DNA from: Candidatus Marinacidobacterium sp.
Lineage (GTDB): Bacteria; Acidobacteriota; Vicinamibacteria; Marinacidobacterales; Marinacidobacteraceae
Assembly (NCBI GenBank): GCA_965202845.1
Contig: OZ241856.1
Span: forward strand, 1,155,886-1,219,885
Length of the DNA: 64,000 nt
Direction of reading: 5' to 3'
Program-made: the position numbers and the translations under genes
Notes under the pieces: generated by a model
Seen by the model: only the letters and a program-made list of their open reading frames with translations
Told to the model about the DNA's origin: nothing
Databases searched by the model: none
Part shown: positions 1-64,000 of the stretch, one piece after another
Position numbering within the stretch: the first letter of the stretch is position 1
Layout: the number at the start of each line of letters is the position of its first letter

Positions 1-192
1 CGCGCCGGGATCACCCGCCGCGAGGTGTCCGCCGACGAGATCCGCGAGCGCTGCCTGGGCGCGCTGGTGGAGGAGGGCCGTCGGATCGTCGCCCAGGGGA
101 TCGTCCGCCGGGAGGCTGATGTGGATCTCATATGGACTCTGGGCTACGGCTTTCCCCGGACGTTGGGCGGTCCGCTTTTCTGGTCCCGATGA
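1..192 (+). CDS. 3-hydroxyacyl-CoA dehydrogenase family protein, C-terminal fragment (FadB/FadJ-like); 5' end lies outside the window
   Basis: Frame +1 reads ...DVDLIWTLGYGFPRTLGGPLFWSR* ending at the TGA at 190-192. The motif is typical of the C-terminus of multifunctional fatty-oxidation alpha subunits. Confidence 0.55.
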   Translation, partial: RAGITRREVSADEIRERCLGALVEEGRRIVAQGIVRREADVDLIWTLGYGFPRTLGGPLFWSR

Positions 193-505
193 AAACCACC
201 CACGCCTTCAGGGAGGTCCCGAAGTCGAGAAAGCGGTGCGGAACTCCGGCGGGCACGAAGAGCAAGTCCCCCGGAGCGAACGGAACAACAGTTGTCTCCC
301 CCAGCTGGAAGCGCCCCTCCCCCTCCACGATCACGTAGCACTCGTCGCGGTCATGGGGCTGCTGCGGATCGGCGTCCTGCGGCGCGTAGAAGCCGACTTC
401 CAGCCCGTCGCGCTTCAATGCGACGAAGTAGCGGTCGTCGGGCAGGCGGGCGGCGCACTCCCCGGGATCGAATCGCTCGCCGTCGTCGCCGCGCAAGGTG
501 GACAC
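128..505 (-). CDS. cupin domain protein
   Basis: 125-aa ORF with cupin-like core (ECYVIVEGEGRFQLG ... GDLLFVPAGVPHRF). Its 3' end is convergent with, and overlaps, the FadB-like fragment. Confidence 0.5.
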   Translation of the reverse strand: MSTLRGDDGERFDPGECAARLPDDRYFVALKRDGLEVGFYAPQDADPQQPHDRDECYVIVEGEGRFQLGETTVVPFAPGDLLFVPAGVPHRFLDFGTSLKAWVVFIGTRKADRPTSGESRSPESI

Positions 506-594
506 CGCACGCGGATCGTAACCGCTCCCGCTATATTCGGCGGATTCGGTCCATGACCCCCATCCCCGACCACGCCGGCGCCCGAAGTCCAGGC

Positions 595-1209
595 ATGACC
601 CTCCGGCTCACGGCGGGAATCGCGCTGGCCGCCGCCTTCCTGGGGGGCGCCTGTTCCGGGAGGCCGCCGCCGGCCGGCTACAGCGACGCCACCATCGGCG
701 AGGCGTCGTGGTACGGCATCGAGGAACGCGGACGGCCCACCGCGAACGGCGAACCGATGGACCCGGAGGGGATGACCGCCGCTCATCGCACCCTGCCCTT
801 CCACACGGTGGTCCGGGTCACGGACCTTGCGACCGGGCGCGCCGTCGAGGTCCGCATCAACGACCGGGGGCCGTTCATCCGCGGCCGCATCATCGACCTT
901 TCGCACCGCGCCGCCCGCGAGCTGGGCATCGCGGAAAAGGGCGTCGCCCGCGTCATGCTCACCCAGGTCTCGCTGGGCGAACCCCCTTCCTATGCGGTGC
1001 AGGTGGGCTCCTACGGCCGCCGGGCGAGCGCCGAGGAGCAGGCGGCGAAGCTGCGCGCCGCCGGCTGGCGCAGCGCATCGGTGAGGAGACACGGGTCGGT
1101 GCATCGGGTCCGGGTGGGCCGCTACTCCGAACGCCGGGAGGCCGACCGGGTCGCCCGGCGGCTGCGCGCCCTGGGATACGAAGTCCTGGTGGTTCAGCTC
1201 GATCCCTGA
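595..1209 (+). CDS. rlpA: septal ring lytic transglycosylase RlpA-family lipoprotein (DPBB domain plus C-terminal SPOR domain)
   Basis: Lipoprotein signal MTLRLTAGIALAAAFLGGACSG. DPBB motifs WYG...GEPMDPEGMTAAHRTLPFHTVVRVTDLATGRAVEVRINDRGP. The C-terminal part is SPOR-like (AVQVGSYGRRASAEEQAAKLRAAGW...VGRY). An alternative start is the ATG at 553. Confidence 0.8.
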   Translation: MTLRLTAGIALAAAFLGGACSGRPPPAGYSDATIGEASWYGIEERGRPTANGEPMDPEGMTAAHRTLPFHTVVRVTDLATGRAVEVRINDRGPFIRGRIIDLSHRAARELGIAEKGVARVMLTQVSLGEPPSYAVQVGSYGRRASAEEQAAKLRAAGWRSASVRRHGSVHRVRVGRYSERREADRVARRLRALGYEVLVVQLDP

Positions 1210-1223
1210 TTCTCGACCCCTGA

Positions 1224-2114
1224 TTACGGAAGCATCAGCCGCAGCGACTTCAAGGACACGCTCAAGCGTACCGGCGTGGTTCCCGCCGGGTTCCCGTCCG
1301 CCTCGCACGCGACCGGCGCCCCTCGGGACGCAATCCGGACATCCCGCGCCGGAACGGTGACCACCGAGGGCAAACGACGGGAAGCGCCGATCCACGCCGC
1401 GCCGGCGGCCAGCAGACAGCCCCAGCGGGTCCGGGATCGGATCAGGGTGAGGGTCAGGCGATCCCCGGTCAGCCGGGCGCCCGGAAAGAACCGCAGCGCG
1501 TGCGCGTAGCGGGGCTGCTTCCCGACTCCCGCCCACGTCGCCCGATACCGGACGCCTTCGGCACGGACATCCAGATCCGGCAGAGGCGCGGTCCCGAAGA
1601 CCCGAAGCCCGGCTGCGAACCAGGGGAGCAGCCCGCGACGGGGGGTCGCCGCTCGAAGGCGAACGGCCTCGGCGTCCAGCCCCGCCGAAGCCATCCCGAC
1701 GAAGAGCCGCTCCCCGGCGCGGGAGCGCAGGACGCCGGGCCGCGCCTCCACGATCCGGCCTCCGATCAGGACCCGCGCCGCCTCGTCCAGCGCGAACGGA
1801 ATCCCGGTCTCCCGGGCGAGGACATTCGCGGTTCCCCGGGGGATGACGCCGAGCGCGGTCCCGGTTCCGGCAAGCGCCTGAGCGGTTTCGGCGACCGTGC
1901 CGTCTCCGCCCCAGGCAATCACCAGCGGCGCTCCGGCGCGGACGAAATCACCGGCGATCCGGGTCGCGTGCCCCGGTTTCCGGGTGACCGCATCCACCAG
2001 CGGGATATGCAGGTCCCCGAATATCCGGCGGAGCCGTCCCGGTTCGCCCCGGTCGCGACCGTCCCCGGCCGCCGGATTCCGCACCAGCGCGGCCCACGCA
2101 AAGCGGCCGGGCAT
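1224..2114 (-). CDS. diacylglycerol kinase catalytic domain protein (YegS/BmrU lipid kinase family)
   Basis: GGDGT motif (IAWGGDGTVAETAQAL) and overall DAGK_cat architecture, 296 aa. Confidence 0.75.
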   Translation of the reverse strand: MPGRFAWAALVRNPAAGDGRDRGEPGRLRRIFGDLHIPLVDAVTRKPGHATRIAGDFVRAGAPLVIAWGGDGTVAETAQALAGTGTALGVIPRGTANVLARETGIPFALDEAARVLIGGRIVEARPGVLRSRAGERLFVGMASAGLDAEAVRLRAATPRRGLLPWFAAGLRVFGTAPLPDLDVRAEGVRYRATWAGVGKQPRYAHALRFFPGARLTGDRLTLTLIRSRTRWGCLLAAGAAWIGASRRLPSVVTVPARDVRIASRGAPVACEADGNPAGTTPVRLSVSLKSLRLMLP

Positions 2115-2125
2115 CCCCTTGGCGC

Positions 2126-2704
2126 TCAGTCGCCGAGCGGAGGCGCCACCAGGACTTCGATCGAGGTCTCGACCGGGGTCCAGTTTTCGGTCGCAAGACG
2201 CGCCCGCACCAGCCAGAGCGTCCGTCCCTCGAACGAGCGGTAGGAAAAGCGCGCATCGTCGGGCACCGGAAGGTCAAGCTCTCCCTGGAAGCGGGCGCCG
2301 CGCGCCAGGGGCGGGATTTCGAGGGTGCGCTCCACCCGGCGGAGTTCGCGCGCCGGTTCGCCCGCGCTCCGGCTCTCGGCGGCGAGCCGGAAACTCAGTT
2401 CGCGAAAGGCGACCGGTTTCCGGGCGGTCATCCGGATCGCGCATCGCACCGCGCCGCCGGGAACCGCGCTCTCGCTGAAACCGACATCCACCTGCTCGAA
2501 GGGGTGGCGCCGGAAGAACCAGATCGCGGCCCCCGCCGAACGGATCACCAAGGCGGCGGCCGCCGCGAAGCCGGCGATCCAGGGCCAGGTCCAGCCGTGG
2601 AAGTTCGCAAGCTGGAAGACCAGCAGGCCGCCGAACAGCGTTCCCAGGGCGGAAATGGCGGTGCGGCGCTTCTGGCTGGCGATGAGGGAAGTCCAGACGA
2701 GCAT
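2126..2704 (-). CDS. hypothetical membrane protein (two N-terminal TM helices plus a soluble domain)
   Basis: The ORF is in-frame with the long 2126..3028 ORF. The start is chosen at the ATG (MLVWTSLIASQKRR...) that precedes two hydrophobic helices. It sits just upstream of the DAGK gene on the same strand. Confidence 0.4.
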   Translation of the reverse strand: MLVWTSLIASQKRRTAISALGTLFGGLLVFQLANFHGWTWPWIAGFAAAAALVIRSAGAAIWFFRRHPFEQVDVGFSESAVPGGAVRCAIRMTARKPVAFRELSFRLAAESRSAGEPARELRRVERTLEIPPLARGARFQGELDLPVPDDARFSYRSFEGRTLWLVRARLATENWTPVETSIEVLVAPPLGD

Positions 2705-2736
2705 GGTTGGCGATACGGTCCGCGCGGCAATTCTTT

Positions 2737-3604
2737 CCGATTCCCGATGCGCATGATCCCCGGCGTTCTGATCGTGGGGCATCTGACCGAGGACATGGAG
2801 GCTTCGGGGCCCCGTCTCGGCGGCGCCGCCGCCTACGCGGGCGTTCTCGCCAGTCGGTTCGGCGTCCCCGCCACCATCCTCACCGCGGCGGACGCCGATT
2901 TTCCGTTCGAGGTGGAAGGATGCCGGGTCATCCGGTTCCCGTCCCCCGACCGGACACGCTTCCAGAACCGCTACCGGGACGGAAGGAGACGGCAGCGGAT
3001 GCCGAGCGTCGCCGCGCCGATCCCGCAAGCGCGGGTGCGGGAGGCGGTTCGGGAATTGCCGCCCGGCGCCGGAGTCCTGTACGCGCCGGTGGCTTCGGAG
3101 CTCGACGGAGCGTGGACGTTCCCCCGGCCCGCCGACGGCCTCGCCGGGCTCCTCCCCCAGGGACTCCTGCGCTCAGTTGGGCCGGACGGCGCGGTGCGGA
3201 TCGCCTGGCCGCCCGGACTCGCCGCGCGGCTGCGCCCCCTCGACCTGGTCTCGCTGAGCCGCGAGGAGCTTCCCGCCTTCCCGCTCGACGTCCGGCTGCT
3301 CGCGATCACCGACGGGAAGCGCGGCGCGGAGCTCCTTCCCAGGGGACGCGCCCCGCTCGCCGTCCCGCCAGTTTCCGCGACCGAACGGGACCCGACCGGC
3401 GCCGGCGATGTGTTCGGGGCCGCGCTGTTCCTCGGGATTCTCGAAGGGAAACCACTCGGCGAAGCCGGGCGGTTCGCGGCGGCGGCGGCGGCGCTCGCCG
3501 TGGAGGCGCCGGGTCTCTCCGGCGCACCGGACCGGAAGGCCGTCGAAACGCGCCTCAGTTCACGAGCATCGGGAGGGCGCGCGGACTCACCCGGGCGCCG
3601 GTGA
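2737..3604 (+). CDS. PfkB family carbohydrate kinase
   Basis: Ribokinase-like fold with the C-terminal DPTGAGDVFGAALFLG motif. Start at MRMIPGVLIVGH. Confidence 0.75.
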
Positions 3605-4181
3605 CCCGCCAGGTCCAGATGCCCCGGCGCTCGAAGAGGATGTCCGCCCACAGGTCTTCATCCGGCGGTTCTCCGGCGCGCACTCCGAGCCGGACGCGAA
3701 AGTCGTTCCAGCCGTCGTAGGCGGCGTCGACCGACACCCGCCCATTCCCTTCATCGCGCTCCTCGCCAAGGTTGAGGAAGGCGTTCCAGCCGGTGCTGAC
3801 CGCCTCCGAGCCCCGAAGCGCCCGGTCCACCCCCTCCGGCGTGGCGAAGCGGTCGATCATCGCCTCGCCGACCGCGACCGCCAGCTGCGAGGCGGCGTCG
3901 GGCGGTTCGGGCGGGTGCTCCTCCCCTTCCCCGGCCGCTTCCGGCTGCCGTTCGCGCTCCTGGGCTCGGCGGTTGGCTGCGCCGATGGTGCGCCGCAACT
4001 CCCCCTTGAGGTTGGCGCGCACCGCTTCAAAGTCCACCCACGCATGGAGGGCGTCGGCGTCCCGGGCCTCGACCGCCTGGCGGATGCGCCACGCCGCGAA
4101 GTAGGGACCCAGGTAGATGCTGCCGCCCAGGAACAGCAGAACGGCCCAGATCCCGAGGAGTCGCAGCCGCCGGACGCTCAC
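3555..4181 (-). CDS. DUF2939-like membrane-anchored protein
   Basis: N-terminal TM helix (LRLLGIWAVLLFLGGSIYLGPYF) followed by YFAAWRIRQAVEARDADALHAWVDFEAVRANLKGEL, which resembles the DUF2939 signature. A GTG start at 4181 is assumed. It is convergent with the PfkB gene. Confidence 0.45.
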   Translation of the reverse strand: MSVRRLRLLGIWAVLLFLGGSIYLGPYFAAWRIRQAVEARDADALHAWVDFEAVRANLKGELRRTIGAANRRAQERERQPEAAGEGEEHPPEPPDAASQLAVAVGEAMIDRFATPEGVDRALRGSEAVSTGWNAFLNLGEERDEGNGRVSVDAAYDGWNDFRVRLGVRAGEPPDEDLWADILFERRGIWTWRVTGARVSPRALPMLVN

Positions 4182-4232
4182 CCCATCATGGTAGCGGTTG
4201 CGCCAGGGTCTACCATTGTCACCCGAACGCAA

Positions 4233-5312
4233 ATGGGAAAACTCGTACCCCCTCCGGTGGAGCCGCTGGACTCGCGGATTCACTTTCCGCTGGGCGGCCG
4301 GCGCTTCGGAAGCCTCGGCCAGGAGCATCTGCGCCACATCCCGACCCGGGAGCGGCTCCGCCGTTTCGAACGCGATGGGTTCCTCCACATCCGGAGGGCG
4401 CTCACCGGCGACGCGCTGAGGCGGGTCCGGGAAGCGGTGGATCGCCTGGACGACTTCGAGCGCCAGCGGCTGGACTTGGCGCCCGGCGACATGATGTCCC
4501 GGTTTTCCGCCGTCCGCTTCGATCCGGCGTTCCTCGAGCTGGTGGATTACGCCCGCACCCTCCCGACCGTCTGGGGCGTGCTGGGCTGGAACATCCAGCT
4601 CTACATCTCCCACCTGGTGGTGTATCCGCCGGAAGGCTGGGGCGGGACCCAGTGCCGGGAGCCGGTGTGGCACCAGGACAGCGGACGCCCGGTGCTGGAG
4701 CTGGAGCGGCCGGCGCCCCGACTTTCGGTCAAGGTCGCGTTCTGGCTCACCGACACCCGGGATGCGGACCGGGGCGGGATGGAGCTGATTCCGGGAAGCC
4801 ACCGGCTGGACGCGCCTCCGGCGCGGGCCGACCACCCGGAGTGGGACGGGCGGGTCCGACTGGCGATGCGGCCCGGGGACGTGACCATCTTCGACCGGCG
4901 CATCTGGCATCGGCACGGAAGCAACACCTCGGAAACCGTCCGGAAGTCCCTGTTCCTGGGGTACAGCTACCGATGGCTGCGGCCGCTCGACTACCAGCGC
5001 ATGCCGAAGAAGCTCCTCAAGCGCTGCGATCCGGTGCTCCGTCAGCTTCTGGGGGACGGAAGCACCGAGGTGGGCTGGTATCAGCCCCAGCCGGAGGACG
5101 CGCCGCTCCGAAGCTGGTTGCTGCACCGGCTGGGAACCGACAAGCCGCCGTTTCCCGAACCGGAGCCCGTGCCGCAGCCCATCGACGTGCCGGGACCCCC
5201 GCACCACGCTTGGCGCCAGCACGATCCGGAGCCCGATCCGGGTCTCATCGACGTGCCGGGACCCCGAATCAACGCCTGGCGCGAGCACGACCCGTCTTCC
5301 GACGCCGAATAG
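4233..5312 (+). CDS. phytanoyl-CoA dioxygenase (PhyH) family Fe(II)/2-oxoglutarate oxygenase
   Basis: WHQDSGRP..., FWLTDTRDADRGGMELIPGSHRLD and IWHRHGSNTSETVRKSLFLGYSYRW are characteristic PhyH motifs. A Pro-rich repeated C-terminal tail is present. Confidence 0.75.
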   Translation: MGKLVPPPVEPLDSRIHFPLGGRRFGSLGQEHLRHIPTRERLRRFERDGFLHIRRALTGDALRRVREAVDRLDDFERQRLDLAPGDMMSRFSAVRFDPAFLELVDYARTLPTVWGVLGWNIQLYISHLVVYPPEGWGGTQCREPVWHQDSGRPVLELERPAPRLSVKVAFWLTDTRDADRGGMELIPGSHRLDAPPARADHPEWDGRVRLAMRPGDVTIFDRRIWHRHGSNTSETVRKSLFLGYSYRWLRPLDYQRMPKKLLKRCDPVLRQLLGDGSTEVGWYQPQPEDAPLRSWLLHRLGTDKPPFPEPEPVPQPIDVPGPPHHAWRQHDPEPDPGLIDVPGPRINAWREHDPSSDAE

Positions 5313-5659
5313 GGGAGCGCCATGCGGGCCGGACGCGCTGCCTGCCTCCCGCTTCTGGCGTTCCTGCTCGCCGGACAGCAGGACCCGATCGCGGACCTGC
5401 GCAGCCGGGCGCAGGACATCCTTGGGCGGGTGGAGCGCCAGGAACTGGAACTCCCCGAAGCCCGGAAGGAAGTCGAGGAACTCCGACGCTCCCTCATCGA
5501 GATCGGGAAACGGGACGGCTGGACGCCGACCCGGCGCGCCCTCGAAATGCCCATCTCCCGACCGGACCGGATGGCGCGCCTCAACTTTGACGACTGCCCG
5601 CTGTTCTACGAGGAGGAGCTGGTGGAGCTGTGCCCCCTGGATCTGGGGCGTTCGGAGAT

Positions 5660-7275
<1,616 letters not shown>

Positions 7276-7279
<4 letters not shown>

Positions 7280-7887
7280 AAGACATCCTCGCGGCTTCCG
7301 AGTACGCCGCGTTCCAGGAGCGGCTGGCGCGAAGCGACTGCCGACGGTGCCCGCTCGGCGAAACCCGCACCCGCATCGTGGTGGATCGGGGGACGCCGCA
7401 AGCGCGCCTGCTGGTGGTGGGCGAGGCGCCGGGCGCCGCCGAGGACGCCTCCGGCGTCGCGTTTTGCGGACGGGCCGGCACGATGCTGGACCGGCTGGTC
7501 GCCGACGCCGGACTGTCCCCCGGCGAGGACCTCCTGATCGTGAACGTGGTCAAGTGCCGCCCGCCGGGAAACCGCGCGCCCACTCCGGAGGAAGCCGAAG
7601 CCTGCCGCCCCTTCCTCGACAAGCAGCTTGGCTTCTCCCCGGCCCGGATGGTGGCGCTGCTGGGCCGCACCGCGCTGCGGCGCTTCGCGCCCGACCGCGC
7701 CCGTCGTCCGATGGGGGAGCAGGCGGGACGCTTCTTCCGGATCGCCGGGCATCCGGGGCGCGAGTTCGCGGTTCTCTACCACCCGGCGGCGATCCTCTAC
7801 AACCGGCGGCTGGAGCCGACGGCGCGGCGGCACATGGAGGCGGTCGCCGCCCGGCTGTCTACCGGAACAGCGAACGCCGGGGGCTGA
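7276..7887 (+). CDS. uracil-DNA glycosylase, family 4 (Fe-S type)
   Basis: CRRCPLGETRTRIVVDRG...LLVVGEAPGAAEDASGVAFCGRAGTMLDRL, the family-4 UDG signature. The TTG start overlaps the mutase stop (TTGA). Confidence 0.75.
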
Positions 7888-8539
7888 GCTCCCGGATCAC
7901 CGGCCAGTCCCAAGCATGCCGCGTCCCCTGCGGAAGCGCGCCGACGTCCCGGTGGTAGCGCCGCAGGAACGCCTCGGTGCCCTCGTTCGCGTAGCCGGCG
8001 CCGTGGACGGGACCGAGCTCCTCGCCGCACCGCTCCCGGTAGTCGCGGCGGATCCGGTTCAGGAGTTCGGCGAACAGCCGATCCCGCCGCACCTTGGCGA
8101 TGACGCTGGCGGCGGCCACCGCCACGTGGCGGGACTCGGCCCGGTCCCGCGCCTCCATTTCGGGAACCTCGGTGGCGAGACTCCCGAACACCTTCTCTCC
8201 GTCGGCGAGGATCCGCCGGGGCTTCCGGTCGGCGGGGATCGCGGCGAGCAGCGAACGCGCCGCCTCGCGCTCCAGCAGGTTCAGTTCGCCGACCAGTGCG
8301 CGGCGATCCACTTCCTCCGCCGACAGCGCGCGAACCCCCACCCACTCGGCCAGTCGCTCGACGTGGCGGGCCAGCTGGCCGCGGCGGCCGGCGGCCGGAC
8401 CGCCCGCTCCGAAATGCTTCGAGTCCCGCACGCCCAAGCGGGTCAGGGCGCCGGCGCGACGGGGATGGAGGAGCACCGCGGCCACCACCAGCGGCCCGAG
8501 CGCCGGTCCGCGGCCCGCTTCGTCGATGCCCAGAACCAC
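7859..8539 (-). CDS. rnhB: ribonuclease HII
   Basis: N-terminus VLGIDEAGRGPALGPLVVAAV... with RNase HII fold motifs. GTG start. Confidence 0.9.
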   Translation of the reverse strand: MVLGIDEAGRGPALGPLVVAAVLLHPRRAGALTRLGVRDSKHFGAGGPAAGRRGQLARHVERLAEWVGVRALSAEEVDRRALVGELNLLEREAARSLLAAIPADRKPRRILADGEKVFGSLATEVPEMEARDRAESRHVAVAAASVIAKVRRDRLFAELLNRIRRDYRERCGEELGPVHGAGYANEGTEAFLRRYHRDVGALPQGTRHAWDWPVIRELSPRRSLFR

Positions 8540-8583
8540 CCCCGAATCCTAGGTCGGTCGCCTAGAATCCGCTCGAAATTCAC

Positions 8584-10038
8584 ATGAAACGGGGCGAAGG
8601 GCGGTACAACGCCGTCGTCATCGGCGCCGGAACCGCCGGGCTGGTGACCGCGGCCGGGACCGCCGGACTCGGCGGGCGGACCGCGCTGGTCGAAGCGCGA
8701 CGGATGGGCGGGGACTGCCTGAACACCGGGTGCGTGCCTTCCAAGTCGCTGGTCTCCACCGCGAAGCAGATCCACCGGATCCGCAACGCGGAAGCCCACG
8801 GGCTGGACGCGAACGAACCGAAGTTCCGCTTCGAGCGGGTGTTCGAACACATGCGCGAACGTCGGGCGCACATCGCCCCCCACGACTCGGTGGAGCGATT
8901 CGAGGGACTGGGAGTGGACGTATTCCAGGCGCGGGCGCGCTTCACCGGACCGCGCGAAGTGGAGCTGGACGATGGAACCCGGCTGACCGGCGCCCACTTC
9001 GTGATCGCCACCGGCGCCAGCCCCCTGATCCCGGACATCCCCGGCCTCCGGGACGTCCCGTACTGGACCAACGAGACGTTCTTCGACGGCCAGGACGGCC
9101 CGCCCGATGCGTTGCTGGTGTTGGGAGGCGGTCTCGTCGGCTGCGAGTTGAGCCAGGTGATGCGGCGGCTGGGAGTCCGGGTGACCCTCCTGACCGACGT
9201 GGACCGGCTGCTTCCGCACGACGACCGGGAGGCCTCGCAGGTTGTCCTCGAGGCGTTCCAGGCGGAGGGCATCGAGGTTTTCTTCGGCTGCAAGGTTCGG
9301 AGGTTCACGCAATCCAGCGGCGCCATCACCGCCGAGGTCGAAACCGGGGGCGCGGTGCGCGAGGTCTCCGGCGACCGGCTTCTGGTGGCCGTCGGACGCT
9401 CGCCGAACGTGTCCGATCTCGGACTCGAGAAGGCGGGGGTGCGTTTCGACCCGCAGCAGGGAATCCCGGTGGACCGGAGTCTGCGGACCAACATCCCGCA
9501 CATCCACGCCTGCGGCGACGTGACGGCCGAACCCTTCCGCTTCACCCACGCCGCCGACCACCAGGCGCGGGTGGCGGTGCGGAACATCCTGCTGCCTCCC
9601 CCGTTTCCCCGCGCCCGGGTGGACTACAGATACCTGCCCTGGGTGACGTATGTGGACCCCGAAGTCGCCCATTTCGGCCTCCGGGAAGAGGACGCGGAGG
9701 AGCAGGGCGTCCCGGTGGACGTCCATCGGTATCCGATGAGCGACCTGGACCGGGCGATCACCGAAAATGCGACCCGCGGGTTCGTGAAGGTGGTCGCCGC
9801 CCGGGGGAAGGACCGCATCCTGGGGGCGACCGTGGTGGCGGATCGGGGCGGCGAAATCCTCCACCAGATCATGGCGGTGGCCCGGCAGGGAGGCGGACTC
9901 GGCGCGCTCTCCTCGATGATCCACGCCTATCCTTCCTGGGCGCAGGCGGCGCAGCGGGTCGGTGACGCCTGGAACCGGACCCGGCTGACGCCCCGGACCC
10001 GGGCCCTCTTCGAGTGGCTCTACCGGAGGCGGCGATGA
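8584..10038 (+). CDS. FAD-dependent pyridine nucleotide-disulfide oxidoreductase, class I (dihydrolipoyl dehydrogenase or mercuric-reductase-like). It has no C-terminal Cys pair.
   Basis: GxGxxG sequence VVIGAGTAGL. Redox-active disulfide motif GGDCLNTGCVPSK. The C-terminus carries HAYPSW (cf. the HAHPT interface motif). Confidence 0.8.
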   Translation: MKRGEGRYNAVVIGAGTAGLVTAAGTAGLGGRTALVEARRMGGDCLNTGCVPSKSLVSTAKQIHRIRNAEAHGLDANEPKFRFERVFEHMRERRAHIAPHDSVERFEGLGVDVFQARARFTGPREVELDDGTRLTGAHFVIATGASPLIPDIPGLRDVPYWTNETFFDGQDGPPDALLVLGGGLVGCELSQVMRRLGVRVTLLTDVDRLLPHDDREASQVVLEAFQAEGIEVFFGCKVRRFTQSSGAITAEVETGGAVREVSGDRLLVAVGRSPNVSDLGLEKAGVRFDPQQGIPVDRSLRTNIPHIHACGDVTAEPFRFTHAADHQARVAVRNILLPPPFPRARVDYRYLPWVTYVDPEVAHFGLREEDAEEQGVPVDVHRYPMSDLDRAITENATRGFVKVVAARGKDRILGATVVADRGGEILHQIMAVARQGGGLGALSSMIHAYPSWAQAAQRVGDAWNRTRLTPRTRALFEWLYRRRR

Positions 10039-10718
10039 AGCGCATCCTGGCGCTGGGAGCGGTCGTCGCGGTCCTCGTCGCCTCGTTCCTCCTGTTTCCC
10101 TTGGGAGCGTGGTTCGAGGCGGCGGCCCGCTGGGCGGAGGGACTCGGACCCACCGGTCTCGCCCTCTTCGCCGCCATCTACGCGGTCGCCACCGTCCTCA
10201 TGATCCCCGTCTCGGCGCTCACCCTGATCGGCGGCGCCGCCTTCGGCTTCGCCCTGGGGACGCTGAGCGTCTGGCTGGGCGCCGTCGTCGGGCTCGGGCT
10301 GGCCTTTCTGGTGGCCCGCCGGTTCGCCCGCGAGCGGGTGGCCGCCTGGCTGGAGAACCGTCCCGGCTTTCGGGCCATCGACCGGGCGGTCGCATCCGAG
10401 GGCTGGAAGATCGTGCTGCTCACCCGGCTCTCCCCGGCCTTCCCGTTCTCGCTCCAGAATTACGCCTACGGCCTCACCGGGGTCCCGTTTCCCGGATACC
10501 TGATCGCGTCGGCGGTCGGCATCCTGCCGGGAACCCTGCTCTACGTCTACATCGCGAGCGGCGTGGCGGGCGCCGTCTCCGGCGCGAGCGGCGCGCTCCA
10601 AATCGCGCTGTGGGCGGCGGGGCTGGTCGCCATCGCCCTGGTCACCGTCCGGATCACCCGGACCGCCCGGCGGGCGCTCCGGGAAGCCGGAGTGGACGCC
10701 GAATCGACGCCCGCATGA
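10035..10718 (+). CDS. TVP38/TMEM64 (DedA/SNARE-associated) family membrane protein
   Basis: Polytopic membrane protein with the DedA-type core (...LTRLSPAFPFSLQNYAYGLTGVPF...). The ATG overlaps the upstream stop (ATGA). Confidence 0.8.
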   Translation: MKRILALGAVVAVLVASFLLFPLGAWFEAAARWAEGLGPTGLALFAAIYAVATVLMIPVSALTLIGGAAFGFALGTLSVWLGAVVGLGLAFLVARRFARERVAAWLENRPGFRAIDRAVASEGWKIVLLTRLSPAFPFSLQNYAYGLTGVPFPGYLIASAVGILPGTLLYVYIASGVAGAVSGASGALQIALWAAGLVAIALVTVRITRTARRALREAGVDAESTPA

Positions 10719-13423
10719 CGTGGAAACGGCTCGCCGCCGCCGGAACCGCCCTCCTGCTGGTCAACTCCGGCTACCTGCTGGCCGCCCGGGAAGCCACCCT
10801 GCTCCACGCGGCGCAGATCCTGCTGCATCCGCTGCTGGCCCTGGCCGTCCTCAAGGTTCTCGCCTTCGATCACCGGCGGATCCGGGCGGCGCTTCGGGCG
10901 GAGCCGCTGCGGGCCGCCTTCCTCGGAACCGGCGCAGTCGTGGTCCTGAGCGGCGTCGGTCTCGTCATCCTGGGCGCCAACCGCCCGCTGCTGATCGCGC
11001 ATCTCGCCGCCGCCGCCGGATTCGCCCTGCTGCTGGCGCGCCGGCGGGTGTTGCTCGCTCCGCTTCTGGTCGCCGTCTCGATCCCGGTCGGCGGACTGCT
11101 CCGGGGCCTTCTTCCCGAAACCGAACCCGCGCTGAACGCCGGCCTGCCTCCCGCCGCCATGGCCGGCGAGGCGATGGGCGGCGCCTCCGGCCCCTTCTAC
11201 CCGTCGGCGGCGGCCACCGCGGACGGGGAGCTCATCCCGGCGGAGTTCTTCATGGGGAGCGACGCCTGCGGACGCTGCCACCAGGACATCACCCGGCAGT
11301 GGGAGGACTCCGCCCACCGGTTCGCCTCGTTCAACAACCCGTGGTACCGCCGCTCCATCGAGTACATGCAAAGCGTGGTCGGCGTCACCCCCTCCAAGTG
11401 GTGCGCCGGCTGCCACGACCACGCGGTCCTGTTCTCCGGCCTGATGGACAAACCGATCGAGGAAATCGTGGACTTGCCGGCGGCGAACGCCGGTCTGGGC
11501 TGCGTCTCCTGCCATGCGATCACCCGGGTCCGGAACACCATGGGGAACGCCGGCTTCGTGATCGAGTATCCGGAGATGAACGACCTGGCGTCGTCCGAAG
11601 ACCCGCTTCTCCGAACCCTCCATGACCTGGTGATTCACCTGGACCCGGAGCCGCACCGCCAGGCCTTCCTGAAGCCCATCCACCAGGGGGACAGCTCGGC
11701 CTTCTGCTCGACTTGCCACAAGGTGCACCTGGACGAACCGGTGAACCACTACCGCTGGCTGCGCGGGTTCAACAGCTACGACAACTGGCAGGCGAGCGGC
11801 GTCTCCGGCCACGGCGCCCGCTCCTTCTACTACCCCGAAGAGACCAGCACGTGCGCCGACTGCCACATGCCGCCGGTTCCCGGCGAGGATCCGGCGGCCC
11901 GGGACGGGCTGATCCGCTCGCACCGGTTCGCCGCCGCCAACACCGCGCTTCCGGTCCACTTCGGGCGCGACCAGCAACTCCAGGCGGTGCGCGACTTCCT
12001 GGCGGCCGGTCAGGTGACGGTGGACATCTTCGCGCTGACCCGGGGCGGCGGCGCGGCGCCGGACGATGAAGGCCCGGACCGGGAAGCCGCCGATCCCCTC
12101 ACCCTCGCCTCCACCTTCGCGGTGGGCGAGGAGGCGATGCCGGCGCCCGCCCGCTACCAGGCGGCCGGCCCCGCCGGCGCGCTCACCGCGCCGCTCGACC
12201 TGGAACGTCCGGCGCTCCAGCCCGGCGAGTCGGTGCGGGTGGACGTCGTGGTGCGGACCCGGAAGGTGGGGCACTTCTTTCCCAGCGGGACGGTGGACGC
12301 CCACGACGTGTGGCTGGAATTCCGGGCGGAGGACGCCTCCGGGCGCGCCTTCTTCTGGAGCGGCTTCACCGAGGGCGAGGACGCTCCGGTGGAGCCTTCG
12401 GCCCACTTCTTCCGCTCGCTGATGCTGGACGAGCGCGGAAACCCCATCAACAAGCGAAACGCCTGGGCGGCGCGGAGCGCGCTGTACGTCACCCAGATCC
12501 CGCCGGGAGCGGCCCATACGGTCCGCTACCGGGTCCGGATTCCGGAGGACGCCGTCGGGCCGGTGAAGCTGACCGCGCGCCTCAACTACCGGAAATTCGC
12601 CTGGTGGCACACCCAGTGGGTCTTCCGGGGGACGCCGCTCAGCGACGGCGAGGTCGCGCCCGGCTTTGACGACCGCACCTGGGTGTTGGATCCCGACCGG
12701 GAAGCTCCCGATGTGCCGATCGTCACCATGGCGTCGGCGGAGCTGGAGCTTCCGGTGGGCGAGGCGGTTCCCCCGGCGGAGGGGGACGCCCGGGACGTCG
12801 CGCTCCGGTTCAACGACTACGGAATCGGGTTGCTGCTCCAGGGCGACCTGCGGGGAGCGGAGGCGGCCTTCCAGCGGGTGGCCGAGCTGGACCCGTCCTT
12901 CCCCGACGCCCCGGTCAACCTGGCGCGGGTCCGAATCCAGGAGGGGGATCCCGAGGGCGCGCGGGACGCCGCCGATGCGGCGCTGGCGCTTTCGCCCCGG
13001 CTGCCGCGGGCGCTCTTCTTCCGGGCGATGGCGCTGAAGGCGCTGGGGCGCTACGACGACGCGCTCCGGGATCTCCGGGTGGTCGCGGAGGCCCACCCCG
13101 GCGACCGGGTGGTGAACAACCAGATCGGCCGCCTCCTCTTCCTGAAGCGGGAGTACGCGGAGGCGGCGGCCGTCCTCGAGCGGACGCTGCGGATCGACCC
13201 GGAGGATCTGGAGGCCCACTACAACCTGATGCTGGCGGCGCGCGGCCTCCGGGACGCCGAAGGCGCCGCCCGGCACCAGGAGCTCTATCTGCGCTTCAAG
13301 GCGGACGAGTCGGCGGACGCCACCGGCGGGGACTACCGGCGAACCCACCCCGAGGACAACAACGAGCGGCTTCCGATCCACGAGCACCGGAACGGGCTCG
13401 ACGGCGCCTCTCCCGGCCCATAG
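10715..13423 (+). CDS. membrane-anchored pentaheme c-type cytochrome with a C-terminal tetratricopeptide-repeat (TPR) domain
   Basis: About four N-terminal TM helices. Five CXXCH motifs (CGRCH, CAGCH, CVSCH, CSTCH, CADCH). C-terminal TPR-like repeats (...ALKALGRYDDALRDL..., ...EAHYNLMLAARGL...). The ATG overlaps the DedA stop (ATGA). Confidence 0.75.
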   Translation: MTWKRLAAAGTALLLVNSGYLLAAREATLLHAAQILLHPLLALAVLKVLAFDHRRIRAALRAEPLRAAFLGTGAVVVLSGVGLVILGANRPLLIAHLAAAAGFALLLARRRVLLAPLLVAVSIPVGGLLRGLLPETEPALNAGLPPAAMAGEAMGGASGPFYPSAAATADGELIPAEFFMGSDACGRCHQDITRQWEDSAHRFASFNNPWYRRSIEYMQSVVGVTPSKWCAGCHDHAVLFSGLMDKPIEEIVDLPAANAGLGCVSCHAITRVRNTMGNAGFVIEYPEMNDLASSEDPLLRTLHDLVIHLDPEPHRQAFLKPIHQGDSSAFCSTCHKVHLDEPVNHYRWLRGFNSYDNWQASGVSGHGARSFYYPEETSTCADCHMPPVPGEDPAARDGLIRSHRFAAANTALPVHFGRDQQLQAVRDFLAAGQVTVDIFALTRGGGAAPDDEGPDREAADPLTLASTFAVGEEAMPAPARYQAAGPAGALTAPLDLERPALQPGESVRVDVVVRTRKVGHFFPSGTVDAHDVWLEFRAEDASGRAFFWSGFTEGEDAPVEPSAHFFRSLMLDERGNPINKRNAWAARSALYVTQIPPGAAHTVRYRVRIPEDAVGPVKLTARLNYRKFAWWHTQWVFRGTPLSDGEVAPGFDDRTWVLDPDREAPDVPIVTMASAELELPVGEAVPPAEGDARDVALRFNDYGIGLLLQGDLRGAEAAFQRVAELDPSFPDAPVNLARVRIQEGDPEGARDAADAALALSPRLPRALFFRAMALKALGRYDDALRDLRVVAEAHPGDRVVNNQIGRLLFLKREYAEAAAVLERTLRIDPEDLEAHYNLMLAARGLRDAEGAARHQELYLRFKADESADATGGDYRRTHPEDNNERLPIHEHRNGLDGASPGP

Positions 13424-13430
13424 CCCCGCG

Positions 13431-15610
13431 TCAAGCCCGCTTCCGCAGCCGGAGCGCGTTCAGGACGACGGAAAGCGACGAGAGCGCCATCGCCAGCGCC
13501 GCCGCCTCCGGAGCGATCAGCACCCCGGCGAGCGGGTGGAGGACGCCCGCCGCCAGCGGGATCGCCGCCAGGTTGTACCCGAAGGCCCAGCCGAGGTTCT
13601 GGCGGATCACCCGCACCGCGCGTCGGGCGGTCCGGATGGCGTCGCCGGCAAGCCGGAGGTCCGCCCGCATCAGCGTGACCCCGGAGGCGGCGCGGGCGAT
13701 GTCGGCGCCGCTGGCGAGGGCGATGCCCACATCGGCGTGCGCCAGCGCCGGAGCGTCGTTGAGGCCGTCCCCCACCATCGCCACCGGTCCGAAGTGGGCG
13801 CGCAGGCGATCCAGCTCGGCGCGCTTCCCTTCCGGACGCAGCTCCCCCATCGACTCGGTGAAGCCGAGATCCCGCCCGACCGCGGCGACCGCTCCCGAGG
13901 CGTCGCCGGAAAGGAGCGCCACCGGAAACCCCTCCTCCCGGAGCCGGCGCACCGCCGCCGCCGCCTCCGGGCGCGGCTGGTCGCGGAACCCCACCGAGCC
14001 GATCCACTCCCCGTTCCGGAACGCGTGCAGCCGCGCCGAGGCGTCGCCCGCTTCCCCCGGATCCCAGCCCGGCAGGACCCGATGGCTTCCGACCCGCATG
14101 GATTCCCCGGTCGGAAGGGTCGCGGAGACCCCGCGTCCGGGAAGGGCCTCGAACCGCTCGGGGCGCACTGGACGAATTCCCTGCGCTTCGGCGAACCGCA
14201 CCAGCGCCAGCGCCAACGGATGCTCGGAGACCGATTCAGCGGACGCGGCGAGCGTCAAGAACTCGTCTTGCGACACCCCCTGGGCGGTCCGCACCTGGAG
14301 CGCTTCGGGTTCGCCCGAAGTGACCGTTCCGGTTTTGTCGAAAGCCACCGCCCGCACCGAAGCCAGCCGTTCGATGGCCTCCCCGTTCCGGAACACGATG
14401 CCCCGCCGGGCCGATTCGCCGGTGGCCACCACCACCGCGATCGGGGCCGCCAGCCCGACCGCGCAGGGACAGGCGACCACCACCACCGCGATCGCGCGCG
14501 CCAGCGCGAACCCGGCGCCGGCGCCGGCGAGCAGCCAGCCCAGCAGGGTCAGCACGCCGATCGCCATGACCGCGGGCACGAAGACCGACGCCACCCGGTC
14601 GGCGATCCGCTGGAGCGGGATTTTCTCGGACTGCGCCTGCCGCACCGCGGCGGCGATGCGGGCGAGCGTGCTCTCCGGCGCGGCGCGAAGCGTCTCGATT
14701 TCGATCCAGCCGCTTCGGTTCAGGGCGCCGCCCGCCACCGTCTCGCCCGCGACCCGGTCCACCGGCGCGCTCTCCCCGGTAAGGAGCGACTCGTCGATCG
14801 CCGCGCCTCCCTTCAGGATGCGGCCGTCGAGCGGAATCCGTTCTCCCGGACGCACGCCCAGCACGTCTCCCACCCGCACCTCGTCCAGCGGAACCTCCTC
14901 GGACTCGCCGTCCTCCCCCCGGATGCGCCGCGCCGTCTCCGGCGCCAGCAGCAGGAGCTTGCGCAGCGCGTCGGACGCCCGCCCGCGCGCCCGGGACTCG
15001 AGCCACCGACCGAAGGTCACGATGGCGACCAGCATGGCGGCGACGTCGAAGAACAGGACGTCCGCCGCGCCGAAGCCCAGGAGATGCGCCATCGACGCGC
15101 CGTAGGCGGCGCCGGCGCCCAGACCGATCAGGCTGTCCATCCCGTAGGAGCGACGCCGGAAGTCCAGAACCAGCGCCTTCAGGTAGCCCCGACCCAAGCC
15201 GAAAAGAACAGCGGTGGCGCACAGGAACTGAAGCAGCATCCCGGACTGGCCGGGAAGCGCCCCGCTCATCCCGGCCGCCATGCCGAAGAGCGCCAGCAGC
15301 AGTCCCAGGACGACCCGGGACGTCCGGGGACCGTCGTCCGCCGAAAAGGCGACGCTCCGCTCCGAATCGGACCACTCCAGCCGATACCCGGCGCGTTCCA
15401 CCGCACTGACCAGCGCCGGACGCATGGCGCCGGAAACGAGACCTTCGTCCAGGGTCACCGCGAGGGCGCCGGTGGCCAGATTGGCGTTCGCCGCAGCCAC
15501 TCCCGGTGTGTCGAGCACGGCGCGCTCCACCCCGGCCACGCACCCGGCGCAGTGCATGCCGACGACCCGGCCGACGACCCCGCCCACGACACGACTGGCG
15601 CGAGTCTCCA
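13431..15610 (-). CDS. copA: heavy-metal (copper) translocating P1B-type ATPase
   Basis: N-terminal heavy-metal-associated domain GMHCAGCVAGVE. Motifs CPC, DKTGT and GDGLNDAPAL. Start at METRAS. Confidence 0.85.
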
Positions 15611-15656
15611 TCGGCAGGCGGCATCGTACCGCGTCCCGGCGTAGAATCGCCGCGCC

Positions 15657-16169
15657 GTGCCGGTTCTGCCCATCCTCCGCTACGGGGCGGAGCAGCTCAC
15701 CACCCCCTCGGCGCCGGTGGAGGACTTCGAGCGGGACTGGACGCCGCTGGTGGAAGACATGATGAGCACCATGTACGCGGCCCCCGGAGTCGGGCTGGCG
15801 GCGCCCCAGATCGGCGTCGGCATGCGCCTCATCGTGATCGACATCACGGTCGGGGAGAAGCCGGACAACCGGATCGTGATGGCGAACCCGGAAATCCTGC
15901 GATCCGAAGGCGTCCAGCACGAGGAGGAGGGGTGTCTTTCGGTGCCGGACTATTCGGGCGTGACCCGCCGTCCCGCCTGGGTCCGGGTCCGCGGCTTCGA
16001 CCTCAGGGGGGAACCGTTCGAGATGGAGGGCGAGGGGCTGCTGGCCCGCGCGTTCGCCCACGAAATCGACCACGTGGACGGGCGGCTCTTCCTGGACCGG
16101 CTGGGAATGCTCAAGCGCGACCTGATCCAGCGCAAGATTCGTCGCCGGATGCGCCGCGGCGACTGGTAG
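15657..16169 (+). CDS. def: peptide deformylase
   Basis: GVGLAAPQIG, EGCLSVP and HEIDH motifs. GTG start. Confidence 0.9.
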   Translation: MPVLPILRYGAEQLTTPSAPVEDFERDWTPLVEDMMSTMYAAPGVGLAAPQIGVGMRLIVIDITVGEKPDNRIVMANPEILRSEGVQHEEEGCLSVPDYSGVTRRPAWVRVRGFDLRGEPFEMEGEGLLARAFAHEIDHVDGRLFLDRLGMLKRDLIQRKIRRRMRRGDW

Positions 16170-16186
16170 ACCCCCCCCTTCCGGTC

Positions 16187-17176
16187 ATGGCCGGTTCGCC
16201 TCTGGACGTCGTGTTCTTCGGGACGTCCGGCTTCGCCGCGCCTTGTCTCCGGGCGCTCCATGCCGAGCACCGGGTGGCGGCGGTGGTCACCCAGCCCGAC
16301 CGCCGGGCCGGACGCGGGAGGAAGCTCCTGCGCAGCCGGGTCGGAGAGCTGGCGGACGAATTGGGAATCCCGCTGGAGCAACCGGAGCGGCTGCGGCGGA
16401 GGGCGGCGGCGGAGCGGATCGCCGCGATCCCCGCCGACTGCCTGGTGGTCGCCGATTATGGGCAGATCCTCCCCGCCTCCCTGCTGCGGGCGCCCCGGCT
16501 CGGCGCCGTCAACGTGCACGCCTCGCTGCTCCCGGAGCTCCGGGGCGCGGCGCCGGCCCGCTGGGCGGTGGCGCGGGGATTGCATCGCACCGGGGTGAGC
16601 ACCATGCTGATGGACGCCGGACTCGACACCGGCCCCGTGCTCTTGCAGCAAGAAGTCGCCATCGATCCCCGCGAGACGGCGGACGAGCTGCTGGCGCGCC
16701 TCGCGCCGCTGGGCGCCTCCCTGCTGCTCGAAACCCTCGCCGGACTCCAGGCGGGGACGCTCCAGCCAATTCCCCAGGACGAAACCCGCGCCACCTGGGC
16801 GCCGCTGGTCGTCCGGGCGGACACCGTGCTCGACTGGCGCGCCCCGGCCGAAACCCTTGCGAATCGGGTCCGCGCCTTCGCTCCGGCGGTCGCCGTGCTC
16901 GCCGGGGGACCGCCGACGCGGGTCCAGGTGCACGAAGCGCTCGCCCTGGAGGGAACCGCCGACGAACCCGGCGCCTTTCGGAACGTCGGCTCGCCCCGCC
17001 GCCCGATTCTGGCGGTCGGTTGCGGGGACGGCGCCGCGCTCGGGATCCGGAGCGTTCAGTTCCCCGGCGCGCGGCGGATGACCGCGGCCGAAGCCCTGCG
17101 GGGACGGCGGCTGCCCCCGGCGGGGCGCTTCCTCGGCAAGGAGGACGCGGTCGCCCACCTCGGCTGGAACAAGTGA
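16187..17176 (+). CDS. fmt: methionyl-tRNA formyltransferase
   Basis: Formyl-transferase N-domain (VVFFGTSGFAAPCL...VVTQPDRRAGRG...NVHASLLPELRGAAP) plus C-terminal domain. Located directly after def. Confidence 0.9.
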   Translation: MAGSPLDVVFFGTSGFAAPCLRALHAEHRVAAVVTQPDRRAGRGRKLLRSRVGELADELGIPLEQPERLRRRAAAERIAAIPADCLVVADYGQILPASLLRAPRLGAVNVHASLLPELRGAAPARWAVARGLHRTGVSTMLMDAGLDTGPVLLQQEVAIDPRETADELLARLAPLGASLLLETLAGLQAGTLQPIPQDETRATWAPLVVRADTVLDWRAPAETLANRVRAFAPAVAVLAGGPPTRVQVHEALALEGTADEPGAFRNVGSPRRPILAVGCGDGAALGIRSVQFPGARRMTAAEALRGRRLPPAGRFLGKEDAVAHLGWNK

Positions 17177-18027
17177 AACGGTTTCTTCTTTTCGCCGTCG
17201 GGACGCTCCTCCTGCTGGGGGCCGGACTCGCCCTCTGGTCGGCGTCCCGCCCCCCGCTCCCGCGCCACCCGTTCTTCTCCGAGCCGGCGCGCAATTACGC
17301 CCACCGCGGCGGGAACGTCGCGGCTCCCGAAGCCACCCTCCCGGCCTTCGCCGCCGCCATCGAAGCGGGCGCCGACGTTCTCGAGTTCGACGTCCGGCTG
17401 ACCGCCGACGGAGTCCTCGTGGTGATCCACGACGCCACCGTGGACCGCACCACCGACGGCGCCGGACCGGTCCGCGACATGACGCTCGCCGAGCTCCGGC
17501 GCTGGAACGCCAGCAGCGGACGCCCCTCGGATCCCCCGACCCGGATTCCCACCCTCGAGGAGGTCTTCGCGGCGCATCCGGAGCGCCGCATGGCGATCGA
17601 GATGAAGACGCCGGAGACGGCGGCGCCGCTCTGCCGGTCCCTGGCCGCAGCAGGACGCCAGACCCGCACGCTGGTCGCCGCCTTCGACGCCGGCGCCCTG
17701 GAAGCCTTCCGCACCGCGTGTCCGGACGCGCCGACGGTGGCTTCGATGTCCGAAGTGGCGACCTTCCTCGTCTTCGCCCACCTGCGGATCGAGGGATTGC
17801 TGCGCCCGGAGGCGAACGCCCTGATGGTTCCCGAAACCTTCGGGCCGGTCCGGGTGGTCACCGGGCGGATCCTGGAAGCGGCCGCGCGCCTCGGGCTTCC
17901 GGTCGCGGTCTGGACGGTGAACGACCCGGACGCCATGGAGCGGCTCCTCGATTTGGGAGTGGACGGCATCCTCACCGACGACCCCGGCGCGCTGGCGCGG
18001 ATCCTCGCCGATCGGCGTGGCGGGTGA
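17173..18027 (+). CDS. glycerophosphodiester phosphodiesterase family protein
   Basis: N-terminal signal/TM. GDPD motifs HRGG...APE(A)TL.AF..A...GAD.LEFDV.LTADGVLVVIHD. The GTG start overlaps the fmt stop (GTGA). Confidence 0.8.
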   Translation: MKRFLLFAVGTLLLLGAGLALWSASRPPLPRHPFFSEPARNYAHRGGNVAAPEATLPAFAAAIEAGADVLEFDVRLTADGVLVVIHDATVDRTTDGAGPVRDMTLAELRRWNASSGRPSDPPTRIPTLEEVFAAHPERRMAIEMKTPETAAPLCRSLAAAGRQTRTLVAAFDAGALEAFRTACPDAPTVASMSEVATFLVFAHLRIEGLLRPEANALMVPETFGPVRVVTGRILEAAARLGLPVAVWTVNDPDAMERLLDLGVDGILTDDPGALARILADRRGG

Positions 18028-19400
18028 CCGGAACCCCTCCGGGGAGTCCGGCCCGCCTGCTCGCCTTCCGGGTTCTGCTCGCACTGGAGTCCGGTTTCGG
18101 TCCGGAACGGCGGCGGGCGGCGGGAACCCCGGATTCCCTGCTGGCCCGGTTCGAGGCGGACATGCAGGTCGGGGAGGCGGATCGCGGGCTGGCCCGGGAG
18201 CTGGTCTTCGGCGCGCTCAAGGGGAAGCGCCTGCTGGACCACACGCTCGACTGCTTTTCCCGTCGGCCGGTGCGCAAGCTCGAACCCGCGCTCCGCGTTC
18301 TGCTTCGGATCGGACTCCACCAGCTCCGGACGCTGACGCGCATCCCCCCGCACGCCGCGCTCTTCGAAACCGTGCGGATCGCGCGGATGCGGATGCGGCC
18401 GGGCGCCGCCCGCCTGGTCAACGCGGTTCTGCGCGCCTACCTGCGCGCCGACCATGCGGGGCCCTCCCCGGAGGGCGATCCGGACCTCTGGATGCGGGTG
18501 GGTCTGTCCCATCCGGACTGGATGGTGGACCGGCTGGTTCGGCGGCTGGGCGAAGCGGGCGCCCGGGCCCGGATGGAAGCGAACAACTGCCCGCCGCAGA
18601 CGTTCCTGCGGGTCCGCCGGGACGTCGACCTCCCGTCCGTCCAGGAGCGCCTGCTGGAGGACGGGGTTCCCACCGAAGTCTTCCCGATGGCGCCCCGCTG
18701 CCTGCTGGCGCGCGCCGGGAACCCGCTTCGGACGGCGGCGCATCGGGAAGGACGGGTTCACATCCAGGACGCCGGCTCCCAGCTCGTCGGCTGGCTGCTG
18801 CCGCTCCACGACGCCCGCCGGGCGCTCGACGGGTGCGCGGCGCCCGGCGGCAAGGCGACGATCCTCGCCGAACGCTTCCATCCGCGCCGGGTGGTGGCGG
18901 CGGACCTGCGCCCGGCACGGATGCGGCTTCTGGAGCGGATCGCGTCCCGCCTGCAGGCGGACAATCTGCATCGGGTCGTCGCCGATGCGGCGTCCCCGCC
19001 GTTTTCTCCCGGTTCGTTCGACCGGATCCTGCTGGACGTCCCCTGCAGCGGCCTCGGCACCCTGGCGCGCAACCCGGACCTGAAATGGACATCTTCGCCG
19101 GAACGGGTGCGTCGCCTGGCGCGAACCGAAGCCCGACTAGCGAGCGCGGCGGTCCGCCTGCTGGCGCCCGGCGGTCTCCTCCTGTACGCCACCTGTTCGC
19201 TGGAGCCGGAGGAGACCGAAGACGTGGTCGCCGGCCTCCTCGATGCGGCGCCCGGCCTGGAACGAGTGTCCCTGGGGGCGGAGCTGCCGCCGGAATCCCG
19301 GCGTTTTCTCGATCCGGACGGAACCCTCCGCATCCTCCCCGAGTCTTCGGGAACCGACGGCTACTTCGCCGCGCTCCTGCGCCGCCCGGCGCTGTCCTAA
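18024..19400 (+). CDS. rsmB: 16S rRNA (cytosine967-C5)-methyltransferase RsmB/Sun
   Basis: NusB-like N-domain followed by a SAM-dependent MTase with the catalytic motifs ...DGCAAPGGKAT...LDVPCSGLGTLARNPD...YATCSLEPEE. The GTG start overlaps the GDPD stop. Confidence 0.85.
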   Translation: MTGTPPGSPARLLAFRVLLALESGFGPERRRAAGTPDSLLARFEADMQVGEADRGLARELVFGALKGKRLLDHTLDCFSRRPVRKLEPALRVLLRIGLHQLRTLTRIPPHAALFETVRIARMRMRPGAARLVNAVLRAYLRADHAGPSPEGDPDLWMRVGLSHPDWMVDRLVRRLGEAGARARMEANNCPPQTFLRVRRDVDLPSVQERLLEDGVPTEVFPMAPRCLLARAGNPLRTAAHREGRVHIQDAGSQLVGWLLPLHDARRALDGCAAPGGKATILAERFHPRRVVAADLRPARMRLLERIASRLQADNLHRVVADAASPPFSPGSFDRILLDVPCSGLGTLARNPDLKWTSSPERVRRLARTEARLASAAVRLLAPGGLLLYATCSLEPEETEDVVAGLLDAAPGLERVSLGAELPPESRRFLDPDGTLRILPESSGTDGYFAALLRRPALS

Positions 19401-19413
19401 CATTCCCGCCCCC

Positions 19414-20178
19414 ATGAGACGTCCATACCGGGTTCGCGTCGTCCGCGCCCCCGCCGTCAAGTCGCGGTTGTCCAAGGCGCTCGACGCCATGCTGATCCTG
19501 GTCGGACTCGGCGCCACCTTCGTGATGTCCGCCGGGATCACCCTGCTGCTCGCCTCTGAGGGCGCGAACCCGCCGGTCCCCGACGTCGTGGGCCTCGATC
19601 CGAATCAGGCGGAGCGGGTTCTGGCCGGCGCCGGACTCCGCATCGCCGAGGCCGGCGCCGAGTTCCACGACGGGATCGCCGCCGGGCGCATCGTCCGCCA
19701 GGACCCGGCGGCCGGACTTCCGTTCAAGCGGGGACGCTCGGTGCAAGTCTTCCTGAGTCTGGGGCGCACCCTCCTCATGGTTCCCCGGCTGGAGGGGGAC
19801 AGCCTGGTCGAGGCGCAGCGGCGGCTGGAGGCCGAGGGATTCCAGCGCGGCCGGGTCTCCGAAATCCCGAACGACGTCCACCCCCAGGGCCGGGTGATCG
19901 CGCAGGCGCCGGGTCCCTACGCCGAAGCGCTCCCCGGCGCTCCGGTTTCGTTGCTGCTCTCGGCCGGATCGGGAAGCGAATCCTTCCTGATGCCCGACTT
20001 CATCGGGCGGCGGTACGGCGATCTCGCCGATGGCCTCAGCCGCGCTGCGGTCCGGGTCGGCGAGGTGCGCAACGTGGACTATCCGGGGACGCCGCGCGGC
20101 ACGGTCGTGGACCAGTCTCCCCGCGCCGGCGAGCGCGTGACCCGCGCGAACCGCATCGTGCTCACCCTGAGCCGCTAG
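19414..20178 (+). CDS. PASTA domain-containing membrane protein (3 PASTA repeats, no kinase domain)
   Basis: One TM helix, then three PASTA-like repeats (VPDVVGLDPNQAERVLAGAGL..., MVPRLEGDSLVEAQRRLEAEGF..., LMPDFIGRRYGDLADGL...). Confidence 0.7.
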   Translation: MRRPYRVRVVRAPAVKSRLSKALDAMLILVGLGATFVMSAGITLLLASEGANPPVPDVVGLDPNQAERVLAGAGLRIAEAGAEFHDGIAAGRIVRQDPAAGLPFKRGRSVQVFLSLGRTLLMVPRLEGDSLVEAQRRLEAEGFQRGRVSEIPNDVHPQGRVIAQAPGPYAEALPGAPVSLLLSAGSGSESFLMPDFIGRRYGDLADGLSRAAVRVGEVRNVDYPGTPRGTVVDQSPRAGERVTRANRIVLTLSR

Positions 20179-20825
20179 TGGTGCGCATCGCTCCCTCCCT
20201 GCTCTCCGCCGACTTCACTCGGCTCGCCCAGCAGGTCGAGCTGGTGGAGCGCGCTGGCGCCCACCAACTGCACCTGGATGTGATGGACGGCCACTACGTC
20301 CCCAACCTCACCTTCGGGCCGATGGTGGTCCGGGCGGTGCGGAGCGTGACGGCGCTTCCCCTGGACGCGCACCTGATGATCCGGAACCCCGACGCATCCT
20401 TTCACGCCTATGTGGAGGCGGGGGCGAACGCCATCGCGGTCCACCCGGAGACCGCGCCCCACCTGCACAAGACCCTGGACGACATCCGGCGGGCCGGCGC
20501 CCGCCCCGGCATCGCCGTCAACCCGCTGACCCCGCTCGCGACCCTTCCGGAGGCGATCGCGGCGTCCGACTACGCGATCGTGATGTCGGTGAACCCCGGT
20601 TGGGGCGGGCAGTCCTTCATCGAAGGCAGCTTCGACCGGGTCCGGAAGGTGCGCGAGATGGCGGACCGGTTGCGCCCCGGCTACGAAATCATCATCGACG
20701 GCGGGATGGACGCCGCCCGGATCCCGGACGCCCGCGCCGCCGGCGCCGACACCGTGGTGGCCGGTTCGGCGATCTTCGGCGCCCCCGACCCGGCGGCGGC
20801 GCTTGGGGAGATGCTCGCCGCATGA
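20178..20825 (+). CDS. rpe: ribulose-phosphate 3-epimerase
   Basis: PSLLSADF...LHLDVMDGHYVPN...SVNPGWGGQSF...IDGG signature. Confidence 0.9.
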   Translation: MVRIAPSLLSADFTRLAQQVELVERAGAHQLHLDVMDGHYVPNLTFGPMVVRAVRSVTALPLDAHLMIRNPDASFHAYVEAGANAIAVHPETAPHLHKTLDDIRRAGARPGIAVNPLTPLATLPEAIAASDYAIVMSVNPGWGGQSFIEGSFDRVRKVREMADRLRPGYEIIIDGGMDAARIPDARAAGADTVVAGSAIFGAPDPAAALGEMLAA

Positions 20826-21601
20826 TTTCCCGCGTTTGGGTCTTCGTCGCCCTGCTCGCGTCCCTGGCCGCCTGCGGCGCGCGGGAATTGACCCAGGTTC
20901 CCGCCGGCGCCCAGGCCGACCGCCGCCTGCTGGCGCTGGGGCAGGAAGCCCTGGAGGAGCGGGACTGGGAGACCGCGCGCACGTACTTCCGCCAGTTGCT
21001 GGACAGCTACCCGCGCAGTCAATTCGCCGGAGACGCCCGTCTCGGGATCGCGGACACCTACTACAACCAGCGGGGCGCCCAGAACGCGCTGCTGGCCACC
21101 ACCGAATTCCGCGACTACCTGACGTTCTTCCCGAACCACCCGCGCGCCGACTACGCCCAGTACCGCATCGCCTACGGGCACTACCGCCGGCGGCGCGGCG
21201 CCGACCGCGACCAGGAGGAGACCCGGCTGGCGGTGGAGGAATTCCAGAAGTTGCTGGACCTGTATCCCAACTCGCGGTACGCGGAGGAGGCGCAGGGGTA
21301 TCTGACCGAATGTCGGGACGAGCTGGCGAACGCGATGCTGCAAGTGGCCGAGTTCTACCAGGACCAGCGCGGCTGGTGCCGGGGAGCGATCCCCCGCCTC
21401 GAGGAGATTCTCGAAAGCTGGCCGGAGTTCACCCGCGCCGACGAGACCCGGATGCGGCTGGGGCGCGCGCTCATCGACTGCGGGCGGAAACCCGAGGCGC
21501 TGGTCCATTTCCAGCGGGTCGTCGAGGACACTCCCGACAGCCCGTTTGCGAACGACGCCCGGGAGCGGATCCGCGCCCTGCTCGCCGAACGGGAACCCTG
21601 A
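20822..21601 (+). CDS. bamD: outer membrane protein assembly factor BamD (TPR-like lipoprotein)
   Basis: Lipobox LLASLAACG. BamD/YfiO-type TPR sequence (...ARLGIADTYYNQRGAQNALLATTEFRDYLTFFPNHPRADYAQYRIA...). The ATG overlaps the rpe stop (ATGA). Confidence 0.8.
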   Translation: MISRVWVFVALLASLAACGARELTQVPAGAQADRRLLALGQEALEERDWETARTYFRQLLDSYPRSQFAGDARLGIADTYYNQRGAQNALLATTEFRDYLTFFPNHPRADYAQYRIAYGHYRRRRGADRDQEETRLAVEEFQKLLDLYPNSRYAEEAQGYLTECRDELANAMLQVAEFYQDQRGWCRGAIPRLEEILESWPEFTRADETRMRLGRALIDCGRKPEALVHFQRVVEDTPDSPFANDARERIRALLAEREP

Positions 21602-21606
21602 CCGAA

Positions 21607-21945
21607 TCAGGGCTTCCGGCTGCCCGGCCCGATCACCCGGCATCGACGGAGCGCGTCCCCACAGTGCGCCAGCGCCCGCGGCCCCGCCGCCACGACCAGG
21701 TCCCCGGCGACCAGCTCCCGGAGGAGCCAGTCCTCCGCTTCCGGCAGATCGCCGCTTGCAATCGCGATGCCCACCACCGGCCAGCCCGACATCAAGCCGC
21801 CGTCGAAACGCGCCGCCACCATCTTCCGCAGCCCGCCCTCCACCGGACGCAGGCCGAATACATCGACCTGGCCGCGCCGCTTCTCCCCGTGGAGGAACCC
21901 GCGGGTTCCGTCGAGCGCCGCCCGGACCTCAGACCCGAAGAACAC
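21607..21945 (-). CDS. hypothetical protein, possibly a truncated CinA-like molybdopterin-binding (MoCF) domain
   Basis: Short ORF directly downstream of pgsA. It has only weak resemblance to the CinA N-domain (EVFFGSEV...PVVGIAIASGDLPEAEDWLLRELVAGDLVVAAG). It abuts bamD, so it is likely truncated. The GTG start is an assumption. Confidence 0.25.
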   Translation of the reverse strand: MFFGSEVRAALDGTRGFLHGEKRRGQVDVFGLRPVEGGLRKMVAARFDGGLMSGWPVVGIAIASGDLPEAEDWLLRELVAGDLVVAAGPRALAHCGDALRRCRVIGPGSRKP

Positions 21946-21979
21946 TTCGGGCGTCCGGGAGAGCAGACGCCGCCTTCGG

Positions 21980-22513
21980 TCAACTTGCGGTGGGGAAGAT
22001 GCGCGCGCGCCGGTAGTAGACAAATCCGGACCAGAGGGTGATGGCGGTGGCGATCCAGAGCCCGAGGATGCCGATCGGCGCGAACGGGGCGTGCCAGGCG
22101 CCGAGCAGCACCAGCATGACGGCGTAGACTTGCACGTGCATCTTGGCTTTCCCGAAGGAGTTCACCGGGACGCTCTCCCCGCGCTCCAGGGCGATCATCC
22201 GCAGCGCGGTCACCGCGAACTCGCGGCCGACGATGGCGATCGCCACCCAGGTCGGGCTCAGCCCGCGGGCCACCAGGCAGATGAAGATGGTGGAGATCAG
22301 GAACTTGTCGGCGATCGGGTCCAGCAGGACGCCGAGCGGGGTGACCTGATTCCTGCGACGCGCGAGATACCCGTCCAGCAGGTCGGTGAGCGCGAGGGCC
22401 CCGATCAGCAGGATGCTCGCCAGCTGCCACAGGGGCCATTCCGCGACGAGGAGAACCGCCACCGCCGGCGTGAGTACAATGCGCAGGACGGTGAGCCGGT
22501 TCGGAAGGTTCAT
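21980..22513 (-). CDS. pgsA: CDP-diacylglycerol--glycerol-3-phosphate 3-phosphatidyltransferase
   Basis: CDP-alcohol phosphatidyltransferase motif DLLDGYLARRRNQVTPLGVLLDPIADK, membrane protein. Start MNLPNRLTVLRI. Confidence 0.85.
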   Translation of the reverse strand: MNLPNRLTVLRIVLTPAVAVLLVAEWPLWQLASILLIGALALTDLLDGYLARRRNQVTPLGVLLDPIADKFLISTIFICLVARGLSPTWVAIAIVGREFAVTALRMIALERGESVPVNSFGKAKMHVQVYAVMLVLLGAWHAPFAPIGILGLWIATAITLWSGFVYYRRARIFPTAS

Positions 22514-22605
22514 GCGGTGGGCGTCCGGCCGCTCCCGGCGCCGGGGATAAGAGTGTATCAACGCCGACCGCGCCTCCCGTCCGCTTCCAAATTCCCTGAT
22601 TTTCC

Positions 22606-23685
22606 ATGAAGGCGGTCCTGCTGATCGGCGGCAAGGCGGAGCGGATGCGTCCGCTCACCAGCGGGCGCCCCAAGGCGATGACGCCGCTGATGGCCCAGCC
22701 CTTCCTGCGGACGCAGATCGAGCTGTTGCGGGTCGCCGGAATCACCGACATCGTGCTCTGCCACGCGGCGACGCCCCGGCGGATGGCCGCCGTCTTCGGC
22801 GACGGCCAGTCGCTGGGAGCGCGCCTGACCTGGTCCATCGAGAGCCGGCCGCTGGGCACCGGAGGCGCGCTCGGACTCGCCCGTTCCCGGCTCGCCGAAC
22901 CCTTCGTGTGCCTCAATGGGGACATCCTGACCGACTTGGACATCCGGGGACTCGCGGATGCCCGGGAGGCGGCGGGCCCGATGCTCACCCTCGCCGTCAC
23001 CCGGGTCCGGGACGCCTCGTCCTACGGAACGGTCCGGACCGGATCCGGATCGACGGTCATCGGATTCGACGAGAAAGCCGCGGCGGCCGGATCTCCGGGA
23101 GACATAAGCCTCGGCGCCTACGCGATGACCCCGGAGATCTTCGATCTGATTCCGCCGGACCGGCCGGTCTCGCTCGAAACCGAAGTGTTCCCGGCGGCGG
23201 TCGCCTCCGGGCGCCGCCGGGTCACCGCCTTTCGGCACGAGGGGTACTTCACGGACGTCGGCGTCCCTGCCCGCTACCTCCAGGCGCACCGGGACGTGCT
23301 CGCCGGGCGCATGCGGATTCCGGGAATGGCCAAGCCGAATCCCGGCGGCCTGATCGTGCATCCGACCGCCGCCGTGCATCCGACCGCCCGACTGATCGGT
23401 CCGGGCCTTTTGGGGCCCGGCGCCCGGGTCGCCGCCGCCGCCACCCTGGGGCCGGGAACGGTGCTGGGCCGGAGAGTGCGGGTGGAGAAGGGGGCGGTCG
23501 TCGAGGATTCGGTGCTGTGGGCCGACACCCGGGTGGGCGAGGGGGCGGTCGTGCGCCATTCGGTGCTCTGCGCCAACGCCTTCATCGGCCCCGACGCCCG
23601 GGTGGAGCGGGCGATCCTCGGCGACAAGAGCACGATCGCCGCCTCGAGCGCGCTGTCGTGTCCCTCCCTGACGTGCCCCACCTGA
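22606..23685 (+). CDS. sugar-phosphate nucleotidyltransferase (mannose-1-phosphate guanylyltransferase-like) with a C-terminal left-handed beta-helix
   Basis: N-terminus MKAVLLIGGKAERMRPLTSGRPKAMTPL (G-x-G-x-R nucleotide-binding loop). C-terminal hexapeptide repeats. Confidence 0.8.
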   Translation: MKAVLLIGGKAERMRPLTSGRPKAMTPLMAQPFLRTQIELLRVAGITDIVLCHAATPRRMAAVFGDGQSLGARLTWSIESRPLGTGGALGLARSRLAEPFVCLNGDILTDLDIRGLADAREAAGPMLTLAVTRVRDASSYGTVRTGSGSTVIGFDEKAAAAGSPGDISLGAYAMTPEIFDLIPPDRPVSLETEVFPAAVASGRRRVTAFRHEGYFTDVGVPARYLQAHRDVLAGRMRIPGMAKPNPGGLIVHPTAAVHPTARLIGPGLLGPGARVAAAATLGPGTVLGRRVRVEKGAVVEDSVLWADTRVGEGAVVRHSVLCANAFIGPDARVERAILGDKSTIAASSALSCPSLTCPT

Positions 23686-25079
23686 CCGCTGCCGAACGCG
23701 GTCTCTTCAAGTCCTACGACATCCGGGGACCGTCTCCCGTTCCCCTCTCGGCGGCGCTCGCCGGGCGGATCGGGGAAGCGTTCGCCCATTGGCTCGGCGG
23801 CGGCGTGGTCGGCGTGGGCCGGGACATGCGGAAGACCAGCCCCGCGCTGGCGCGGGAATTCGCCGCCGGGCTGCGGCGCGGCGGCGCATCGGTCGCCGAC
23901 TGCGGCATGCTCGCCACCGACGCGATGTGGTTCGCGGTGCAAGAGCGCCAGCTCGACGGCGGCGCGATGGTCACCGCATCCCACAACCCGCCGACCGACA
24001 ACGGGATCAAGCTGGTGGCGCGAAACGCCGCGCCGGTCTTCCAGGGCAATGGTCTCCCGCGCATCCAGGAGCTGGTGGACGCCCCGGAACTCCCCGCCGG
24101 AGCGAAACCGGCGGCGGGCGCCGTCCAGCGCCTGGACATCGCAGACGCCTACCTTCGCTTCCTTGAGGAGCAGATCCGAATCCGGCCCTTTCCCTCGCTC
24201 CGGGTCGTCCTGGATGCTGGCAACGGCATGGGGGGGCTGATGGCGGAGCGGTTGTTCGCCCGGCTTCCCGGCGCGTGGATCCCCATGCATTTCCGCCCGG
24301 ACGGCGCCTTTCCGAACCACGGGGGCAACCCGCTGCAACCGGAAAACCGCGCCGAGCTGGCCGCCAGGGTGCGCGCCGAGCGGGCCGACTTCGGGGTTCT
24401 CTGGGACGGCGACGCCGACCGCTGCGCCTTCGTTGACGACCGGGGCGCCTTCGTGCCCGGCGACTTCGCCACCGCCCTTCTGGCGCCCGCCGAGATCGCC
24501 CGCGCCCCGGGCGGGGCGGTGGTCTTCGATCTCCGCTCCTCCCGCGCGGTCCCGGAGGCGATCCTTGAAGCGGGCGGCCGCCCCTGCCCCAACCGGGTCG
24601 GCCACGCCTGGATGAAGCAGCGCATGCGCAAGGAGGACGCCTGCTTCGGCGGCGAACTCAGCGGCCACTTCTACTTTCCGGCTACCGGCCACGCCGACAA
24701 CGCGCTCCTTCCCGTCCTGCGCATGGGGGAGCGGATCGCCGCCGCCGGACGGCCGCTTTCGGAACTGGCGGACGCGCTCCGGCGCCGCCACTTCACCCTG
24801 GACGAGATCAGCATCCGCGTCCCCTCCCCCGCCGCCGCCCTCTTGCGAATCTGCGCCGCCTTCCCGGACGCGAAGCCGGATCGCACCGACGGGGTGACGC
24901 TGGATTTCCCCGATTGGCGCTTCACCCTGCGCCCCTCGAACACCGAACCGGTCCTCCGGCTGACCCTGGAAGCCTTCCGGCCCGGCCTCGCCGAGGCCTG
25001 CCGGGACCGCATCCTCGAGTTGCTCCGGGAATCCGCCGATGCGGACGGCTACAATCCCGCCCCGGTCGTGCGGGTGTAG
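23658..25079 (+). CDS. phosphomannomutase/phosphoglucomutase
   Basis: FKSYDIRG..., the active-site Ser motif TASHNP, and the GDGDADR and GGELSGH motifs. GTG start at 23658, or at 23673. Confidence 0.85.
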   Translation: MSLPDVPHLTAAERGLFKSYDIRGPSPVPLSAALAGRIGEAFAHWLGGGVVGVGRDMRKTSPALAREFAAGLRRGGASVADCGMLATDAMWFAVQERQLDGGAMVTASHNPPTDNGIKLVARNAAPVFQGNGLPRIQELVDAPELPAGAKPAAGAVQRLDIADAYLRFLEEQIRIRPFPSLRVVLDAGNGMGGLMAERLFARLPGAWIPMHFRPDGAFPNHGGNPLQPENRAELAARVRAERADFGVLWDGDADRCAFVDDRGAFVPGDFATALLAPAEIARAPGGAVVFDLRSSRAVPEAILEAGGRPCPNRVGHAWMKQRMRKEDACFGGELSGHFYFPATGHADNALLPVLRMGERIAAAGRPLSELADALRRRHFTLDEISIRVPSPAAALLRICAAFPDAKPDRTDGVTLDFPDWRFTLRPSNTEPVLRLTLEAFRPGLAEACRDRILELLRESADADGYNPAPVVRV

Positions 25080-25142
25080 CTCAGTCGGTAGAGCACGAGC
25101 TTCCCAAGCTCGGGGTCGCGGGTTCGAGCCCCGTCGCCCGCT
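25070..25142 (+). tRNA. tRNA-Gly (anticodon CCC)
   Basis: Manual cloverleaf: acceptor GCGGGTG/CGCCCGC; D-arm GCTC/GAGC; anticodon stem CGAGC/GCTCG with loop TTCCCAA; T-arm GCGGG-TTCGAGC-CCCGT; discriminator T. No encoded CCA. Confidence 0.85.
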
Positions 25143-25161
25143 CGCCCCTCCCCTCCATTTC

Positions 25162-25185
25162 CCTGCCATTTTTCCTGCCATTTTT
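25162..25185. repeat. perfect 12-bp tandem repeat CCTGCCATTTTT x2, 20 bp downstream of tRNA-Gly
   Basis: Direct reading of the sequence. Preceded by a related CCATTTCC. Confidence 0.6.
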
Positions 25186-25206
25186 CCCTGACAGTCCCGA
25201 GAACCG

Positions 25207-25680
25207 ATGCCCCTATTCTCCCGATCCAAGGCGGAAGGCGACGAGCCCGCGCCATCTGCGGAAACCGTTCCGCCTCCCGCCGCCGCCATCCCGTCGGCGG
25301 TCCCCACAGTCGCTTCCCCGAACGGCCCCCGCCCCACCTGCTTCGGACCGGAGCTCCGGGTGAAGGGCGAGGTGGTCTCCCGCGAGGACGTCCTGGTCCA
25401 GGGGTTCGTCAGCGGCCGGATCGAGTCGGACGCCCAGGTGGTGATCCAGCCTTCCGGGCGCATCCAGGCCGACGTGTCGGCGCGGCGGATTGAAGTCCAC
25501 GGCTCGGTTGTGGGGGATCTGGTGGCGACCGAAGCGGTGGTGCTGGGCGCCGAAGCCCGTCTCACCGGGAACATCGCCGCTCCCAGCGTGGCGGTGAGCC
25601 GGGGCGCCATCTTCCACGGCTTCACCCGGACCGAACAGACGCCCGCCACCGCCGCCGAGGCGCCGGAGGACGATTCGTGA
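25207..25680 (+). CDS. bactofilin family cytoskeletal protein
   Basis: Beta-helical DUF583/bactofilin core ([54 protein letters not shown]...) flanked by disordered tails. Confidence 0.75.
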
Positions 25681-26792
25681 TCATCGGGACGGTCCGGGAG
25701 ATCAAGGACACCGAAAATCGGGTCGGGCTGGTGCCCGGCGGAGTGGGCACGCTGACGGCGGCCGGCCACCAGGCGCTGGTGGAAGCGGGGGCCGGCGTCG
25801 GCAGCGGCATCACCGACAAGCAGTTCGAAGCGGCCGGCGCCCGCATCGTGGACACCCGGGAGGAGGTGTTCGCCACTGCGGACATGGTGGTGAAGGTCAA
25901 GGAAGTCCTTCCGGAGGAGGTGAATCTGCTGCGGGAGGATCAGATCCTCTTCACCTATCTGCACCTGGCGGCGCTTCCCGAACTCACCGAACAGCTGGTG
26001 GGCCGCGGCGTCAACGCGGTGGCCTACGAAACCATCACCGCGCCGGACGGCAGCCTGCCGCTGCTGACGCCGATGAGCGAAATCGCCGGTCGGATGTCCA
26101 TCCAGGAAGGCGCCCACCACCTGCACCGGGGGTGCGGCGGCTCCGGCATCCTGCTCGGCGGCGTGCCCGGCGTGCCGCGCGGCCGGACGGTGATCATCGG
26201 CGGCGGGGTCGTGGGACTGAACGCCGCGAAGATGGCGGTCGGACTCGGTTCCGAGGTCGTCATCATCGAAAAGAGCGTCCCCCGGATGCGCTATCTCGAC
26301 GACATCTTCGGAAGCCGGGTCTCAACCCTCATGTCGAGCCGGATCACCCTGGAGGAAGCCCTCGCCGAAGCCGACCTGGTGATCGGCGCGGTGCTGGTGC
26401 CGGGGGCCTCGGCTCCCCGGGTGATCTCCCGGGACATGCTGGGGGGCATGCGTCCCGGGGCGGTCCTGGTGGATGTGGCGGTGGACCAGGGCGGATGCGC
26501 CGAAACCACCCGCCCGACCACCCATTCCCGGCCCACCTACCGGGTGGATCAGGTGGTGCACTACGCCGTCGCCAACATGCCGGGCGCGATGCCGCGCACG
26601 TCCACCTTCGCGCTGACCAACGTGACGCTCGACTACGCCCTGCGGATCGCCAGTCTGGGACTGCGCGAAGCGGCGGAACGGGACCCCGGCCTGTATCCCG
26701 GCGTCAACACCTGGCGGGGCCATCTGACGTCGGCGCCGGTCGCCAAGTCCCAGGATCGGGAGTGGACCGAACTCCGGACTCTCTTTCGGTAG
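25677..26792 (+). CDS. ald: alanine dehydrogenase
   Basis: [20 protein letters not shown]... with the Rossmann motif [13 protein letters not shown]. The GTG start overlaps the bactofilin stop (GTGA). Confidence 0.9.
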
Positions 26793-26795
26793 CGG

Positions 26796-27566
26796 ATGCA
26801 GGCGCCGGCCGCCGGTCGGGAGGCGACAGCCCGTCTGGATCCGCCGGCGGACGGCCCCGCCAACATGGGGCGGGACGCGGCGATGCTCACCGCTGCGGTC
26901 CAAGGGGCGCCGCCCGCGCTCCGGCTCTACGGCTGGGACCGGCCCGCCCTGACCGTCGGCTGCCGCCAGGATGTCTCCGGCATCCTGGCGTTGGCGTCGC
27001 TCCGCCGGAGGCGCATCGCCTGGACGCGCCGCCCCACCGGCGGCCGGGCGCTCCTGCATCTGCCGGACGAACTGACGTACGCGGTGGCCGCGCCGCGCGG
27101 AGCCTGCAGCGGCGTGCGGAGCGCCTACGTCCGGGTCATGCGAATCCTCTGGTCGGCCCTCTCCGCGTTCCTTCCCCTCGACCCGCCGCCGACCACCAGC
27201 GGCAGCCGCGACCGGGACCCGGCGCGGCTTCCCTGTCTGGCGGTGACGACCGGCCACGAGATCACCGCCGGAGGGCGCAAGCTGGTTTCCGGAGCGCAGC
27301 GCTGGTCCCGGGGCGCGTTCCTCCAGCACGGCTCGATCCCGTGGACCCTCCGCAGGGAGCTGGTGAACGAGATGGCCGGACTGCCGCCGGACCACCCCCT
27401 GCCGGCGACCGGAGTCGCGGAGCTGACTCCCGATCCCCCTTCGCGCGAGGCGGTCGCCCAGGCCCTCGTCCGCGCCTTCCGCGCCGATTTCGCCCAGGAT
27501 GATCCGCTTCCGGCGCATCCGCCAGCTCCTCTTCCGAAAGGCCGGGAAGCGGCGTCGCTGTGCTAG
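26796..27566 (+). CDS. lipoate--protein ligase / octanoyltransferase family protein (BPL/LPL catalytic domain)
   Basis: [17 protein letters not shown]..., HLPDELTY and [22 protein letters not shown] resemble LplA/LipB-family motifs. Confidence 0.6.
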
Positions 27567-27588
27567 CCTCCCGCGCCCACCGAAGCCG

Positions 27589-28209
27589 ATGTCCACCACC
27601 GAGGAAGCCGCCGTCGCGCCCGAGGAGGCCGACGAGGAGGCGACGACCGGGGACATCGACGAAGTCAGGGAGGCGCTTGAGCGCGCCGAGCGCGAGGCGG
27701 TCGCAGCCAAGGACCTGGCGCGGCGCGCCCAGGCCGACCTTGCGAACGTGAGGCGACGCGCCGAAACCGAGCGGCGCGCCATCCGCTCCCGGCTGCTCGG
27801 CGAGATCGGAACCGGGTTCCTCCCGGTTCTGGATGACCTGGAGCGGGCGGTGGCGGAGGTGGAGCGCCATGCAGCCGCCGAAGAGAGCGCCGATTCGGCT
27901 TCCGGGGCGGTCGCCACCGGGGTGCGCCTCGTCCTGCGGCGTTTCGAGGAGACGCTGGAGCGGCACGGCTTCACCGAGGTGAGGGCGCTCGGCGAGTCGT
28001 TCGATCCGGCGCTCCACGAAGCGGCGCAGCAGACCCCGCTGGAGGACGGACAGCAGGACGGGGAGGTGATCGGGGTCTTCCAGCGCGGCTACCTGCTCGA
28101 GGGAAGGCTGGTCCGGCCAGCGACCGTGGTGGTCGCGGTCGCGCCCGACGGCGCGGAATCGCCGCCCGCCGAAAACGGATCGGCGGCGGAAGCCTCCGCC
28201 GAGGACTGA
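27589..28209 (+). CDS. grpE: nucleotide exchange factor GrpE
   Basis: Coiled-coil N-terminal part followed by ...RRAETERRAIRSRLLGEIGTGFLPVLDDLERA...GFTEVRALGESFDPALHEA... and a C-terminal beta-domain. Confidence 0.85.
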   Translation: MSTTEEAAVAPEEADEEATTGDIDEVREALERAEREAVAAKDLARRAQADLANVRRRAETERRAIRSRLLGEIGTGFLPVLDDLERAVAEVERHAAAEESADSASGAVATGVRLVLRRFEETLERHGFTEVRALGESFDPALHEAAQQTPLEDGQQDGEVIGVFQRGYLLEGRLVRPATVVVAVAPDGAESPPAENGSAAEASAED

Positions 28210-28232
28210 AGGCGGCGCCGCCCGGGGAGGCC

Positions 28233-29420
28233 ATGCCCACGGAGACCGCCCGCCGGGACTATTACGAGGTCCTGGGGGTGAACCGCACGGCTTCGCCCGA
28301 TGAGATCAAGCGGGCGTACCGGAAGCTGGCGGTTCGTTTCCACCCCGACAAGAATCCGGGAGACCGCGCCGCCGAAGAGTCCTTCAAGGAGGCTTCCGAG
28401 GCCTACGGGGTGCTGGGCGACCAGGAGAAGCGCGCCCGCTACGACCGCTTCGGACACGCCGGGGTCAGCGGCGCCGGCCAGACGGTGAACCGGGAAATTT
28501 TCGAGGATTTCCAGGACATCTTCCGGGGCGGAAGCGGAATCTTCGAGATGTTCGGGGACATGTTCGGCGGATCCGCCGGACGGCGCTCCGGCCCGGCCCG
28601 GGGCGGCGACATCCAGGTGCGCCTTTCGATGGACTTCACCGACCCGGTCGAGGAGCGGGAGGAACGCATCCTGGTTCCCCGCCAGGAGGCCTGCGAGGAC
28701 TGCCGCGGCAGCGGCGGCGCCGAAGGCGCGCAGCCCATCGTCTGCGGACGCTGCGGGGGCAGCGGTCAGGAGACCCTCGCGCGCGGATTCATGGTCCTGC
28801 GGCAAACCTGTTCCGGATGCCGGGGCGCGGGGCGAATCAACCGGAACCCCTGCCGCGCCTGCGGCGGAGAGGGCTTGCGTCCCCGGGAACGCGAAGTCAC
28901 GGTGCGCATCCCGGCGGGAATCGACGACGGCAACCAGCTGCGGATTCCCGGCGCCGGAGAACCGGGACTGCGCGGCGGGCCGCCGGGAGACCTGTACGTC
29001 ATCGTGCAGATCCGCCCCCATCCCGAACTGCGACGGGACGGCCCGAATGTCCTGGGGGAGCTTTCGGTGAGCTTCCCGGAAGCGGCGCTGGGCGCGGTCA
29101 AGGAGGTCGAAACGGTCCGGGGGCGGGAATCGCTCCGCATCCCGGCGGGGAGCCAGCCGGGGAGCCGGCTGCGCCTCCGCAACCGGGGCTTTCCGGTGCT
29201 GCGAAGCCGCAGCCACGGCGATCACGTGGTGCGGCTCCACATCCAGGTGCCCCGCCGCCTGAGCCGCGCCGAGCGCAACGCCGTCGAAAGGCTGGCGGAC
29301 GCGATGCGGGGGGACTCCGGGAAGGCCGAAGACGGGGACTCCGACTTCGCGGGTTCCGAATCCGCCGCGCCGGAAAAGAAAGCGGAGCGACCATCGTTCC
29401 TGAATCGACTGTTCTCGTGA
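28233..29420 (+). CDS. dnaJ: molecular chaperone DnaJ
   Basis: J-domain (DYYEVLGV...HPDKN). G/F-rich region. Four CxxCxGxG zinc-finger repeats. C-terminal domain. Confidence 0.9.
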   Translation: MPTETARRDYYEVLGVNRTASPDEIKRAYRKLAVRFHPDKNPGDRAAEESFKEASEAYGVLGDQEKRARYDRFGHAGVSGAGQTVNREIFEDFQDIFRGGSGIFEMFGDMFGGSAGRRSGPARGGDIQVRLSMDFTDPVEEREERILVPRQEACEDCRGSGGAEGAQPIVCGRCGGSGQETLARGFMVLRQTCSGCRGAGRINRNPCRACGGEGLRPREREVTVRIPAGIDDGNQLRIPGAGEPGLRGGPPGDLYVIVQIRPHPELRRDGPNVLGELSVSFPEAALGAVKEVETVRGRESLRIPAGSQPGSRLRLRNRGFPVLRSRSHGDHVVRLHIQVPRRLSRAERNAVERLADAMRGDSGKAEDGDSDFAGSESAAPEKKAERPSFLNRLFS

Positions 29421-29442
29421 GCCGTCGCCCCAGCGTTCCCGC

Positions 29443-30192
29443 GTGAAACTTCGGACGGGGGGACGCGCGCACCGGTTTTTTGTTCCCTCCGCCGCGCCCG
29501 GGGCGTCCTGCGTGCTGGATGCGACCGAGTCGGCGCGCGCCCGGCGGGTGCTGCGGCTGTCCGAAGGGGCGGCGATCCAGGTGTTCGACGGGAGGGGCGG
29601 CGCATTCCGCGCCACCCTGAGCGGCTCGGCGCCCGGAGGCCGGGTGCGGATCGCCTGCGCGGACCCGCTGCCCGCTCCGGAACCCATCGTCCGGCTGACC
29701 GTCGGCGTCGCCATCCTGAAGGGCGACGGCATGACGGCGATCGTGCGCCAGCTTGCCGAACTCGGGGTGGATCGGGTGAGGCCGCTGCTCACCGAACGCT
29801 CGGAGGGGCGGACCTCCGCCTCCCGCCAAAGACGCTGGCAGAGCGCCGCGCTCGCCGGAACCCGGCAGTGCGGCGGCGCCCTGGTTCCGGACGTGGAGGC
29901 CCCCGTCCGCCTGACCGACTGGATGACGGAGCCGCTGCCGGAGGCGCGCTTCATCGCCCTGCCCGGCGACGCCGCCGCGTCCGGGACGGCATCCGGGCGC
30001 TGGCGATACGCAGGGAACCGGGTCGCGCTGGCGGTCGGTCCGGAAGGCGGATTCAGCCCGGCGGAGGCGGAGGCGGCCCGCACCCGCGGATGGCGCCCGC
30101 TGCGCCTGGGAAACCGGGTGCTCCGCACCGGCACCGCTGCGGCGACTGCCGCCGCGCGCATCCTGATTCCGGTCTCCCTTCCGGGCCGGTAG
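29443..30192 (+). CDS. rsmE: 16S rRNA (uracil1498-N3)-methyltransferase RsmE
   Basis: RsmE/DUF558 pattern (HRFFVP...LAVGPEGGFSPAE...). Located directly downstream of dnaJ, as in many genomes. Confidence 0.8.
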   Translation: MKLRTGGRAHRFFVPSAAPGASCVLDATESARARRVLRLSEGAAIQVFDGRGGAFRATLSGSAPGGRVRIACADPLPAPEPIVRLTVGVAILKGDGMTAIVRQLAELGVDRVRPLLTERSEGRTSASRQRRWQSAALAGTRQCGGALVPDVEAPVRLTDWMTEPLPEARFIALPGDAAASGTASGRWRYAGNRVALAVGPEGGFSPAEAEAARTRGWRPLRLGNRVLRTGTAAATAAARILIPVSLPGR

Positions 30193-30204
30193 CATCGTTT
30201 CCGG

Positions 30205-31146
30205 ATGTTCCTTCTCGGCCAGCAGATCGGCAAATACGAAGTCCGCCGCCACCTGGGAAAAGGAACCTTCGGGTCGGTGTATCTGGTGCGGGACGTCATG
30301 CTGGGAGCGCCCCGGGCGATCAAGGTGCCGCACGATCAGAGCGCCGAGGGTCGGGAGGCGCTGCTGGAGGAATCCCGCCTGCTGACCCGGCTGGAGCACG
30401 CGAACATCGTCCGCCTGCTCAGCTGCGACGAACACGAGGGAGTGCTCTTCGTGGTCATGGAATGGGTGGATGGCGCTTCGCTGGCGCGACGCATCGGCGT
30501 GGAAGGCCCCCTGCCCCTCCGGTCGGTCATCGGGATCGGGATCCAGATCGCCGCCGGCCTGGGGCACGCGCACCAGCAGGAGGTGCTGCACGGCGATCTC
30601 AACTCCGGCAACGTTCTGCTGTCGGGCGACACCGCCAAGATTTGCGACTTCGGGCTGGCGCGGACCCTCACGATCGCCGAGGAGGTTTCCGGGGCGATGG
30701 GGAATCCGCTCTACATGGCGCCCGAACAGCTTGCCGGAAGAGCCTGCCTGTCCTCGGATATCTACTCGACCGGAATCGTGCTCTACGAGGCGCTCACCGC
30801 CGGGTTCCCCTACGAGGACGCCGACCCGAATCGCCAGCGGGAGCGGATCCTCGAGGGGGGCGAGGCGAGTCCCCGGAAACGGAATCCGCGTGTGCCGGAG
30901 GATCTGGATCGGGTTGTGGTCCGCGCGCTCGCCCCCGAAACCGCGGACCGGTATCAGGACATCCTCGAACTCCGGAGCGACCTGGAGATGCTCTCCGAGG
31001 TGGGCGCCGACGCCTCCGACTGGGCCACCGTGCAGGGGCGCATCCGGTCCGCCGCGCCCCAGCGCCCCCGACTCTGCTGGCGCTGCCAGCGTCCTCTTCA
31101 TCCGGCGGCCCCGGTCTGCGCCCATTGCGGCGGAGCCGCAAACTGA
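30205..31146 (+). CDS. serine/threonine protein kinase (Hanks-type) with a C-terminal zinc-ribbon
   Basis: GKGTFGSVY...AIK (VAIK-like). Catalytic loop HGDLNSGNVLL. DFG motif. APE motif. Terminal CWRCQ...CAHCGG. Confidence 0.85.
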   Translation: MFLLGQQIGKYEVRRHLGKGTFGSVYLVRDVMLGAPRAIKVPHDQSAEGREALLEESRLLTRLEHANIVRLLSCDEHEGVLFVVMEWVDGASLARRIGVEGPLPLRSVIGIGIQIAAGLGHAHQQEVLHGDLNSGNVLLSGDTAKICDFGLARTLTIAEEVSGAMGNPLYMAPEQLAGRACLSSDIYSTGIVLYEALTAGFPYEDADPNRQRERILEGGEASPRKRNPRVPEDLDRVVVRALAPETADRYQDILELRSDLEMLSEVGADASDWATVQGRIRSAAPQRPRLCWRCQRPLHPAAPVCAHCGGAAN

Positions 31147-31172
31147 CAGCATCCAAACGATACGCTCACCGG

Positions 31173-31652
31173 GTGCCCCAAAACCCCTCCGTTTCGCCGC
31201 CCCGCTCCGCATGGGTGGTCTCCCTCTCCCTTCTCGCCCGGCGGGATCTGAGCGAAGGGGAAGTGCGCGCCCGGCTGCTGGACCGCGAGTATCCGAACGG
31301 GGAAGTCGAAGAGACGATCGGCAAACTGCGGCAGCATCGCTACCTGGACGACCGGACGCTCGCCGTGGAAGTCGCAGGGAGCAGGGCGCGCCGGAAACTC
31401 CACGGGCCGGCGAAGGTCACCGCGCACCTCCGACGCCGCCGGTTCCCCGCGGAGCTGGTCGAGGAGGCGGTGCGCGCCGCCTTCCCCGGGGAGACCGAAT
31501 TGGCGCGCGCCCGGGACGCGCTCCAGCGGATGCGGGAAACCCGCACGCCGCCTGACCGGCCGGGAGCGTACCGGCGGCTGGCGAACCGCGGCTTCTCCCC
31601 GGAAGCGATCCGGGAAGCGGTCGCCGACTACCCCGGAGGCGCCCCGTCATGA
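31173..31652 (+). CDS. recX: regulatory protein RecX
   Basis: Three-helix-repeat RecX pattern (LLARRDLSEGEVRARLLDREYPNGEVEETIGKLRQHRYLDDRTLA...). Located directly upstream of alaS, as in the classic recA-recX-alaS arrangement. GTG start assumed. Confidence 0.75.
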   Translation: MPQNPSVSPPRSAWVVSLSLLARRDLSEGEVRARLLDREYPNGEVEETIGKLRQHRYLDDRTLAVEVAGSRARRKLHGPAKVTAHLRRRRFPAELVEEAVRAAFPGETELARARDALQRMRETRTPPDRPGAYRRLANRGFSPEAIREAVADYPGGAPS

Positions 31653-34360
31653 CCCCGGCGTCCAGCGACGACCTGCGGAAGGCGTTCGTCGATTTCTTCC
31701 GGGAGCGGGATCACCGGGTCACGCGCAGTTCGCCGCTGGTTCCGGCGGACGATCCGACGCTGCTGTTCGCCAACGCCGGGATGAACCAGTTCAAGGACAT
31801 CTTCCTGGGGCGCGAGCCGCCGGGTTCGCCCCCGCGCGCGGTGAGCGTGCAGAAGTGCGTCCGGGCCGGCGGCAAGCACAACGATCTGGAGAACGTCGGG
31901 TTCACCCCCCGGCACCACACCTTTTTCGAGATGCTCGGCAACTTCTCCTTCGGGGACTACTTCAAGGAGGAGGCCATCGATTTCGCCTGGGATTTCCTGA
32001 CCCGGGACCTGGGACTGGCGCCGGAGCGCCTCTCGGCCTCCGTCTTCGCCGGCGACCGGGGGACCCCGCGCGACGAGGAGGCGGAGCGCTTCTGGCGGCG
32101 CCACCTTCCGGCGGATCGGATCGAGGCGCTTCCCGCCTCCGAGAATTTCTGGGCGATGGGTGAAACCGGTCCCTGCGGCCCCTGTTCGGAAATCCACTAC
32201 GACCAGGGGCCCGATTTCCCGGGACCGGACCGCCGCCTTGAAATCTGGAACTTGGTGTTCATGCAGTTCGACCGGGACGAATCGGGCGCGCTGCGTCCGC
32301 TTCCTGCCCCGTCGGTGGACACCGGCATGGGGCTGGAGCGCCTCGCGGCGGTGATGCAAGGAGCCGCCTCCAACTACGACACCGACCTCTTCTCCGACCT
32401 GATCGGATGGGTGCGGGAGCGGGCGGGCGTTTCGCCGGGCGGGACGCTCGAATCCGCCGCCCGGGTGCTCGCCGACCACGCCCGGGCCGCCGCCTTCCTG
32501 ATCGCCGACGGCGTGCTCCCGGCGAACGACGGGCGGGGCTATGTGCTCCGCAAGATACTGCGCCGCGCCCTTCGCTACGGGCGCAAGGCGGAGATCGCCG
32601 GGCCGTTCCTCGCGGACCTGACCGGGCTCGCGATCCGGCGCATGCGGAACGGCTATCCGGAGCTCGAGGACGCGCGCGATCTGGCGCTCCGCGTGGCCGG
32701 CTTCGAGGAGGAGCGCTTTTCCGGCGCGCTCCGCACCGCGATGGTCCAGCTGGACCGGATCCTGGCCTCCGACCAGACCCGGATCGCGGGCCGGATCGCG
32801 GGCGCCGACGCCTTTCGGCTTCACGACACCTTCGGGCTGTCGCTGGATCTGGTCAGCGAGGTCGCGCGGGAGCAGGGACTCGACGTGGACACCGCCGGTT
32901 TCGACCGGGAGATGCAGTCCCAGCGCGAACGCGCCCGGCAGTCCTGGAAGGGCAAGCCCGCCGCTGCCGGCCGGACCCGCTACCAGGAGTTCGTCGGCGA
33001 CAAACCGACCGAATTCACTGGCTACGAAGCCACCGAAACATCCGGCGCGGTCACCCTGGCGGCGCTGCTCCCCGACGAAAACGGCGCGCTCCAGTCGGCG
33101 CCGGCGCTCCGGGAGGGGGAGCAGGGCGAACTGATTCTGAACCGCACTCCCTTCTATCCGGAAGGCGGCGGACAGGTGGGCGACCGCGGAAGCCTCCGCG
33201 GTCCGGGCGGGATCGCCGAGGTTCTGGACACCCGGATGCGCGACGGGCTGGTGATCCACGCGGTCCGGCTCCGCAGCGGTTCGATCGGCGTGGGCGACGC
33301 GCTGGAGGCGCGGGTGCACGGCGCCCGCCGGGACGGCGCCCGCCAGCACCACACGGTCACCCACCTGCTCCACGCCGCCCTCCGCGACACCCTGGGGCCG
33401 CACGTGAAGCAGGCCGGATCCCTGGTCGCCCCCGATCGGCTGCGGTTCGACTTCACCCACTTCGCCGCCCTCACTCCCGGCGAACTGGAGACCATCGAGG
33501 GGCGGGTGAACGAACAGATCCGGTCCAGCCGCGAGGTCACGGCCCGGGTCATGCCGCTGGACGCCGCCCTCGACCGGGGGGCGCTCGCCTTCTTCGGCGA
33601 CAAGTACGGAACCGAGGTCCGGGTGATCGAGATTCCCGAATACAGCATCGAGCTTTGCGGCGGGACCCACCTGGCGAGCACCGGGGAAGCGGGTCTCTTC
33701 GTGATTGTTTCGGAGGAGTCGGTCGCCGCCGGCGTCCGCCGCATCGAAGCCCTGAGCGGTTCGGCGGCGCTCGCCCACATGCGCGGCGCCCGGCGTCTGC
33801 TCCACGAGATCGGGCAGGTCGTCCGCAGCCGTCCCGAAGAGGCGCCGGCGCGTTTCGGAAAGCTCGAGGCCGAACTCGCGGCGGCGCGCCGGGAAATTTC
33901 CCGATTGACCGATCAGCTGGCCAGCCGGACGCTGGGCGATGCGGCTTCCGAAGGCGACGGCACCGAACGCATCGGCCCGGTGCTCCTCTGGGCGCCGCCG
34001 CCCTTCGAGGGAATCCCCAAAAACGAACACCGACGCCTGATGGACGGCTTTCGCGACCGCCAGTCGCCGGACAGCTCATGGGTCGCGCTGGTCTCCACCG
34101 TCCGCAACGGCCGGGCGGCGGTGATTCTGGCGGTCTCCGACGATCTGGCGTCCCGCCTCCCCGCGCACCAGCTGCTGGCGGACGCGGCGGCGGAGATCGG
34201 CGGCCGGGCCGGAGGGCGCGCCCAGCGCGCCGAGGGCGGCGGACCCAACCCCGAAGGGCTGCCGACGCTGGCCGCCCGGGTGCGCGACGCCGTCAGCGGG
34301 CTCGCCGGAATCAGCCGAACTCGATCCCTTGCGCCAGCGGGAGGTCCTTCGACCAGTTGA
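31649..34360 (+). CDS. alaS: alanine--tRNA ligase
   Basis: N-terminus FANAGMNQFKDIFLG... HxxxH editing motifs. 903 aa. The ATG overlaps the recX stop (ATGA). Confidence 0.9.
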   Translation: MTPASSDDLRKAFVDFFRERDHRVTRSSPLVPADDPTLLFANAGMNQFKDIFLGREPPGSPPRAVSVQKCVRAGGKHNDLENVGFTPRHHTFFEMLGNFSFGDYFKEEAIDFAWDFLTRDLGLAPERLSASVFAGDRGTPRDEEAERFWRRHLPADRIEALPASENFWAMGETGPCGPCSEIHYDQGPDFPGPDRRLEIWNLVFMQFDRDESGALRPLPAPSVDTGMGLERLAAVMQGAASNYDTDLFSDLIGWVRERAGVSPGGTLESAARVLADHARAAAFLIADGVLPANDGRGYVLRKILRRALRYGRKAEIAGPFLADLTGLAIRRMRNGYPELEDARDLALRVAGFEEERFSGALRTAMVQLDRILASDQTRIAGRIAGADAFRLHDTFGLSLDLVSEVAREQGLDVDTAGFDREMQSQRERARQSWKGKPAAAGRTRYQEFVGDKPTEFTGYEATETSGAVTLAALLPDENGALQSAPALREGEQGELILNRTPFYPEGGGQVGDRGSLRGPGGIAEVLDTRMRDGLVIHAVRLRSGSIGVGDALEARVHGARRDGARQHHTVTHLLHAALRDTLGPHVKQAGSLVAPDRLRFDFTHFAALTPGELETIEGRVNEQIRSSREVTARVMPLDAALDRGALAFFGDKYGTEVRVIEIPEYSIELCGGTHLASTGEAGLFVIVSEESVAAGVRRIEALSGSAALAHMRGARRLLHEIGQVVRSRPEEAPARFGKLEAELAAARREISRLTDQLASRTLGDAASEGDGTERIGPVLLWAPPPFEGIPKNEHRRLMDGFRDRQSPDSSWVALVSTVRNGRAAVILAVSDDLASRLPAHQLLADAAAEIGGRAGGRAQRAEGGGPNPEGLPTLAARVRDAVSGLAGISRTRSLAPAGGPSTS

Positions 34361-35876
34361 CGGTGTTCGTCTGGCGGCGCATGTAGGCCTTCCAGGCGTC
34401 CGAGCCGGACTCCCGGCCGCCGCCGGTGTCCTTTTCGCCGCCGAAAGCGCCGCCGATCTCCGCGCCGGAAGTGCCGATGTTCACGTTGGCGATGCCGCAG
34501 TCGGAGCCCCGCGCCGAGAGGAAGGTCTCGGCCTCGCGCAGGCTGTCGGTGAAAATCGCCGAGGAAAGCCCCTGCGGAACGTCGTTGTGGAGCGCGATGG
34601 CCTGCTCCAGCGAATCGGTCTCGAGGATGTAGAGGATGGGGGCGAAGGTCTCCTCGCGCACCAGATCGGTCTGGGCCGGCATCCGGACGATGGCCGGCTC
34701 CACGTGCCAGGGGCCGATGTCCGGGCGGCGCCGCCCGCCCTGGACCAGCGTCCCGCCGGCGAGAATCGCGTGCTCCAGCGCCTGCTGCATCCGAACCACC
34801 GCCGATCCGGAGACCAGCGGCCCCATGAGGGTCGCCGCATCCAGCGGGTCGCCGATCCGGATCTGCCGGTAGGCGTCCGCCAGCCGCTCGACCAGCCGGT
34901 CCGCGATCCTCCGGTCGACGAGGACGCGACGGGTGGTGGTGCACCGCTGCCCGGTGGTTCCCACCGCGCCGAAGACCAGCGCCCGCACCGCGAGGTCGAG
35001 ATCGGCGTTCGCGCTGACCACGATGGCGTTGTTGCCGCCGAGCTCCAGCAGGCAGCGTCCCAGGCGTTCGGCGACCACTGCGGCGACCTTGCGCCCGACC
35101 GCGGTCGAGCCGGTGAACGAGATCAGCGGAAGCCGGCGGTCGGCTGCCAGCCGGGCGCCGACCCCGCCGTCGCCGATCAGCAGGTTGAAGACCCCGGAGA
35201 CCCCGTGATCGGCGGCCACCCGGTTCGCGATCCGCTGGACCGCGACCGAGCAGAGCGGGGTCAGGTCGGACGGCTTCCAGATTACCGGATCCCCGCAAAC
35301 GACGGCGATCGCCGCGTTCCAGGACCAGACCGCGGTCGGGAAGTTGAAGGCGGTGATCACCCCGACCGGACCCAGCGGATGCCACTGTTCGAACATCCGG
35401 TGGCCGGGGCGCTCGGAAGCCATCGTGAGGCCGTAGAGCTGGCGCGAGAGGCCGACCGCGAAGTCGCAGATGTCGATCATCTCCTGGACCTCGCCGTGGC
35501 CTTCGGCGCGGATCTTCCCCATCTCCAGCGCGATCAGGTCGCCCAGCGGCTCCTTGTCCTCGCGAAGCGCCTCGCCCAGGTCCCGGACCAGCGCGCCGCG
35601 CTTCGGCGCCGGGGTCTCCCGGAACCAGCGGAAGCTCTCCCCGGCGGCGACGATCACGCTCTCGACCGCCTCCGCGTTTGCGGGGACCACGCTGGCGATG
35701 GGTTCGCCGGTCGTCGGATTCGTCGAGACCAGCGGCGCCTCGGCGGTCAGGATCCAGGAATCGGGGCCGTGGCAGGCGCCGGGGATCCCGTCCCCGAGGC
35801 CCAGCCGGTCCAATAGCGAGTCGGTTGGGGAGTCGGTTGGGGAGTCAGTTGGGGAGTCGGTTGGGGCGTCGGACAT
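34311..35876 (-). CDS. aldehyde dehydrogenase family 7 (alpha-aminoadipic semialdehyde / piperideine-6-carboxylate dehydrogenase-like)
   Basis: ALDH motifs (FTGSTAVGRKV, ELGGNN, the catalytic Cys in GQRCT) with the antiquitin-like C-terminus ...KDLPLAQGIEFG. The N-terminus carries an MSDAPTDSPTDSPTDSPTDS repeat. Confidence 0.85.
   Translation of the reverse strand: MSDAPTDSPTDSPTDSPTDSLLDRLGLGDGIPGACHGPDSWILTAEAPLVSTNPTTGEPIASVVPANAEAVESVIVAAGESFRWFRETPAPKRGALVRDLGEALREDKEPLGDLIALEMGKIRAEGHGEVQEMIDICDFAVGLSRQLYGLTMASERPGHRMFEQWHPLGPVGVITAFNFPTAVWSWNAAIAVVCGDPVIWKPSDLTPLCSVAVQRIANRVAADHGVSGVFNLLIGDGGVGARLAADRRLPLISFTGSTAVGRKVAAVVAERLGRCLLELGGNNAIVVSANADLDLAVRALVFGAVGTTGQRCTTTRRVLVDRRIADRLVERLADAYRQIRIGDPLDAATLMGPLVSGSAVVRMQQALEHAILAGGTLVQGGRRRPDIGPWHVEPAIVRMPAQTDLVREETFAPILYILETDSLEQAIALHNDVPQGLSSAIFTDSLREAETFLSARGSDCGIANVNIGTSGAEIGGAFGGEKDTGGGRESGSDAWKAYMRRQTNTVNWSKDLPLAQGIEFG
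35818..35865. repeat. 12-bp tandem repeat x4 (GAGTCGGTTGGG; the third unit is GAGTCAGTTGGG), in-frame within the 5' end of the ALDH7 gene (encodes (PTDS)4)
   Basis: Direct reading. The repeats are perfect except for one G>A change in unit 3. Confidence 0.8.
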
Positions 35877-35915
35877 CGCCGGGAATGTTAGGAGGACGCG
35901 ATAATCCCCGCTCCC

Positions 35916-38195
35916 GTGTTCCGACGTTCCGGTCTCTGCATCCTCCTCCTCGCCGCCGCCTGCGGCGGAGGCGTCGATCCGATCCGGCCGCTGAACGTGG
36001 TGGTGGTGACCCTGGACACCCTCTCCGCCCGGCACCTGAGCCCCTACGGCAGCGAGCGGATCCGCACTCCGGCCTTTGAGCGGGTCGCCGCCGAGGGCGT
36101 CCTCTTCGAGCAGGCCACCGCGAGCGTTCCGCTCACCCTGCCCTCGCACGCCACCATGTTCACCGGAACCCACCCGATGTTCCACGGAGTCCGGGACAAC
36201 GGCGGCTACCCGGTCCCGGACTCGGCGGAGACGCTGGCCGAAACGCTCGCCGCCGCCGGGTATCGCACCGGCGGGTTCATCGGCGCCTTCGTCCTGGATT
36301 CGCGCTGGGGGCTGGACCAGGGCTTCGAGCGCTATTTCGACGACTTCGACTTCGGGGAATTCGAATCCTTCGGGCTGGACACCGTCCAGCGCCCCGGCAA
36401 CGAGGTGCTGGACGCCGCCCTCGACTGGATGGGGCAGGTGCGGGAGGAGCGGTTCTTCGCCTGGATTCATTTCTACGACCCGCACTGGCCCTACGAGCCG
36501 CCGGAGCCTTGGCGCTCCCGGGTCGGCGACTACCGGGAAGCCCGCTACGACAGCGAGGTGCTGTTCACCGACTTTCTGGTGGGGCGGCTGCTCGACTGGC
36601 TGGACGCGAACGCCCTCGTTCGGGACACCCTGCTGGTTCTGATCGCCGACCACGGGGAGAGTCTGGGGCGGCACCAGGAGACCGCCCACGGGTTCTTCAT
36701 CTACGACGCCTCGATGCAGGTGCCCTTCCTGGTGCGCGCCCCCTACCGCCAGATCGCCGGCGGCCGGCGGGTGGCCGCCCAGGTGCGGGGCGTGGACCTG
36801 ACGCCCACCGTCCTGGACCTGGTGGGGGTGGGCATCCCGGAGGCGGTCCAGGGCGAGAGCCTGCTGCCGCTGCTGGACGGGTCGGTGGAGGACCTGGGGC
36901 TTTGGGCCTACAGCGAGAGCTTCTATCCCCGGAACCACTACGGCTGGGCGCCGCTCCACGCGCTGCGTAACGGGTTGCTGCACTTCATCTCCGCCCCCCG
37001 CCCGGAGATCTACGAGATCGCGGCCGACCCCGGGCAGCGGCGGAATCTGGCCGGCGAACGCCCCGGACAGCTGGAGCAGCTGGAGGCGCGGCTGCGTCGC
37101 ATGATGGCCGGATACGCATCGGGAGTGGAACGCCCGGCGCAGATGGTGGACGAGGAGACGCGCGCCCGGCTGGCGGCGCTCGGCTACCTGGGCGGAACCG
37201 CGCCGGTTCCGGTCCGGGACGAATCCGACCTCGCCGACCCCAAGGACAAGGTGCATCTCTACAACCTGCTGAAGCTGGCGGGAACCGATTCGAGCGAGGG
37301 CCGGATCGACGAGGCGATGGCTTCGGTGCGCCGGGCGCTCGCCGAGGATGCGGGCATCCTGGAAGCCCACCTGATCCTCGGCAACCTGCACCGGAAGCGA
37401 CGGGCTTGGGACGAGGCCATCGCCGCCTACCGGGACGCGCTGGCGCTGGACGAGAACTACAAATCGGCGGTGCTGGGGCTCGCCGACGCCTACCGGCTGG
37501 CCGGGCGCTCCGCCGAAGCGGAGGCCGGCTACCGACGGCTGCTGGAGCTGGACCCGAACGACAACATCGGCGCCTTCCACCTCGCCGGCATCCTTGCCGG
37601 GCGGGAGAATTGCGACGGCGCGCTCGAAACGCTGGCCCGGCTGGAGGGCGCCGGAGAGATGCAGGCGCCGGCCCGGAACCTGAAGGGCGAGTGCCTGCTC
37701 AGCCTGGAGCGCCTCGACGAGGCCGAAATCGAATTTCGGCTAGCGCTCGAACGGGACGAACGGCTTTCCGAAGCCTGGTACAACCTCGCGCTGCTCCACG
37801 AGGAGCGGGGCGAAGCCGATGCGGCCCTCCGCGCCTACGAGGCCCGCCTGGAGCAGGCGCCCCGGGACTTCCGCTCGCACTTCAACCTCGCCCGGCTGTT
37901 CGGCGCCCTGGGGGACCGGGAGCGCATGGAGGCCGGCTTCCGCGACGCCATCGCCTACAACCCCGAATTCGCAGTCGGGCATCTCCATCTCGCCAAGGCG
38001 CTTCTCGACCGGGGCGCCCTCGAGGAGGCGGAGGACATGGCGCGCCGGGGAAACGCGCTCGACCCGCCGCCCGACATGGCGCCCTTCGGCTACTTCGTCC
38101 TCGCCGACATCTACAGCCGCCTGGGGAGGCGCGCCGACGCCGAGCGCGCGTTCCGCCGAGGCGAAACCCTGCGCCGCCAAGGAGAACAACCATGA
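35916..38195 (+). CDS. sulfatase family lipoprotein with a C-terminal TPR domain
   Basis: Lipobox LLLAAACGG. The sulfatase N-domain has TLDTLSARHL but lacks a C/SxPxR formylglycine motif, so it is more like the sulfatase/phosphoglycerol-transferase superfamily, with LIADHGE. About 300 aa of TPR repeats follow at the C-terminus. GTG start. Confidence 0.8.
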   Translation: MFRRSGLCILLLAAACGGGVDPIRPLNVVVVTLDTLSARHLSPYGSERIRTPAFERVAAEGVLFEQATASVPLTLPSHATMFTGTHPMFHGVRDNGGYPVPDSAETLAETLAAAGYRTGGFIGAFVLDSRWGLDQGFERYFDDFDFGEFESFGLDTVQRPGNEVLDAALDWMGQVREERFFAWIHFYDPHWPYEPPEPWRSRVGDYREARYDSEVLFTDFLVGRLLDWLDANALVRDTLLVLIADHGESLGRHQETAHGFFIYDASMQVPFLVRAPYRQIAGGRRVAAQVRGVDLTPTVLDLVGVGIPEAVQGESLLPLLDGSVEDLGLWAYSESFYPRNHYGWAPLHALRNGLLHFISAPRPEIYEIAADPGQRRNLAGERPGQLEQLEARLRRMMAGYASGVERPAQMVDEETRARLAALGYLGGTAPVPVRDESDLADPKDKVHLYNLLKLAGTDSSEGRIDEAMASVRRALAEDAGILEAHLILGNLHRKRRAWDEAIAAYRDALALDENYKSAVLGLADAYRLAGRSAEAEAGYRRLLELDPNDNIGAFHLAGILAGRENCDGALETLARLEGAGEMQAPARNLKGECLLSLERLDEAEIEFRLALERDERLSEAWYNLALLHEERGEADAALRAYEARLEQAPRDFRSHFNLARLFGALGDRERMEAGFRDAIAYNPEFAVGHLHLAKALLDRGALEEAEDMARRGNALDPPPDMAPFGYFVLADIYSRLGRRADAERAFRRGETLRRQGEQP

Positions 38196-40318
38196 ACATC
38201 CACCGCTTCGCCCCCATCCTGCTCGCTGTCGCGCTCGGTTGCGGCGGCTCGAACAACCCCACCACGGAGTCCATGTCGGAAAACCCTCTCCTCACCGAAA
38301 GCGCGCTGTTGCATCGCCTGCCGCCGTTCGACCGGATCCGGGACGAGCACTACCTCCCGGCGTTCGAGCGGGGCATGGCCGAGGACCTCGCCGAAGCGGA
38401 GCGGATCGCCGCGCTCGACGAGCCGCCCACCTTCGAGAACACGATCACGCCGATGGAGAGCGGTTCGCCGCTGCTGTCCCGGGTCTCGCGGGTGTTCTTC
38501 GGCCTTTCGTCGGCGCACACCAACGACGCCATGAACGCGATCCGGGAGGAGATCTCGCCGAAGCTCGCCGCCCACGCCGACCGCATCCTGCTGAACCCGG
38601 ACCTGTTCGCACGGGTCCGGGCCCTCCACGACGCCCGGCATGACAGCGGCCTCGACGCCGAGCAGGTCCGGCTGGTCGAGGAATACCACCGGAACTTCAT
38701 CCGCGCGGGCGCCAATCTCTCCGAGGAGCAGAAGGAGCGGATGCGCGCAATCAACTCCCGCCTCGCCTCGCTCGGCGCTTCCTTCACCCGGAATGTTCTG
38801 GATGAAGTGAACGCCTCGGCGGTGGTGGTGGACACCGAGGCGGAACTTGACGGACTGGACGAAGGCGAAATCGCCGCCGCCGCCGAAGCCGCCAGGGCCC
38901 GGGATCTGGAAGGCAAGTTCGTGATTCCGTTGCTGAACACCAGCGGCCAACCGGCGCTTGCGAGCCTCACCGACCGGGACCTTCGCGAGCGGATCCTGCG
39001 CGCCTCGCTCGCCCGCGGCAGCAGCGGCGGCGAGTATGACAACCGGGAGATCATCACCGAAATCGCCCGACTCCGGGCGGAGCGGGCGGCCCTGCTCGGC
39101 TATCCGCATCACGCGGCGTTCGTTCTGGAGGAGCAGACGGCCGGCACGGTGGAGGCGGTTCACGAGCGGCTGGCGGCGCTCACCCCGGCGGCGGTCCGGA
39201 ACGCCCGCCGGGAGGCGGCCGCATTGGAACGGGCAGCCCGCGCCGAGGGAGCGGACATCGAGATCGCCGCCTGGGACTGGCAGTTCTACACCGAGAAGCT
39301 GCGCGCCGAGCTCTACGACTTCGACGCCGCGGCGCTCCGCCCCTACTTCGAGCTGCACAGCGTGCTGGAAAACGGCGTGTTCCACGCGGCGAACCTGCTT
39401 TTCGGGCTGACCTTCGAGGAGCGGCCGGAGCTGCCGACCTACCAGGAGGACGTGCGGATCTGGGAAGTCTTCGACCACGACGGCTCTTCGCTCGGGCTTT
39501 TTCTCGGCGACTTCCACGCCCGCCCGTCCAAGCGCGGCGGCGCCTGGATGAACGCCTACGTTCCGCAGTCGGGGCTTTTGGGGACTCGTCCGGTGGTGGC
39601 GAACCATCTCAACATTCCCGAGCCGCCGGAGGGCGAGCCGACCCTGATGACCTTCGACGAGGTCATCACCCTGTTCCACGAGTTCGGGCACGCCCTGCAC
39701 GGGCTGTTTTCGGATGTGCGCTACCCGACCTTCGCCGGCACTTCGGTTCCCCGCGACTTCGTGGAGTTCCCCTCCCAGGTGAACGAGATGTGGGCGACCT
39801 GGCCGGAAGTGCTCCGCAACTACGCAGTGCACTACCAGACCGGCGAGCCGATCCCCGGCGACCTGCTGGAGCGGGTGCTGGAGAGCCAGACCTTCAACCA
39901 GGGGTTCGCCACCACCGAATACCTGGCCGCCACCCTGCTGGACCTGGCGTGGCACGAACGGGCGGTCTCCGAAATCCCGACCGCCGAGCAGGCGATCGCC
40001 TTCGAGGAGAACGCGCTGGAAGCCGCCGGAGTCGCGTTTCCGCCGACGCCTCCCCGCTACCGCAGCACGTACTTCTCCCACATCTGGGGAAGCGGCTATT
40101 CCGCCGGGTACTACTCGTACATCTGGAGCGAGGTGCTGGACGCCGACAGCGTGGAGTGGTTCCGCGAGAACGGCGGCCCCACCCGCGAAAACGGGGACCA
40201 CTTCCGGGCGACCCTGCTCTCCAGGGGCGGATCGGTGGATGCGATGGAGCTGTTCCGCGCCTTCCGCGGCCGCGACGCCGACATCGCCCCGCTGCTGAAG
40301 CGCCGGGGACTGGAGTAG
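38192..40318 (+). CDS. M3 family metallopeptidase (peptidyl-dipeptidase Dcp / oligopeptidase A-like), lipoprotein
   Basis: AAGGAG RBS before the ATG. Lipobox LAVALGCGG. HEFGH zinc motif. Overall M3A architecture. Confidence 0.85.
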   Translation: MNIHRFAPILLAVALGCGGSNNPTTESMSENPLLTESALLHRLPPFDRIRDEHYLPAFERGMAEDLAEAERIAALDEPPTFENTITPMESGSPLLSRVSRVFFGLSSAHTNDAMNAIREEISPKLAAHADRILLNPDLFARVRALHDARHDSGLDAEQVRLVEEYHRNFIRAGANLSEEQKERMRAINSRLASLGASFTRNVLDEVNASAVVVDTEAELDGLDEGEIAAAAEAARARDLEGKFVIPLLNTSGQPALASLTDRDLRERILRASLARGSSGGEYDNREIITEIARLRAERAALLGYPHHAAFVLEEQTAGTVEAVHERLAALTPAAVRNARREAAALERAARAEGADIEIAAWDWQFYTEKLRAELYDFDAAALRPYFELHSVLENGVFHAANLLFGLTFEERPELPTYQEDVRIWEVFDHDGSSLGLFLGDFHARPSKRGGAWMNAYVPQSGLLGTRPVVANHLNIPEPPEGEPTLMTFDEVITLFHEFGHALHGLFSDVRYPTFAGTSVPRDFVEFPSQVNEMWATWPEVLRNYAVHYQTGEPIPGDLLERVLESQTFNQGFATTEYLAATLLDLAWHERAVSEIPTAEQAIAFEENALEAAGVAFPPTPPRYRSTYFSHIWGSGYSAGYYSYIWSEVLDADSVEWFRENGGPTRENGDHFRATLLSRGGSVDAMELFRAFRGRDADIAPLLKRRGLE

Positions 40319-40329
40319 TCGTACGATTC

Positions 40330-42062
40330 ATGCACGCCCAACCGATAGAATTCCTGAAGCTGCTGAAAGGCGAGCTTCAGTACGTTGTGCCGCGCTGGCA
40401 GCGTCGCTATTGCTGGCGGCATACGGAAATCGAACGGCTGGTCGAGGACCTGCTGGCGATTGCTGACGCAGGTCCGGAAGCCGTACACTACGCAGGCAAT
40501 CTCCTGACGTTCGAGGAAACGGGCGCCGCCGGTGTGCTCAGCACGATCCGCGTCGTCGATGGCCAGCAGCGGCTCACCACGGTAAGCATTCTGATCGAAT
40601 GTATCGCTCAAAAACTCGGTGAGAATGGGCAATGTGGCGATTGGACTCCGAGGATTCTTCGCAATCGTCTTGTCAACCCTGATTGGGAGGATTACAAACG
40701 CATCAAGATTCGACTCCAGGACGGCGATGATGCGGAATACCGTAGCGGCATGGAAGGAAGAAATCCTTCCGGAACCGGAGCCGTCGTCCAAGCATGGAAG
40801 AAAGTGCGAAGCATGGTGGAGCGTACTGACACAACCCGCCTGCTACGGGGACTCGAGCGGCTCCGGGTAGTCAGCATCGGCCTTGACCACACCGACGATC
40901 CGCAGCAGGTTTTCGAGAGTCTGAACGCCACCGGACGCCCGCTCACCGAGAGTGAAAAGGTCAAGAACTGGCTGTTGATGGGTCTCCCGGAGGAGAAGCA
41001 ACAGCAGCTCCACGATGGTCATTGGCGCACAATCGTAGAGGCGCTTGGCGCCGAACACACGACCGAACCCATAGACCATTTTCTCCGGGATGTGATGCGC
41101 TGGCGGACTGGAGAAATGCGCGGCGGCGACAAGACCTACGAACAGCTTCGGCGCTGGGCGCTGAAAGAGAAGCAAGAAGATCGTCCGGCGCTTCTGGCCG
41201 ATTTGGCCCGACTCGCCAAACTCTATGGAATTCTGACCGGGCCACAAAAACACTCCCAAAAGAAAGTGGAAAGGGAAATCCGGCATCTTCGGTATCTCGG
41301 CCTGAATGTCCACCGTCCGTTGAGCTTGCGAATCCTTCACGATGCGAAAACAAATGCATCGGGGATATCCAGCCAGGAATTAGCGAAAATCTTCGCGGGA
41401 ATCGGAACCTGGATCACGCGCCTCTGGCTGGCGGACCGACCGACGACGGGCATGAACAAGGCTGCCGCCGAGCTCGCGCACAGCGAAGGACTGGGCGTCG
41501 GAGAGGACCCCGTGGAGCACTGGTTGCATCGAATCCGCCGACTCCGCAATCAGCATACCGGCGTTCCGAACGACGAAGAGGTTCGGGAAGGCGTTCGCAC
41601 GCGGAACGCCTACGGAGGCGGCGCCAACAGGCCCGCCTTCGCTGTTCTGTGCGCATTGATGGACGCGCAAAACCTGGGTGACGAAATGCTGGATCGCGAT
41701 CCACTCCAGATTGAACACGTGATGCCGCAGAAGTTGACGGAAACATGGAGGCATGATCTCGGTGAAAATGCGGATGAAGTCCATGCGCAACTTCGCAACC
41801 GGCTCGCGAATCTGACTCTGATCGGAGAAGGCGAAAATCCCGGCTTGGGAGCAAGACCGTTTTCGGACAAAAAGAAGGTTTACAAAGAGAGTTCCATCAA
41901 GATGACGCAGCAGCTCGCAAATGAAGAAAAATGGGACGAAGCGACAATCTTGCGACGCGCGGATTCTCTAGCCGACCAGGCGCTTGCGCTGTGGCCCTGG
42001 ACCGACCAACGAACTCCGCCCGCCGAGAAGCAGGACGCTTCCGGATTCCGATGGAAAATTGA
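40330..42062 (+). pseudogene. GmrSD-like type IV restriction endonuclease (DUF262 + DUF1524), 5' portion, interrupted at 42062/42063 by an ISL3 insertion
   Basis: DUF262 motif ...VVDGQQRLTTVSILIE. DUF1524/HNH-like motif ...PLQIEHVMPQKL...W...H...NLTLIGEGEN...FSDKKKVY. GC is lower than the flanks. The ORF then reads without a stop into IS antisense sequence. Confidence 0.7.
42055..42062. repeat. target-site duplication AAAATTGA (left copy)
   Basis: Identical 8-mer immediately flanks both IS ends. Confidence 0.8.
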
Positions 42063-43530
42063 GGCTCTTTCAAATACCGAGTGGGTACGCGACATGAGGG
42101 TTGAGCTTGGAGAAGTCCAGTTTTCCGGCGATGAGGAAGAACACGGTGCGGATGGTCTGGAAGGTTCCGTAGCCTCTGGCTTTCCGCTTGGCCGCCTGAA
42201 ACAGGCCGTTGAGCGCCTCGATGAAGCCGTTGGTCTGGCGGGTTCGGGCCCACGCGACGATGCCCTCGAGATGTTTGCGGATCATCCGCGCGACGGCTTT
42301 CATGGGTTCGACCTTGGAGCGGTTCACGTTGGCGCACCACTGCCGGAGCATGGCTCTGACGACGTTGACCTGCTTGCGGTTGAGGATGTTCCGGAGTTGC
42401 TCGCGGTACATCCAGGCTCGGGCGGTGCGCTTTCCGGGGGCCTGCGCGATGAGAGCGTTGAGTTGGGCGCGCTGTTCGGGGCCGAGTCGTTCGGGATTTT
42501 TGAGGAGCGCCCAGCGCATGCCCTTGAGTTGGGGGTTGGCGCGCTGCTCGATGCGCCGGGTCTGGTCGAGGGCCTTGGATGCGTGAGCGATGACGTGGAA
42601 TTTGTCGAAGGTGATCTGGGCGTTGGGGAGATGCTCTGCGACGCCCTTCATGTAGGCGGGGGACATGTCGATGGAGGCGACTTCGACGGCTTCGGGGTCT
42701 CCGCCGTGGGCTTCGAGGCTTCGGGCGAATCGGTCGACGGAGTCGGCGGCGCGGCCTTCTCCGACGAAGATGACCCGGCGTTTTCGGGCGTCTGCGACGA
42801 CGGTGACGTAGTTGTGGCCGCGCGCGCGGGAGGTTTCGTCGATGGCGACGGCGCGGACGTCGGCTTGGTCGTCGGTTTCGGTGGCGAGTTCCACATAGCG
42901 GTTGGAGATGGCCTGGGTTTGGTGCTGGGAGAGTCCGGCGAGCCGTGCGACGGCGGCGAAGGTCATGTCCTGGCACATGGCGAGAATCAAGGCTTCGAAG
43001 AGGAGGGAGAACCCGGAGAGCTTGCCGGCCCAGGGCGGCGAGACCAGCGCGACCTTGCCGTTGGGGAGGCGCACCCGGGGGACGCGCGCCACCAGTTCGC
43101 ACTCGAATTGGAAGAAGTTGAGGTGGCGGAAGCGCTTGGTCTTGGTGTCGTGGACCGGATGGAGGCCGTCGTGGTTCTGGTGGGCGAAGCGGGCGCCCCT
43201 GCGGAAATCGACGCGGATGCTCAGCTTTCCTTGGTCCTTGTCGAATTCCACGTTCTCGACGAACCAGGGGTCCGGGATGCCGAGGGCTTGGGCGAAAAGC
43301 TCGTGTAGCACTGGATGCGCTCCTTTTTTTCAGGGTCGAAAGCGGGAAAAGTGTTCCATTGGTGTGTGGCGACGCTGGCTGGGGACGGTTGCGGCTTCCC
43401 GCTTTCGACCCTTTTTCGAGCGTGCCCGCCGGATTCCGTGAGTCAAGGGTTCGCTACGCCGTGCAAGCCCGCCCTTGACACCCGGAATCCCGGCGGTCTC
43501 CATTCTACCCACTCAAATCTCAATTGAGGC
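42063..43530 (-). mobile_element. ISL3-family insertion sequence (about 1.47 kb)
   Basis: Left terminal inverted repeat GGCTCTTTCAAATACCGAGTGGGTA. Right terminal inverted repeat ...CTACCCACTCAAATCTCAATTGAGGC (imperfect; they share the GAGTGGGTAG core). Single transposase ORF. 8-bp TSD. Confidence 0.8.
42070..43311 (-). CDS. ISL3 family transposase
   Basis: 413 aa with typical ISL3 transposase sequence (...ASIDMSPAYMKGV...DKFHV...). DDE-type. Confidence 0.9.
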   Translation of the reverse strand: MLHELFAQALGIPDPWFVENVEFDKDQGKLSIRVDFRRGARFAHQNHDGLHPVHDTKTKRFRHLNFFQFECELVARVPRVRLPNGKVALVSPPWAGKLSGFSLLFEALILAMCQDMTFAAVARLAGLSQHQTQAISNRYVELATETDDQADVRAVAIDETSRARGHNYVTVVADARKRRVIFVGEGRAADSVDRFARSLEAHGGDPEAVEVASIDMSPAYMKGVAEHLPNAQITFDKFHVIAHASKALDQTRRIEQRANPQLKGMRWALLKNPERLGPEQRAQLNALIAQAPGKRTARAWMYREQLRNILNRKQVNVVRAMLRQWCANVNRSKVEPMKAVARMIRKHLEGIVAWARTRQTNGFIEALNGLFQAAKRKARGYGTFQTIRTVFFLIAGKLDFSKLNPHVAYPLGI

Positions 43531-43538
43531 AAAATTGA
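43531..43538. repeat. target-site duplication AAAATTGA (right copy)
   Basis: Matches 42055-42062 exactly. Confidence 0.8.
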
Positions 43539-44289
43539 AGACGGTCCATGGAATTCCGAAAAAGAAGGAAGCAAGATGGTTCTCAATGTGACCGGTGCGC
43601 TCCTGGATCTGAATTCTGAAAATTTCAAGCATTTGCGCGGCGATGCGATCAGCGCCAACATTCACCCAACAAGCACCTATTCTTCTGGAAGCACAGTTCA
43701 GTCCCTGAAAATGTTCGCCGTCCCAAGACACACTGATTGGGTAATGTATCCGTACGAAAGAAACTATCCGGCCTATGCGAAACGATGCCACAGTCTGGGT
43801 GAACGATGCGGAATCAATCTCCAAGTCGAAATCATTTCGGACCGGGCCGAGATCACCGAAGCCTTCTGGAAACACCTCATGGAAGTTCATGGCGGCGTCC
43901 CCGGACAGCAGGCGCAATGGCGAGGCAGAAGCCAGAAGACGAAACCTTGCAATTCCCATGGAGACCGCGTTGGAATTGGACTCGGCGAAGACCATATTCT
44001 GATCTACATTCGTGGACGTTCGAAAAATCACGTGACACGAAAAAGAGTTTTCCGTTTTTCACAGATCATGCATGAGGAAATGACGGATCAGTCCATATTG
44101 GGAAATTTGGAAAAAGAGAGCGAAGCTGGCAGGAGTGTTTGGGTCCAGCACGACTGGACACGAGAAGACAGGGACGGTTGGGATGAGGCATGTCGGTGGA
44201 TTCTGGATCAATATGAAAGACTGTGGATGATCTCGCGACGCCCCGATCATGGAGATGGGGAAACGTCTGATCCGGATCGAGAGGTTTGA
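43539..44289 (+). pseudogene. 3' portion of the IS-disrupted GmrSD-like gene: a C-terminal domain of unknown function of about 250 aa
   Basis: After conceptual excision of the IS plus one TSD copy, frame +1 continues without a stop from 40330 to 44289 (828 aa). An internal AAGGAAG-N5-ATG at 43576 could allow separate expression. Confidence 0.5.
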
Positions 44290-44326
44290 AGTCCTTGATT
44301 CAAGGGGCATCAAGGCACCCGGGAAA

Positions 44327-44698
44327 CTACGTGGGGGGATTGCGATTCCCTATCGCGGTCACGAGCCGGGGAATGGCGGCGACTCCGATACCACCGGCGA
44401 GAATCCCCGCCACAGTCGTATGGCCAATCCAGGCGAGGAAAACAACAGCCACCAGGATGCCAAACCACACGACGACGCCCAGGCTGGTCTCGCGCATTTC
44501 GAGCCGGGAAGCGTGCGCCTCGATCTCATGTCTCGCCGCCTGTTCCGATTCGCCCGTTGCGAAAATCCGCTCGGCGGCGCCGGGGAGCATGCGTTCGTAA
44601 TGCTCGAAATGGGACGGCGGAGGAAGCGGCCCGCTGCGCATGGACAGTCGAGGCGGCGGGAGCCCCATCGATTCCTGAATCGCGCGTTCGTGTTCCAT
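44327..44698 (-). CDS. DUF2335-like small membrane protein
   Basis: N-terminal conserved-looking block PPPSHFEHYERMLPGAAERIFATGESEQAARHE, then two C-terminal TM helices. Lower GC. Confidence 0.45.
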   Translation of the reverse strand: MEHERAIQESMGLPPPRLSMRSGPLPPPSHFEHYERMLPGAAERIFATGESEQAARHEIEAHASRLEMRETSLGVVVWFGILVAVVFLAWIGHTTVAGILAGGIGVAAIPRLVTAIGNRNPPT

Positions 44699-44873
44699 CC
44701 CCTTCCAGAGATCCTGCCCGACGCGCTCCCAGTCCCCCCCTGAGGGCTTCCGTCGCCGAGATTCGCTTCCTCGGTTTCGTCAGGGGAACCATGAGCGGAT
44801 CCACCCGGAGCCTCGCCAGTCCCGCAAGAAGGGCCGCCCATCTCCCTCTCATGCCCACGAAACGTAAGGGATT

Positions 44874-47231
44874 TCAGAAGGTCCAGCGCCAGCCGGAGAG
44901 CAGCGCGGTCTGCGCGCCGAGCGCCCGGCGGTGGCCGTACCGGAAGCTCCGCACCGCGCCCAGCCGGAACTCCCCCCGCCCCAGCCGCCGGTTCCACTGC
45001 GCGGTCAGATCGATCTGCCGCGCTCCCGGCGCCAGGTCGGTCCGGAGCGGAAGGTGGTTCACCATCCCCTGCCGGGTGCGGGCTGACGGCACCAGGAGCG
45101 TCGCCTGGCCGCTCTCGACCCGCAGCGGCTGCGACACCGAGAATTCCAGCGAACTCTCGGCCAGCGCGGCGCCGATGTGCGCCGAGAACGCGCTGGTGCG
45201 AAGCGGCGCAATGTCCTGGATGATGCCGCCATGCGCTTCGGGACGCGCCATCCCGTATTCGCCGCTCCCCCCAATCCGCCAGCGGCCCAGCTGCGTCCCG
45301 CCGTCCACCCCGACGAAGCCGGTGGTGGCCGAGAGGCTGCCGAACGCCCCCAGCCCCATGCTGCCGAGCAGCGTCTCCCGCTCCTCGATCCAGCCGGCGC
45401 GAAAGCCGACCGGGAGGCTTCCCGGGCGCCAGCCAAAGGCGGCCCCGGACGCCGGCATCCCGGCGCGCCAGGTTCCGGTGGTGAATGCGGTCGCGGAGAG
45501 GCCGCTCCGCCCGAAGGCGCTGAACTGCACCGCGCCCTCGGCGAGCGCCAGGTGTCCGCTGCCGGTGGCGGTCGGCATCCGCAGGACGTCCGCCCGGAGT
45601 CCGGGCGCTTGTGGATTGTGGAACGCGGAGCCCGATTCGGTCCCCAGGAAGCTGCGGAGCCGGGCGCCCATCGAGGGGCCGTCGGTGGTGACCGCGAATC
45701 CGTCGAGGCGATGCCAGAAGGGAGCGCCCAGGCCGTCGAGGGACATGATTTCCTTGCCGTCGAGCGTCTCTCGGACGCCGTCGCCGAAGGCCGCTCCCAG
45801 CCGCAACCGGGTCGACTGGAGGGAGGCGGCGAACCCGGTGGTCTCGATGGGAACGCCGAGCACCCCGACCGGGGAGGTGGCGGCGCCCAGGTCCATCCGG
45901 CCGTTGCCGTAGACCTGCCGGTCGGCGTAGACGCCGGTGTTGTCGGCGGTGGCGAAGAGCCGGGAGACCAGCTCCTCGTTGGAAAGCGAGTCCCGGAAGA
46001 GCTGCTTCATCACCGCGAGTCCCCCGGCGACCATCGGAGCGGCGAAGGAGGTCCCGCCCGCTTTCCCGTAGTCCCGGACTCCGCTCTCCCCGTCCCGGGG
46101 GCCGAACCGCGCGACCTGGATTTCCTCGCCGGGAGCGGCGATGCAGAAATCGGCGGCGAGACCGCAGCGGTTCGAGAAGAAGGTGATCCGGCCTCCGTTC
46201 GGGCTCAGGGCGACCACCGCGATGGAGTGCCCCCGAAGCTCCTCGATGCGCGCCATCAGCCCGCTGAGGACATTGGGCGAGACCGCCTCGAGCTGGTCGT
46301 CCTCGCAATGCAGATCCCCCGTCGCGCAGCCGGCGTGGCTGTTGCCGGCAGCCCACACCAGGATCGTCTTGTCGGGCGCATTCGCCTGCGCCAGGGCCGC
46401 GATCGTCTTCGGGATGTGAGCGCGCAGGTCCTCCTCGCTGTATGCGTCGATCAGACCGTCAAAACCGAAGCTCAGGTTCAGGATGTCGATCCTCCGTCCC
46501 TTCGCGTCGCGCCAGGCGAGGGCCGGCGAAAAAAGCCCGGCCACATCCGAGTCCGCCTTGGCGAGTTCCTCCAGCGTGACCGGTCCATCCACTTCGTGGA
46601 CATCGCTGATCGGGGGGCTGGCCCAGACGGCGAGATCCGCGCCCCACGCGACTCCCAGCGGCGCCTTCGGGTCGTCGACGCGGCCGCCCGCCGCAACGCT
46701 CGCCACCGCAGTGCCGTGGGAAAGCTCTTCCCCGTTTTCGTCGACGGCCCCCTGCAGGAACGCTTCGTGGACCGTCTTGCCGGCGAAGATCGGATGCTCG
46801 ACATCGATGCCGGAATCGATCACCCCGATGGTGACCCCTTCGCCCGGCTTCGCGTCGGAACCCTCCAGCAGGTTCACGTGGGCGTAGGCGAGGTGGGCGT
46901 TGATGGATTCGAGACCCCACTGCGCCTTGAAATTCGCGTCCGCGGCGTAGTCCGGCGCCCGCTTCGTCGCCATCTCGTTGAACTCGGGGGCGGGGACGCA
47001 GCCGTTCGCGGGGGTCGGGATGCAGACGTCCTCCGGGGCGTCCGGGAGTCCGCGCGGCGGGGGAGGCGGCTCCGGGGGCGCTGGGGGTGGCGCCGGAGGG
47101 GGCGCTGGCGCCGGTGGCGTCGCCGGGGGAGCGGCGACCGGCGTCCCGGAACGCGAGGAGCAACCGCCCAGCGCCATCCCCAGCGTCACCACCGCAGCGA
47201 GCAGGGCAAGGACGGGAATATTCCGCGTCAT
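44874..47231 (-). CDS. S8 family serine peptidase (subtilase) with a C-terminal autotransporter beta-barrel; lipoprotein-type signal peptide
   Basis: Catalytic triad motifs VIDSGID, HGTAVASVAAGG and GTSFAAPMVAGG. Long poly-Pro/Ala linker after the lipobox (LGMALGGCSS). C-terminal domain of about 300 aa ending ...SGWRWTF, typical of an autotransporter beta-barrel. Confidence 0.8.
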   Translation of the reverse strand: MTRNIPVLALLAAVVTLGMALGGCSSRSGTPVAAPPATPPAPAPPPAPPPAPPEPPPPPRGLPDAPEDVCIPTPANGCVPAPEFNEMATKRAPDYAADANFKAQWGLESINAHLAYAHVNLLEGSDAKPGEGVTIGVIDSGIDVEHPIFAGKTVHEAFLQGAVDENGEELSHGTAVASVAAGGRVDDPKAPLGVAWGADLAVWASPPISDVHEVDGPVTLEELAKADSDVAGLFSPALAWRDAKGRRIDILNLSFGFDGLIDAYSEEDLRAHIPKTIAALAQANAPDKTILVWAAGNSHAGCATGDLHCEDDQLEAVSPNVLSGLMARIEELRGHSIAVVALSPNGGRITFFSNRCGLAADFCIAAPGEEIQVARFGPRDGESGVRDYGKAGGTSFAAPMVAGGLAVMKQLFRDSLSNEELVSRLFATADNTGVYADRQVYGNGRMDLGAATSPVGVLGVPIETTGFAASLQSTRLRLGAAFGDGVRETLDGKEIMSLDGLGAPFWHRLDGFAVTTDGPSMGARLRSFLGTESGSAFHNPQAPGLRADVLRMPTATGSGHLALAEGAVQFSAFGRSGLSATAFTTGTWRAGMPASGAAFGWRPGSLPVGFRAGWIEERETLLGSMGLGAFGSLSATTGFVGVDGGTQLGRWRIGGSGEYGMARPEAHGGIIQDIAPLRTSAFSAHIGAALAESSLEFSVSQPLRVESGQATLLVPSARTRQGMVNHLPLRTDLAPGARQIDLTAQWNRRLGRGEFRLGAVRSFRYGHRRALGAQTALLSGWRWTF

Positions 47232-47381
47232 GGCGCCTGGAGCATAGCTTCGCAGCGCGGACGCAACCTTTCCGGCGCCTGGATTCCCGATCCACCGGAT
47301 TCCAATTCCCAATGATCATGCCGTTGACTTCCAATTGCCAGGGCGCAAACTTCCAATTATCATGTCTCTGGATTCCATCTC
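47232..47381. promoter_or_regulatory. divergent intergenic region with clustered short direct repeats (TTCCAATT x3, GGATTCC x3, CCAAT[G/T]ATCATG x2)
   Basis: Direct reading. AT-richer than the surroundings. Lies between the subtilase and the ATPase genes. Confidence 0.3.
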
Positions 47382-48608
47382 ATGTACAAACGATTCGCGG
47401 AGCGGCTGATGCGGGAAGCTCTTGCCGACACCCCGGTTGTTCTGATCGTCGGGCCGCGCCGGGCGGGCAAGACCACGCTGGTCCGGAAGATGGAGGAGGC
47501 GGATCGACGCTTTCTCACCTTCGACGACCCGATCGTCCTCGACGCCGCCCGAACCGACCCGGTCGGGTTTGTTCGCGGATTGGACCGGGTGATCCTCGAT
47601 GAGGTCCAGCGCGTGCCGGAACTGCTGCTGGCGATCAAGCGTTCGGTGGACGAGGACTACCGACCGGGGCGTTTCCTGCTGACCGGGTCCGCCAACGTCA
47701 TGACCCTCCCCCGCGTCGCCGACAGCCTCGCGGGCCGGATCGAAACCCTGCGGATGCTGCCGCTGGCGCGCGCCGAAATCGAGGGCGTGACGCCGACCTT
47801 CCTCGATCGTCTCTTCGCCGGAGAAAGAGAACTTGAAGGCAGTCAAGATGCGATCGTGGGGGATGAATTGGTCCGGCTGACCCTGACCGGGGGCTTTCCC
47901 GAAGCGGTCGCCCGCGAGACCGAGCGGCGCCGGCAGGCATGGGCGCGGTCCTGGCTGGCGTCGGCGCTCAGCCGGGATCTGCGGGAGATCACCGAAATCG
48001 GGAGACAAGCCGAGTTGCCGAAGTTCGTCCGCATGCTGGCGGAGCACTCGGGACAACTGGTCAACTATTCGCAGCTCGGCGCGCGAATCGGCGTCAGCCA
48101 CAAGACCGGACAGCGCTATCTCGCACTGCTGGAGCAGGTCTTCCTGGTCACGACTTTGCCGTCTTGGCACACCAATGCGTTGAAGCGGCTTGTCAAAACG
48201 CCCAAGCTGCACTTCCTTGACTCGGGGCTCCTCGCCGCGGCGCGCGGCATGACCCTCGCCCGGGTCCGGGCCCGGCGTGACGCCTTCGGTCCGCTGCTCG
48301 AGAGTTTCGTGTTTTCGGAAATCTTGAAACTCATCGCGGCGTCGGACATGCAAGTGACGCCCTGGCACTTCCGGGATCAGCAGATGCGCGAAGTGGACAT
48401 CGTCCTGGAGCGGGATGACGGCAGGATCGCGGGGATCGAAATCAAGGCGAACGCGACCGTGCGATCCCGCGACTTCGCCGGGCTGCGCACCCTGGCCGAA
48501 GCCTGCGGGGAGCGTTTCGCCTTCGGAGTGGTTCTCCATGACGGCGACGGGCTGACGCCGTTCGCCGACCGGCTGGCGGCGGCGCCCCTGTCGGGCCTCT
48601 GGGCTTGA
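47382..48608 (+). CDS. AAA+ ATPase (AAA_14 domain) with a C-terminal DUF4143 domain
   Basis: Walker A VLIVGPRRAGKTTL. Walker B ...VILDEVQ. DUF4143-like C-terminal region. Confidence 0.75.
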   Translation: MYKRFAERLMREALADTPVVLIVGPRRAGKTTLVRKMEEADRRFLTFDDPIVLDAARTDPVGFVRGLDRVILDEVQRVPELLLAIKRSVDEDYRPGRFLLTGSANVMTLPRVADSLAGRIETLRMLPLARAEIEGVTPTFLDRLFAGERELEGSQDAIVGDELVRLTLTGGFPEAVARETERRRQAWARSWLASALSRDLREITEIGRQAELPKFVRMLAEHSGQLVNYSQLGARIGVSHKTGQRYLALLEQVFLVTTLPSWHTNALKRLVKTPKLHFLDSGLLAAARGMTLARVRARRDAFGPLLESFVFSEILKLIAASDMQVTPWHFRDQQMREVDIVLERDDGRIAGIEIKANATVRSRDFAGLRTLAEACGERFAFGVVLHDGDGLTPFADRLAAAPLSGLWA

Positions 48609-48615
48609 GGCGCGC

Positions 48616-50049
48616 CTACCGGAGTTCCCTGCGAAGCTCCACACACAGACCGGCGGCGATGAGGACAGAGGCGGCGGCGAGGGGGAGGCCGGTGAGCGAC
48701 GCCGCCGCCTGCACCGATTCGAGGCTGCCGCCCAGCAGCAGCGCTGCCGCGACCGCGCCCTCGGTGAGGCACCAGAACACCCGCTGCGCCGTCGGCGCGT
48801 CCAGCTTGCCGCCGGCGGTGATCGAATCCACCACCAGCGATCCCGAATCGGACGAGGTCACGAAGAAGATGACGGTGAGCACGATGGCGACGATCGAAAG
48901 CGGAAGGGTCAGCGGGCGCGCCTCGAACATCCGAAAGAGCGCCAGCTCCGGGCGGAACGCCCGCACCGCGTCCGCCACCCCGGAATGCCCTCCCACGATC
49001 AGCTGGTGGAGGGCGGAACCGCCGAAGACGCTCATCCAGAGCAGCGTGAACAGGGTCGGGATCACGAGCAGGAAGCCGAGCATCTCCCGGACGGTGCGCC
49101 CCCGGGAGATGCGGGCGATGAAGATGCCGACCACCGGAGTCCAGGCGAACCACCACGCGAAGTAGAAGGCGCTCCATTCGTGGAGGTAGGCGGTGTCGGT
49201 GCGCCCCACCCAGTTGCTGAGCGGCACGAGGCGCAGGGCGTAGGCGCCGAGACCTTCGAGGAATGCGCCCGCCACTGCGCCGAAGGGGCCGAGAACGACC
49301 ACCGCCAGCATCAGGGCCACCGCCAGCAGGATGTTCGCCTCGCTCAGCCGGCGGACTCCGGCGTCGAGCCCGGAAAGCACCGAAAGGGTGGCGATCAGGG
49401 TGATCGTCGCGACGATGAGCGTCCCGGTCAGGTCGGTGGCGGGAATGCCGAAGAGATGCTCCAGACCGCCGGAAATCTGGCGGGCGCCGAGTCCGAGCGA
49501 GGTCGCCAGCCCGAACACGGTGGCGCACACGGTCGCGAAGTCGATGAAATGGCCGGAGGCGCCCCACACCCGGTCCCCCAGCACCGGGTGGAAGACCGAG
49601 CGGAGCGCCAGCGGGTAGCCCCGGTTGTAGGCGAAAAACGCCAGCGCGAGCGCGGCGACCCCGTAGATGCCCCAGCCGTGCAGCCCCCAGTGGAACAAGG
49701 TGGCGGCGACCGCGTCCCCGACGCTGGGACGCTCGATGCCGAGCGGCGGGTGGAGGAAGTGCTGCATCGGCTCCGCGACTCCGAAAAAGAGGAGTCCGAT
49801 GCCGATGCCGGCGGCGAAGAGCATCGCGCCCCAGGTGAGCCGGGAATACCGGGGCTTGGCGTCCGGTCCGCCGAGCCGCACCCGGCCGAGCGGCGAAACG
49901 ATCAGGAACAGGCAGGTCAGTACCGCGAGGTTGGCGCTTCCGAGGTAGAGCCAGTCGAAACGGGACGTGAGGGAGGCGTGTACGTCCGCGAACACCGCTC
50001 CTGCCTGACCGCGAAACACGATCGCCAGCGCGACGAACAGCAGGATCAC
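48616..50049 (-). CDS. BCCT family (betaine/carnitine/choline) transporter
   Basis: BCCT signature region ...RLTWGAMLFAAGIGIGLLFFGVAEPMQHF... 12-TM topology. GTG start. Confidence 0.85.
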   Translation of the reverse strand: MILLFVALAIVFRGQAGAVFADVHASLTSRFDWLYLGSANLAVLTCLFLIVSPLGRVRLGGPDAKPRYSRLTWGAMLFAAGIGIGLLFFGVAEPMQHFLHPPLGIERPSVGDAVAATLFHWGLHGWGIYGVAALALAFFAYNRGYPLALRSVFHPVLGDRVWGASGHFIDFATVCATVFGLATSLGLGARQISGGLEHLFGIPATDLTGTLIVATITLIATLSVLSGLDAGVRRLSEANILLAVALMLAVVVLGPFGAVAGAFLEGLGAYALRLVPLSNWVGRTDTAYLHEWSAFYFAWWFAWTPVVGIFIARISRGRTVREMLGFLLVIPTLFTLLWMSVFGGSALHQLIVGGHSGVADAVRAFRPELALFRMFEARPLTLPLSIVAIVLTVIFFVTSSDSGSLVVDSITAGGKLDAPTAQRVFWCLTEGAVAAALLLGGSLESVQAAASLTGLPLAAASVLIAAGLCVELRRELR

Positions 50050-50154
50050 CGTCGCCGAAGCGACGAAGACCGGCGCATGGATGTCGAGCCCGAACCGCCG
50101 GATGTTCCCCCTTCCGGGGGCGTGCGGGGGAAGTCGGATACGCGCGGCCCCGGC

Positions 50155-51351
50155 CTACTGCTCCCGCAGCGCTCCCACCACGCTGCGGCGCGCCGCTCCG
50201 ATGGCCGGGGCGATCCCGCCGAGCGCGCCGATCCACAGCGCCAGCGTGATGCCCTGGGCGATCAGGTCCGGGGTGACCCGGAAGGCGAAGGCGACCTGGC
50301 TGAACGAGGCGAAGTTGATGGTCGCGGCGCGGAACCCGTCGAAGAGGAGCCACGACGCCACCCCGCCGAGCGCCGCCCCGATCAGGGCGAAGAGGAGCGA
50401 CTCCGCCATCACCGAGACCACCACCGGAGTCCGGGCGAAGCCGAACGCCCGAAGCGTCGCGATCTCGCGGGCGCGGCTCGAAACCGCGGCGTACATGGTG
50501 TTGAGCGCCGCGAAGACCGCCCCCACCGCCATCATCGCCACGACGATCCAGCCCAGGGTGGTGATGACGGCGTCCATCGCCTCGGACTGCTCGGCGAGGT
50601 ATTCGGTTTCGCGCATCGTGGTGACGTTCACGCGCGGGTCGTCCTCGAGGAAACCCTGAAAGTCGTCGTAGGCATCCGCATCGCTGAGCCGCACCAGAAC
50701 CGAGTTCGACGAGTTCCCCCGCTGGTAGGCGTCGGCGAGGATGCGGCTGTCGGCCCAGATCTCCGATTCGGAAATCCCGCCGCCGGCGGTGAAATGCCCC
50801 ACGACCTCCCAGTCCACGGTTCCGACGTCGATCCGGTCGCCGATCCGGAGCCCCTCGAAGGACTCGACGGCGGCTATTCCGACGATCACCTCGTTCCGTC
50901 CCGGCTCGAACATCCGCCCGTCCCGAATCTCGATCGTGTCCCGCACCGCCATCACGCCGGGCGCCACACCCCGCAGGGGCACGTTCGCATCGGTGCCGGT
51001 CCCCAGCTTTTGCCGGTCGATGATCACGAAAATTTCCGGGGACACCAGCGGACCCGAGGCGCCGCGGGCCACCCCGGGCGCCTCCTCGATGACCTGGACT
51101 TCCGGGCGCGAAAGAACGCTCATGGATTCGGAGACCGAGCCGCTCCGCATCACGATGGCGAAATCGTCGCGCGCCTGTCCCTGGACCATCAGGCGGAATC
51201 CGGTCGCCATCGAAAGCACCGCCACCAGCACCCCGACGACGCCGGCGACCCCGAAGATCGCCACCACCGAGGAGCTCCGGCGCTGCCAGATGGTCTGCAG
51301 GTTGTAGGCGGAAACCGCCCCGATCTGCCTGAGGAAGGAGATGAGTCGCAT
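50155..51351 (-). CDS. ABC transporter permease, FtsX-like (MacB-type), copy 2
   Basis: N-terminal TM, large periplasmic domain, C-terminal FtsX 3-TM bundle (...ATLRAFGF...). Confidence 0.8.
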   Translation of the reverse strand: MRLISFLRQIGAVSAYNLQTIWQRRSSSVVAIFGVAGVVGVLVAVLSMATGFRLMVQGQARDDFAIVMRSGSVSESMSVLSRPEVQVIEEAPGVARGASGPLVSPEIFVIIDRQKLGTGTDANVPLRGVAPGVMAVRDTIEIRDGRMFEPGRNEVIVGIAAVESFEGLRIGDRIDVGTVDWEVVGHFTAGGGISESEIWADSRILADAYQRGNSSNSVLVRLSDADAYDDFQGFLEDDPRVNVTTMRETEYLAEQSEAMDAVITTLGWIVVAMMAVGAVFAALNTMYAAVSSRAREIATLRAFGFARTPVVVSVMAESLLFALIGAALGGVASWLLFDGFRAATINFASFSQVAFAFRVTPDLIAQGITLALWIGALGGIAPAIGAARRSVVGALREQ

Positions 51352-52512
51352 TTACAGCCGCCTCAGTGCGAACGCGGTCTGGAGGCGCATCGCGCGTCGC
51401 GCCGGGAAGACGCCGACGACGAACCCGGTGAGGATCGCGAGCGCCATGCCGAGGACCGCATCCTGGGGACGCAGATAGAAGACGGGAAGGAACTGGGCGA
51501 GGGCCTCCCGGAGTCCGACGGAGGCGCCGACCGCGAACAGCAACCCGACGAAACCGGCGGTGGTCACCAGAACCACCGATTCCAGCAGCACCAGCCGCAT
51601 CACCTGGGCGCTGTTGAAGCCGAGCGCCTTCAGCAGCCCGATCTCGCCGACCCGCTCGCGCACCGACTGCGCCATGGTGTTGCCGGCGACCAGCAGGATG
51701 GTGAAGAAGACCGCGCCCAGAATCGAGGTCACGATGAGGCCGATGTTCCCGACCTGGTTGACGAAGCCAGCGGCGAACGCGCCCTCCGGCTCCGACTTGG
51801 TCTCCGCCGGGGAGTTGCGGAAGAGCGCGTCGATCTCCGCCGCCACCTCGGGCGCCCGGTCCGGGTCGGCGACCCGAACCATGTACCAGCCCACCGTCCC
51901 GCGCCCGAAGGCGCGGGTCTCGTCAAACATGTCGTAGCGGAACAGGAACTGGTTGCGGTCGAAGCCCTCCACGACGACGTCGTAGACCCCGACCACTTCG
52001 AACTCCCACGCCTCGTCCTGCCGTCCCTGCTGCTGCCAGATGGTGGGCTGGATGGGAACGCGGTCGCCGACTTCCCATCCGAAGCGCTCCACCAGCCCGC
52101 GCCCGACGACCGCGCCGCTCCGGGTCTCCACCCACCGCCGGCGCGCCGCCTCCGGAAGCGAGAGCTCCGGGTACATGTCCAGGTATTCGAGCGGGCGCAC
52201 CGGGGACTGCATGAAGAAGTTGGACGGATCCTGGTAGACGCCGCCGAACCAGGTCATGTGCATGGCGTCGATGACGCCCGGAATGTCCTCGATCCGACTC
52301 TCGTAGGACTCGGGGAGCACCTGGAAGAGCGACACCCGGTGGCGCACCACCAGCCGCTGCTCGTCGGCGAGCTCCACCCCGGCGCCGAAGGCGGTCCGCA
52401 GCATCGAGAGCAACCCGAACATGAAGAACGCCACCACCACCGAGAGGAACGTGAGAACGGTGCGGGTCTTCTTGCGGCGGAGCGCGGCGACGATCAGCGA
52501 AAGCCCCTTCAT
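51352..52512 (-). CDS. ABC transporter permease, FtsX-like (MacB-type), copy 1
   Basis: Same architecture (...GLLKALGF...). Its stop abuts the downstream permease start. Confidence 0.8.
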   Translation of the reverse strand: MKGLSLIVAALRRKKTRTVLTFLSVVVAFFMFGLLSMLRTAFGAGVELADEQRLVVRHRVSLFQVLPESYESRIEDIPGVIDAMHMTWFGGVYQDPSNFFMQSPVRPLEYLDMYPELSLPEAARRRWVETRSGAVVGRGLVERFGWEVGDRVPIQPTIWQQQGRQDEAWEFEVVGVYDVVVEGFDRNQFLFRYDMFDETRAFGRGTVGWYMVRVADPDRAPEVAAEIDALFRNSPAETKSEPEGAFAAGFVNQVGNIGLIVTSILGAVFFTILLVAGNTMAQSVRERVGEIGLLKALGFNSAQVMRLVLLESVVLVTTAGFVGLLFAVGASVGLREALAQFLPVFYLRPQDAVLGMALAILTGFVVGVFPARRAMRLQTAFALRRL

Positions 52513-53213
52513 GGCGCCGATTTCCCGTTGTCGAGCCGCCCGTCGTCGAGGTGGAGCACCCGGCTGGCCCGCTCGGCGGCGTGCGGGTCATGGGTGACCA
52601 TCAGGATCGTCTTGCCCTGCTCGCGGTTCAGGATCCCCAGCAGGTCCAGGATCTCGTCGGTGTTCTTCCGGTCGAGGTCGCCGGTGGGCTCGTCGCAAAC
52701 CAGCAGCGCCGGATCGTTCACCAGCGCCCGGGCGATGCCGACCCGCTGCTGCTCGCCTCCCGAGAGCTGGCGCGGGTAGTGGCGCCCGCGGTCGGCGAGC
52801 CCCACGATGTCGAGCGCGATCCCCACCCGGCGGCGGCGCTCGCTGGCGGAGAGCGCGGTCAGAAGCAGCGGCACCGCGACGTTGCCGCGCGCATGGAGCG
52901 CGCCCAGCAGGTTGGCGAACTGGAAGACGAACCCGATGTAGCGCGCCCGGAACGCCGCCAGCCGCCGCTCGGACATGGCGTGGACCGGCTGGCCGGCGAC
53001 CACCACCTCCCCGCTGCCCGGCCGGTCGAGACCGGCGATCAGATTGAGCAGGGTGGACTTCCCGGACCCCGAAGGGCCCATCAGCGCCAGGAATTCGCCC
53101 TGGGGGATGTCCAGCGACAGGTCGCGCAGCACCGGAACCGACCGCTTTCCCTGGCGGAAGCTGCGGGTCACCGAACGGACCGAAACCATTGTCCCGTTGT
53201 CGCTCTCCGTCAT
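52509..53213 (-). CDS. ABC transporter ATP-binding protein (MacB/LolD-type)
   Basis: Walker A GPSGSGKST. Signature LSGGEQQRV. Walker B LLVCDEPTGDLD. H-loop THD. 4-nt overlap with the permease. Confidence 0.85.
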   Translation of the reverse strand: MTESDNGTMVSVRSVTRSFRQGKRSVPVLRDLSLDIPQGEFLALMGPSGSGKSTLLNLIAGLDRPGSGEVVVAGQPVHAMSERRLAAFRARYIGFVFQFANLLGALHARGNVAVPLLLTALSASERRRRVGIALDIVGLADRGRHYPRQLSGGEQQRVGIARALVNDPALLVCDEPTGDLDRKNTDEILDLLGILNREQGKTILMVTHDPHAAERASRVLHLDDGRLDNGKSAP

Positions 53214-53238
53214 GCCGTTGCGTCCTTTCTTCGGAAAA

Positions 53239-54492
53239 TCAGGGTGTGGCGGCGCCCATCTCCGCCACCTCGTCGCCGTCCGAGAGGCCTTCGCGCCCCT
53301 CAACCACCACCCGGTCGCCCTCGGCGAGCCCGGAGAGCACGAACACGTCCGCGCCCTGCGCGTCGCCGACCCGGATCGCGCGCCGCTGGACCCGGCCGTC
53401 GCGCACCAGCAGCACCAGGTCGCGTCCGGTGTCCTGGAAGACCGCGGCGGCGGGCGCCAAGAGACCCTCCGGCGCCGCCGAGGGCTCGGCCTCGGCGGAG
53501 CGGAAGCTCACCTTCACCCCCATGTCGGGGAGAATCCGGTCGTCGAGCTCCTCGAATCCGATGCGCACCCGAACGGTCGCCCGATCCCGGTCGGCGGTGG
53601 GAATGATGGCGATCACCCGCGCCGGGATCGTCCAGTCCTCGTAGGAATCGAGGACGGCGTCCACCGGCTGCCCGGGAGCGACCCGGTTGATGAACGCCTC
53701 GTTCACGTCCACCTCGATCTCGCGCGAATCCATGTCCACGATGGTTCCGACTCCGGTGCGGGTGAACCCGGCGCCGCCGGCGATCGGCGACATCATTTCG
53801 CCGGGCTGGGCGTTCTTGGCGGTGATGACCCCGGCGAACGGCGCCCGCACCACGGTGTCCTCGATCTGCTGGCGGATCACGTCGAGCTGCCGCTCCGCCA
53901 CCCGGATGTCCTCCCGCTGCCGCTCGATGCGCGCCTCGAAGGTCGCGACCTCGCCGTCGACCCGGTCCAGATCGGCCTGGCCGGACACCCCCTCGGCGAC
54001 CAGCTGGCGGAGCCGCGCCTGCCGGGTTCGGGCCTCGCCCAGCTGGGCCTCCACTTCGGCGACCATCTTCCGCGCCGATTCGGCCTGCGCCTCGGCGAGC
54101 CGCAGGCTGCGTTCGAGGTTCGAGGCGTCCAGCCGGGCGAGCACCTGGCCGGGCGCGACTTCCATCCCCTCCTCGATGAGGATCTCGGTAATCTGCCCCG
54201 CCGCCTTGGAGGAGACGGTGGCCTGGCGCCGGGCGGTCACGTAGCCGCTCGCGTTCAGGACGGTAGTTCCCGCCGAGACCGCGGTGGCGCGGACCCGGGC
54301 GGTGCGCACCTCCGGGAGCTCGGGTTCGGATCCCAGCAGTCGGAACGCGGCGAAGCCGCCGCCCAGAACCAGAACCACCCCAAGCACCGCGGTCCAGACC
54401 GCAACCGCGCGGCTCCCGCTGCGCGCCTCCTCGTGGATGCGAAGCTCCGCCAGCCGGCTGGCCGGTTTCACCCCGGAGTCGGTTTCGCTCAT
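53239..54492 (-). CDS. efflux transporter periplasmic adaptor subunit (HlyD/MacA family)
   Basis: N-terminal TM, long coiled-coil, lipoyl/beta-barrel domains. First gene of the MFP-ABC-permease operon. Confidence 0.8.
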   Translation of the reverse strand: MSETDSGVKPASRLAELRIHEEARSGSRAVAVWTAVLGVVLVLGGGFAAFRLLGSEPELPEVRTARVRATAVSAGTTVLNASGYVTARRQATVSSKAAGQITEILIEEGMEVAPGQVLARLDASNLERSLRLAEAQAESARKMVAEVEAQLGEARTRQARLRQLVAEGVSGQADLDRVDGEVATFEARIERQREDIRVAERQLDVIRQQIEDTVVRAPFAGVITAKNAQPGEMMSPIAGGAGFTRTGVGTIVDMDSREIEVDVNEAFINRVAPGQPVDAVLDSYEDWTIPARVIAIIPTADRDRATVRVRIGFEELDDRILPDMGVKVSFRSAEAEPSAAPEGLLAPAAAVFQDTGRDLVLLVRDGRVQRRAIRVGDAQGADVFVLSGLAEGDRVVVEGREGLSDGDEVAEMGAATP

Positions 54493-54539
54493 CGCCGCCC
54501 TCCCCTACGACCGGGGAGTCGAAAAAGTTGCATCGGACT

Positions 54540-55254
54540 TCATGCGGGATCGTACCACCGCCGCCAACGGACGAACGGGAGATACGCCAGCAGGAACATA
54601 CCGAGCCCAACCATTTCGAGGAACAGCAGATACCAGGGCCAGGGCGCGAAGAAGAAGGGGGAGACGCTGCCGCCGGGCGGGCTGGAGAGGAACATGTAGT
54701 TCGATCCCAGCAGCAGGTTCGCGATCGCGACCGGAACCGCCAACAGGTTCATGTACAGGAAGGCCCGGAACAGTCCTCCGAGCGACGGGCGCATCCCGAG
54801 TCCCCAGGTGGCGACCGCGACTCCGGCGACGATGCCGCCGTGGGCGATGAAGTACTGGAAGAAGCGGTACGCGGGAAACCCGACGTCGATGTTGCCGGGC
54901 GTGAGCACCGCGCTCCCCGCGCCCACCATCCCCCAGAACCAGGCGATCTCGTAGGCGCGCTTACGCCGAAAGATCAGGGTGACGGCGGTCAGGAAGACGG
55001 CCACGCCGCACAGGTGCAGCGGGAGGTGGTTCCGCAGGAATCCGTCGAACCCGATCTGGACGACGCGGATCGTCCACCAGGCGAACTCGTTCAGAAGCAG
55101 CGTGGCGGCCAACCCGTAACGGACCGCGTTTCCGACCGCCGGCGACCCGCGCCGGACGGCGAGGCAGAGCGCGACCGGAACGGCGACCGTGAGTCCGATC
55201 GCCGCCAGGTGGGGGACGCCGAAGGTCGGGAATCCGCCGTTCAAGCGACCTCCG
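54540..55254 (-). CDS. TIGR02206/YwaF-like integral membrane protein
   Basis: Seven-helix hydrophobic protein with LPLHLCGV and NYMFL motifs. A TTG start is assumed, because the in-frame upstream sequence overlaps the GNAT gene. Confidence 0.5.
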
Positions 55255-55870
55255 CATCCGCCGGCAGTACCAGCAGCGCGCCGTATCCGGCGCAGACCGG
55301 ATCGGACACGTAGTCCGGGATCAACCCCCGCGGGCGGAATCCGATCCGCAGCTGGACGGAAATCGTCGGATCGGAACGCTCCCCGGCCAGCAGCTCCCGG
55401 TAGTAAGTTTCCGCGTCCATCCGGTCGGCGAGCGCCCCGTACCCGGCGAGCAGCCCCACCGTGGCCTGGCCGGCCAGATGGAGACGACGGACGGCCCGCT
55501 GGCGCGCCGCGTAGAGCGCCCGGGCGACCCCCCGCCCCCGCCATTCGGGAATCACGCCGAGGTCGGCGCCGTAGAGCCAGGCGCCCTCCGGATGGTGGGC
55601 GGAAAGCCAGCCGCCGCCGAAGATCCGGGAGAACGAGTGCGGCTCGAACGCCAGACGCTCCTCCACCCGGAGGGTGGTGGTGGCGCCGATGACGTCCCCT
55701 TCGTCGGCGACCGCGACGAACTGACCTTCGGGAAACATCTCCACGTGATGCCGGTAGTGTTCGGCCAGGAAGCGCTGGTCGGGCGCCAGCGTCGGGAAGA
55801 TCACCGCCTGGAGCGCCGCCAGCGCCTCGGCGCGCTCCGCCGCCGTTGGCAGGACCCGGAACCCGCTCAC
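55241..55870 (-). CDS. GNAT family N-acetyltransferase
   Basis: About 209 aa with an acetyl-CoA-binding-like segment ...VIPEWRGRGVARALY... The GTG start overlaps the SSS stop (GTGA). Confidence 0.6.
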   Translation of the reverse strand: MSGFRVLPTAAERAEALAALQAVIFPTLAPDQRFLAEHYRHHVEMFPEGQFVAVADEGDVIGATTTLRVEERLAFEPHSFSRIFGGGWLSAHHPEGAWLYGADLGVIPEWRGRGVARALYAARQRAVRRLHLAGQATVGLLAGYGALADRMDAETYYRELLAGERSDPTISVQLRIGFRPRGLIPDYVSDPVCAGYGALLVLPADAEVA

Positions 55871-57354
55871 GACCGGGGACGACGGAGCGCCAGCAGTCCC
55901 AGCCGGTCCCGGGGCGCGACCGGACGCCCGGCGGCGTCCACGATGGGGCGCGGCGGATGCGTCTTGCCGGTCAGGAGCGAAACCAGAACCGTCGCCGCCA
56001 GCGAGGCGGCGGTCGCGACCAGCGCGCCGGGGAACTCCGCGTCGCTTCCGGTCCCCCACGAGATGAGGAGCGTGGCCAGCCAGACGCCGATGCCGGCGAG
56101 GATGCCGGCCACCGCGCCGGGGCCGTTGGTCCGCTTCCAGTACATCCCCAGGGTCAGGGGCGCGAAGAGCCCCACCATGATGACCGTCCAGGACTCGACC
56201 ATCAGCGAGTAGACGCTCTGGAACAGCAGCGCGACGCACAGCGCGAGGCCGCAGAAGAACACCACCCCCAGCCGCACCGCGATGAGGACTTCGCGGGACG
56301 AGAGGTCGGGCGCCAGGTTCCGCACGATGTTCTGACCGAAGACGCTCGCCGGCCCCAGCAGGCCGCTGTCCGCCGAGCTCATCAGGGCGGCGAAGAGCGC
56401 GCCCAGGAAGAGGGCGAAGCCGAGCGGGGGCAGGTACTCCATCGCCAGCACCGGCACGATGTGCTCCGGGTTCTCGAGCGCCGGGAAGAGCTGGGCGCCG
56501 ATCAGCCCGAGTCCGACCGGGATCAGGCCCACCAGCCAGTACATCGCCCCGGCGCCGTAGGCGCTCCACTGCGCCACCCATTCGTTCTTCGAGCTCAGCG
56601 CCCGCTGCATGAGATCCTGGGCCGGCAGGTTGCCGAGTCCGATCACGAGCCACGCCTGGACGAACAGGCACCATTCGAGGATGCCCCCGGTGGGGAAAAA
56701 GCGCGTGGCTTCGGCGGAGAGGTTGGCGAAGGCGGCCTGGGCCCCTCCGGCGGCCGCCAAAACGAGCGGCGCCAGGATCAGGAGCGCCGCGATCAGCACG
56801 ATCGACTGGAAGAAGTCGGTGAGGGTGACGCTCCACATGCCGCCCAGCACCGTGTAGAGCAGCACGACTCCGGCGGCGATGAGGATCGCGGTGGTGGAGT
56901 CCAGGTCGGTCATCGCGGTCAGGATGGTTCCCACCGCGACCAGCTGGGAGCCGACCCAGCCGATGTACGCCGGGAAGATGGCGACCGCCGAGAGGATTTC
57001 GGCGGCCCTTCCGAAACGGCTGCCGAAGAAGTCGGAGACGGTGGTCAGCCGGAGCCGGCGCAGGAATCGGACGTAGAACGCTCCGGCGAGAAAGAGGCAG
57101 AGCCCAGCGCCGAAGGGGTCCGCGACCACCGCCGAGAGCCCGCCGGCGTAGGCGGCGCCGGCGGCGCCGATGAGGGTGCCCCCGCCGAACCAGGTGGCGA
57201 AGAGGGTGCAGGTGCAAAGGAGGACGCCGAGCCGGCGCCCGGCCACCACGAAGTCGGCGGCGTTGCGGACCCGCCGGGCGCTGACCGCCCCGATGACCAA
57301 AAGCGCCGCCAGGTAGACGACCGCGACTCCCAGAACCAGCGCCGTCGCGGACAC
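55867..57354 (-). CDS. sodium:solute symporter (SSS) family transporter
   Basis: 13-TM SSS pattern (...FVVAGRRLG...GGGTLIGAAGAAY...). GTG start. Confidence 0.85.
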   Translation of the reverse strand: MSATALVLGVAVVYLAALLVIGAVSARRVRNAADFVVAGRRLGVLLCTCTLFATWFGGGTLIGAAGAAYAGGLSAVVADPFGAGLCLFLAGAFYVRFLRRLRLTTVSDFFGSRFGRAAEILSAVAIFPAYIGWVGSQLVAVGTILTAMTDLDSTTAILIAAGVVLLYTVLGGMWSVTLTDFFQSIVLIAALLILAPLVLAAAGGAQAAFANLSAEATRFFPTGGILEWCLFVQAWLVIGLGNLPAQDLMQRALSSKNEWVAQWSAYGAGAMYWLVGLIPVGLGLIGAQLFPALENPEHIVPVLAMEYLPPLGFALFLGALFAALMSSADSGLLGPASVFGQNIVRNLAPDLSSREVLIAVRLGVVFFCGLALCVALLFQSVYSLMVESWTVIMVGLFAPLTLGMYWKRTNGPGAVAGILAGIGVWLATLLISWGTGSDAEFPGALVATAASLAATVLVSLLTGKTHPPRPIVDAAGRPVAPRDRLGLLALRRPRS

Positions 57355-57361
57355 GGAGCGG

Positions 57362-58381
57362 TCAGCTTCCGGCGCGCCGTCGGTACGCCTGGGTCCCGTA
57401 CACCTCCGGGTTCACGCAGTTGGGGGCCGGTTTCCGGTTCAGGTGGGCGATCGCGTTTTCGGCGCACATGGTGGCCATCCGGTCCCGGGTGGCGAAGCTC
57501 GCACTCGCGATGTGGGGGAGGATCACCACCTGGGGCAGCTCGGCGAGGCCGGGCGCCATCGCCGGCTCGTGCTCGAAGACGTCCAGCCCCGCGCCCCCGA
57601 TGGCGCCGGAGCGGAGCGCCTCCACCAGCGCCGCCTCGTCCACCACCGGCCCGCGGGCGGTGTTGATCAGGATGGCGGTCGGTTTCATCAGCGCGAACGC
57701 CCGGGCGTCGAAGAGATGGCGGGTCGAGGCGTTCAAGTCGGTGTGGATGCTCACGAAATCGCTGCGCCGCAGCAGGTCGTCGAACTCGGCGTACTCCACG
57801 TCGTCGCGGGCTTTGAGGATGTCCCGCATCGGCGGGTCGAACGCGAGCACATCCATGTCGAAGCCCTGGGCGCGGCGGCGCATCGCCTGTCCGATGCGTC
57901 CGAAGCCGACCACGCCGAGCGTCTTGCGCCGTCCGTCGCCGCCGGGACTCACATCGGCGCCCAGCATGAGCGCCGGCCCCCAGATGCGGTAGCGCCCGCC
58001 GCGCATCCAGGCGTCGGCCTCCACCACCCGGCGGGCGGTCGCCATCAGCAGCGCCCAGGCCAGGTCGGCGGTGGTGTCGGTGAGGACTCCGGGGGTGTTG
58101 CTGACCGGAACCCCGAGCTCGGTGGCGGCCGGGATGTCCACGTTGTTGAAGCCGACCGCGTAATTCGCCACCCCGAGCAGCGTCGGGATCGAGAGCAGCT
58201 CCCGGTCCACCGCCTCGGTGAGCAGCGAGACGTGCACCTGGGCGGAGCGGGCGCCTTCGAGCACCCGGTCCCGGGGGACGGCGGCATCGTCGGCCATCCC
58301 GGCGATTTCGACCTCGCCCGCCGCGCGGAGCATGGCGAGCCCGGCGTCGGGGATCTTGCGGGTCACGAAGAAACGGCTCAT
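57362..58381 (-). CDS. D-isomer-specific 2-hydroxyacid dehydrogenase (glyoxylate/hydroxypyruvate reductase-like)
   Basis: NAD-binding GVVGFGRIGQAM. Catalytic R/E/H residues (...ARGPVVDEAAL...DVFEHEP...ILPHIAS). Confidence 0.85.
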   Translation of the reverse strand: MSRFFVTRKIPDAGLAMLRAAGEVEIAGMADDAAVPRDRVLEGARSAQVHVSLLTEAVDRELLSIPTLLGVANYAVGFNNVDIPAATELGVPVSNTPGVLTDTTADLAWALLMATARRVVEADAWMRGGRYRIWGPALMLGADVSPGGDGRRKTLGVVGFGRIGQAMRRRAQGFDMDVLAFDPPMRDILKARDDVEYAEFDDLLRRSDFVSIHTDLNASTRHLFDARAFALMKPTAILINTARGPVVDEAALVEALRSGAIGGAGLDVFEHEPAMAPGLAELPQVVILPHIASASFATRDRMATMCAENAIAHLNRKPAPNCVNPEVYGTQAYRRRAGS

Positions 58382-59685
58382 GCGGCGACTCCCAGGGCGG
58401 TTTCGTCTTCGAGGAAGCGTTGGAATCCGGCGGCGTCGGCGACTCCGGCGGCGATTCGGGCGATCCCCTCCCGGAGGGAATCCATGTCGGCGGCGTAGGA
58501 AAGCCGCAGGAAGTCCTGCCCCTCGCTGCCGATGACGCCGAAGCTGCGCCGGTCCACCAGCGCCACTCCGTGGAAATAGAGGAGGAAGCGGGACACCAGG
58601 GTGGCGGGGCTGGTGCGGCGGCGCACCGATTCGGGCTGCGCCCGGAACCAGGCGGCGGCGCCCAGCGACTCGCAGGCGCCGGCGATGTTCGGGAAGACGT
58701 AGAACGCCCCCAGCGGGTTGGCGCAGCGGACGCCGGGAATCGCGTTCAGCGCCGGAACCACGAAGTCCCGGCGGCGGCGGAATTCCTCCACCATGCCCCG
58801 CACCACTCCGGCGGTCTCCGGGCTTTCGAGCGCCTCCCGGGCCGCCTCCTGGATGAACGGCGGGGTGCAGCTCACCGTGTTGATGTTGATCTGCTTGAAG
58901 CGAAGCGCCTCCTCGGCGGTCGGCAGCACCGTCCAGCCGAGCCGCCAGCCGGTCATCGCGAACCCCTTGGAATGGCCGCTGGCGATGATGGTGCGCTCGC
59001 GCATCCCCGGAATCGAGGCCATCGAAACGTGCTGGAACCCGTCGAAGGTGATGTGCTCGTAGATCTCGTCGGAGTAGATGCGGATGTCGGGGTTCGCCCG
59101 GCGCCGCACCAGGTCGGCGACCTCCTCCAGCAGCTCGCGCGACAGCACGCCGCCGGTGGGGTTCGAGGGCGAGCAGAGCATCAGCACCTTGGTGCGTTCG
59201 GTCAGCAGCCGGTCCAGATCGGAGGCGTCGAACGAAAAGCCGCGATCCTCCCGGAGCAGGAGCGGCTTCGGGACGCCGCCCAGGTAGGTGACCCAGGACT
59301 CGTAGATCGGGAAGCCGGGGCTCGGATAGATGACCTCGTCGCCGGGGTCCACGTAGGCCATCATCGTGTAGCCGATCGCCGGCTTCGCCCCGGAGAGGAC
59401 GATCACCTGCTCCGGCGCCACCGGAATCCGGCGTGTCCGCTCTACGTGGGCGGCCACCGCCTTGCGGAGCGGCGGGACTCCGGCCGGGTCGGTGTAGTGG
59501 GTGTCCCCGCGCCGGATGGCGGCGATTCCGGCCTCGTTGATGTGGGGGGCGCTGTCGAAGTCGGGCTCCCCGATGGTGAAGGGGATGACGTCCACGCCCC
59601 GGGCGCGGGCGCGGGCCATGTCCTCCCCGATCTTGAAGGCGTTCTCCGTGCCCATCTGGCCGAAGCGCCTGGCGAACAATGACAT
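58378..59685 (-). CDS. pyridoxal-phosphate-dependent aminotransferase, class I
   Basis: ...NPTGGVL... with the PLP-lysine region SGHSKGFAMTGWRLGW. 4-nt overlap with the dehydrogenase start. Confidence 0.85.
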   Translation of the reverse strand: MSLFARRFGQMGTENAFKIGEDMARARARGVDVIPFTIGEPDFDSAPHINEAGIAAIRRGDTHYTDPAGVPPLRKAVAAHVERTRRIPVAPEQVIVLSGAKPAIGYTMMAYVDPGDEVIYPSPGFPIYESWVTYLGGVPKPLLLREDRGFSFDASDLDRLLTERTKVLMLCSPSNPTGGVLSRELLEEVADLVRRRANPDIRIYSDEIYEHITFDGFQHVSMASIPGMRERTIIASGHSKGFAMTGWRLGWTVLPTAEEALRFKQININTVSCTPPFIQEAAREALESPETAGVVRGMVEEFRRRRDFVVPALNAIPGVRCANPLGAFYVFPNIAGACESLGAAAWFRAQPESVRRRTSPATLVSRFLLYFHGVALVDRRSFGVIGSEGQDFLRLSYAADMDSLREGIARIAAGVADAAGFQRFLEDETALGVAA

Positions 59686-59757
59686 TCCGAAGTCCCCTGG
59701 TGGTTCTGATACGTCCGGTGGGGGGCGGATGATACAATGCGCCGGCAGAGGGACACC

Positions 59758-60204
59758 ATGCTCGGCCTCGCGTTTCTCCTGACGCTCGCCCTGCCGGGGG
59801 ACGCCGACCAGCCGACGTCGCCGCTGCTGGAGGCGGCGCTCCAAAAGCGCGCCGAGGTCGAGCGCGTCCGCGCCGCGTTCGGTCCCGCGCCCCGGCTCAC
59901 CGACCACGACCTCGCCCCGGACCCGCACCGGCCGGGTCCCGACGAGGCGCTGGCGCCCTCCGGCGCGCGGGAGGCGCCCCTGCCGCCGGTGGAATCGGCG
60001 CCTCCCCCCAAACCCGCGGAGTCCGAGAGCGACCTCCGGGAGCGCCTCGCCGATCTGGAGGCGGCGCTGGTCGGGATCGGCGCGAGCGGCCTGCCGCTGG
60101 CGCCCCGGGACCCCAACCGGTTCCGAAGCGCCCTGGACGCCGCCCGCATCCGCGCCGAGATGGAGGACATCCGGCGCGAACTGGCGAAATTCCCCGAGAG
60201 ATAG
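59758..60204 (+). CDS. hypothetical secreted protein
   Basis: Signal-peptide-like MLGLAFLLTLALPGDA. No recognisable domain. Could instead start at 59737. Confidence 0.3.
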   Translation: MLGLAFLLTLALPGDADQPTSPLLEAALQKRAEVERVRAAFGPAPRLTDHDLAPDPHRPGPDEALAPSGAREAPLPPVESAPPPKPAESESDLRERLADLEAALVGIGASGLPLAPRDPNRFRSALDAARIRAEMEDIRRELAKFPER

Positions 60205-60415
60205 CCCCAAGGGGACCGAAAGGGCGCGCCGGGAACACCCCCCAAGCGTCCAGCGCCCCCTCCCGGAACCAGAATCCTTCTCCGCCCGATCCGCTAAATC
60301 CCGGATAAAACACGGGATACTCACGAATTCCGCAAACTGGATCTCTGCGCTATTTGGGGCAACTTGACATTGGATAAAACTGGGTAGACTGCATAGACTG
60401 ATCAGACTGGGTAGA

Positions 60416-60431
60416 CCACAACCAGTAGTGG
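60416..60431. promoter_or_regulatory. putative NrdR box 1 (CCACAACCAGTAGTGG)
   Basis: Imperfect 16-bp palindrome resembling the NrdR operator consensus acaCwAtATaTwGtgt. Lies 32 bp upstream of box 2. Confidence 0.5.
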
Positions 60432-60447
60432 TTCCCCTTGGGAGAGA

Positions 60448-60463
60448 CCACTACATCTAGTGG
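60448..60463. promoter_or_regulatory. putative NrdR box 2 (CCACTACATCTAGTGG)
   Basis: Near-perfect palindrome ACCACTA-N4-TAGTGGT. Lies 230 bp upstream of the nrdJ ATG. Tandem boxes 32 bp apart are typical of NrdR sites. Confidence 0.55.
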
Positions 60464-60692
60464 TCGCCCGACACCATTCCAAATTTTTACAGATAATGAA
60501 AATTCAGTTTCCCGAAGCTCCGAATACCTTCCTCTCTGGCGTCGGTCTCCGCTCCCGGCCCCGTTTGGCGCCTTTGTCGCGATCTGTTACGGAAATCAGG
60601 CATGCCGAGACTCGGATGCTTGCTTCCTCACCCGCTACCGGTTCCGAAGCCACTGCGGATGCCGACTCCACTCGGAGCCTCCGGCCCTTACT

Positions 60693-63449
60693 ATGGAAAT
60701 CCGGACTCCCGATCTTCAGACCCCTTCGTCCCCGCCCCTGGCCGTCCCCGATCCCGCCCCCGCCGGGGGGCTCCGGTTCGAGCGCGTCTTCACCCCCGCC
60801 GGCGTCTCCCCGTTCGACACCGTCGAGTGGGAGTCCCGGGACGCGGTGATCACCGACGAGCGCGGCGACACGATCTTCGCCCAGCGCGGCGTCGAATTCC
60901 CGAAGTCGTGGTCGCTGATGGCCACCTCGATCGTGGCCTCCAAGTACTTCCACGGGTCGCTGGAGAAGGGCGAGCGCGAGTCCAGCGTCCGGCAGCTGAT
61001 CGGCCGGGTGGCCGGCCAGATCGCCAGCTGGGGGCGCGAAGGGGGCTACTTCGCCGACGACGCCTCGGCGGACGCCTTCGAGGACGACCTCGCCTGGCTG
61101 CTGCTCCACCAGCGGGCGGCGTTCAACTCGCCGGTCTGGTTCAACTGCGGCGTCGAGAAGCGCCCGCAGTGCTCGGCCTGCTTCATCAATTCGGTCGACG
61201 ACACCATGGACTCGATCCTGACCCTGGCCCGGACCGAGGGGATGCTGTTCAAGTGGGGGTCGGGAACCGGCTCCAACCTCTCGGCGATCCGCAGCTCCCG
61301 GGAGCGGCTGTCCGGAGGCGGGATCGCCAGCGGGCCGGTCTCGTTCATGCGGGGCTACGACTCCTTCGCGGGCGTCATCCGGAGCGGGGGCAAGACCCGC
61401 CGCGCCGCCAAGATGGTGATCCTCAACGTGGATCACCCCGACATCCTCGACTTCATCGACTGCAAGTCGCGCGAGGAGCAGAAGGCCTGGGCGCTGATCG
61501 GCGCCGGCTACGACGCTTCCCTGAACGGCGAGGCGTACGCGTCCATCCAGTACCAGAACGCGAACCACAGCGTGCGGGTCAGCGACGCCTTCATGGAGGC
61601 GCTGGAAAACGACGCCCTGTGGGAGACCCGGGCGATCACCAGCGGCGACGTCATGGACACCATCCGCGCCCGCGACGTGATGCGGCGGATCGCCGAATCC
61701 ACCCACCTTTGCGGCGATCCCGGCATGCAGTTCGACGACACCATCAACCGCTGGCACACCTCGCCGAACAGCGGCCGGATCAACGCCTCGAACCCCTGCT
61801 CGGAGTACATGTACCTGGACGACTCGGCGTGCAACCTGGCCTCGCTGAACCTGATGCAGTTCCTCGACGGCGCCGGGGAGTTCGACACCCCGGCGTTCGA
61901 GCAGGCGGTGCAGGTGCTGATCACCGGCATGGAGATCATCGTGGGGAACGCGAGCTACCCGACTCCCCGGATCGAGGAGAACTCGCATCGGTTCCGCCCG
62001 CTGGGTCTCGGCTACGCCAACCTGGGCGCGCTCTTGATGCACTACGGGCTGCCCTACGACAGCGATTCGGGACGGGCGGTCGCCGCGTCGATCACCTCGC
62101 TGATGACCGGCGCAGCCTACGCCCAGTCCGCCCGGATCGCGGGCGCGGTCGGCGTGTTCGAGGGCTATCCGGAGAACCAGGAGTCCTTCGGGAAGGTGAT
62201 GCGGATGCACCAGGGCGCGGCGCAGGACATCCCCGGGGACGGGGCGCCCGCCGACCTCCACCAGCGCAGCCAGGACGTCTGGGCCGAGGCCATCGCCCTG
62301 GGCGAGGCGCACGGCTACCGGAACGGGCAGGCTTCGGTGCTGGCGCCGACCGGCACCATCGGCCTGATGATGGACTGCGACACCACCGGCGTGGAGCCGG
62401 ACCTGGCGCTGGTGAAGCACAAGAAGCTCATCGGCGGGGGGATCATCCGCATCGTCAACCACACGGTGCCGGCCGCGCTCGAGCGGCTGGGCTACAACCC
62501 GGCCGAGGTGGAGACCATCTGCAGCCACGTGGACGAGCACGGCCACGTGGAGGGAGCGCCCGGGCTCGATCCCGACCATTTGGCGGTGTTCGACTGCGCC
62601 CTCAAGCCGGCGGACGGCGAGCGCGCCATCCACCACATGGGGCACGTCCGGATGATGGCGGCGGTCCAGCCCTTCCTCTCCGGCGCGATCTCGAAGACGG
62701 TGAACATGCCCGAGGACAGCACCGTCGAGGACATCGAGAAGACCTACGACGCCGCCTGGAAGCTGGGCGTCAAGGCGATCGCCATCTACCGCGACGGCAG
62801 CAAGCGGTCCCAGCCCCTGAACATGGGCAAGGAGACCGCCGATGGAGACGCGGCGCCCGCCGCCCCCGCCCCGTCGTTCGAGGGGGAGACCCTCCCCGCC
62901 GAACGGGAGGCGATCATCCACAAGTTCGACATCGCCGGGCACAAGGGGTATCTGACCGTGGGGCTCCGGCCCGACGGCACGCCCTGCGAAATCTTCCTGC
63001 GCATGGCGAAGGAGGGATCCTTCGTCTCCGGGCTGATGGACGCCTTCGCCCGCGCCATCTCGTACAACCTGCAGTACGGGGTTCCCCTCCGGGTCCTGGT
63101 GGACAAGTTCTCCCACACCCGCTTCGAGCCCTCCGGCTACACCGGAAACCCGGAAATCCCGCACGCCGAATCGATCACCGACTACATCTTCCGCTGGCTG
63201 GAGCGGCGCTTCCTCGATGAGGAGGACGGCGAGGGAGCAAGCGCCCGGCCCGACGAGCCGGAGGGATCGGTGGGCGGCGGCAACGGCGGCGGATCGAACG
63301 GATCGCTCCGCCCCCGGACCGACCGGATCCTGCAGCCGGCGGCGGTCTTCGCCGATGCCCCCCCCTGCTCGACTTGCGGCGCGCTCATGGTTCGCAGCGG
63401 CACCTGCTTCAAGTGCCTGAACTGCGGCGCGACGTCCGGCTGCTCCTGA
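60693..63449 (+). CDS. nrdJ: vitamin B12-dependent ribonucleotide reductase (class II, NrdJ)
   Basis: N-terminus ...LRFERVFT...SPFDTVEWESRDAVI... Active-site region ...NPCSEYM...CNLASLNL... C-terminal Zn-ribbon-like CSTCG...CFKCLNCG. 918 aa. Confidence 0.9.
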   Translation: MEIRTPDLQTPSSPPLAVPDPAPAGGLRFERVFTPAGVSPFDTVEWESRDAVITDERGDTIFAQRGVEFPKSWSLMATSIVASKYFHGSLEKGERESSVRQLIGRVAGQIASWGREGGYFADDASADAFEDDLAWLLLHQRAAFNSPVWFNCGVEKRPQCSACFINSVDDTMDSILTLARTEGMLFKWGSGTGSNLSAIRSSRERLSGGGIASGPVSFMRGYDSFAGVIRSGGKTRRAAKMVILNVDHPDILDFIDCKSREEQKAWALIGAGYDASLNGEAYASIQYQNANHSVRVSDAFMEALENDALWETRAITSGDVMDTIRARDVMRRIAESTHLCGDPGMQFDDTINRWHTSPNSGRINASNPCSEYMYLDDSACNLASLNLMQFLDGAGEFDTPAFEQAVQVLITGMEIIVGNASYPTPRIEENSHRFRPLGLGYANLGALLMHYGLPYDSDSGRAVAASITSLMTGAAYAQSARIAGAVGVFEGYPENQESFGKVMRMHQGAAQDIPGDGAPADLHQRSQDVWAEAIALGEAHGYRNGQASVLAPTGTIGLMMDCDTTGVEPDLALVKHKKLIGGGIIRIVNHTVPAALERLGYNPAEVETICSHVDEHGHVEGAPGLDPDHLAVFDCALKPADGERAIHHMGHVRMMAAVQPFLSGAISKTVNMPEDSTVEDIEKTYDAAWKLGVKAIAIYRDGSKRSQPLNMGKETADGDAAPAAPAPSFEGETLPAEREAIIHKFDIAGHKGYLTVGLRPDGTPCEIFLRMAKEGSFVSGLMDAFARAISYNLQYGVPLRVLVDKFSHTRFEPSGYTGNPEIPHAESITDYIFRWLERRFLDEEDGEGASARPDEPEGSVGGGNGGGSNGSLRPRTDRILQPAAVFADAPPCSTCGALMVRSGTCFKCLNCGATSGCS

Positions 63450-63486
63450 CAAGCCCCGAAACCGGAGATCTCGGCGGGAAGGCGTC

Positions 63487-63957
63487 GTGAGCCATTCGGG
63501 CGAACAACGCTGGCGCCAGCGATTCGACAATTTCGGAAAGGCCCTCGCACAGCTGTCCGAAGCCTGCCAGCGTGCGAAGTTGAGCAACCCGGAGCGCGCC
63601 GGCTTGATCAAGATCTGCGAACTCTGTTTCGAGTTGTCATGGAGCGTCCTGAAAGACTTTCTCGCTTGCGATGGATACGAAGAAGAAACGCCGCGCGCGG
63701 TAATCCGAAAGAGCTTCGAAGCCGGCCACATCAACGAGAAGGACTGCGAGACCCTTCTTCGCGTGCTGGACAAGAGAAATCTATTGAGCCGCGCGTATCG
63801 GGATGAAATCGCCCGCGAGGCGGAAATTCTGATCAAGGACGACTTTCATCCGGCTCTTCTTCGACTCCCCGAACCCTGGACGCCAGGATCAGGCAAACGT
63901 CATGAAACATCTCCCGGAACGATCCCGGCCCGAGGCCGAACTCGAAACATGGCGTAG
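63487..63957 (+). CDS. HEPN domain protein, HI0074 family (nucleotidyltransferase substrate-binding protein; toxin-like partner of MNT/HEPN modules)
   Basis: RWRQRFDNFGKALAQL...CELCFELSWSVLKDFL...IRKSFEAGHI...RNLLSRAYRDEIARE. Lower GC than the surroundings. It has an atypical GC-rich Pro-rich C-terminal tail. Confidence 0.65.
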   Translation: MSHSGEQRWRQRFDNFGKALAQLSEACQRAKLSNPERAGLIKICELCFELSWSVLKDFLACDGYEEETPRAVIRKSFEAGHINEKDCETLLRVLDKRNLLSRAYRDEIAREAEILIKDDFHPALLRLPEPWTPGSGKRHETSPGTIPARGRTRNMA

Positions 63958-64000
63958 CATGATGTTCAGCGAAGCCGTGCGAATCAATCCAGACGTTCGG

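Follow-up and report, generated by a model that had tools for sequence, protein, structure and literature searches.

A tightly packed flavoprotein, DedA and pentahaem cytochrome gene unit in marine Vicinamibacteria as a probable composite of two independently conserved modules

In the window (the whole 64-kb stretch of DNA analysed here), genes for a flavoprotein disulfide-reductase-like protein (FDR), a YdjX/TVP38-type DedA protein and a membrane-anchored pentahaem cytochrome c with a C-terminal TPR array form a genuine, tightly packed three-gene unit. We consider it probable (roughly 0.6) that this unit is a clade-specific composite of two independently conserved modules, FDR with DedA and the cytochrome, which would have been joined by inherited synteny and by the loss of intervening genes.

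Results

Organization of the three-gene unit

The unit consists of the following genes.

8584-10038, + strand: flavoprotein disulfide-reductase-like gene, FDR (484-aa ORF)
10035-10718, + strand: YdjX/TVP38-type DedA gene (227-aa ORF)
10715-13423, + strand: gene for the membrane-anchored pentahaem cytochrome c with C-terminal TPR array (902-aa ORF)

An earlier note on this DNA described the three genes as chained by ATGA overlaps, and the ORFs bear this out, with ATGA at 10035-10038 (FDR/DedA) and at 10715-10718 (DedA/cytochrome). GGAGG lies 6 nt 5' of the DedA start codon, and the cytochrome start at 10715, before which no Shine-Dalgarno sequence was seen, is backed by N-terminal alignment with homologues. 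An ATGA junction of this kind, judged from the sequence, implies that cytochrome translation may here depend on DedA translation. There are no gaps within the unit, and a scan for promoter- or terminator-like sites, although weak for this phylum, detected none inside it. Because of this, and because 11 species-level genomes share the gene order, FDR, DedA and the cytochrome are very probably co-transcribed here and in close relatives.

The two junctions differ in their conservation. The FDR/DedA overlap is kept in nearly all related loci. The DedA/cytochrome overlap is not conserved, the spacing ranging from -4 to +16 nt in relatives and reaching 170 nt in one locus (L016), and ATGA is found at both junctions in the window and in three other loci (L006, L007 and L012). 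The L016 spacer, which is AT-rich and lies 5' of the cytochrome gene, and the small gaps in other relatives could be taken to mean that the adjacency is functionally meaningless even for transcription, the cytochrome gene being read from a promoter of its own within the DedA gene and the overlaps arising as by-products of genome compaction. Overlaps of 4 bp are indeed common between same-strand genes of compact, high-GC genomes, and the source contig measures just 2.86 Mb. However, the scan described above gave no sign of an internal promoter, and the missing Shine-Dalgarno sequence at the cytochrome start favours termination-reinitiation. We regard a meaningless adjacency as very unlikely.

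The flavoprotein and DedA pair

FDR is a class-I pyridine nucleotide-disulfide oxidoreductase, with Rossmann and dimerisation domains and a CxxxxC motif. Its Pfam matches are all over cut-off (PF07992, 196.8 bits; PF00070, 62.8 bits; PF02852, 88.8 bits), and it has a FAD site as well as NAD(P)H and dimerisation domains. The redox-active CxxxxC is found in GGDCLNTGCVPSK (Cys45/Cys50), with the CLNTGC redox disulfide encoded at nt 8716-8733. Fold and CxxxxC redox centre are common to the class-I flavoprotein disulfide reductases MerA, RclA and LipDH, and solved structures of LipDH and MerA match FDR closely (E 1e-60 to 1e-70). Under every named equivalog model FDR scores below the curated cut-off, the best NCBIfam match being NF004991 (529 bits, cut-off 620). 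Mercuric reductase MerA was rejected as an identity (TIGR02053, 358 bits versus a cut-off of 454): no HMA (NmerA) domain was matched in Pfam, and the C-terminal Cys pair is absent, as had been noted before, with no Cys after residue 310 (the last 170 residues). Dihydrolipoyl dehydrogenase was likewise rejected (TIGR01350, 340.7 bits versus 408.8); what we take to be the LipDH signature, HAHPTLSE, reads HAYPSWAQ in FDR. The protein also has a basic C-terminal tail.

The DedA protein matches PF09335 (VTT_dom) with 92.7 bits (cut-off 33.9), which places it in the DedA superfamily. Its putative placement in COG0398 is taken solely from JGI and NCBI naming, under which homologues with 45-60% identity are called 'YdjX (TVP38/TMEM64 family)'. 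Pairs of FDR and DedA are widespread, as the earlier note held, and sometimes fused, and their substrate is not known. For COG0398 DedA proteins, PF07992/PF02852 domains are the commonest fusion partners (Todor et al., mBio 2023, PMC10127716), and published work offers no function for the COG0398 DedA/oxidoreductase pair. The window combines the same domains, PF07992 and PF02852 with PF09335, but as two translationally coupled genes and not as a fusion.

Among the related loci examined, the FDR and DedA pairing is kept in all except L092. Upstream of it, the block of MCM (methylmalonyl-CoA mutase), UDG and RNase HII is found in synteny with it throughout the clade and outside it as well, and this stable housekeeping neighbourhood, together with the pair's own translational coupling, fits joint working of both proteins. 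At two loci, L088 and L090, FDR-DedA stands alone, with no cytochrome in the 8-kb flank on each side. In the first module, a cytoplasmic flavoprotein of the MerA/LipDH class, dependent on NAD(P)H and with CxxxxC but no metal-binding C-terminal Cys, would be coupled translationally to a YdjX/TVP38-type (putative COG0398) DedA protein.

The membrane-anchored pentahaem cytochrome

Five regions are distinguished in the cytochrome gene.

10715..11110, + strand: N-terminal membrane domain, five TM helices, N-in/C-out (AF2, hydropathy, loop charges and conservation)
11222..12004, + strand: periplasmic pentahaem domain (CXXCH motifs, PF13435 Cytochrome_C554 match and 5ZE8 match)
12005..12784, + strand: Ig-like beta-sandwich 'stem' domain (invariant loop VGHFFPxGTVD with His520; His564)
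12788..13300, + strand: TPR array of about five repeats, aa ~700-850 (Pfam TPR_2, TPR_19 and related families)
13301..13420, + strand: conserved C-terminal tail, RFKADE...PxDNNER..HEH (invariant columns in 74 homologues; low AF2 confidence)

The earlier note's description of a multi-TM cytochrome that carries five periplasmic CXXCH motifs and ends in a TPR array is borne out, and profile searches returned the domains assigned to all three proteins (PF07992 in FDR, PF09335 in DedA, PF13435 and TPR in the cytochrome). Exactly 10 Cys are present, all within the five CXXCH motifs (aa 185, 230, 263, 331 and 380; nt 11267-11281, 11402-11416, 11501-11515, 11705-11719 and 11852-11866), which are invariant in 74 homologues. 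The AF2 model, built without haems, is of moderate quality overall (mean pLDDT 78). It places TM helices at residues 3-23, 29-51, 66-86, 90-109 and 114-130 (pLDDT 80-93), whose positive-inside charge pattern puts the haem domain in the periplasm, and a TPR array (pLDDT 85-97) that many TPR structures match. In the membrane domain, His38 (TM2) and His96 (TM4), both near the periplasmic face, are invariant (74/74 homologues), as are Gly80 and Gly87, and Asn17 is nearly so. Seven more His in the haem domain are invariant or nearly invariant and are candidate distal ligands, the number of invariant His being sufficient for bis-His ligation of all five haems, and aa 336-374 form a strongly conserved insert of ~40 residues. 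Covalent haem attachment would need a Ccm or CcsBA maturation system, and the window genes examined contain none for one.

Its five CXXCH motifs, and the Ig-like beta-sandwich that comes after its alpha-helical haem domain, place the cytochrome in the c552/MccSep type. It is superimposable on the low-potential pentahaem cytochrome c552 of Thermochromatium tepidum (PDB 5ZE8; Foldseek E 2.3e-7, and phmmer E 2.6e-6 over both haem and Ig parts), a protein described as soluble and of ~400 residues (Chen et al. 2019, as cited in PMC11976967). The fold is the same, but identity is only ~19%, and the window cytochrome adds the five-helix membrane domain with its two invariant His, the aa 336-374 insert, the TPR array and the C-terminal tail. 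At E<=1e-30 the haem and Ig core has 719 representatives (50%-identity clusters), most of them 850-1000 aa long with ~160-200 residues before the match. A large family labelled only 'tetratricopeptide repeat protein' or 'PilF' is a membrane-anchored relative of cytochrome c552/MccSep.

MccSep/ExtKL is a Geobacter multihaem selenoprotein and polysulfide reductase with a cap-and-stem architecture and a five-haem Y-shaped core, in which haem 2 is His/Cys-ligated and a DGUP loop carries the catalytic Sec/Cys; it is a soluble tetramer without TM domain or TPR array (bioRxiv 10.1101/2025.11.18.688581; PDB 9wt8). The window cytochrome has the cap-and-stem architecture in common with it, and could be imagined as a reductase of this kind, acting on polysulfide, sulfur or selenite at haem 2, while FDR and DedA handle the same chalcogen or metal in the cytoplasm. 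Membership of the same fold family, with haem cap and Ig-like stem, would fit this, as would the invariant Ig-domain loop VGHFFPxGTVD reaching towards the haems, the weak sequence matches to MccSep (9wt8, at haem 1) and to the NCBIfam ExtKL model, and the tie between a DedA protein and selenite resistance (as cited in PMC10127716). However, the Cys ligand of haem 2 and the Sec/Cys of the Ig loop that such chemistry needs are absent, with no Cys outside CXXCH in the window cytochrome and no conserved one in the family, in which the invariant His are enough to ligate the haems. The ExtKL model (NF040886) gives 28.6 bits against a cut-off of 250. An identity with MccSep/ExtKL polysulfide reductase was rejected on these grounds, and a chalcogen-reducing role shared by the three proteins appears highly improbable.

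With the NapC/NirT/NrfH/CymA quinol dehydrogenases, the likeness is one of principle and concerns the proposed function only, namely a membrane-anchored multihaem cytochrome c linking the quinol pool to periplasmic partners. Those proteins are of another fold family, with a single TM helix and four haems, whereas the window cytochrome has five of each; a NapC/NirT/NrfH identity was rejected, and no match to it was present among the 19 reported Pfam families. The second module would be a self-anchored periplasmic redox protein, made up of membrane domain, five-haem cap with Ig stem, and TPR array. His38 and His96 may make up a site of quinol oxidation or may ligate a single haem b, and electrons would then pass from the membrane quinol pool through the membrane domain and the c-haem chain to a site at the haem/Ig-loop interface or to a docked partner.

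Distribution of the triad

Gene neighbourhoods were compared across ~90 related loci, 80 of which hold the cytochrome; all relatives are metagenome-assembled genomes. FDR and DedA lie upstream of the cytochrome in 11 of 68 loci with enough flank, and at >=65% identity they do so in every locus (11/11). The order persists down to 69% cytochrome identity, and one further locus, L016, has it at 54% identity. Neither FDR nor DedA was found within 10 kb of the cytochrome in any of the 57 more distant loci with enough upstream flank. Conservation of the triad across genomes, which had been proposed for checking, is thus real among close relatives and L016 but absent from the distant loci, and the triad is confined to one shallow marine Vicinamibacteria clade. 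In four further lineages (L016, L086, L091 and L092) the FDR-DedA and cytochrome modules lie <=5 kb apart. At L086/L087 and L091, FDR-DedA is followed by 3-4 unrelated genes, including opposite-strand ones, and then by cytochrome-UnbV.

These comparisons bear on whether FDR, DedA and the cytochrome work as one unit, which would carry cytoplasmic NAD(P)H reducing power to the periplasmic haems or serve in redox sensing, with FDR docking on the membrane proteins and the five-helix, two-His domain as conduit. The order kept in 11 species-level genomes and L016, the recurrence of the two halves close together in L086, L091 and L092, the double ATGA junctions of the window, L006, L007 and L012, the invariant His38 and His96, and a basic FDR tail that could lie on the membrane are all consistent with such a unit. 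However, the distant cytochrome loci are without either gene (0/57), the two halves are separated in L086 and L091 by unrelated genes, some of them on the opposite strand, FDR-DedA is also met apart from the cytochrome, and clearly unrelated housekeeping genes are equally syntenic. We also know of no redox cofactor in DedA/VTT proteins. Only two membrane His are conserved, both in the periplasmic half, so that at most one haem would be held, which would not suffice to span the membrane from a flavin in the cytoplasm. Taken together, a single three-protein unit seems unlikely.

The composite reading, which we prefer, attributes the adjacency of DedA and cytochrome to inherited gene order, since the whole upstream block of MCM, UDG and RNase HII is also syntenic, together with loss of intervening genes, and we infer that no functional link joins the two modules. 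The persistence of the triad and the recurrent <=5 kb proximity exceed random placement and could reflect a functional link, and they count against a composite, as does the tie of cytochrome translation to DedA in the window by ATGA without a Shine-Dalgarno sequence.

A CRTAC1-like partner of the cytochrome

In 60 of 69 loci, a CRTAC1-like gene (FG-GAP and UnbV_ASPIC) starts <=1.6 kb downstream of the cytochrome on the same strand, often overlapping the cytochrome gene by 4 bp, and all-against-all clustering of neighbouring ORFs revealed no other widely conserved cytochrome neighbour. With separable halves and this usual partner, the triad is poorly accounted for as the dedicated transmembrane electron-transfer or redox-sensing module that the earlier note had suggested. 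The partner could not be seen by the earlier reader because it is absent from the window, no CRTAC1-like gene being found across the whole 64 kb. Here a P-type ATPase gene runs convergently and ends 7 nt past the cytochrome stop, and in no relative did the window's downstream genes lie near the cytochrome. The partner gene may have been taken out of the neighbourhood in this genome by a rearrangement immediately beyond the cytochrome gene. Elsewhere, the TPR array would offer a dock for the secreted partner, a CRTAC1-like FG-GAP beta-propeller/UnbV_ASPIC protein. The literature searched gave no bacterial function for this protein class.

Discussion

As first written, the three-gene finding would mean a new three-component transmembrane electron route, which the comparative evidence makes unlikely. 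This saves effort on a misleading operon, and more interest attaches to the anchored c552-like cytochrome-TPR proteins, a large and uncharacterised family with a CRTAC1-like partner. We suggest, tentatively and with doubt, that cytochrome-TPR and its CRTAC1-like partner constitute a previously undescribed quinol-linked periplasmic redox system widespread in Acidobacteriota, which in the window's marine Vicinamibacteria clade is wired transcriptionally, and possibly functionally, to FDR-DedA. If true, this clade-specific wiring would open a first way into the function of the two orphan modules. Soils and sediments are rich in Acidobacteriota, whose physiology is poorly understood, and a redox module common in the phylum is a reasonable target for experiment.

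A compact three-gene unit

The genes for the flavoprotein disulfide reductase (FDR), the YdjX/TVP38-type DedA protein and the pentahaem cytochrome were located by ORF calling in the window, where G+C content is ~71%.

Gene layout around the three-gene unit
7859-8539, - strand: RNase HII gene, divergent, upstream of FDR
8584-10038, + strand: FDR ORF
10035-10718, + strand: DedA ORF
10715-13423, + strand: cytochrome ORF
13421-13433: stops of the cytochrome gene and of the convergent CopA-like P-type ATPase gene (HMA and E1-E2 ATPase domains) on its 3' side, 7 nt apart

An earlier note had described the three genes as chained by ATGA overlaps, and both overlaps are present in the window sequence. 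At 10035-10038 and 10715-10718, the stop codons of FDR and DedA overlap the next start codons. The start assignment behind the second overlap is supported by homologues, whose N-termini align with MTWKRL and back a cytochrome start at 10715. A GGAGG lies 6 nt before the DedA start, whereas the cytochrome start has no GGAGG-type site upstream, which fits termination-reinitiation. A promoter and terminator scan, weak for this phylum and uninformative, returned 0 promoters and 1 weak hairpin, below shuffled sequences, with no promoter-like or convincing terminator-like site inside the unit. An Rfam scan gave one tRNA as its sole match. The three genes form a compact unit and are likely to be one operon in the window's clade.

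The flavoprotein and DedA proteins

The first gene encodes a class-I flavoprotein disulfide reductase. As had been proposed, it is of the type without a C-terminal Cys pair: three Pfam families are matched (PF07992, PF00070 and PF02852), and no cysteine occurs after residue 310. The protein is cytoplasmic and carries a redox disulfide, Cys45/Cys50, in GGDCLNTGCVPSK. LipDH and MerA are its solved relatives (E 1e-60 to 1e-70). It falls below the curated cut-offs for MerA, dihydrolipoyl dehydrogenase, glutathione reductase, mycothione reductase and RclA, and the nearest model, the unnamed 'FAD-containing oxidoreductase' subfamily NF004991, scores 529 bits against a cut-off of 620. When the last 84 residues were searched against the PDB for a His-Glu dyad, spurious TALE-repeat matches were returned.

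A VTT/DedA domain was found in the second gene product, in agreement with its description as a DedA-family membrane protein, and its homologues are named YdjX (TVP38/TMEM64 family) at source. The most frequent fusion partners of COG0398 DedA proteins are PF07992/PF02852 domains, and this subfamily, of unknown function, has been tied to aerobic metabolism (Todor et al., mBio 2023, PMC10127716). Because such fusions are published, genes 1 and 2 are an already known, uncharacterised association.

The membrane-anchored cytochrome

The third gene product had been read as a multi-TM protein with five periplasmic CXXCH motifs and a C-terminal TPR array, and its features bear this out. The 902-aa protein has exactly ten cysteines, all within five CXXCH motifs that are invariant across 74 homologues. 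It has five N-terminal helices, and net positive charge on the N-terminus and on loops 2-3 and 4-5 places the remainder of the protein in the periplasm. His38 (TM2) and His96 (TM4), invariant in 74/74 sequences, are placed in the halves of their helices nearest the periplasm. The TPR array spans aa ~700-860, and a conserved C-terminal tail finishes in HEH.

An AlphaFold2 model from the 74 homologues, which does not include the haems, reached a mean pLDDT of 78 and a pTM of 0.79. TPR proteins aside, its top structural match is 5ZE8, the pentahaem cytochrome c552 of Thermochromatium tepidum (Foldseek E 2.3e-7, target-normalised TM-score 0.60). A profile of the full-length alignment matched only TPR proteins among PDB sequences, and the haem and Ig part was therefore searched separately. 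With phmmer, residues 161-695 matched 5ZE8 at E 2.6e-6, in an alignment that takes in the first haem motifs and the Ig-like domain, with an HxxPxG loop in common. Seven further histidines are invariant or nearly so and, judging from the sequence, could supply bis-His ligation for each of the five haems; two Ig-domain histidines, His520 and His564, are invariant as well. The cytochrome is thus polytopic and combines a TPR array with a c552-like pentahaem domain on the periplasmic side. No function has been assigned to cytochrome c552 in the literature.

The cytochrome also shares a cap-and-stem family with MccSep/ExtKL, a Geobacter selenoprotein lately shown to be a polysulfide reductase. MccSep catalysis requires haem 2 to be ligated by a Cys and the Ig loop to carry a Sec/Cys. 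Since the window's cytochrome has no cysteine outside its CXXCH motifs, chemistry of the MccSep type was excluded.

The family is large, with thousands of matches, and more than 120 full-length sequences at ≥51% identity are labelled in databases only as 'tetratricopeptide repeat protein' or 'PilF'. At E≤1e-30, the haem and Ig core matched 719 cluster representatives (50% identity). The majority have a length of 850-1000 aa and 160-200 residues before the match, indicating that the membrane-anchored architecture is the common one. Among the papers searched, none describes a c552-like cytochrome that has both a membrane anchor and TPR repeats. Conservation within the family peaks at KVHLD.PVN.YRW.RGFN.YDNWQ.SGVSG.GARSFYYP (window 11720-11836, aa 336-374), over which AlphaFold2 confidence is <50. 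Past the TPR array, the C-terminal tail RFKADE...NNER..HEH (window 13292-13387, aa 860-891) is invariant.

Conservation of the three-gene arrangement

One genome per species was scanned for the cytochrome, giving 80 loci (numbered with the prefix L), nearly all from Acidobacteriota, and the relatives were MAGs throughout. The window's proteins were compared with these loci by tBLASTn, and loci with enough flank served as denominators. FDR and DedA lie directly upstream of the cytochrome in 11/68 loci. Co-occurrence in related genomes stood for all 11 of the 11 loci with a cytochrome identity ≥65%, but failed in the more distant ones (0/57). All 11 loci with the arrangement belong to Vicinamibacteria and 'Ca. 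Marinacidobacterium' MAGs; L016 (54% identity) also carries FDR and DedA and was left out of the count because its upstream flank is too short. Adjacency of the three genes is therefore clade-restricted. The FDR/DedA overlap is retained almost everywhere among related loci, while the DedA/cytochrome junction is ATGA in the window, L006, L007 and L012, +4 to +16 nt in others and 170 nt in L016.

Several loci show other arrangements around the flavoprotein (UnbV, a CRTAC1-like gene with FG-GAP and UnbV_ASPIC domains).

Gene order at loci viewed from the flavoprotein
L086/L087: RNase HII, FDR-DedA, hypothetical, metallo-beta-lactamase, SIR2 (opposite strand), Tricorn-like, cytochrome-UnbV
L091: RNase HII, FDR-DedA, DUF2461, YceI (opposite strand), PIN, cytochrome-UnbV
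L092, 11531-15171: FDR, Omp85/POTRA gene in place of DedA, 437-aa cytochrome fragment, IS66 transposase; looks like a disrupted copy
L088: RNase HII, FDR-DedA, then ilv genes
L090: FDR-DedA, DUF547, then molybdopterin oxidoreductase

Upstream, the genes for methylmalonyl-CoA mutase, UDG and RNase HII form a block whose synteny extends across the clade and partly beyond it. Since these are housekeeping genes functionally unconnected with the three genes, gene order conserved in this lineage cannot count as evidence for a common function.

A CRTAC1-like partner of the cytochrome

A CRTAC1-like gene starts ≤1.6 kb downstream of the cytochrome, on the same strand, in 60/69 loci, and the two genes often overlap by 4 bp. 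Clustering of all neighbouring ORFs revealed no further widely shared neighbour of the cytochrome. The CRTAC1-like protein is a family-wide partner of the cytochrome. Its gene is absent from the 64-kb window, where the downstream ATPase, def and fmt genes are near the cytochrome in no relative. That no relative has the ATPase there places a rearrangement breakpoint exactly at the usual position of the CRTAC1-like gene; a link of the cytochrome to the adjoining CopA-like ATPase through metal reduction was rejected for the same reason.

In many Acidobacteriota, another multihaem/TPR gene, diverged from the first, and another UnbV-like gene come after the pair (L021, L023-L026, L031, L035, L037, L044 and L047 at ~14600-16700; L001 at 12929-14953), which suggests tandem duplication of the pair. 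Our literature search found no description of CRTAC1/UnbV paired with multihaem or TPR proteins; one paper notes hydrazine-synthase-like genes that flank CRTAC1-family genes in some non-anammox bacteria.

Other features of the window

A 1172-aa ORF with GmrSD_N and GmrSD_C domains (39790-43308, + strand) marks a type IV restriction endonuclease. It sits in a low-GC stretch (40000-44000), the window's only drop from 0.71 to ~0.60 G+C, and the region probably represents a defence island gained by horizontal transfer. At 35892-38195 (+ strand), a sulfatase domain (PF00884) is joined to a long TPR array at the C-terminus, which gives this genome a second enzyme-TPR fusion besides the cytochrome-TPR protein.

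Discussion

The three genes, their overlaps, their domains and a likely operon within the clade all stand, but the transmembrane electron-transfer or redox-sensing module that the earlier note had suggested is unlikely as a dedicated unit: the arrangement is missing from every distant locus with enough flank, and other genes intervene in L086 and L091. The simplest history would be that two adjoining modules lay in an ancestral synteny block and that the variable genes between them were lost in the window's clade. The window itself would then have undergone a second rearrangement, cut directly 3' of the cytochrome gene.

Within a dedicated module, electrons could cross the membrane from NAD(P)H to the haems. 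This route is disfavoured because the cytochrome has one possible membrane haem site only, on the periplasmic side, because DedA is not known to carry a cofactor, and because FDR is not near most members of the cytochrome family. With two separate modules, the cytochrome would instead receive electrons from the quinol pool via its membrane domain, where His38/His96 and conserved glycines would be suited to a single haem b or to a quinol site close to the periplasmic side. The c haems may relay them to a site where the haems meet the Ig loop, or to the partner docked on the TPR array, and FDR-DedA would work separately at the cytoplasmic face.

The triad as first stated is therefore of modest interest. 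The cytochrome-TPR/CRTAC1-like system merits attention of its own as an uncharacterised variant within a known fold family.

Follow-up and report, generated by a model that had tools for sequence, protein, structure and literature searches.

A membrane-anchored pentahaem cytochrome with a TPR domain in Candidatus Marinacidobacterium sp. represents a large, strongly conserved family centred on Acidobacteriota

The window analysed here, a 64-kb stretch of DNA from Candidatus Marinacidobacterium sp. taken in its entirety, carries a gene for a multihaem cytochrome which is preceded on the same strand by genes for a putative oxidoreductase and a DedA-like membrane protein (Table 1). The ATG of the cytochrome gene overlaps the upstream gene's stop codon (ATGA), and the GC3 of its reading frame (0.84), within a window of 71% GC, is typical of coding sequence at such GC content. 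A database protein (P0001) is 100% identical to the 902-aa product. The reading frame contains no in-frame UGA and hence no Sec codon. Searches around the gene for sigma-70-like promoters and for meaningful terminators found neither. The oxidoreductase, DedA and cytochrome genes form a clade-specific string, retained in the same order in close relatives (loci L081 and L082). The oxidoreductase-DedA pair was considered as a family-wide partner of the cytochrome and rejected, being found in 7 out of 80 loci, all of them from a single clade of marine Vicinamibacteria. A copper/heavy-metal P-type ATPase gene, which follows 8 bp past the cytochrome stop codon, was likewise discarded as a functional neighbour: it is convergent and missing from all related loci.

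Table 1 Positions of the cytochrome gene, of the regions of its product and of the two upstream genes within the window
Feature	Position (nt)	Strand	Description and basis
Upstream gene 1	8584..10038	+	FAD-dependent pyridine-nucleotide-disulfide oxidoreductase (MerA/Lpd-like); Pfam, NCBIfam
Upstream gene 2	10014..10718	+	DedA/VTT-domain membrane protein; Pfam VTT_dom, E = 3.4e-26
Cytochrome gene	10715..13423	+	902 aa, membrane-anchored pentahaem cytochrome with TPR domain; stop codon TAG at 13421-13423
N-terminal membrane domain	10721..11104	+	five TM helices; hydropathy, loop charges, AlphaFold
His38 (TM2)	10826..10828	+	candidate axial ligand or quinone-site residue; near-universal
His96 (TM4)	11000..11002	+	second candidate ligand; near-universal; helix limits from AlphaFold
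Pentahaem domain	11132..12049	+	aa 140-445, mostly alpha-helical, periplasmic; motifs, alignments, Pfam, PDB profile
Five haem motifs	11267-11281, 11402-11416, 11501-11515, 11705-11719, 11852-11866	+	
Variable linker	12053..12166	+	aa 447-484; pLDDT <50; length varies in alignment
Ig-like beta-sandwich	12170..12784	+	aa 486-690, haem-free; AlphaFold
TPR domain	12788..13309	+	aa 692-865, five repeats as ten helices
C-terminal tail	13310..13420	+	conserved, YRRxHPxDNNERxxIHEH; IHEH at 13376-13387

From the N- to the C-terminus, the protein consists of five transmembrane (TM) helices, five haems, a variable linker, a beta-sandwich, five TPRs and a tail. The AlphaFold model of the protein has a pLDDT of 79.4 and a pTM of 0.81; a rerun covering residues 1-695 and based on 14 aligned sequences (pLDDT 47) was set aside. 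The earlier note, prepared from the DNA sequence, had described four to five hydrophobic N-terminal helices. Hydropathy and AlphaFold agree on five, at residues 3-23, 29-51, 66-86, 90-109 and 114-130, which are modelled at a pLDDT of about 80-94 and form a conserved bundle rather than a cleaved signal peptide. Four to five TM segments are also found in 90 of the 101 representatives with complete N-termini. The positive charges of this domain cluster at its N-terminus and in the second and fourth loops, a distribution that predicts a cytoplasmic N-terminus and a periplasmic haem domain. That the cytochrome is instead soluble in the periplasm, its signal peptide having been cleaved off, or that its N-terminus is an artefact or its C-terminus of low complexity, is improbable in the extreme. 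Nothing was found in favour of this reading. An in-frame extension of the reading frame upstream to position 10109 does exist, but close homologues use the same start Met, the five hydrophobic helices alternate with charged loops, helix 1 is followed by no AXA cleavage site and carries the conserved residues N17, Y20 and L21, and the TPR block passes the Pfam gathering scores and is recovered in structure searches. We conclude that the gene is genuine and encodes a hitherto uncharacterised inner-membrane protein with periplasmic haem, Ig-like and TPR domains.

The two best-conserved residues of the membrane domain (95-96%) are histidines. His38 is invariant in alignments A1, A2 and A5 and is a histidine in 96 of 99 diverged representatives, among which the mean column identity of the membrane region is 34%; His96 is invariant across three alignments and is a histidine in 95 of the same 99 sequences. 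Both are predicted to lie at a similar depth, toward the periplasmic end of the membrane, as does Tyr20 in TM1. A profile of the TM region had no match in the PDB and only sub-threshold matches in Pfam (DUF2231, E = 0.022; Ni_hydr_CYTB, E = 0.24), the latter being detected in 3 of the 24 family members tested. Since the domain has no significant Pfam or PDB match, only the two conserved histidines point to a site for haem b or quinol. Dihaem b anchors of the Ni_hydr_CYTB type contain four conserved histidines, and the membrane domain described here differs from these and from cytochrome b561-type anchors in conserving two. Functional analogues may be the inner-membrane multihaem quinol oxidoreductases CymA/NapC/NirT, ImcH and CbcL, in which a membrane module, fused or bound to periplasmic haems, connects the quinone pool electronically with partners in the periplasm, or MsrQ, in which one bis-His haem b feeds a periplasmic enzyme. 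All of these lack detectable sequence similarity to the cytochrome and differ from it in haem count, helix count and periplasmic fold: NapC/NirT/CymA proteins have a single N-terminal TM helix and four haems, as opposed to five of each, and the NapC/NirT family is not among the Pfam or NCBIfam matches of the cytochrome. The same observations, namely the absence of significant likeness to known quinol- or haem-b-binding membrane families and the presence of two rather than four conserved histidines, would be consistent with a passive anchor, the histidines of which serve folding or oligomerisation while electrons are exchanged with soluble periplasmic carriers and not with the quinone pool. We regard this as distinctly unlikely, given that one helix, rather than five, would be enough for anchoring and that the five helices and both histidines are kept across clusters with a regional identity of about 25-35%.

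The haem domain contains exactly the five CXXCH motifs which had been read from the DNA: CGRCH, CAGCH, CVSCH, CSTCH and CADCH, starting at residues 185, 230, 263, 331 and 380, respectively. These account for all 10 cysteines of the protein, and from its composition 0.004 such motifs would be expected, with more than one appearing in none of 100,000 shuffled sequences. All five motifs are invariant in 74 homologues, and motif 1 takes the form CX4CH in many members of the family. Four additional histidines of the domain (201, 314, 338 and 403) are invariant in the 74 sequences, and a fifth, His236, is invariant in alignment A1 and at least 90% conserved in A2. Pfam recognizes Cytochrome_C554 at residues 184-267 (E = 1.8e-8).

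The stretch of about 250 residues that follows is devoid of haems, as the earlier note had it, but is not the single domain described there: the linker, which includes a conserved island (ASTFAVGEE, nt 12107-12133) with an invariant FxxGEE core, leads into an Ig-like beta-sandwich of about 200 residues. Invariant motifs of the latter are VVRTRxVGHFFPxGTxD (containing His520), AHF (containing His564), INKRNAW and YRKFxWW, the loop around His520 being the most conserved stretch of the protein besides the haem motifs. A profile of this domain on its own retrieved nothing meaningful from the PDB, and the full-length search was dominated by TPR matches. The TPR block proved bona fide and not a low-complexity artefact, its repeated 34-residue helix-turn-helix units being recognised both by curated models and by structure. 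It is followed by a conserved stretch overlooked in the earlier note (FKADE...DNNERxxIHEH, residues 861-891), in which N882, N883, H889, E890 and H891 do not vary among 74 sequences. The same window also encodes a fusion of a sulfatase with TPRs. The TPR block could in principle point to a factor for the maturation or handling of c-type cytochromes, chaperoning apocytochromes in the manner of CcmI/CycH or NrfG, since a match to TPR_CcmH_CycH (PF23914) is obtained (E = 8.5e-4) and is listed for many homologues as well. Nevertheless, this match scores 19.6 bits where the cut-off is 42 and amounts to generic TPR similarity, the protein itself carries five haems and includes a conserved Ig-like domain, and ccm genes are absent from both the window and the conserved neighbourhood, making such a role very improbable.

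In its core, the protein can be compared with structurally characterized cytochromes. Its haem cap, built of helices, and the Ig-like beta-sandwich after it are superimposable on the low-potential pentahaem cytochrome c552 of Thermochromatium tepidum (5ZE8), and the core thus adopts the 'cap and stem' fold that marks the pentahaem cytochrome (PHC) group. The PDB profile search gives E = 5.9e-4 over the region of haems 1-3 only, whereas the alignment of the beta domains is sub-threshold and places the His520 loop opposite HAMPTGA of 5ZE8. Cytochrome c552 is soluble, about 435 aa long, and lacks the five-helix membrane domain, the TPRs and the C-terminal tail, as well as the variable linker that here joins the haem cap to the beta-sandwich. 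Five CXXCH motifs and the combination of haem cap and Ig-like stem are likewise found in MccSep/ExtKL of Geobacter sulfurreducens (9WT8). MccSep is a multihaem selenoprotein polysulfide reductase which forms a soluble homotetramer; its activity requires Cys239, which ligates haem 2, and Sec325, a catalytic residue which is contributed by the Ig-like domain and lies beside haem 2 (bioRxiv 10.1101/2025.11.18.688581). Direct similarity of the cytochrome to MccSep is confined to weak matches in the vicinity of haem 1 (E = 0.056 for the PDB profile, E = 5e-7 for NCBIfam NF040886), the NF040886 equivalog scoring 28.6 bits where 250 are required. MccSep lacks both the TM and the TPR modules, and the taxonomic ranges differ, with MccSep occurring in Desulfobacterota and Nitrospirota and the present family mainly in Acidobacteriota. 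More broadly, the proposed PHC group, with representatives in cable bacteria and in Geobacter (Gsu2801/ExtKL) as well as PtdA, is defined by a unit of pentahaem and Ig-like/beta-sandwich domains (PMC11976967; bioRxiv 10.1101/2023.11.21.568154). Published members are soluble proteins, fusions with truncated haemoglobins or products of genes that neighbour porin genes; a five-TM anchor, TPRs and a CRTAC1-like neighbour (see below) have been described for none of them and are all present in the family studied here.

The resemblance to MccSep raises the question of whether the cytochrome is itself the catalyst. It would then be a PHC-type enzyme, either a reductase or an oxidase, analogous to MccSep but tethered to the membrane, with the TPRs and the CRTAC1-like protein in accessory roles; catalysis would take place between haem 2 and an Ig-like loop, GHFFPxGTxD with His520 would stand in for the Sec loop, and His564 and the IHEH tail might help to form a site for a metal or substrate. 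We consider this unlikely. The fold is the same as that of c552 and, by published comparison, of MccSep; the catalytic Sec325 of the latter also comes from the Ig-like domain; the His520 loop is very conserved and is the one aligned, below threshold, with HAMPTGA; and His889 and His891 of the tail are invariant. Against it, the two residues that define MccSep catalysis, Cys239 at haem 2 and Sec/Cys325, have no equivalent in the cytochrome. In addition, the five well-conserved extra histidines are enough for bis-His ligation at every haem; all five haems could thus be bis-His, for which a wire is a better fit than an open catalytic haem. That said, a pure wire leaves the invariant His520 and His564 of the beta domain and His889 and His891 of the tail unexplained; these residues could mark a catalytic or metal site in the protein itself.

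Fusions of multihaem cytochromes and TPRs had been thought uncommon, a view that does not survive a survey of homologues. A search with residues 1-690 returned 2,897 clusters at 50% identity, and relatives are encoded in at least 570 species-level genomes, the best 80 being almost all from Acidobacteriota. The haem, beta and TPR regions are all present in 113 of the best 150 clusters. Nearly all of the top 120 homologues are near full length, share the same set of Pfam domains and are collinear with the query from the TM domain to the tail, with identities of 50-87% across 84-100% of the length; identity between classes is 50% or more. A second multihaem-TPR protein shares the locus in relatives. 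The sources annotate family members only as 'tetratricopeptide repeat protein' or 'PilF', and our literature search found no paper on the membrane pentahaem-TPR architecture. The cytochrome is therefore one representative of a family that is very large and strongly conserved, is centred on Acidobacteriota and lacks a published name.

Genomic context offers a candidate partner. A gene of the CRTAC1 family, which also takes in UnbV and enediyne E4, lies on the same strand and starts no more than 700 bp downstream of the cytochrome gene in 53 out of 73 related loci, and is found within 6 kb in 61 of them. Its product, designated 'CRTAC1 family protein' by the sources, combines an FG-GAP_3 propeller with a UnbV_ASPIC domain, carries a signal peptide for secretion and matches human CRTAC1 (cartilage acidic protein 1; PDB 9ETN, E = 1.7e-17). 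Such frequent proximity suggests, at the level of gene order, that the two proteins may form an undescribed periplasmic redox complex; no published link between cytochromes and the CRTAC1 family was found in the literature. The scaffolded periplasmic complex proposed in the earlier note is accordingly plausible for the family, but the linkage is absent from the locus at hand, no CRTAC1-like sequence having been found within the window. In the two closest genomes, inserted genes separate the CRTAC1-family gene from that of the cytochrome, and tight co-expression is therefore not obligatory. An orthologue of the partner (P0287) shares 89% identity with its counterpart in the closest relative, and in Candidatus Marinacidobacterium sp. 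the gene, while not adjacent, probably lies elsewhere on the chromosome.

Our preferred, albeit tentative, interpretation, to which we assign a probability of roughly 0.4, is that the cytochrome is a quinol- or haem-b-linked electron conduit of the inner membrane which docks a periplasmic partner via its TPRs. The TM bundle would act as the redox entry module, with His38 and His96 as candidate residues either for ligating a single b-type haem or for making up a site for quinol. The quinone pool would supply electrons that run along the five c-type haems, and the TPR domain together with the conserved tail would bind a partner in the periplasm. The likeliest such partner is the CRTAC1-like propeller protein, to which the chemistry itself would fall. 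Under this scheme, a rearrangement would have split the partner gene from the cytochrome in the present genome, the partner being apparently retained elsewhere. The most far-reaching version, a new redox complex spread across Acidobacteriota in which the cytochrome is the membrane subunit, its five-helix, two-histidine module being of a new type (with a single haem b or a quinol site) and feeding a pentahaem wire that is docked through the TPRs and the tail to a secreted CRTAC1-like propeller, appears to us rather doubtful.

Acidobacteriota are among the most abundant bacteria of soils and sediments, and their periplasmic electron-transfer machinery is, to our knowledge, poorly known. The family joins a known but functionally obscure pentahaem fold to a membrane module without a known family and a docking domain. 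Were the link between the cytochrome and CRTAC1-like proteins not functional, the annotation would still be corrected, since a multihaem cytochrome has been hidden under a TPR label; if it is functional, it provides a testable handle on both families. Should the redox complex prove real, it would give bacterial CRTAC1/UnbV proteins their first biochemical role and add a new path linking the quinone pool with the periplasm in a phylum that is dominant in soil and marine environments.

The cytochrome is encoded by an uninterrupted open reading frame of 902 codons with a third-position GC content of 0.84, the value expected of a real gene, in a window of ~71% GC, and its ATG shares bases with the preceding gene's stop codon (ATGA). 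A longer in-frame start at position 10109 was rejected because close homologues start at the same methionine. The protein has exactly ten cysteines, every one within a CXXCH motif; 0.004 such motifs are expected from its composition, more than one was never obtained in 100,000 shuffles, and no other ORF of the 64 kb carries more than one of them. The uninterrupted translation, the GC3 value and the five motifs thus uphold the gene described in the earlier note.

An AlphaFold model based on 74 homologues (mean pLDDT 79.4, pTM 0.81) divides the protein into a membrane region, a haem domain, a length-variable, low-confidence linker, a beta-sandwich, a TPR region of ten helices forming five repeats, and a short C-terminal tail (see table). 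The five transmembrane (TM) helices, of which the earlier note proposed four to five, are also seen by hydropathy, and the N-terminus is more than a lone signal peptide. Lys and Arg residues are concentrated in three places: the N-terminal end has K4 and R5, loop 2 has four and loop 4 two to three, whereas the alternate loops have one and none. This distribution puts the N-terminus in the cytoplasm and the haem domain in the periplasm, where a c-type cytochrome has to be. The otherwise variable linker, of low pLDDT, contains an invariant island, ASTFAVGEE, which may serve as a short docking peptide, for instance one that binds in the TPR groove of the protein itself.

Coordinates of the cytochrome, its parts and other features of the window
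Feature	Window position (strand)	Residues	Remarks
MerA/Lpd-like FAD disulfide oxidoreductase	8584-10038		co-directional with cytochrome
DedA/VTT membrane protein	10014-10718		co-directional with cytochrome
Cytochrome ORF	10715-13423 (+)		902 aa
TM helices		3-23, 29-51, 66-86, 90-109, 114-130	AlphaFold model
Haem domain		~140-445	mostly helical; AlphaFold model
CXXCH motifs		185, 230, 263, 331, 380	five in all
Linker		447-484	AlphaFold model
ASTFAVGEE island	12107-12133	465-473	
Beta-sandwich		486-690	AlphaFold model
TPR region		692-865	AlphaFold model
Invariant tail motif	13295-13387	861-891	
C-terminal tail			after TPR region; AlphaFold model
Junction 3′ of cytochrome stop	13424-13431		
558-aa ORF	17295-18971 (-)		
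tRNA gene	25070-25142 (+)		
Sulfatase-TPR ORF	35916-38195 (+)		759 aa
Low-GC island	39790-43400		
ISL3-family transposase	42070-43311 (-)		inside low-GC island

The fusion of TPR repeats to a multihaem cytochrome, previously considered uncommon, is widespread. The best 120 matches in a collection of 5.8 billion proteins are nearly all near-full-length (832-1,120 aa; 51-100% identity, 84-100% coverage; one 625-aa fragment) and have the same Pfam set as the target; where their sources name them, it is as ‘tetratricopeptide repeat protein’, ‘PilF’ or ‘TadD’. Scanning one genome of each species confirmed at least 570 loci, the best 80 of which belong nearly all to Acidobacteriota (Vicinamibacteria, Blastocatellia, Terriglobia, Thermoanaerobaculia, Bryobacterales), with marine Vicinamibacteria MAGs and ‘Ca. 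Marinacidobacterium’ being the closest relatives among the loci listed. With residues 1-690 as the query, which excludes the TPR domain, exhaustive HMMER searching returned 2,897 clusters (50% identity; E ≤ 1e-3), including 726 below 1e-30. Among the best 150 clusters, 113 have haem, beta and TPR regions arranged in the same order, and 90 of the 101 with a complete N-terminus have four to five hydrophobic segments ahead of haem 1; the first haem motif in many members is CX4CH instead of CXXCH. Given these counts, the fusion is the usual make-up of proteins in a large family that has no name. Periplasmic proteins fused to TPRs are also found more than once nearby: a second multihaem-TPR protein is found in the relatives' locus, and the window encodes a second enzyme-TPR fusion, a sulfatase with a long C-terminal TPR region.

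Pfam searches of the target detected no family over the TM or beta domain and, in the core, nothing beyond a Cytochrome_C554-type stretch that spans haems 1-3. When a profile of the core (the target minus the TPR part) was compared with all PDB sequences, the best match was the penta-haem cytochrome c552 of T. tepidum (5ZE8, E = 5.9e-4), with the invariant beta-domain loop HFFPxGT aligning, below threshold, with HAMPTGA of c552; the second match was the Geobacter multihaem selenoprotein MccSep (9WT8, E = 0.056). MccSep has a ‘cap and stem’ organization, in which the helical cap holds five haems and the stem is Ig-like, and an active site combining Cys239 on haem 2 with Sec325 reaching in from the Ig-like domain (bioRxiv 10.1101/2025.11.18.688581). 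Cytochrome c552, which has no assigned function, has been placed with ExtKL and Gsu2801 in one pentahaem cytochrome (PHC) family (PMC11976967), and PtdA, of the same type, is reported to adjoin porins (bioRxiv 10.1101/2023.11.21.568154). At the fold level, the target core belongs to the c552/PHC group, and from the likeness to the cap and stem we conclude that its middle domain is the Ig-like stem of a PHC-type cytochrome. Thus, of the large non-haem middle domain suggested in the earlier note, the haem-free character stands, but the region is a linker followed by the stem rather than one domain. Unlike every described PHC, the target adds a five-helix anchor, a TPR domain with its tail, and linkage to a CRTAC1-like gene.

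The main rival explanation is that the target is itself an MccSep-like enzyme, in which a His-based site drawing on His520, His564 and possibly the C-terminal IHEH replaces the Cys/Sec site. These residues are invariant, and a pure wire model does not account for them; the beta-domain residues His520 and His564 and the HxH of the tail might form a metal or haem-proximal site. The invariant tail that follows the last TPR reads FKADE...YRRxHPxDNNERxxIHEH. Judging from its sequence, however, the target cannot perform the chemistry of MccSep, because it has no cysteine outside the haem motifs and no UGA codon, and it departs from that family in all its defining features (Sec/Cys, His/Cys haem ligation, equivalog score). 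Across 74 sequences, four histidines of the haem domain (H201, H314, H338, H403) do not vary, and a fifth, H236, shows at least 90% conservation; these five extra histidines would suffice for bis-His ligation of all five haems.

The TM region averages 34% column identity in 24 diverse members, with Tyr20 (TM1), His38 (TM2), Gly87 and His96 (TM4) invariant, and among 99 representatives of 50%-identity clusters, His38 and His96 are kept in 96% and 95%, respectively. According to the model helix boundaries and the deduced topology, His38 lies ~9 and His96 ~6 residues from the periplasmic helix end; Tyr20 is likewise near the periplasmic surface in the model. A PDB search with the TM domain sequence gave no match, and the sub-threshold Pfam similarities were to prokaryotic cytochrome b561 (E = 0.24, three of the 24 members) and DUF2231 (E = 0.022, one member). 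The bundle of five helices, with its two conserved histidines (His38 and His96) and the haem wire joined to it, is suggestive of one bis-His haem b or of a quinol site. Such a module would be analogous to MsrQ or the membrane parts of CbcL and CymA. A passive membrane anchor is less compatible with the data, a cytochrome-maturation factor still less so, and a soluble cytochrome the least compatible of the three.

In the window, the oxidoreductase, DedA and cytochrome genes overlap one another in that order on one strand, and a convergent copper or heavy-metal P-type ATPase gene ends 8 bp beyond the cytochrome stop; the remaining genes are housekeeping. Only 7 of 80 related loci, all of them in the closest marine Vicinamibacteria clade, have the oxidoreductase-DedA pair beside the cytochrome, and none has the ATPase. 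The conserved neighbour is a downstream gene for a ~560-aa protein with FG-GAP repeats and a UnbV_ASPIC domain, which starts on the same strand within 700 bp in 53, and within 6 kb in 61, of the 73 related loci with enough downstream sequence. These proteins carry a signal peptide, are annotated ‘CRTAC1 family protein’, match human CRTAC1 (9ETN) with E = 1.7e-17, and are more conserved than the cytochrome (63-89% identity over the best 120 matches). The gene after that often encodes a ~1,170-aa TPR and FG-GAP protein, whose place is taken in the marine clade by the second multihaem-TPR protein. In the two closest genomes, the cytochrome and CRTAC1-like genes are split, by a MazE/PemK toxin-antitoxin cassette in one and four reverse-strand genes in the other, and the window's 64 kb contain no copy of the partner. 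Since its database orthologue P0287 and the target both sit on contigs of 2,864,726 bp, the partner has probably been relocated in the host genome rather than lost.

The junction 3′ of the cytochrome stop (12704-18982 and 12706-13342 in loci L081 and L082 of the closest genomes) is a rearrangement hot spot in the marine clade. Among the 80 loci, 17 have a CarboxypepD_reg and TonB-dependent-receptor-like outer-membrane barrel ~2 kb upstream on the same strand (for example, 2906-5878 in the related locus L012) and 13 an amidase gene directly upstream. Elsewhere in the window, a low-GC island (0.60 versus ~0.71), with a plus-strand ORF for GmrSD-type restriction endonuclease domains (PF03235 and PF07510) and a transposase gene, is probably a defence or IS insertion gained by horizontal transfer; Pfam and NCBIfam gave no match for a 558-aa ORF whose GC3 is coding-like, and the only Rfam match is a single tRNA gene.

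Collectively, the architecture, topology, fold, conservation and gene linkage observed here are best accounted for by a membrane-anchored electron conduit, of which we infer the membrane cofactor, electron source and direction, haem ligation, docking and chemistry. Electrons of the quinone pool would enter by way of the His38/His96 module, run along five bis-His c-haems and reach a partner in the periplasm that the TPR domain and invariant tail would dock; the prime candidate for this partner is the CRTAC1-like propeller. A literature search found no paper on this architecture or on the cytochrome-CRTAC1 gene pair, and the window lacks the most informative neighbour, the CRTAC1-like gene. The cytochrome family itself is real, widespread, mis-annotated and open to experiment.

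What the first reader, a model, noticed from the sequence alone, without database searches (positions are those of the whole stretch)
40330..44289. GmrSD-like type IV restriction gene split by an ISL3 insertion with a perfect 8-bp target-site duplication
A DUF262 (DGQQRLTT) plus DUF1524 (IEHVMPQ...NLTLIGEGEN) ORF begins 11 bp after the M3 peptidase gene. It is interrupted at 42062/42063 by a ~1.47-kb element carrying one ISL3 transposase gene (42070-43311, minus strand). The element has imperfect terminal inverted repeats GGCTCTTTCAAATACCGAGTGGGTA and CTACCCACTCAAATCTCAATTGAGGC. The octamer AAAATTGA is present at both junctions (42055-62 and 43531-38). Removing the element plus one duplication copy restores a single 828-codon frame running to 44289, so the insertion is a clean, apparently recent event that inactivated a modification-dependent restriction system. 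The whole 40.3-44.7-kb stretch has visibly lower GC than the roughly 70% flanks, consistent with horizontal acquisition.
Basis: partly seen in the sequence, partly recalled or inferred. Interest (0 to 1): 0.6.

Follow-up and report, generated by a model that had tools for sequence, protein, structure and literature searches.

The report
Defence nuclease gene split by transposon

Summary
A 1,468-bp ISL3-family element (42063-43530) carries an intact transposase that is 64% identical to ISAe1. It is flanked by the octamer AAAATTGA, which occurs nowhere else in the 64-kb window. Removing the element and one octamer restores an 827-aa protein with GmrSD_N and GmrSD_C domains and intact DGQQR and EH..N motifs. 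This protein aligns end to end, with no gap at the junction, to more than 100 uninterrupted homologues of 810-850 aa.

It sits at codon 577/578, at the start of a 250-aa C-terminal module that resembles DUF4268 only remotely. So "inactivated" is an inference, not a demonstrated result.

The orphaned 3' fragment shows no decay, which supports a recent event. The gene has 50-58% GC against 70% for the window. It sits in a slot after an M3 peptidase gene that holds different defence genes in related Vicinamibacteria genomes. One of those relatives carries the same gene family with a premature stop codon.

Relatives of the element insert at AT-rich octamers, and 48% of the window's AT-rich octamers lie within this gene. 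Novelty is low: a new ISAe1-like element and a new GmrSD-like subfamily member.

The parts
40330..42062 (+). 5' part of the GmrSD-like gene: codons 1-577 plus two bases of codon 578. It encodes the whole DUF262/GmrSD_N domain (residues 10-216, DGQQR at 77-81), the helical linker, the whole DUF1524/GmrSD_C His-Me nuclease domain (residues 413-549, EH at 462-463, N494), a disordered linker (560-571) and the first strand (573-577) of the C-terminal module.
42055..42062 (.). Left copy of the 8-bp target-site duplication, AAAATTGA.
42063..43530 (-). ISL3-family insertion sequence, 1,468 bp, of the ISAe1-like subgroup. It appears to be a new element: no protein in the 15-billion collection falls within 90% identity of its transposase.
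42063..42087 (+). Terminal inverted repeat at the transposase 3' end, GGCTCTTTCAAATACCGAGTGGGTA. The transposase stop codon (42070-42072) lies inside it.
42070..43311 (-). Transposase gene: 413 aa, GTG start, AGGAG at 43320-43324 (-) eight nt upstream. It has DDE_Tnp_ISL3 and HTH_Tnp_ISL3 domains and a degenerate Zn-ribbon without Cys ligands, as in ISAe1. It is 64% identical to the ISAe1 transposase over 405 aa.
43312..43530 (-). IS leader upstream of the transposase gene, with two strong hairpins (43332-43412 and 43431-43490). Its last 25-26 nt form the right terminal inverted repeat (43505-43530, ...TACCCACTCAAATCTCAATTGAGGC).
43531..43538 (.). Right copy of the 8-bp target-site duplication, AAAATTGA.
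43539..44289 (+). Orphaned 3' part of the GmrSD-like gene: the third base of codon 578 through the TGA at 44287-44289. It encodes a two-subdomain C-terminal module with no Pfam hit above threshold; the second subdomain is remotely DUF4268-like. Public annotation calls 43576-44289 a separate 237-aa protein.
38243..40318 (+). Flanking M3 peptidase gene. It is the conserved left anchor of the variable defence slot.

Best explanation
A single-gene GmrSD-like defence nuclease of 827 aa was acquired horizontally into a variable slot just downstream of an M3 peptidase gene in a Vicinamibacteria-like genome. Its parts are a DUF262 ParB/Srx-type NTPase domain, a helical linker, a DUF1524 His-Me (HNH-type) nuclease domain and a 250-aa C-terminal accessory module.

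An ISAe1-like member of the ISL3 family later transposed into the AT-rich octamer AAAATTGA at codon 577/578. Staggered cleavage of the target followed by repair produced the 8-bp duplication. The insertion separates the C-terminal module from the catalytic core. The core is now fused to a 415-residue nonsense tail read from the antisense strand of the transposase gene, which most probably abolishes normal function.

Shown here: the gene's identity, the element's family, its boundaries, the duplication, the seamless reconstruction, the lack of decay, the foreign composition, and the AT-rich target duplications of the element's relatives. Inferred: loss of activity, the enzyme's trigger (modified or phosphorothioated DNA), and the idea that the element's AT preference rather than selection put it in this gene.
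For: - Domains and motifs: Pfam and PADLOC hits, the latter full length (HEC-06 at 8.5e-57; 'Orf5' at 4e-102).
- Homologues: 119 of the 120 best hits listed are 803-859 aa at 53-62% identity and at least 96% coverage. The junction FRWKIE|DGPW matches the conserved RWRIEDGPW with no indel.
- No decay: of columns at least 95% conserved among 119 homologues, 204 of 223 are kept before the junction and 41 of 43 after it.
- Transposase: 64% identical to ISAe1 over its full length.
- Termini and duplications in relatives: the termini GGCTCTTT..GAGTGGGT and ..ACCCACTC..GAGGC are conserved in ISAe1 and in the relatives at 72-73% identity. 22 of 30 delimited relatives have perfect 8-bp duplications.
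- Target preference: 27 duplications average 72% A+T. 26 of the 54 octamers in the window with at least 7 of 8 A/T lie in this gene, which is 4% of the sequence.
- Composition: GC and GC3 are foreign (GC3 is 65% and 52% for the two gene parts, against 90% for the M3 peptidase).
- Variable slot: genomes whose M3 peptidase is 84-87% identical carry a 55%-identical GmrSD, an AlbA_2/HATPase protein or an AccI-type RM pair at the same place.
- Structure: in the full-length model a disordered linker (560-571) precedes the first strand of the C-terminal module (573-577), immediately before the insertion point.
Against: - Loss of function is not demonstrated. Both catalytic domains are intact upstream of the IS. 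Validated HEC-06 relatives work as proteins of about 560 aa without a C-terminal module (bioRxiv 10.1101/2024.01.29.577857).
- No uninterrupted allele and no second copy of this exact IS was found in the window, the metagenome collection or the protein collection. Activity of the element and the age of the event therefore rest on sequence intactness alone.
- The terminal repeats match at only 15 of 25 positions.
- The source appears to be one 2.86-Mb contig. The close relatives are metagenome-assembled genomes, but that status was not confirmed for the source. Population heterogeneity at this site is unknown.
Confidence: 0.88

Rival explanations
1. The insertion split the gene without killing it. 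The truncated product keeps NTPase and nuclease activity, possibly deregulated or with altered specificity. The 237-aa C-terminal ORF may be made separately.
For: - Both Pfam domains and the catalytic motifs lie upstream of the IS.
- PADLOC HEC-06 and 'Orf5' profiles of 543-569 positions end at residue about 556, so core-only enzymes exist, and HEC-06 is experimentally active (bioRxiv 10.1101/2024.01.29.577857).
- The insertion follows a disordered linker.
- The 3' ORF starts at a 90%-conserved Met, with GAAGGAAG 5-12 nt upstream of it.
Against: - The core is fused to 415 residues of antisense-derived sequence, giving a 992-aa product. This is likely to misfold or be degraded.
- Transcription of the transposase gene converges on the gene.
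- No sigma-70-like promoter was found anywhere in 39900-44800.
- A hairpin followed by a T-run on the + strand (43332-43417) lies between the core and the 3' fragment.
- In this roughly 820-aa clade the C-terminal module is present in all but one of the 120 best hits listed, which implies it is needed.
Confidence: 0.15
2. Selection, not chance, fixed the disruption. The nuclease became harmful, for example after the host acquired a DNA modification it attacks, and knock-outs were favoured.
For: The homologue at the same locus in the closest available genome (L087; M3 peptidase 87% identical) carries a TAA at codon 18 where the other members have Tyr. This is a second, independent lesion. That genome also has an N6_N4 methyltransferase/SfiI-type pair 6 kb away. 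Conflict between type IV enzymes and incoming methyltransferases is established knowledge (my own knowledge, not tested here).
Against: - No methyltransferase or restriction homologue of those tested was found in the window.
- The IS's AT-rich target preference alone predicts a roughly 22-fold per-base enrichment of candidate sites in this gene.
- Two cases are too few to argue for selection.
- The stop codon in L087 could be a sequencing error in a long-read assembly.
Confidence: 0.2
3. Assembly artefact: the IS was placed here by mis-joining of repeats in a metagenome assembly.
For: The source is a single 2.86-Mb contig and the close relatives are MAGs. In the related MAG several IS copies have non-matching flanks.
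Against: A mis-join would not create a perfect 8-bp duplication that restores a gap-free, conserved reading frame when removed. No second copy of the IS exists in the window to recombine with.
Confidence: 0.03

Closest known systems
HEC-06 (GmrSD-like single-protein phage defence; Payne et al., bioRxiv 10.1101/2024.01.29.577857; PADLOC PDLC04154-04157)
   Same: The PADLOC profile matches over its full length (residues 16-556, E = 8.5e-57). Both have the DGQQR motif in the DUF262 domain and an EHxxP His-Me motif in the DUF1524 domain, both of which are essential in HEC-06. Both are single-gene systems.
   Different: HEC-06 profiles are about 560 positions long and have no C-terminal module. The window protein carries 250 extra residues. 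It is not embedded in an Hma system. No activity has been tested.
GmrSD / Eco94GmrSD and BrxU (type IV restriction of glucosyl-hmC and other modified DNA; PMC4619093, PMC4437046, PMC8565348)
   Same: Same DUF262-linker-DUF1524 architecture, with both Pfam domains above threshold. Variable C-terminal add-on domains such as DUF4268 are known in this family (PMC4619093, PMC5714182).
   Different: Similarity is low: the PADLOC mREase_IV profile reaches only 1.1e-13, and only on the N-terminal part. BrxU did not appear among matches to solved structures by sequence or by fold. Substrate is unknown.
DndI and SspE (phosphorothioate-sensing DUF262-DUF1524 nucleases; PDB 9jfl, 6jiv, 7drr; PMC11662687, PMC9646914)
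   Same: These are the closest solved structures to the full-length model (Foldseek E = 6.6e-14 and 5.8e-11) and to the sequence profile (9.7e-18).
   Different: There are no dnd or ssp modification genes next to the gene. Identity is 16-18%. The C-terminal module has no counterpart in those structures.
ISAe1 (ISL3 family, Cupriavidus necator H16 megaplasmid pHG1)
   Same: The transposase is 64% identical over 405 aa, with the same loss of the Zn-ribbon cysteines. The termini are of the same type: GGCTCTTT..GAGTGGGT at one end and ..CCCACT..GAGGC at the other. The pHG1 copy also has an 8-bp duplication (CTCTCTAT).
   Different: DNA identity is only 69% over 77% of the element. The element here has a longer leader (219 bp) with two hairpins. 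The closest relatives, at 72-73% aa identity, are in Vicinamibacteria and Limisphaerales MAGs. By the usual IS naming practice this would be a new element.

Membership tests
GmrSD family (type IV restriction enzymes) | DUF262 / GmrSD_N domain (PF03235) above Pfam threshold | tested here: met
   94.4 bits against a cut-off of 33.2; residues 10-216; full profile coverage.
GmrSD family (type IV restriction enzymes) | DUF1524 / GmrSD_C domain (PF07510) above Pfam threshold | tested here: met
   85.6 bits against a cut-off of 23; residues 413-549.
GmrSD family (type IV restriction enzymes) | Catalytic motifs: DGQQR (NTP hydrolysis) and the His-Me finger (D/E)H...N | tested here: met
   D77-G78-Q79-Q80-R81, E462-H463 and N494 are present and invariant in the alignment with 16 homologues.
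GmrSD family (type IV restriction enzymes) | Cleavage that depends on modified DNA and is stimulated by NTP | not testable with these tools
   This needs enzyme assays. The nearest solved relatives sense phosphorothioate rather than modified bases.
HEC-06 (PADLOC) | Match to the HEC-06 profile over its full length | tested here: met
   PDLC04157: E = 8.5e-57, residues 16-556 against profile positions 21-556 of 558. A differently named PADLOC family, 'Orf5', scores higher (4.2e-102). I could not find what 'Orf5' refers to.
ISL3 family of insertion sequences | DDE_Tnp_ISL3 transposase with the ISL3 HTH domain, as a single ORF | tested here: met
   PF01610 at 227.7 bits; PF13542 at 48.5 bits.
ISL3 family of insertion sequences | N-terminal Zn-ribbon (PF14690) | tested here: inconclusive
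   21.8 bits against a cut-off of 25.5, and the Cys ligands are replaced. ISAe1 has the same degenerate segment, so this is a subgroup trait and not damage.
ISL3 family of insertion sequences | Imperfect terminal inverted repeats beginning GGCTCTT, and an 8-bp target duplication | tested here: met
   The left end is GGCTCTTT and the right end is GCCTCAAT (reverse complement); 15 of 25 positions match. The 8-bp duplication is perfect. The same pattern is seen in ISAe1 and in 22 of 30 relatives. That GGCTCTT and 8 bp are typical of ISL3 is my own knowledge.
DUF4268 (PF14088), for the C-terminal module | Hit above the Pfam gathering score | tested here: not met
   11.6 bits (E = 0.28) against a cut-off of 27. 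4 of 10 homologue C-termini hit the same part of the profile at E = 0.01-0.15.
DUF4268 (PF14088), for the C-terminal module | Homology through intermediate sequences | tested here: inconclusive
   Remote relatives of the module hit DUF4268: P0124 at 32.7 bits, above threshold; P0225 at 5e-5 and P0197 at 5e-4, both over the whole profile. But P0154 has the module and, in addition, a separate bona fide DUF4268 domain.

The most novel reading that the evidence does not exclude
Probability: 0.15. Interest if true: 0.5.

Novelty: new member of a known kind. Interest (0 to 1): 0.25.

Why it matters
Defence genes are gained and lost quickly, and insertion sequences are a well-known cause of loss. This locus is a clean, datable example in a poorly studied phylum (Acidobacteriota, Vicinamibacteria-like).

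It offers three modest leads:

1. A quantitative reason why a GC-rich genome's IS would hit foreign DNA. About half of the window's AT-rich octamers, the kind of target its relatives use, lie within this one gene.
2. A small defence hotspot anchored on a housekeeping peptidase gene.
3. A large, uncharacterised GmrSD subfamily of about 820 aa whose conserved C-terminal module has no solved or annotated counterpart. The natural truncation here marks the boundary of that module.

None of this changes current understanding.

Tried and rejected
- Uninterrupted allele: an exact 24-mer spanning the empty site was searched in metagenome contigs and gave no hit.
- Further copies of the IS: the exact 25-mer of the left end gave no hit in metagenome contigs. 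There is none in the window by blastn, tblastn or pattern search with 3 mismatches. The transposase is a singleton cluster among 15 billion proteins.
- Source contig: look-ups by exact protein failed for the transposase, the M3 peptidase (two versions) and the 237-aa ORF. Only the contig length (2,864,726 bp) was recovered.
- DUF2335 as a conserved partner gene: rejected. The small ORF in the same position next to homologue P0001 is unrelated.
- Rfam: nothing in 40000-45000 except one sub-threshold chance hit.
- Promoter scan: no sigma-70-like site in 39900-44800, so the scan gives no support for separate expression of the 3' fragment.
- Methyltransferase or restriction homologues in the window, to support a conflict scenario: none found with seven queries.
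- Meaning of the PADLOC family name 'Orf5': not found in the paper library.
Full report
**1. Observation**

Reading 40200-44800 directly and checking by script confirms every coordinate in the finding.
- The M3 peptidase gene (Peptidase_M3, E = 3.7e-123) ends with TAG at 40316-40318. An ATG follows at 40330.
- The octamer AAAATTGA lies at 42055-42062 and at 43531-43538. These are its only two occurrences in the 64-kb window on either strand. Shuffled sequence gives a mean of 0.26 occurrences.
- Between the two copies lie 1,468 bp. The ends are GGCTCTTTCAAATACCGAGTGGGTA and, for the right end read as reverse complement, GCCTCAATTGAGATTTGAGTGGGTA. They agree at 15 of 25 positions, including a perfect GAGTGGGTA.
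- The only long ORF in the element that matches a protein family is 42070-43311 on the minus strand: 413 aa, a GTG start, and AGGAG eight nt upstream.
- Joining 40330-42062 to 43539-44289 gives 2,484 nt, which is 827 codons plus a stop, with no internal stop.

**2. The interrupted gene**

The reconstructed protein has GmrSD_N (PF03235, residues 10-216) and GmrSD_C (PF07510, residues 413-549), both well above Pfam thresholds. In PADLOC it matches GmrSD-like defence profiles over their whole length: 'Orf5' at 4.2e-102 and HEC-06 at 8.5e-57, both ending near residue 556. HEC-06 is an experimentally validated single-protein phage defence in which the DGQQR and EH motifs are essential (bioRxiv 10.1101/2024.01.29.577857). 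The window protein has both motifs, at D77-R81 and E462-H463, plus N494.

A search of 5.8 billion proteins found 819 relatives. The best 120 are listed, and 119 of them are uninterrupted proteins of 803-859 aa at 53-62% identity covering at least 96% of the reconstruction. In an alignment with 16 of them, the junction sequence FRWKIE|DGPW lies on the conserved motif RWRIEDGPW with no gap. The reconstruction is therefore a real single gene and not two ORFs that happen to be in frame.

**3. Where the element sits in the protein**

The insertion is at codon 577/578, which is after both catalytic domains. In the full-length AlphaFold model (mean pLDDT 75.5), a disordered linker (560-571) is followed by a strand at 573-577. 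This strand is the first element of a C-terminal module of about 250 aa. Modelled alone, the module is confident (pLDDT 92.2) and has two subdomains.

What the module resembles:
- It has no Pfam hit above threshold. DUF4268 appears at E = 0.28 for the window sequence and at 0.01-0.15 in 4 of 10 homologues, always on the same part of the profile.
- A full HMMER scan of 1.8 billion representative proteins found only 105 relatives of the module. Most sit at the end of GmrSD-like proteins of about 700-900 aa.
- Some stand-alone or repeated relatives do hit DUF4268: P0124 above threshold, and P0225 and P0197 over the whole profile.
- I therefore call the second subdomain remotely DUF4268-like. DUF4268 is known as a C-terminal add-on in this family and is suspected to bind DNA (PMC4619093, PMC5714182).

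As the locus now stands, the ORF runs on from the junction through the antisense strand of the transposase gene to the TAG at 43306-43308. It would give a 992-aa product in which 577 residues are native and 415 are not. The 3' fragment contains an ORF (43576-44289) that public annotation calls a separate 237-aa protein.

Loss of normal function is the most likely outcome, but it is an inference. Core-only relatives are active, which is why I keep a rival explanation at about 0.15.

**4. The element**

- The transposase has DDE_Tnp_ISL3 (2.4e-67) and HTH_Tnp_ISL3 domains. Its Zn-ribbon scores below threshold and lacks the cysteines.
- The closest named element is ISAe1 of Cupriavidus necator pHG1: 69% DNA identity over 77% of the element and 64% protein identity over 405 aa. 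ISAe1 has the same cysteine-less segment.
- The ISAe1 copy has ends of the same type (GGCTCTTTTGAAAAATGAGTGGGT and ...CCCACTTGAAATTCAAAAGAGGC) and an 8-bp duplication, CTCTCTAT.
- A scan of GTDB species-representative genomes found 209 relatives. The closest, at 72-73% protein identity, are multicopy elements in a Vicinamibacteria MAG (OZ220470.1, at least 9 copies) and a Limisphaerales MAG.
- The Vicinamibacteria ends (GCCTCAACTCAATTTCGAGTGGGTA ... TAACCCACTCGAAATTCAATAGAGCC) closely resemble those in the window.
- Of 30 other relatives whose ends could be delimited, 22 have perfect 8-bp duplications.
- The exact transposase is a singleton in a collection of 15 billion proteins, with nothing within 90% identity. 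It is found on one contig of 2,864,726 bp.
- No second copy is in the window. The exact left end is absent from the metagenome collection.

This is an intact, previously unnamed ISAe1-like member of the ISL3 family.

**5. Recency**

The duplication is perfect and the transposase ORF is intact. The orphaned 3' fragment is still an open frame of 250 codons in DNA of 50% GC. It keeps 41 of 43 positions that are at least 95% conserved among 119 homologues, compared with 204 of 223 upstream of the junction. Nothing has decayed since the insertion. No empty-site allele was found, so the age cannot be bounded further.

**6. Foreign origin and the hotspot**

Composition:
- The window is 69.9% GC. The two gene parts are 57.8% and 50.5%, and the IS is 63.6%.
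- GC3 is 90% in the M3 peptidase, 65% and 52% in the two gene parts, and 84% in the transposase.
- In 1-kb sliding windows, the only ones below 62% GC lie within about 40.0-45.0 kb.

The M3 peptidase has close relatives at 84-87% identity on large contigs. One of these is the Vicinamibacteria MAG OZ220470.1. The gene immediately after the M3 stop codon differs among these genomes:
- L087 (M3 87% identical): a member of the same GmrSD subfamily at only 55% identity, followed by an AAA_14/DUF4143 ATPase.
- L088 (M3 86%): an AlbA_2 plus HATPase_c_4 protein.
- L089-L091 (M3 84%): an AccI-type restriction enzyme with an Eco57I-type methyltransferase.

In L087 and L090, synteny with the window resumes at the BCCT transporter and MacB/FtsX genes (window 48616-51351). 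L088 showed no further synteny within the flank retrieved.

The window's allele is closer to homologues from other lineages (62%) than to the one at the same locus in L087 (55%). Its GC is also lower than that of any homologue examined (about 63%). This points to replacement by a foreign allele and argues against vertical divergence. Homologues elsewhere sit among type I RM genes, integrases, transposases and an Eco57I-type giant protein, which is typical defence-island context.

**7. Why this gene was hit**

The 27 duplications collected from relatives average 72% A+T, and 16 of them have at least 6 of 8 A/T, even though the hosts are GC-rich. The window's own duplication is 7 of 8 A/T. With the IS removed, the window has 54 octamers with at least 7 of 8 A/T. 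26 of them lie in the 2.5-kb gene, which is 4% of the sequence, a 22-fold enrichment per base. Target preference alone therefore makes this gene by far the most likely landing place in the region, without any selection. This is my inference and has not been tested on this element's own copies.

A selective explanation cannot be excluded. The L087 homologue has a TAA at codon 18 (L087:10234-10236) where the other members have Tyr, which is a second and independent lesion.

**8. Comparison with known systems**

The closest validated protein family is HEC-06. The closest solved structures are DndI (9jfl, E = 6.6e-14) and SspE (7drr/6jiv), which are phosphorothioate-sensing nucleases (PMC11662687, PMC9646914). 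Classical GmrSD and BrxU are more distant. No dnd or ssp genes flank the gene.

The trigger is therefore open: modified bases as in GmrSD and BrxU, phosphorothioate sensing as in SspE and DndI, or something else. "Modification-dependent" is a family-level assumption.

**9. Verdict**

This is an ordinary event: an IS knocking out an accessory defence gene. It involves a new ISAe1-like element and a member of a large but uncharacterised GmrSD subfamily. Interest is low, at 0.25. The hotspot, the AT-target bias and the unassigned C-terminal module are modest leads.

Noticed in passing
window 40319-48608; loci L087 10122-14426, L088 10122-11409, L090 10107-13746: The position just after the M3 peptidase stop codon holds different defence-type genes in genomes whose M3 peptidase is 84-87% identical. 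These are a GmrSD variant plus an AAA_14/DUF4143 ATPase; an AlbA_2/HATPase_c_4 protein; and an AccI-type restriction enzyme, an Eco57I-type methyltransferase and a RelA_SpoT protein. In L087 and L090, synteny resumes at the BCCT and MacB genes. It looks like a small defence hotspot.
   Followed up: partly
L087 10183-12648 (stop codon at 10234-10236): The same-family GmrSD gene at the same locus in Vicinamibacteria MAG OZ220470.1 has a TAA at codon 18, where the other members have Tyr. The remaining 785 codons are open. This is either a second independent knock-out or a sequencing error.
   Followed up: partly
window 42063-43308 (+): The interrupted gene's frame stays open through the antisense strand of the whole transposase gene. 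This gives a 992-aa ORF whose last 415 residues are non-native. Such long antisense ORFs are expected in GC-rich DNA.
   Followed up: yes
window 43332-43412 and 43431-43490: There are two strong hairpins in the 219-bp leader upstream of the transposase start: a 17-bp perfect stem and a 19-bp stem at 89% complementarity. The leader RNA folds at -98 kcal/mol, z = -3.8 against shuffles, with no Rfam match. On the + strand the first hairpin is followed by TTTTT, so it could stop transcription that crosses the IS.
   Followed up: partly
window 43576-44289 (+): The orphaned 3' fragment is present in public protein collections as a separate 237-aa protein (P0121, 100% identical, on a 2,864,726-bp contig). 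Annotation has therefore missed the split gene. GAAGGAAG lies 5-12 nt before its ATG.
   Followed up: partly
window 44327-44698 (-) and 44874-47312 (-): A DUF2335 membrane protein gene (64% GC) and an S8 subtilase gene lie between the GmrSD gene and the AAA_14/DUF4143 gene. Both are absent from the syntenic region of L087. The sulfatase-TPR gene at 35916-38195 is also absent from L087 but is present in L090.
   Followed up: partly
window 47382-48608 (+); L087 13206-14426: An AAA_14/DUF4143 ATPase gene (73% identical between the two genomes) follows the GmrSD-family gene in both. It could be a conserved neighbour or functional partner. This was not examined further.
   Followed up: no
L008, L009, L014 (Vicinamibacteria MAG OZ220470.1): Several copies of the related IS lack matching duplications, but they share the flank CGAATTCG on opposite sides of different copies. 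This suggests rearrangements between IS copies, or repeated use of one target sequence.
   Followed up: no
[not shown]
   Followed up: no
L004 1035-3161 and L004/L005 3924-10544: In the genome of homologue P0010, the gene lies 18 nt downstream of a 1,179-1,352-aa protein with an Eco57I-type methyltransferase domain. A second GmrSD protein with a DUF5655 C-terminus lies nearby. So different C-terminal add-ons on the GmrSD core occur in one island.
   Followed up: no

Follow-up and report, generated by a model that had tools for sequence, protein, structure and literature searches.

Positions 43539–44289 of the studied DNA (a stretch of 64,000 bp from Candidatus Marinacidobacterium sp., contig OZ241856.1, referred to below as the window) contain a long open frame immediately following an insertion sequence. 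Does this frame belong to the GmrSD-like gene that starts on the other side of the element, and what does it encode? An earlier note described it as an unusual C-terminal extension of that gene formed by a single unrecognised domain, possibly expressed on its own since the insertion.

The interrupted gene and its reconstruction

The GmrSD-like ORF starts at ATG 40330 on the plus strand and is interrupted at 42063 by an element of the ISL3 family. We excised this element together with one copy of the target-site duplication in silico, joining 40330–42062 to 43539–44289. The restored ORF has the length of 2484 nt (827 codons), contains 0 internal stops and ends with the TGA codon at 44287–44289; the window itself holds no single intact translatable ORF of this gene, its frame being restored only in silico. 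The 5' part (40330–42062, plus strand), delimited using Pfam, PADLOC and the reconstruction, comprises codons 1–577 plus 2 nt and encodes the GmrSD_N/DUF262 and GmrSD_C/DUF1524 domains, a linker, and the strand β1 (FRWKI) of a domain referred to below as module A. On the same strand downstream of the element, the rest of module A, modelled as a SeqA-C-like α/β domain, occupies 43539–43836 (reconstructed residues ~578–677), and module B, a divergent DUF4268, occupies 43837–44244 (residues ~678–813). They are followed by an acidic C-terminal tail (PDHGDGETSDPDREV) and the stop codon (44245–44289); the acidic tail is modelled with low confidence, with pLDDT of 56–77 in the last two 10-residue blocks. 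The reconstruction bears out the roughly 250 further codons without a stop reported earlier. The extension covers residues ~573–827, and the previous numbering (579–828) was essentially right, the codon of D579 being located at 43540. The chance of 249 codons staying open at the local composition is ~3e-6, in agreement with the claim that a chance frame of this length is extremely unlikely.

The element (42063–43530, minus strand) is 1468 bp long. Its transposase ORF (42070–43311, minus strand, 413 aa) matches NCBIfam transpos_ISL3 (NF033550, E 2e-94) and Pfam DDE_Tnp_ISL3 (PF01610, E 2e-67). The ends are formed by imperfect 25-bp terminal inverted repeats (GGCTCTTTCAAATACCGAGTGGGTA / GCCTCAATTGAGATTTGAGTGGGTA), and on either side lies one of two identical direct copies of the 8-bp sequence AAAATTGA, at 42055–42062 on the left and at 43531–43538 on the right; the repeat spacing of 1476 equals 1468 + 8. 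The ISL3-type DDE transposase, terminal inverted repeats and 8-bp target duplication assign it to the ISL3 family, and it shows ~70% nucleotide identity to ISAe1-like ISL3 elements in an alignment starting from element base 1. The window contains one copy, with the GC content of 62–66%. The part of the element from the transposase start to its right end contains two strong inverted repeats, 43332–43412 and 43431–43490 (17-nt arms with 100% identity and a 47-nt loop, and 19-nt arms with 89% identity, respectively), which might serve in regulation or in binding of the transposase. The insertion site lies after codon 577, between β1 (FRWKI) and the remainder of module A. Given that the 8-bp duplication is intact, this was a simple insertion with no deletion, and since the duplication is perfect and the family-invariant residues are intact in both halves of the gene, the insertion is recent.

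In the restored protein, the ParB/Srx-like domain GmrSD_N/DUF262 (PF03235) is found at residues 10–216 (E 1.3e-26) with its DGQQR motif (VVDGQQRLTT), and GmrSD_C/DUF1524 (PF07510) at residues 413–549 (E 3.8e-24). Among the PADLOC models, Orf5 (PDLC02693) matches residues 11–555 with E 4e-102, and HEC-06 matches with E 8.5e-57. Judged by sequence, the gene is best explained as encoding a stand-alone nuclease of the GmrSD family, a modification-dependent enzyme of type IV that combines a DUF262 NTPase with a DUF1524 His-Me finger. Orf5 (543 aa) and HEC-06 (~560 aa), the closest PADLOC models, stop where the core stops, and relative to them the extension is indeed unusual. For the family at large it is not: C-terminal additions to GmrSD proteins, namely DUF4268, DUF4357, DNA_binding_1 and AlbA_2, are documented (PMC4619093, PMC5714182), and DUF262-DUF1524-DUF4268 architectures were published in 2015 (Machnicka et al. 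2015; PMC4619093).

The gene is located in a patch (40300–44500) with 51–58% GC, compared to 68–72% in the flanks. Its ATG lies 11 nt after the stop codon of a Peptidase_M3 gene, and downstream there are a convergent gene for a DUF2335 membrane protein and then a Peptidase_S8 gene. The small DUF2335 gene (44327–44698, minus strand) is situated at the GC transition and could either be part of the acquired islet or lie outside it. The GmrSD gene thus looks like a single-gene, horizontally acquired low-GC islet. No methyltransferase gene adjoins it in the window, and no conserved neighbouring gene was found, the adjacent genes being different at each of the homologous loci examined. Such a setting is typical of solitary type IV-like enzymes.

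Homologues of the tail and its two domains

A word-indexed homology search with the tail retrieved only the tail itself and one homologue, and an exhaustive HMM search was needed. Performed against 1.84 billion cluster representatives (50% identity clustering), it yielded 139 relatives, 95 of them with E < 1e-10. No relatives were found in the phage and plasmid collections, and no NCBIfam model matches the tail. The tail family is rare, its known members being essentially limited to metagenomes.

Over the whole tail, the window protein shares 54% identity with P0002, a metagenome protein from locus L001. Its frame runs upstream to the contig end, into sequence matching the end of GmrSD_C, and the junction ...AFRWRIEDGPWHSE... 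is the exact counterpart of ...GFRWKIEDGPWNSE... in the reconstructed protein. Nucleotide differences from two homologues, L001 and L006, are distributed by codon position as 85/65/135 and 85/58/125, respectively, with an excess at the third position. This excess and the in-frame homologue P0002 confirm that the tail is real coding sequence, as the earlier note proposed. The minus-strand ORFs 43513–44031 and 44059–44313 were rejected as genes, given that they overlap the plus-strand frame conserved at the protein level.

GmrSD_C was identified in 27, and GmrSD_N in 22, of the 29 relatives with the length of at least 480 aa. Approximately 18 relatives are full or near-full-length proteins of ~820–940 aa, in which the tail is C-terminal and in frame, with no IS. 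In locus L003 a single 837-aa gene (P0007) lies between gcpE and tatC on a 5.8-Mb contig, and in L006, a Gammaproteobacteria MAG that provided the sole match in the species-representative genome collection, the ORF is continuous and encodes 874 aa.

These data bear on an alternative explanation, according to which core and tail are normally two genes, the tail lying downstream, and look fused only because the IS removed a stop codon or an intergenic region. Locus L002, on another metagenome contig, could be taken to favour it, as a 577-aa GmrSD ORF is followed there by a separately called ORF of 224 aa (P0011). However, both ORFs are in the same frame and are split only by an in-frame TAG (in the region 5940–6003 of L002), which stands in place of the conserved RWRI-motif Trp and inactivates the gene; for this reason gene callers annotate the tail as a separate protein. 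This is the only split among the homologues examined. Hence L002 was rejected as a natural two-gene form. The nonsense codon in L002 falls at the same domain boundary as the IS in the window. Further, the ~18 full-length fused proteins and the continuous frames of L001, L003 and L006 contradict a separate gene, and the intact 8-bp duplication indicates a simple insertion that deleted nothing. Since the homologues are fused, this explanation is already refuted, and we give it hardly any credence. The fusion of the core and the tail is ancestral, and the segment 43539–44289 is the real 3' end (the 3' quarter) of one ancestral 827-codon GmrSD-type gene split by the IS. The earlier note suggested surveying related cores for this same module and named a normally separate downstream gene as contrary evidence; the homologues carry the module on their cores.

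The tail was previously treated as a single domain; it consists of two autonomous domains that are shuffled independently. Module A corresponds to profile positions 1–105, with the consensus RWRI..G.W..E..A..MVLNVA.ALLSLDP.NA.RL.G...H.AS.YP...VPGH..YV.YPY....SA.RCR..G.RCGV.VEVE., and module B (~135 aa) to positions 106–245, with the consensus FW..L....GG.PGQ...WRG..Q.T...N..GD.IGI......LY.R......R..RM...S..I...M.DQ.L.......GRS..V.R.W...DE..W.EAA.WI.DQ..RL..I. We counted domain arrangements in 140 family sequences (the 139 representatives and P0002). Module B alone is the most frequent (64 sequences), followed by A-B (48) and A alone (22); B-B was observed three times, A-A twice, and five copies of B once. 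The group with B alone includes both GmrSD-B proteins (P0031, P0056) and stand-alone proteins of ~145 aa (P0034, P0060, P0076), whereas the group with A alone includes GmrSD-A proteins ending after module A (P0078, P0140).

Several proteins have less common arrangements. In P0073 (489 aa) module B is N-terminal to a DUF262-only protein, and in P0095 and P0105 two tandem copies of module A follow the GmrSD core. P0004 (693 aa) contains five tandem copies of module B and no nuclease domain. In P0036 the A-B tail is followed by a canonical DUF4268 (E 3.6e-25).

Relationships of modules A and B

The earlier note recommended structure prediction for the tail. An AF2 model of the whole tail, built using a 30-sequence alignment, has pLDDT 92.6; that of isolated module A, including β1 encoded upstream of the IS, has pLDDT 94.3 and pTM 0.87. 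The order of secondary structure elements in module A, starting from 43539, is β2, helix, helix, β-strand, β-hairpin (VPRH..WVMYPY), helix (KRC...ERC) and β-strand. The residues W, G, V, L, L, P and C hardly vary, and the family has its own conserved features, namely a His, VPGH, YPY and a Cys pair.

For the model of module A, the strong fold matches are SeqA-C and SLED only, both of them DNA-binding domains, and the comparison of the model with SeqA-C indicates that module A has the fold of the SeqA C-terminal domain. In a Foldseek search against PDB, SeqA was absent from the best 50 matches, none of which had E < 1e-3. We then considered similarity at the sequence level. Searching Pfam with 44 module-A sequences at E <= 10 produced no consistent family match and no SeqA (PF03925), so a significant sequence match to the latter is lacking; neither the tail nor module A matched any PDB sequence in HMM searches; and the module A profile had 0 matches at E <= 1e-3 in a 5.8-billion-protein database, in which the known members were likewise missed, so that we give this result no weight. 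With one SeqA sequence, or several almost identical ones, as the target, hhalign aligned just the hairpin motif (VPG..yWVI), and not significantly.

A more diverse SeqA-C profile was therefore compiled. The SeqA-C search gave 120 near-identical enterobacterial sequences, and the metagenome scan, 80 identical E. coli loci; the diversity was taken from plasmid and chromid records. The profile includes seven sequences and one 20-residue fragment, from Escherichia, Vibrio, Klebsiella, Proteus, Arsenophonus, Aeromonas and Shewanella. These records include a seqA-pgm pair (NC_009035.1, 34278–34820) on the 117-kb plasmid pSbal01 of Shewanella baltica, with 35% identity to E. coli SeqA-C, and a SeqA-like fragment (CP043024.1, 6078–6347) on a 29-kb plasmid of E. 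coli. Against this profile hhalign aligned 74–77 collinear columns over the structural core, with the score of 22.0–22.5, P 0.003 and probability < 10%. In a control with the fragment dropped and 200 shuffles of the SeqA profile columns, the mean score was 11.7 (sd 2.5, maximum 20.3), 0 of 200 reaching the observed value; the reversed SeqA profile scored 10.8. Module A is likely, though not proven, to be a remote homologue of the SeqA C-terminal domain.

The C-terminal domain of SeqA binds hemimethylated GATC. Its contacts with DNA and m6A in the SeqA-DNA structures, R116–R118, N150 and N152 of the E. coli protein, are paired with non-basic residues and with a Pro or variable position of YPY in module A, although this pairing comes from the low-confidence hhalign alignment and is provisional. 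As these contacts are not kept, the specificity of module A would differ from that of SeqA, and reading of GATC/m6A should not be assumed. The mean net charge of module A is +2.1, and that of SeqA-C is +2. We found no description of the module A family or of a SeqA-GmrSD fusion in the literature; the SeqA-like module appears to be undescribed and new to domain databases. Fusions of SeqA domains with restriction-associated RAMA domains have been noted (Iyer, Zhang, Aravind 2016; PMC4738411), so a SeqA-type module in a restriction context has a precedent.

As for module B, the window protein scores 11.5–11.9 bits with DUF4268 (PF14088; E 0.24–0.32), below the gathering threshold of 27 bits. Among 55 relatives with module B, DUF4268 is found at E <= 1 in 22, and each other non-GmrSD family, in at most one. 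The matches are collinear over nearly the whole profile, e.g. positions 4–137 of 140 in P0076 (E 5e-4) and 5–136 of 140 in P0056, and P0004 exceeds the threshold with 32.7 bits. The collinear whole-profile match in relatives, the lack of a competing family and the association with DUF262/DUF1524 identify module B, at the sequence level, as a divergent DUF4268 scoring below the threshold. The description of the tail as an unrecognised domain, an extra effector or sensor, hence stands in that the region is accessory and probably of the sensor type, but half of it is a divergent copy of a described domain. Modelled by AF2 as part of the whole tail, module B has the fold α-β3-α-β2-α and resembles type III secretion chaperones and YbjN-family proteins (Foldseek probability 0.97 for ExsC and 0.85 for YbjN, none significant by E-value). 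The predicted chaperone/YbjN-like fold would add structure-based information on DUF4268. The net charge of module B is acidic, −2.4. DNA binding has been predicted for DUF4268 (PMC5714182); the domain occurs in the nucleases MdgA and MdgB, experimentally shown to be modification-dependent, where it is proposed to be a substrate-recognition element, and the HEC-06 relative of GmrSD has been validated as a defence system (bioRxiv 10.1101/2025.02.28.640651).

State of the gene, proposed function and known relatives

The upstream GmrSD frame continues past the junction and crosses the entire antisense IS strand without a stop, as far as 43308 (ORF 39790–43308, plus strand), and the predicted core product is a chimera of ~992 aa, consisting of the 577-aa core and ~415 nonsense residues from the antisense IS strand. 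Downstream of the element, the only possible start is ATG 43576, and public annotation has the ORF from this codon as P0001 (237 aa). Because the core continues into 415 codons of antisense IS sequence and because the orphan ORF is devoid of β1–β2 of module A, the insertion is expected to inactivate the enzyme, and the GmrSD gene is probably dead here.

It was suggested previously that the tail is now expressed alone, decoupled from the nuclease, from an AAGGAAG-N5-ATG start. The SD-like string (43565–43571, plus strand) and the ATG are there, with a spacer of 4 nt and not 5, the complete site ending at 43578. Besides this string, a free-standing tail would be consistent with the intact ORF, retaining all family-invariant residues within it, with the public annotation of P0001 and with the existence of the stand-alone ~145-aa module-B proteins. 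On the other hand, the Met is a conserved residue within helix 1 of module A, and a product starting from it lacks β1, β2 and the initial turn of helix 1, together with the nearly invariant Trp and Gly contained in them. The SD-like string is a by-product of the codons for E-K-E-G-S-K: at the same spacing L001 has GGGAG, whereas L002 and L006 have nothing SD-like. A scan of 43250–44450, covering promoters of the σ70 type, detected no σ70-like promoter or terminator, including between the IS and the ORF, and the adjoining IS end is the transposase upstream region, in the opposite orientation. Expression of the tail as a free-standing protein is thus improbable, and the suggestion remains unsupported; given the position of the Met and the missing strands of module A, independent functional expression would be possible only for module B. 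For annotation, the lesson is that a 237-aa hypothetical protein is a gene fragment made by an IS.

The best explanation of the locus as a whole, to which we assign a probability of about 0.6, is an IS-split type IV GmrSD nuclease whose tail combines a SeqA-like module A, docking on DNA or its modification, with a divergent DUF4268 as module B. According to this scenario, a low-GC single-gene island with an 827-codon GmrSD nuclease would have been acquired horizontally; module A would bring the nuclease to DNA, possibly reading a base modification; module B would help in substrate recognition or mediate dimerisation or regulation, as suggested by its fold, which is that of dimeric chaperones; and a recent ISL3 insertion after codon 577 split the gene. 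Recognition of DNA or its modification, along with substrate recognition or dimerisation, is the most likely role of the tail judging by the fold, the domain partners and published work on DUF4268. Against a DNA-reading role we count the fact that secretion chaperones and YbjN, to which module B is related in fold, bind proteins, not DNA, and the net acidic charge of this module.

The tail could instead be mainly regulatory, autoinhibitory or involved in oligomerisation, with module B dimerising or masking the nuclease until a trigger appears and module A serving as a structural adaptor. GmrSD relatives such as BrxU are controlled by switching between dimer and monomer. Module B is matched best in fold by obligate-dimer type III secretion chaperones and YbjN-family regulators; it is found in tandem arrays (B-B, and five copies in P0004) and is net acidic; and the DNA-contact residues of SeqA are not conserved in module A. 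At the same time, the only strong fold matches of module A are the DNA-binding SeqA-C and SLED, DUF4268 is predicted to be DNA-binding (PMC5714182), and its recurrence in unrelated modification-dependent nucleases fits substrate recognition better (bioRxiv 10.1101/2025.02.28.640651). We consider a mainly regulatory tail to be rather unlikely and retain recognition of DNA or its modification as the preferred role.

A more specific version of the latter, which we put forward tentatively and with the odds clearly below even, is that module A represents a new, Pfam-unannotated family of SeqA-related modification readers, setting the target specificity (e.g. methylated adenine) of a rare GmrSD subfamily. 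To our knowledge, GmrSD-type enzymes have no obvious counterparts of the SRA-, winged-helix- or YTH-like readers of other type IV enzymes. If the proposal is true, module A supplies the missing reader for a type IV class whose recognition of modifications is poorly understood, and extends the SeqA fold beyond gamma-proteobacterial replication control. A SeqA-fold cassette shuffled onto GmrSD cores (A, A-A, A-B) is a concrete, testable candidate for this role, and DUF4268 is now emerging in experimentally validated modification-dependent nucleases.

Comparison with known systems starts from the SeqA C-terminal domain (PF03925; PDB 1LRR, 3FMT, 3SK7). According to the model, module A shares with it the core fold helix-helix-strand-hairpin-helix; they also have collinear weak similarity, including the LxSLD helix, LxG and the (V/I)Pxx..WVI hairpin, and similar net charge. 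Module A differs in the absence of the SeqA N-terminal oligomerisation domain, in an extra N-terminal β-hairpin (RWRI..G.W) and an extra C-terminal strand, in non-conservation of the R116–R118 and N150/N152 contacts (in the provisional alignment), and in the family-specific His, VPGH, YPY and Cys pair; moreover, it is fused to a nuclease, whereas SeqA is a replication regulator. The RAMA and DUF4357 readers of ParB/HNH-type restriction nucleases follow the same logic, with a small putative modified-DNA reader attached to the enzyme, but have no detectable sequence relationship to the tail (no Pfam match to RAMA or DUF4357 even at E <= 10). With the DUF4268 domains of the MdgA/MdgB type, module B has in common the collinear profile matches of its relatives over the whole domain, the same partner domains, and the canonical copy directly following it in P0036, while the window copy scores only ~12 bits against the threshold of 27.

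The closest systems are GmrSD enzymes with C-terminal accessory domains, of the Orf5/HEC-06 type. The GmrSD_N and GmrSD_C core is common to them and the window gene, and so are the stand-alone single-gene setting in a low-GC islet and the C-terminal domain of the DUF4268 type. HEC-06 relatives act in modification-dependent phage defence. Compared to the known GmrSD-DUF4268 proteins, the window copy is interrupted by an IS, its DUF4268 is below the Pfam threshold, and an additional SeqA-like domain of ~105 aa is located between the core and the DUF4268-like domain.
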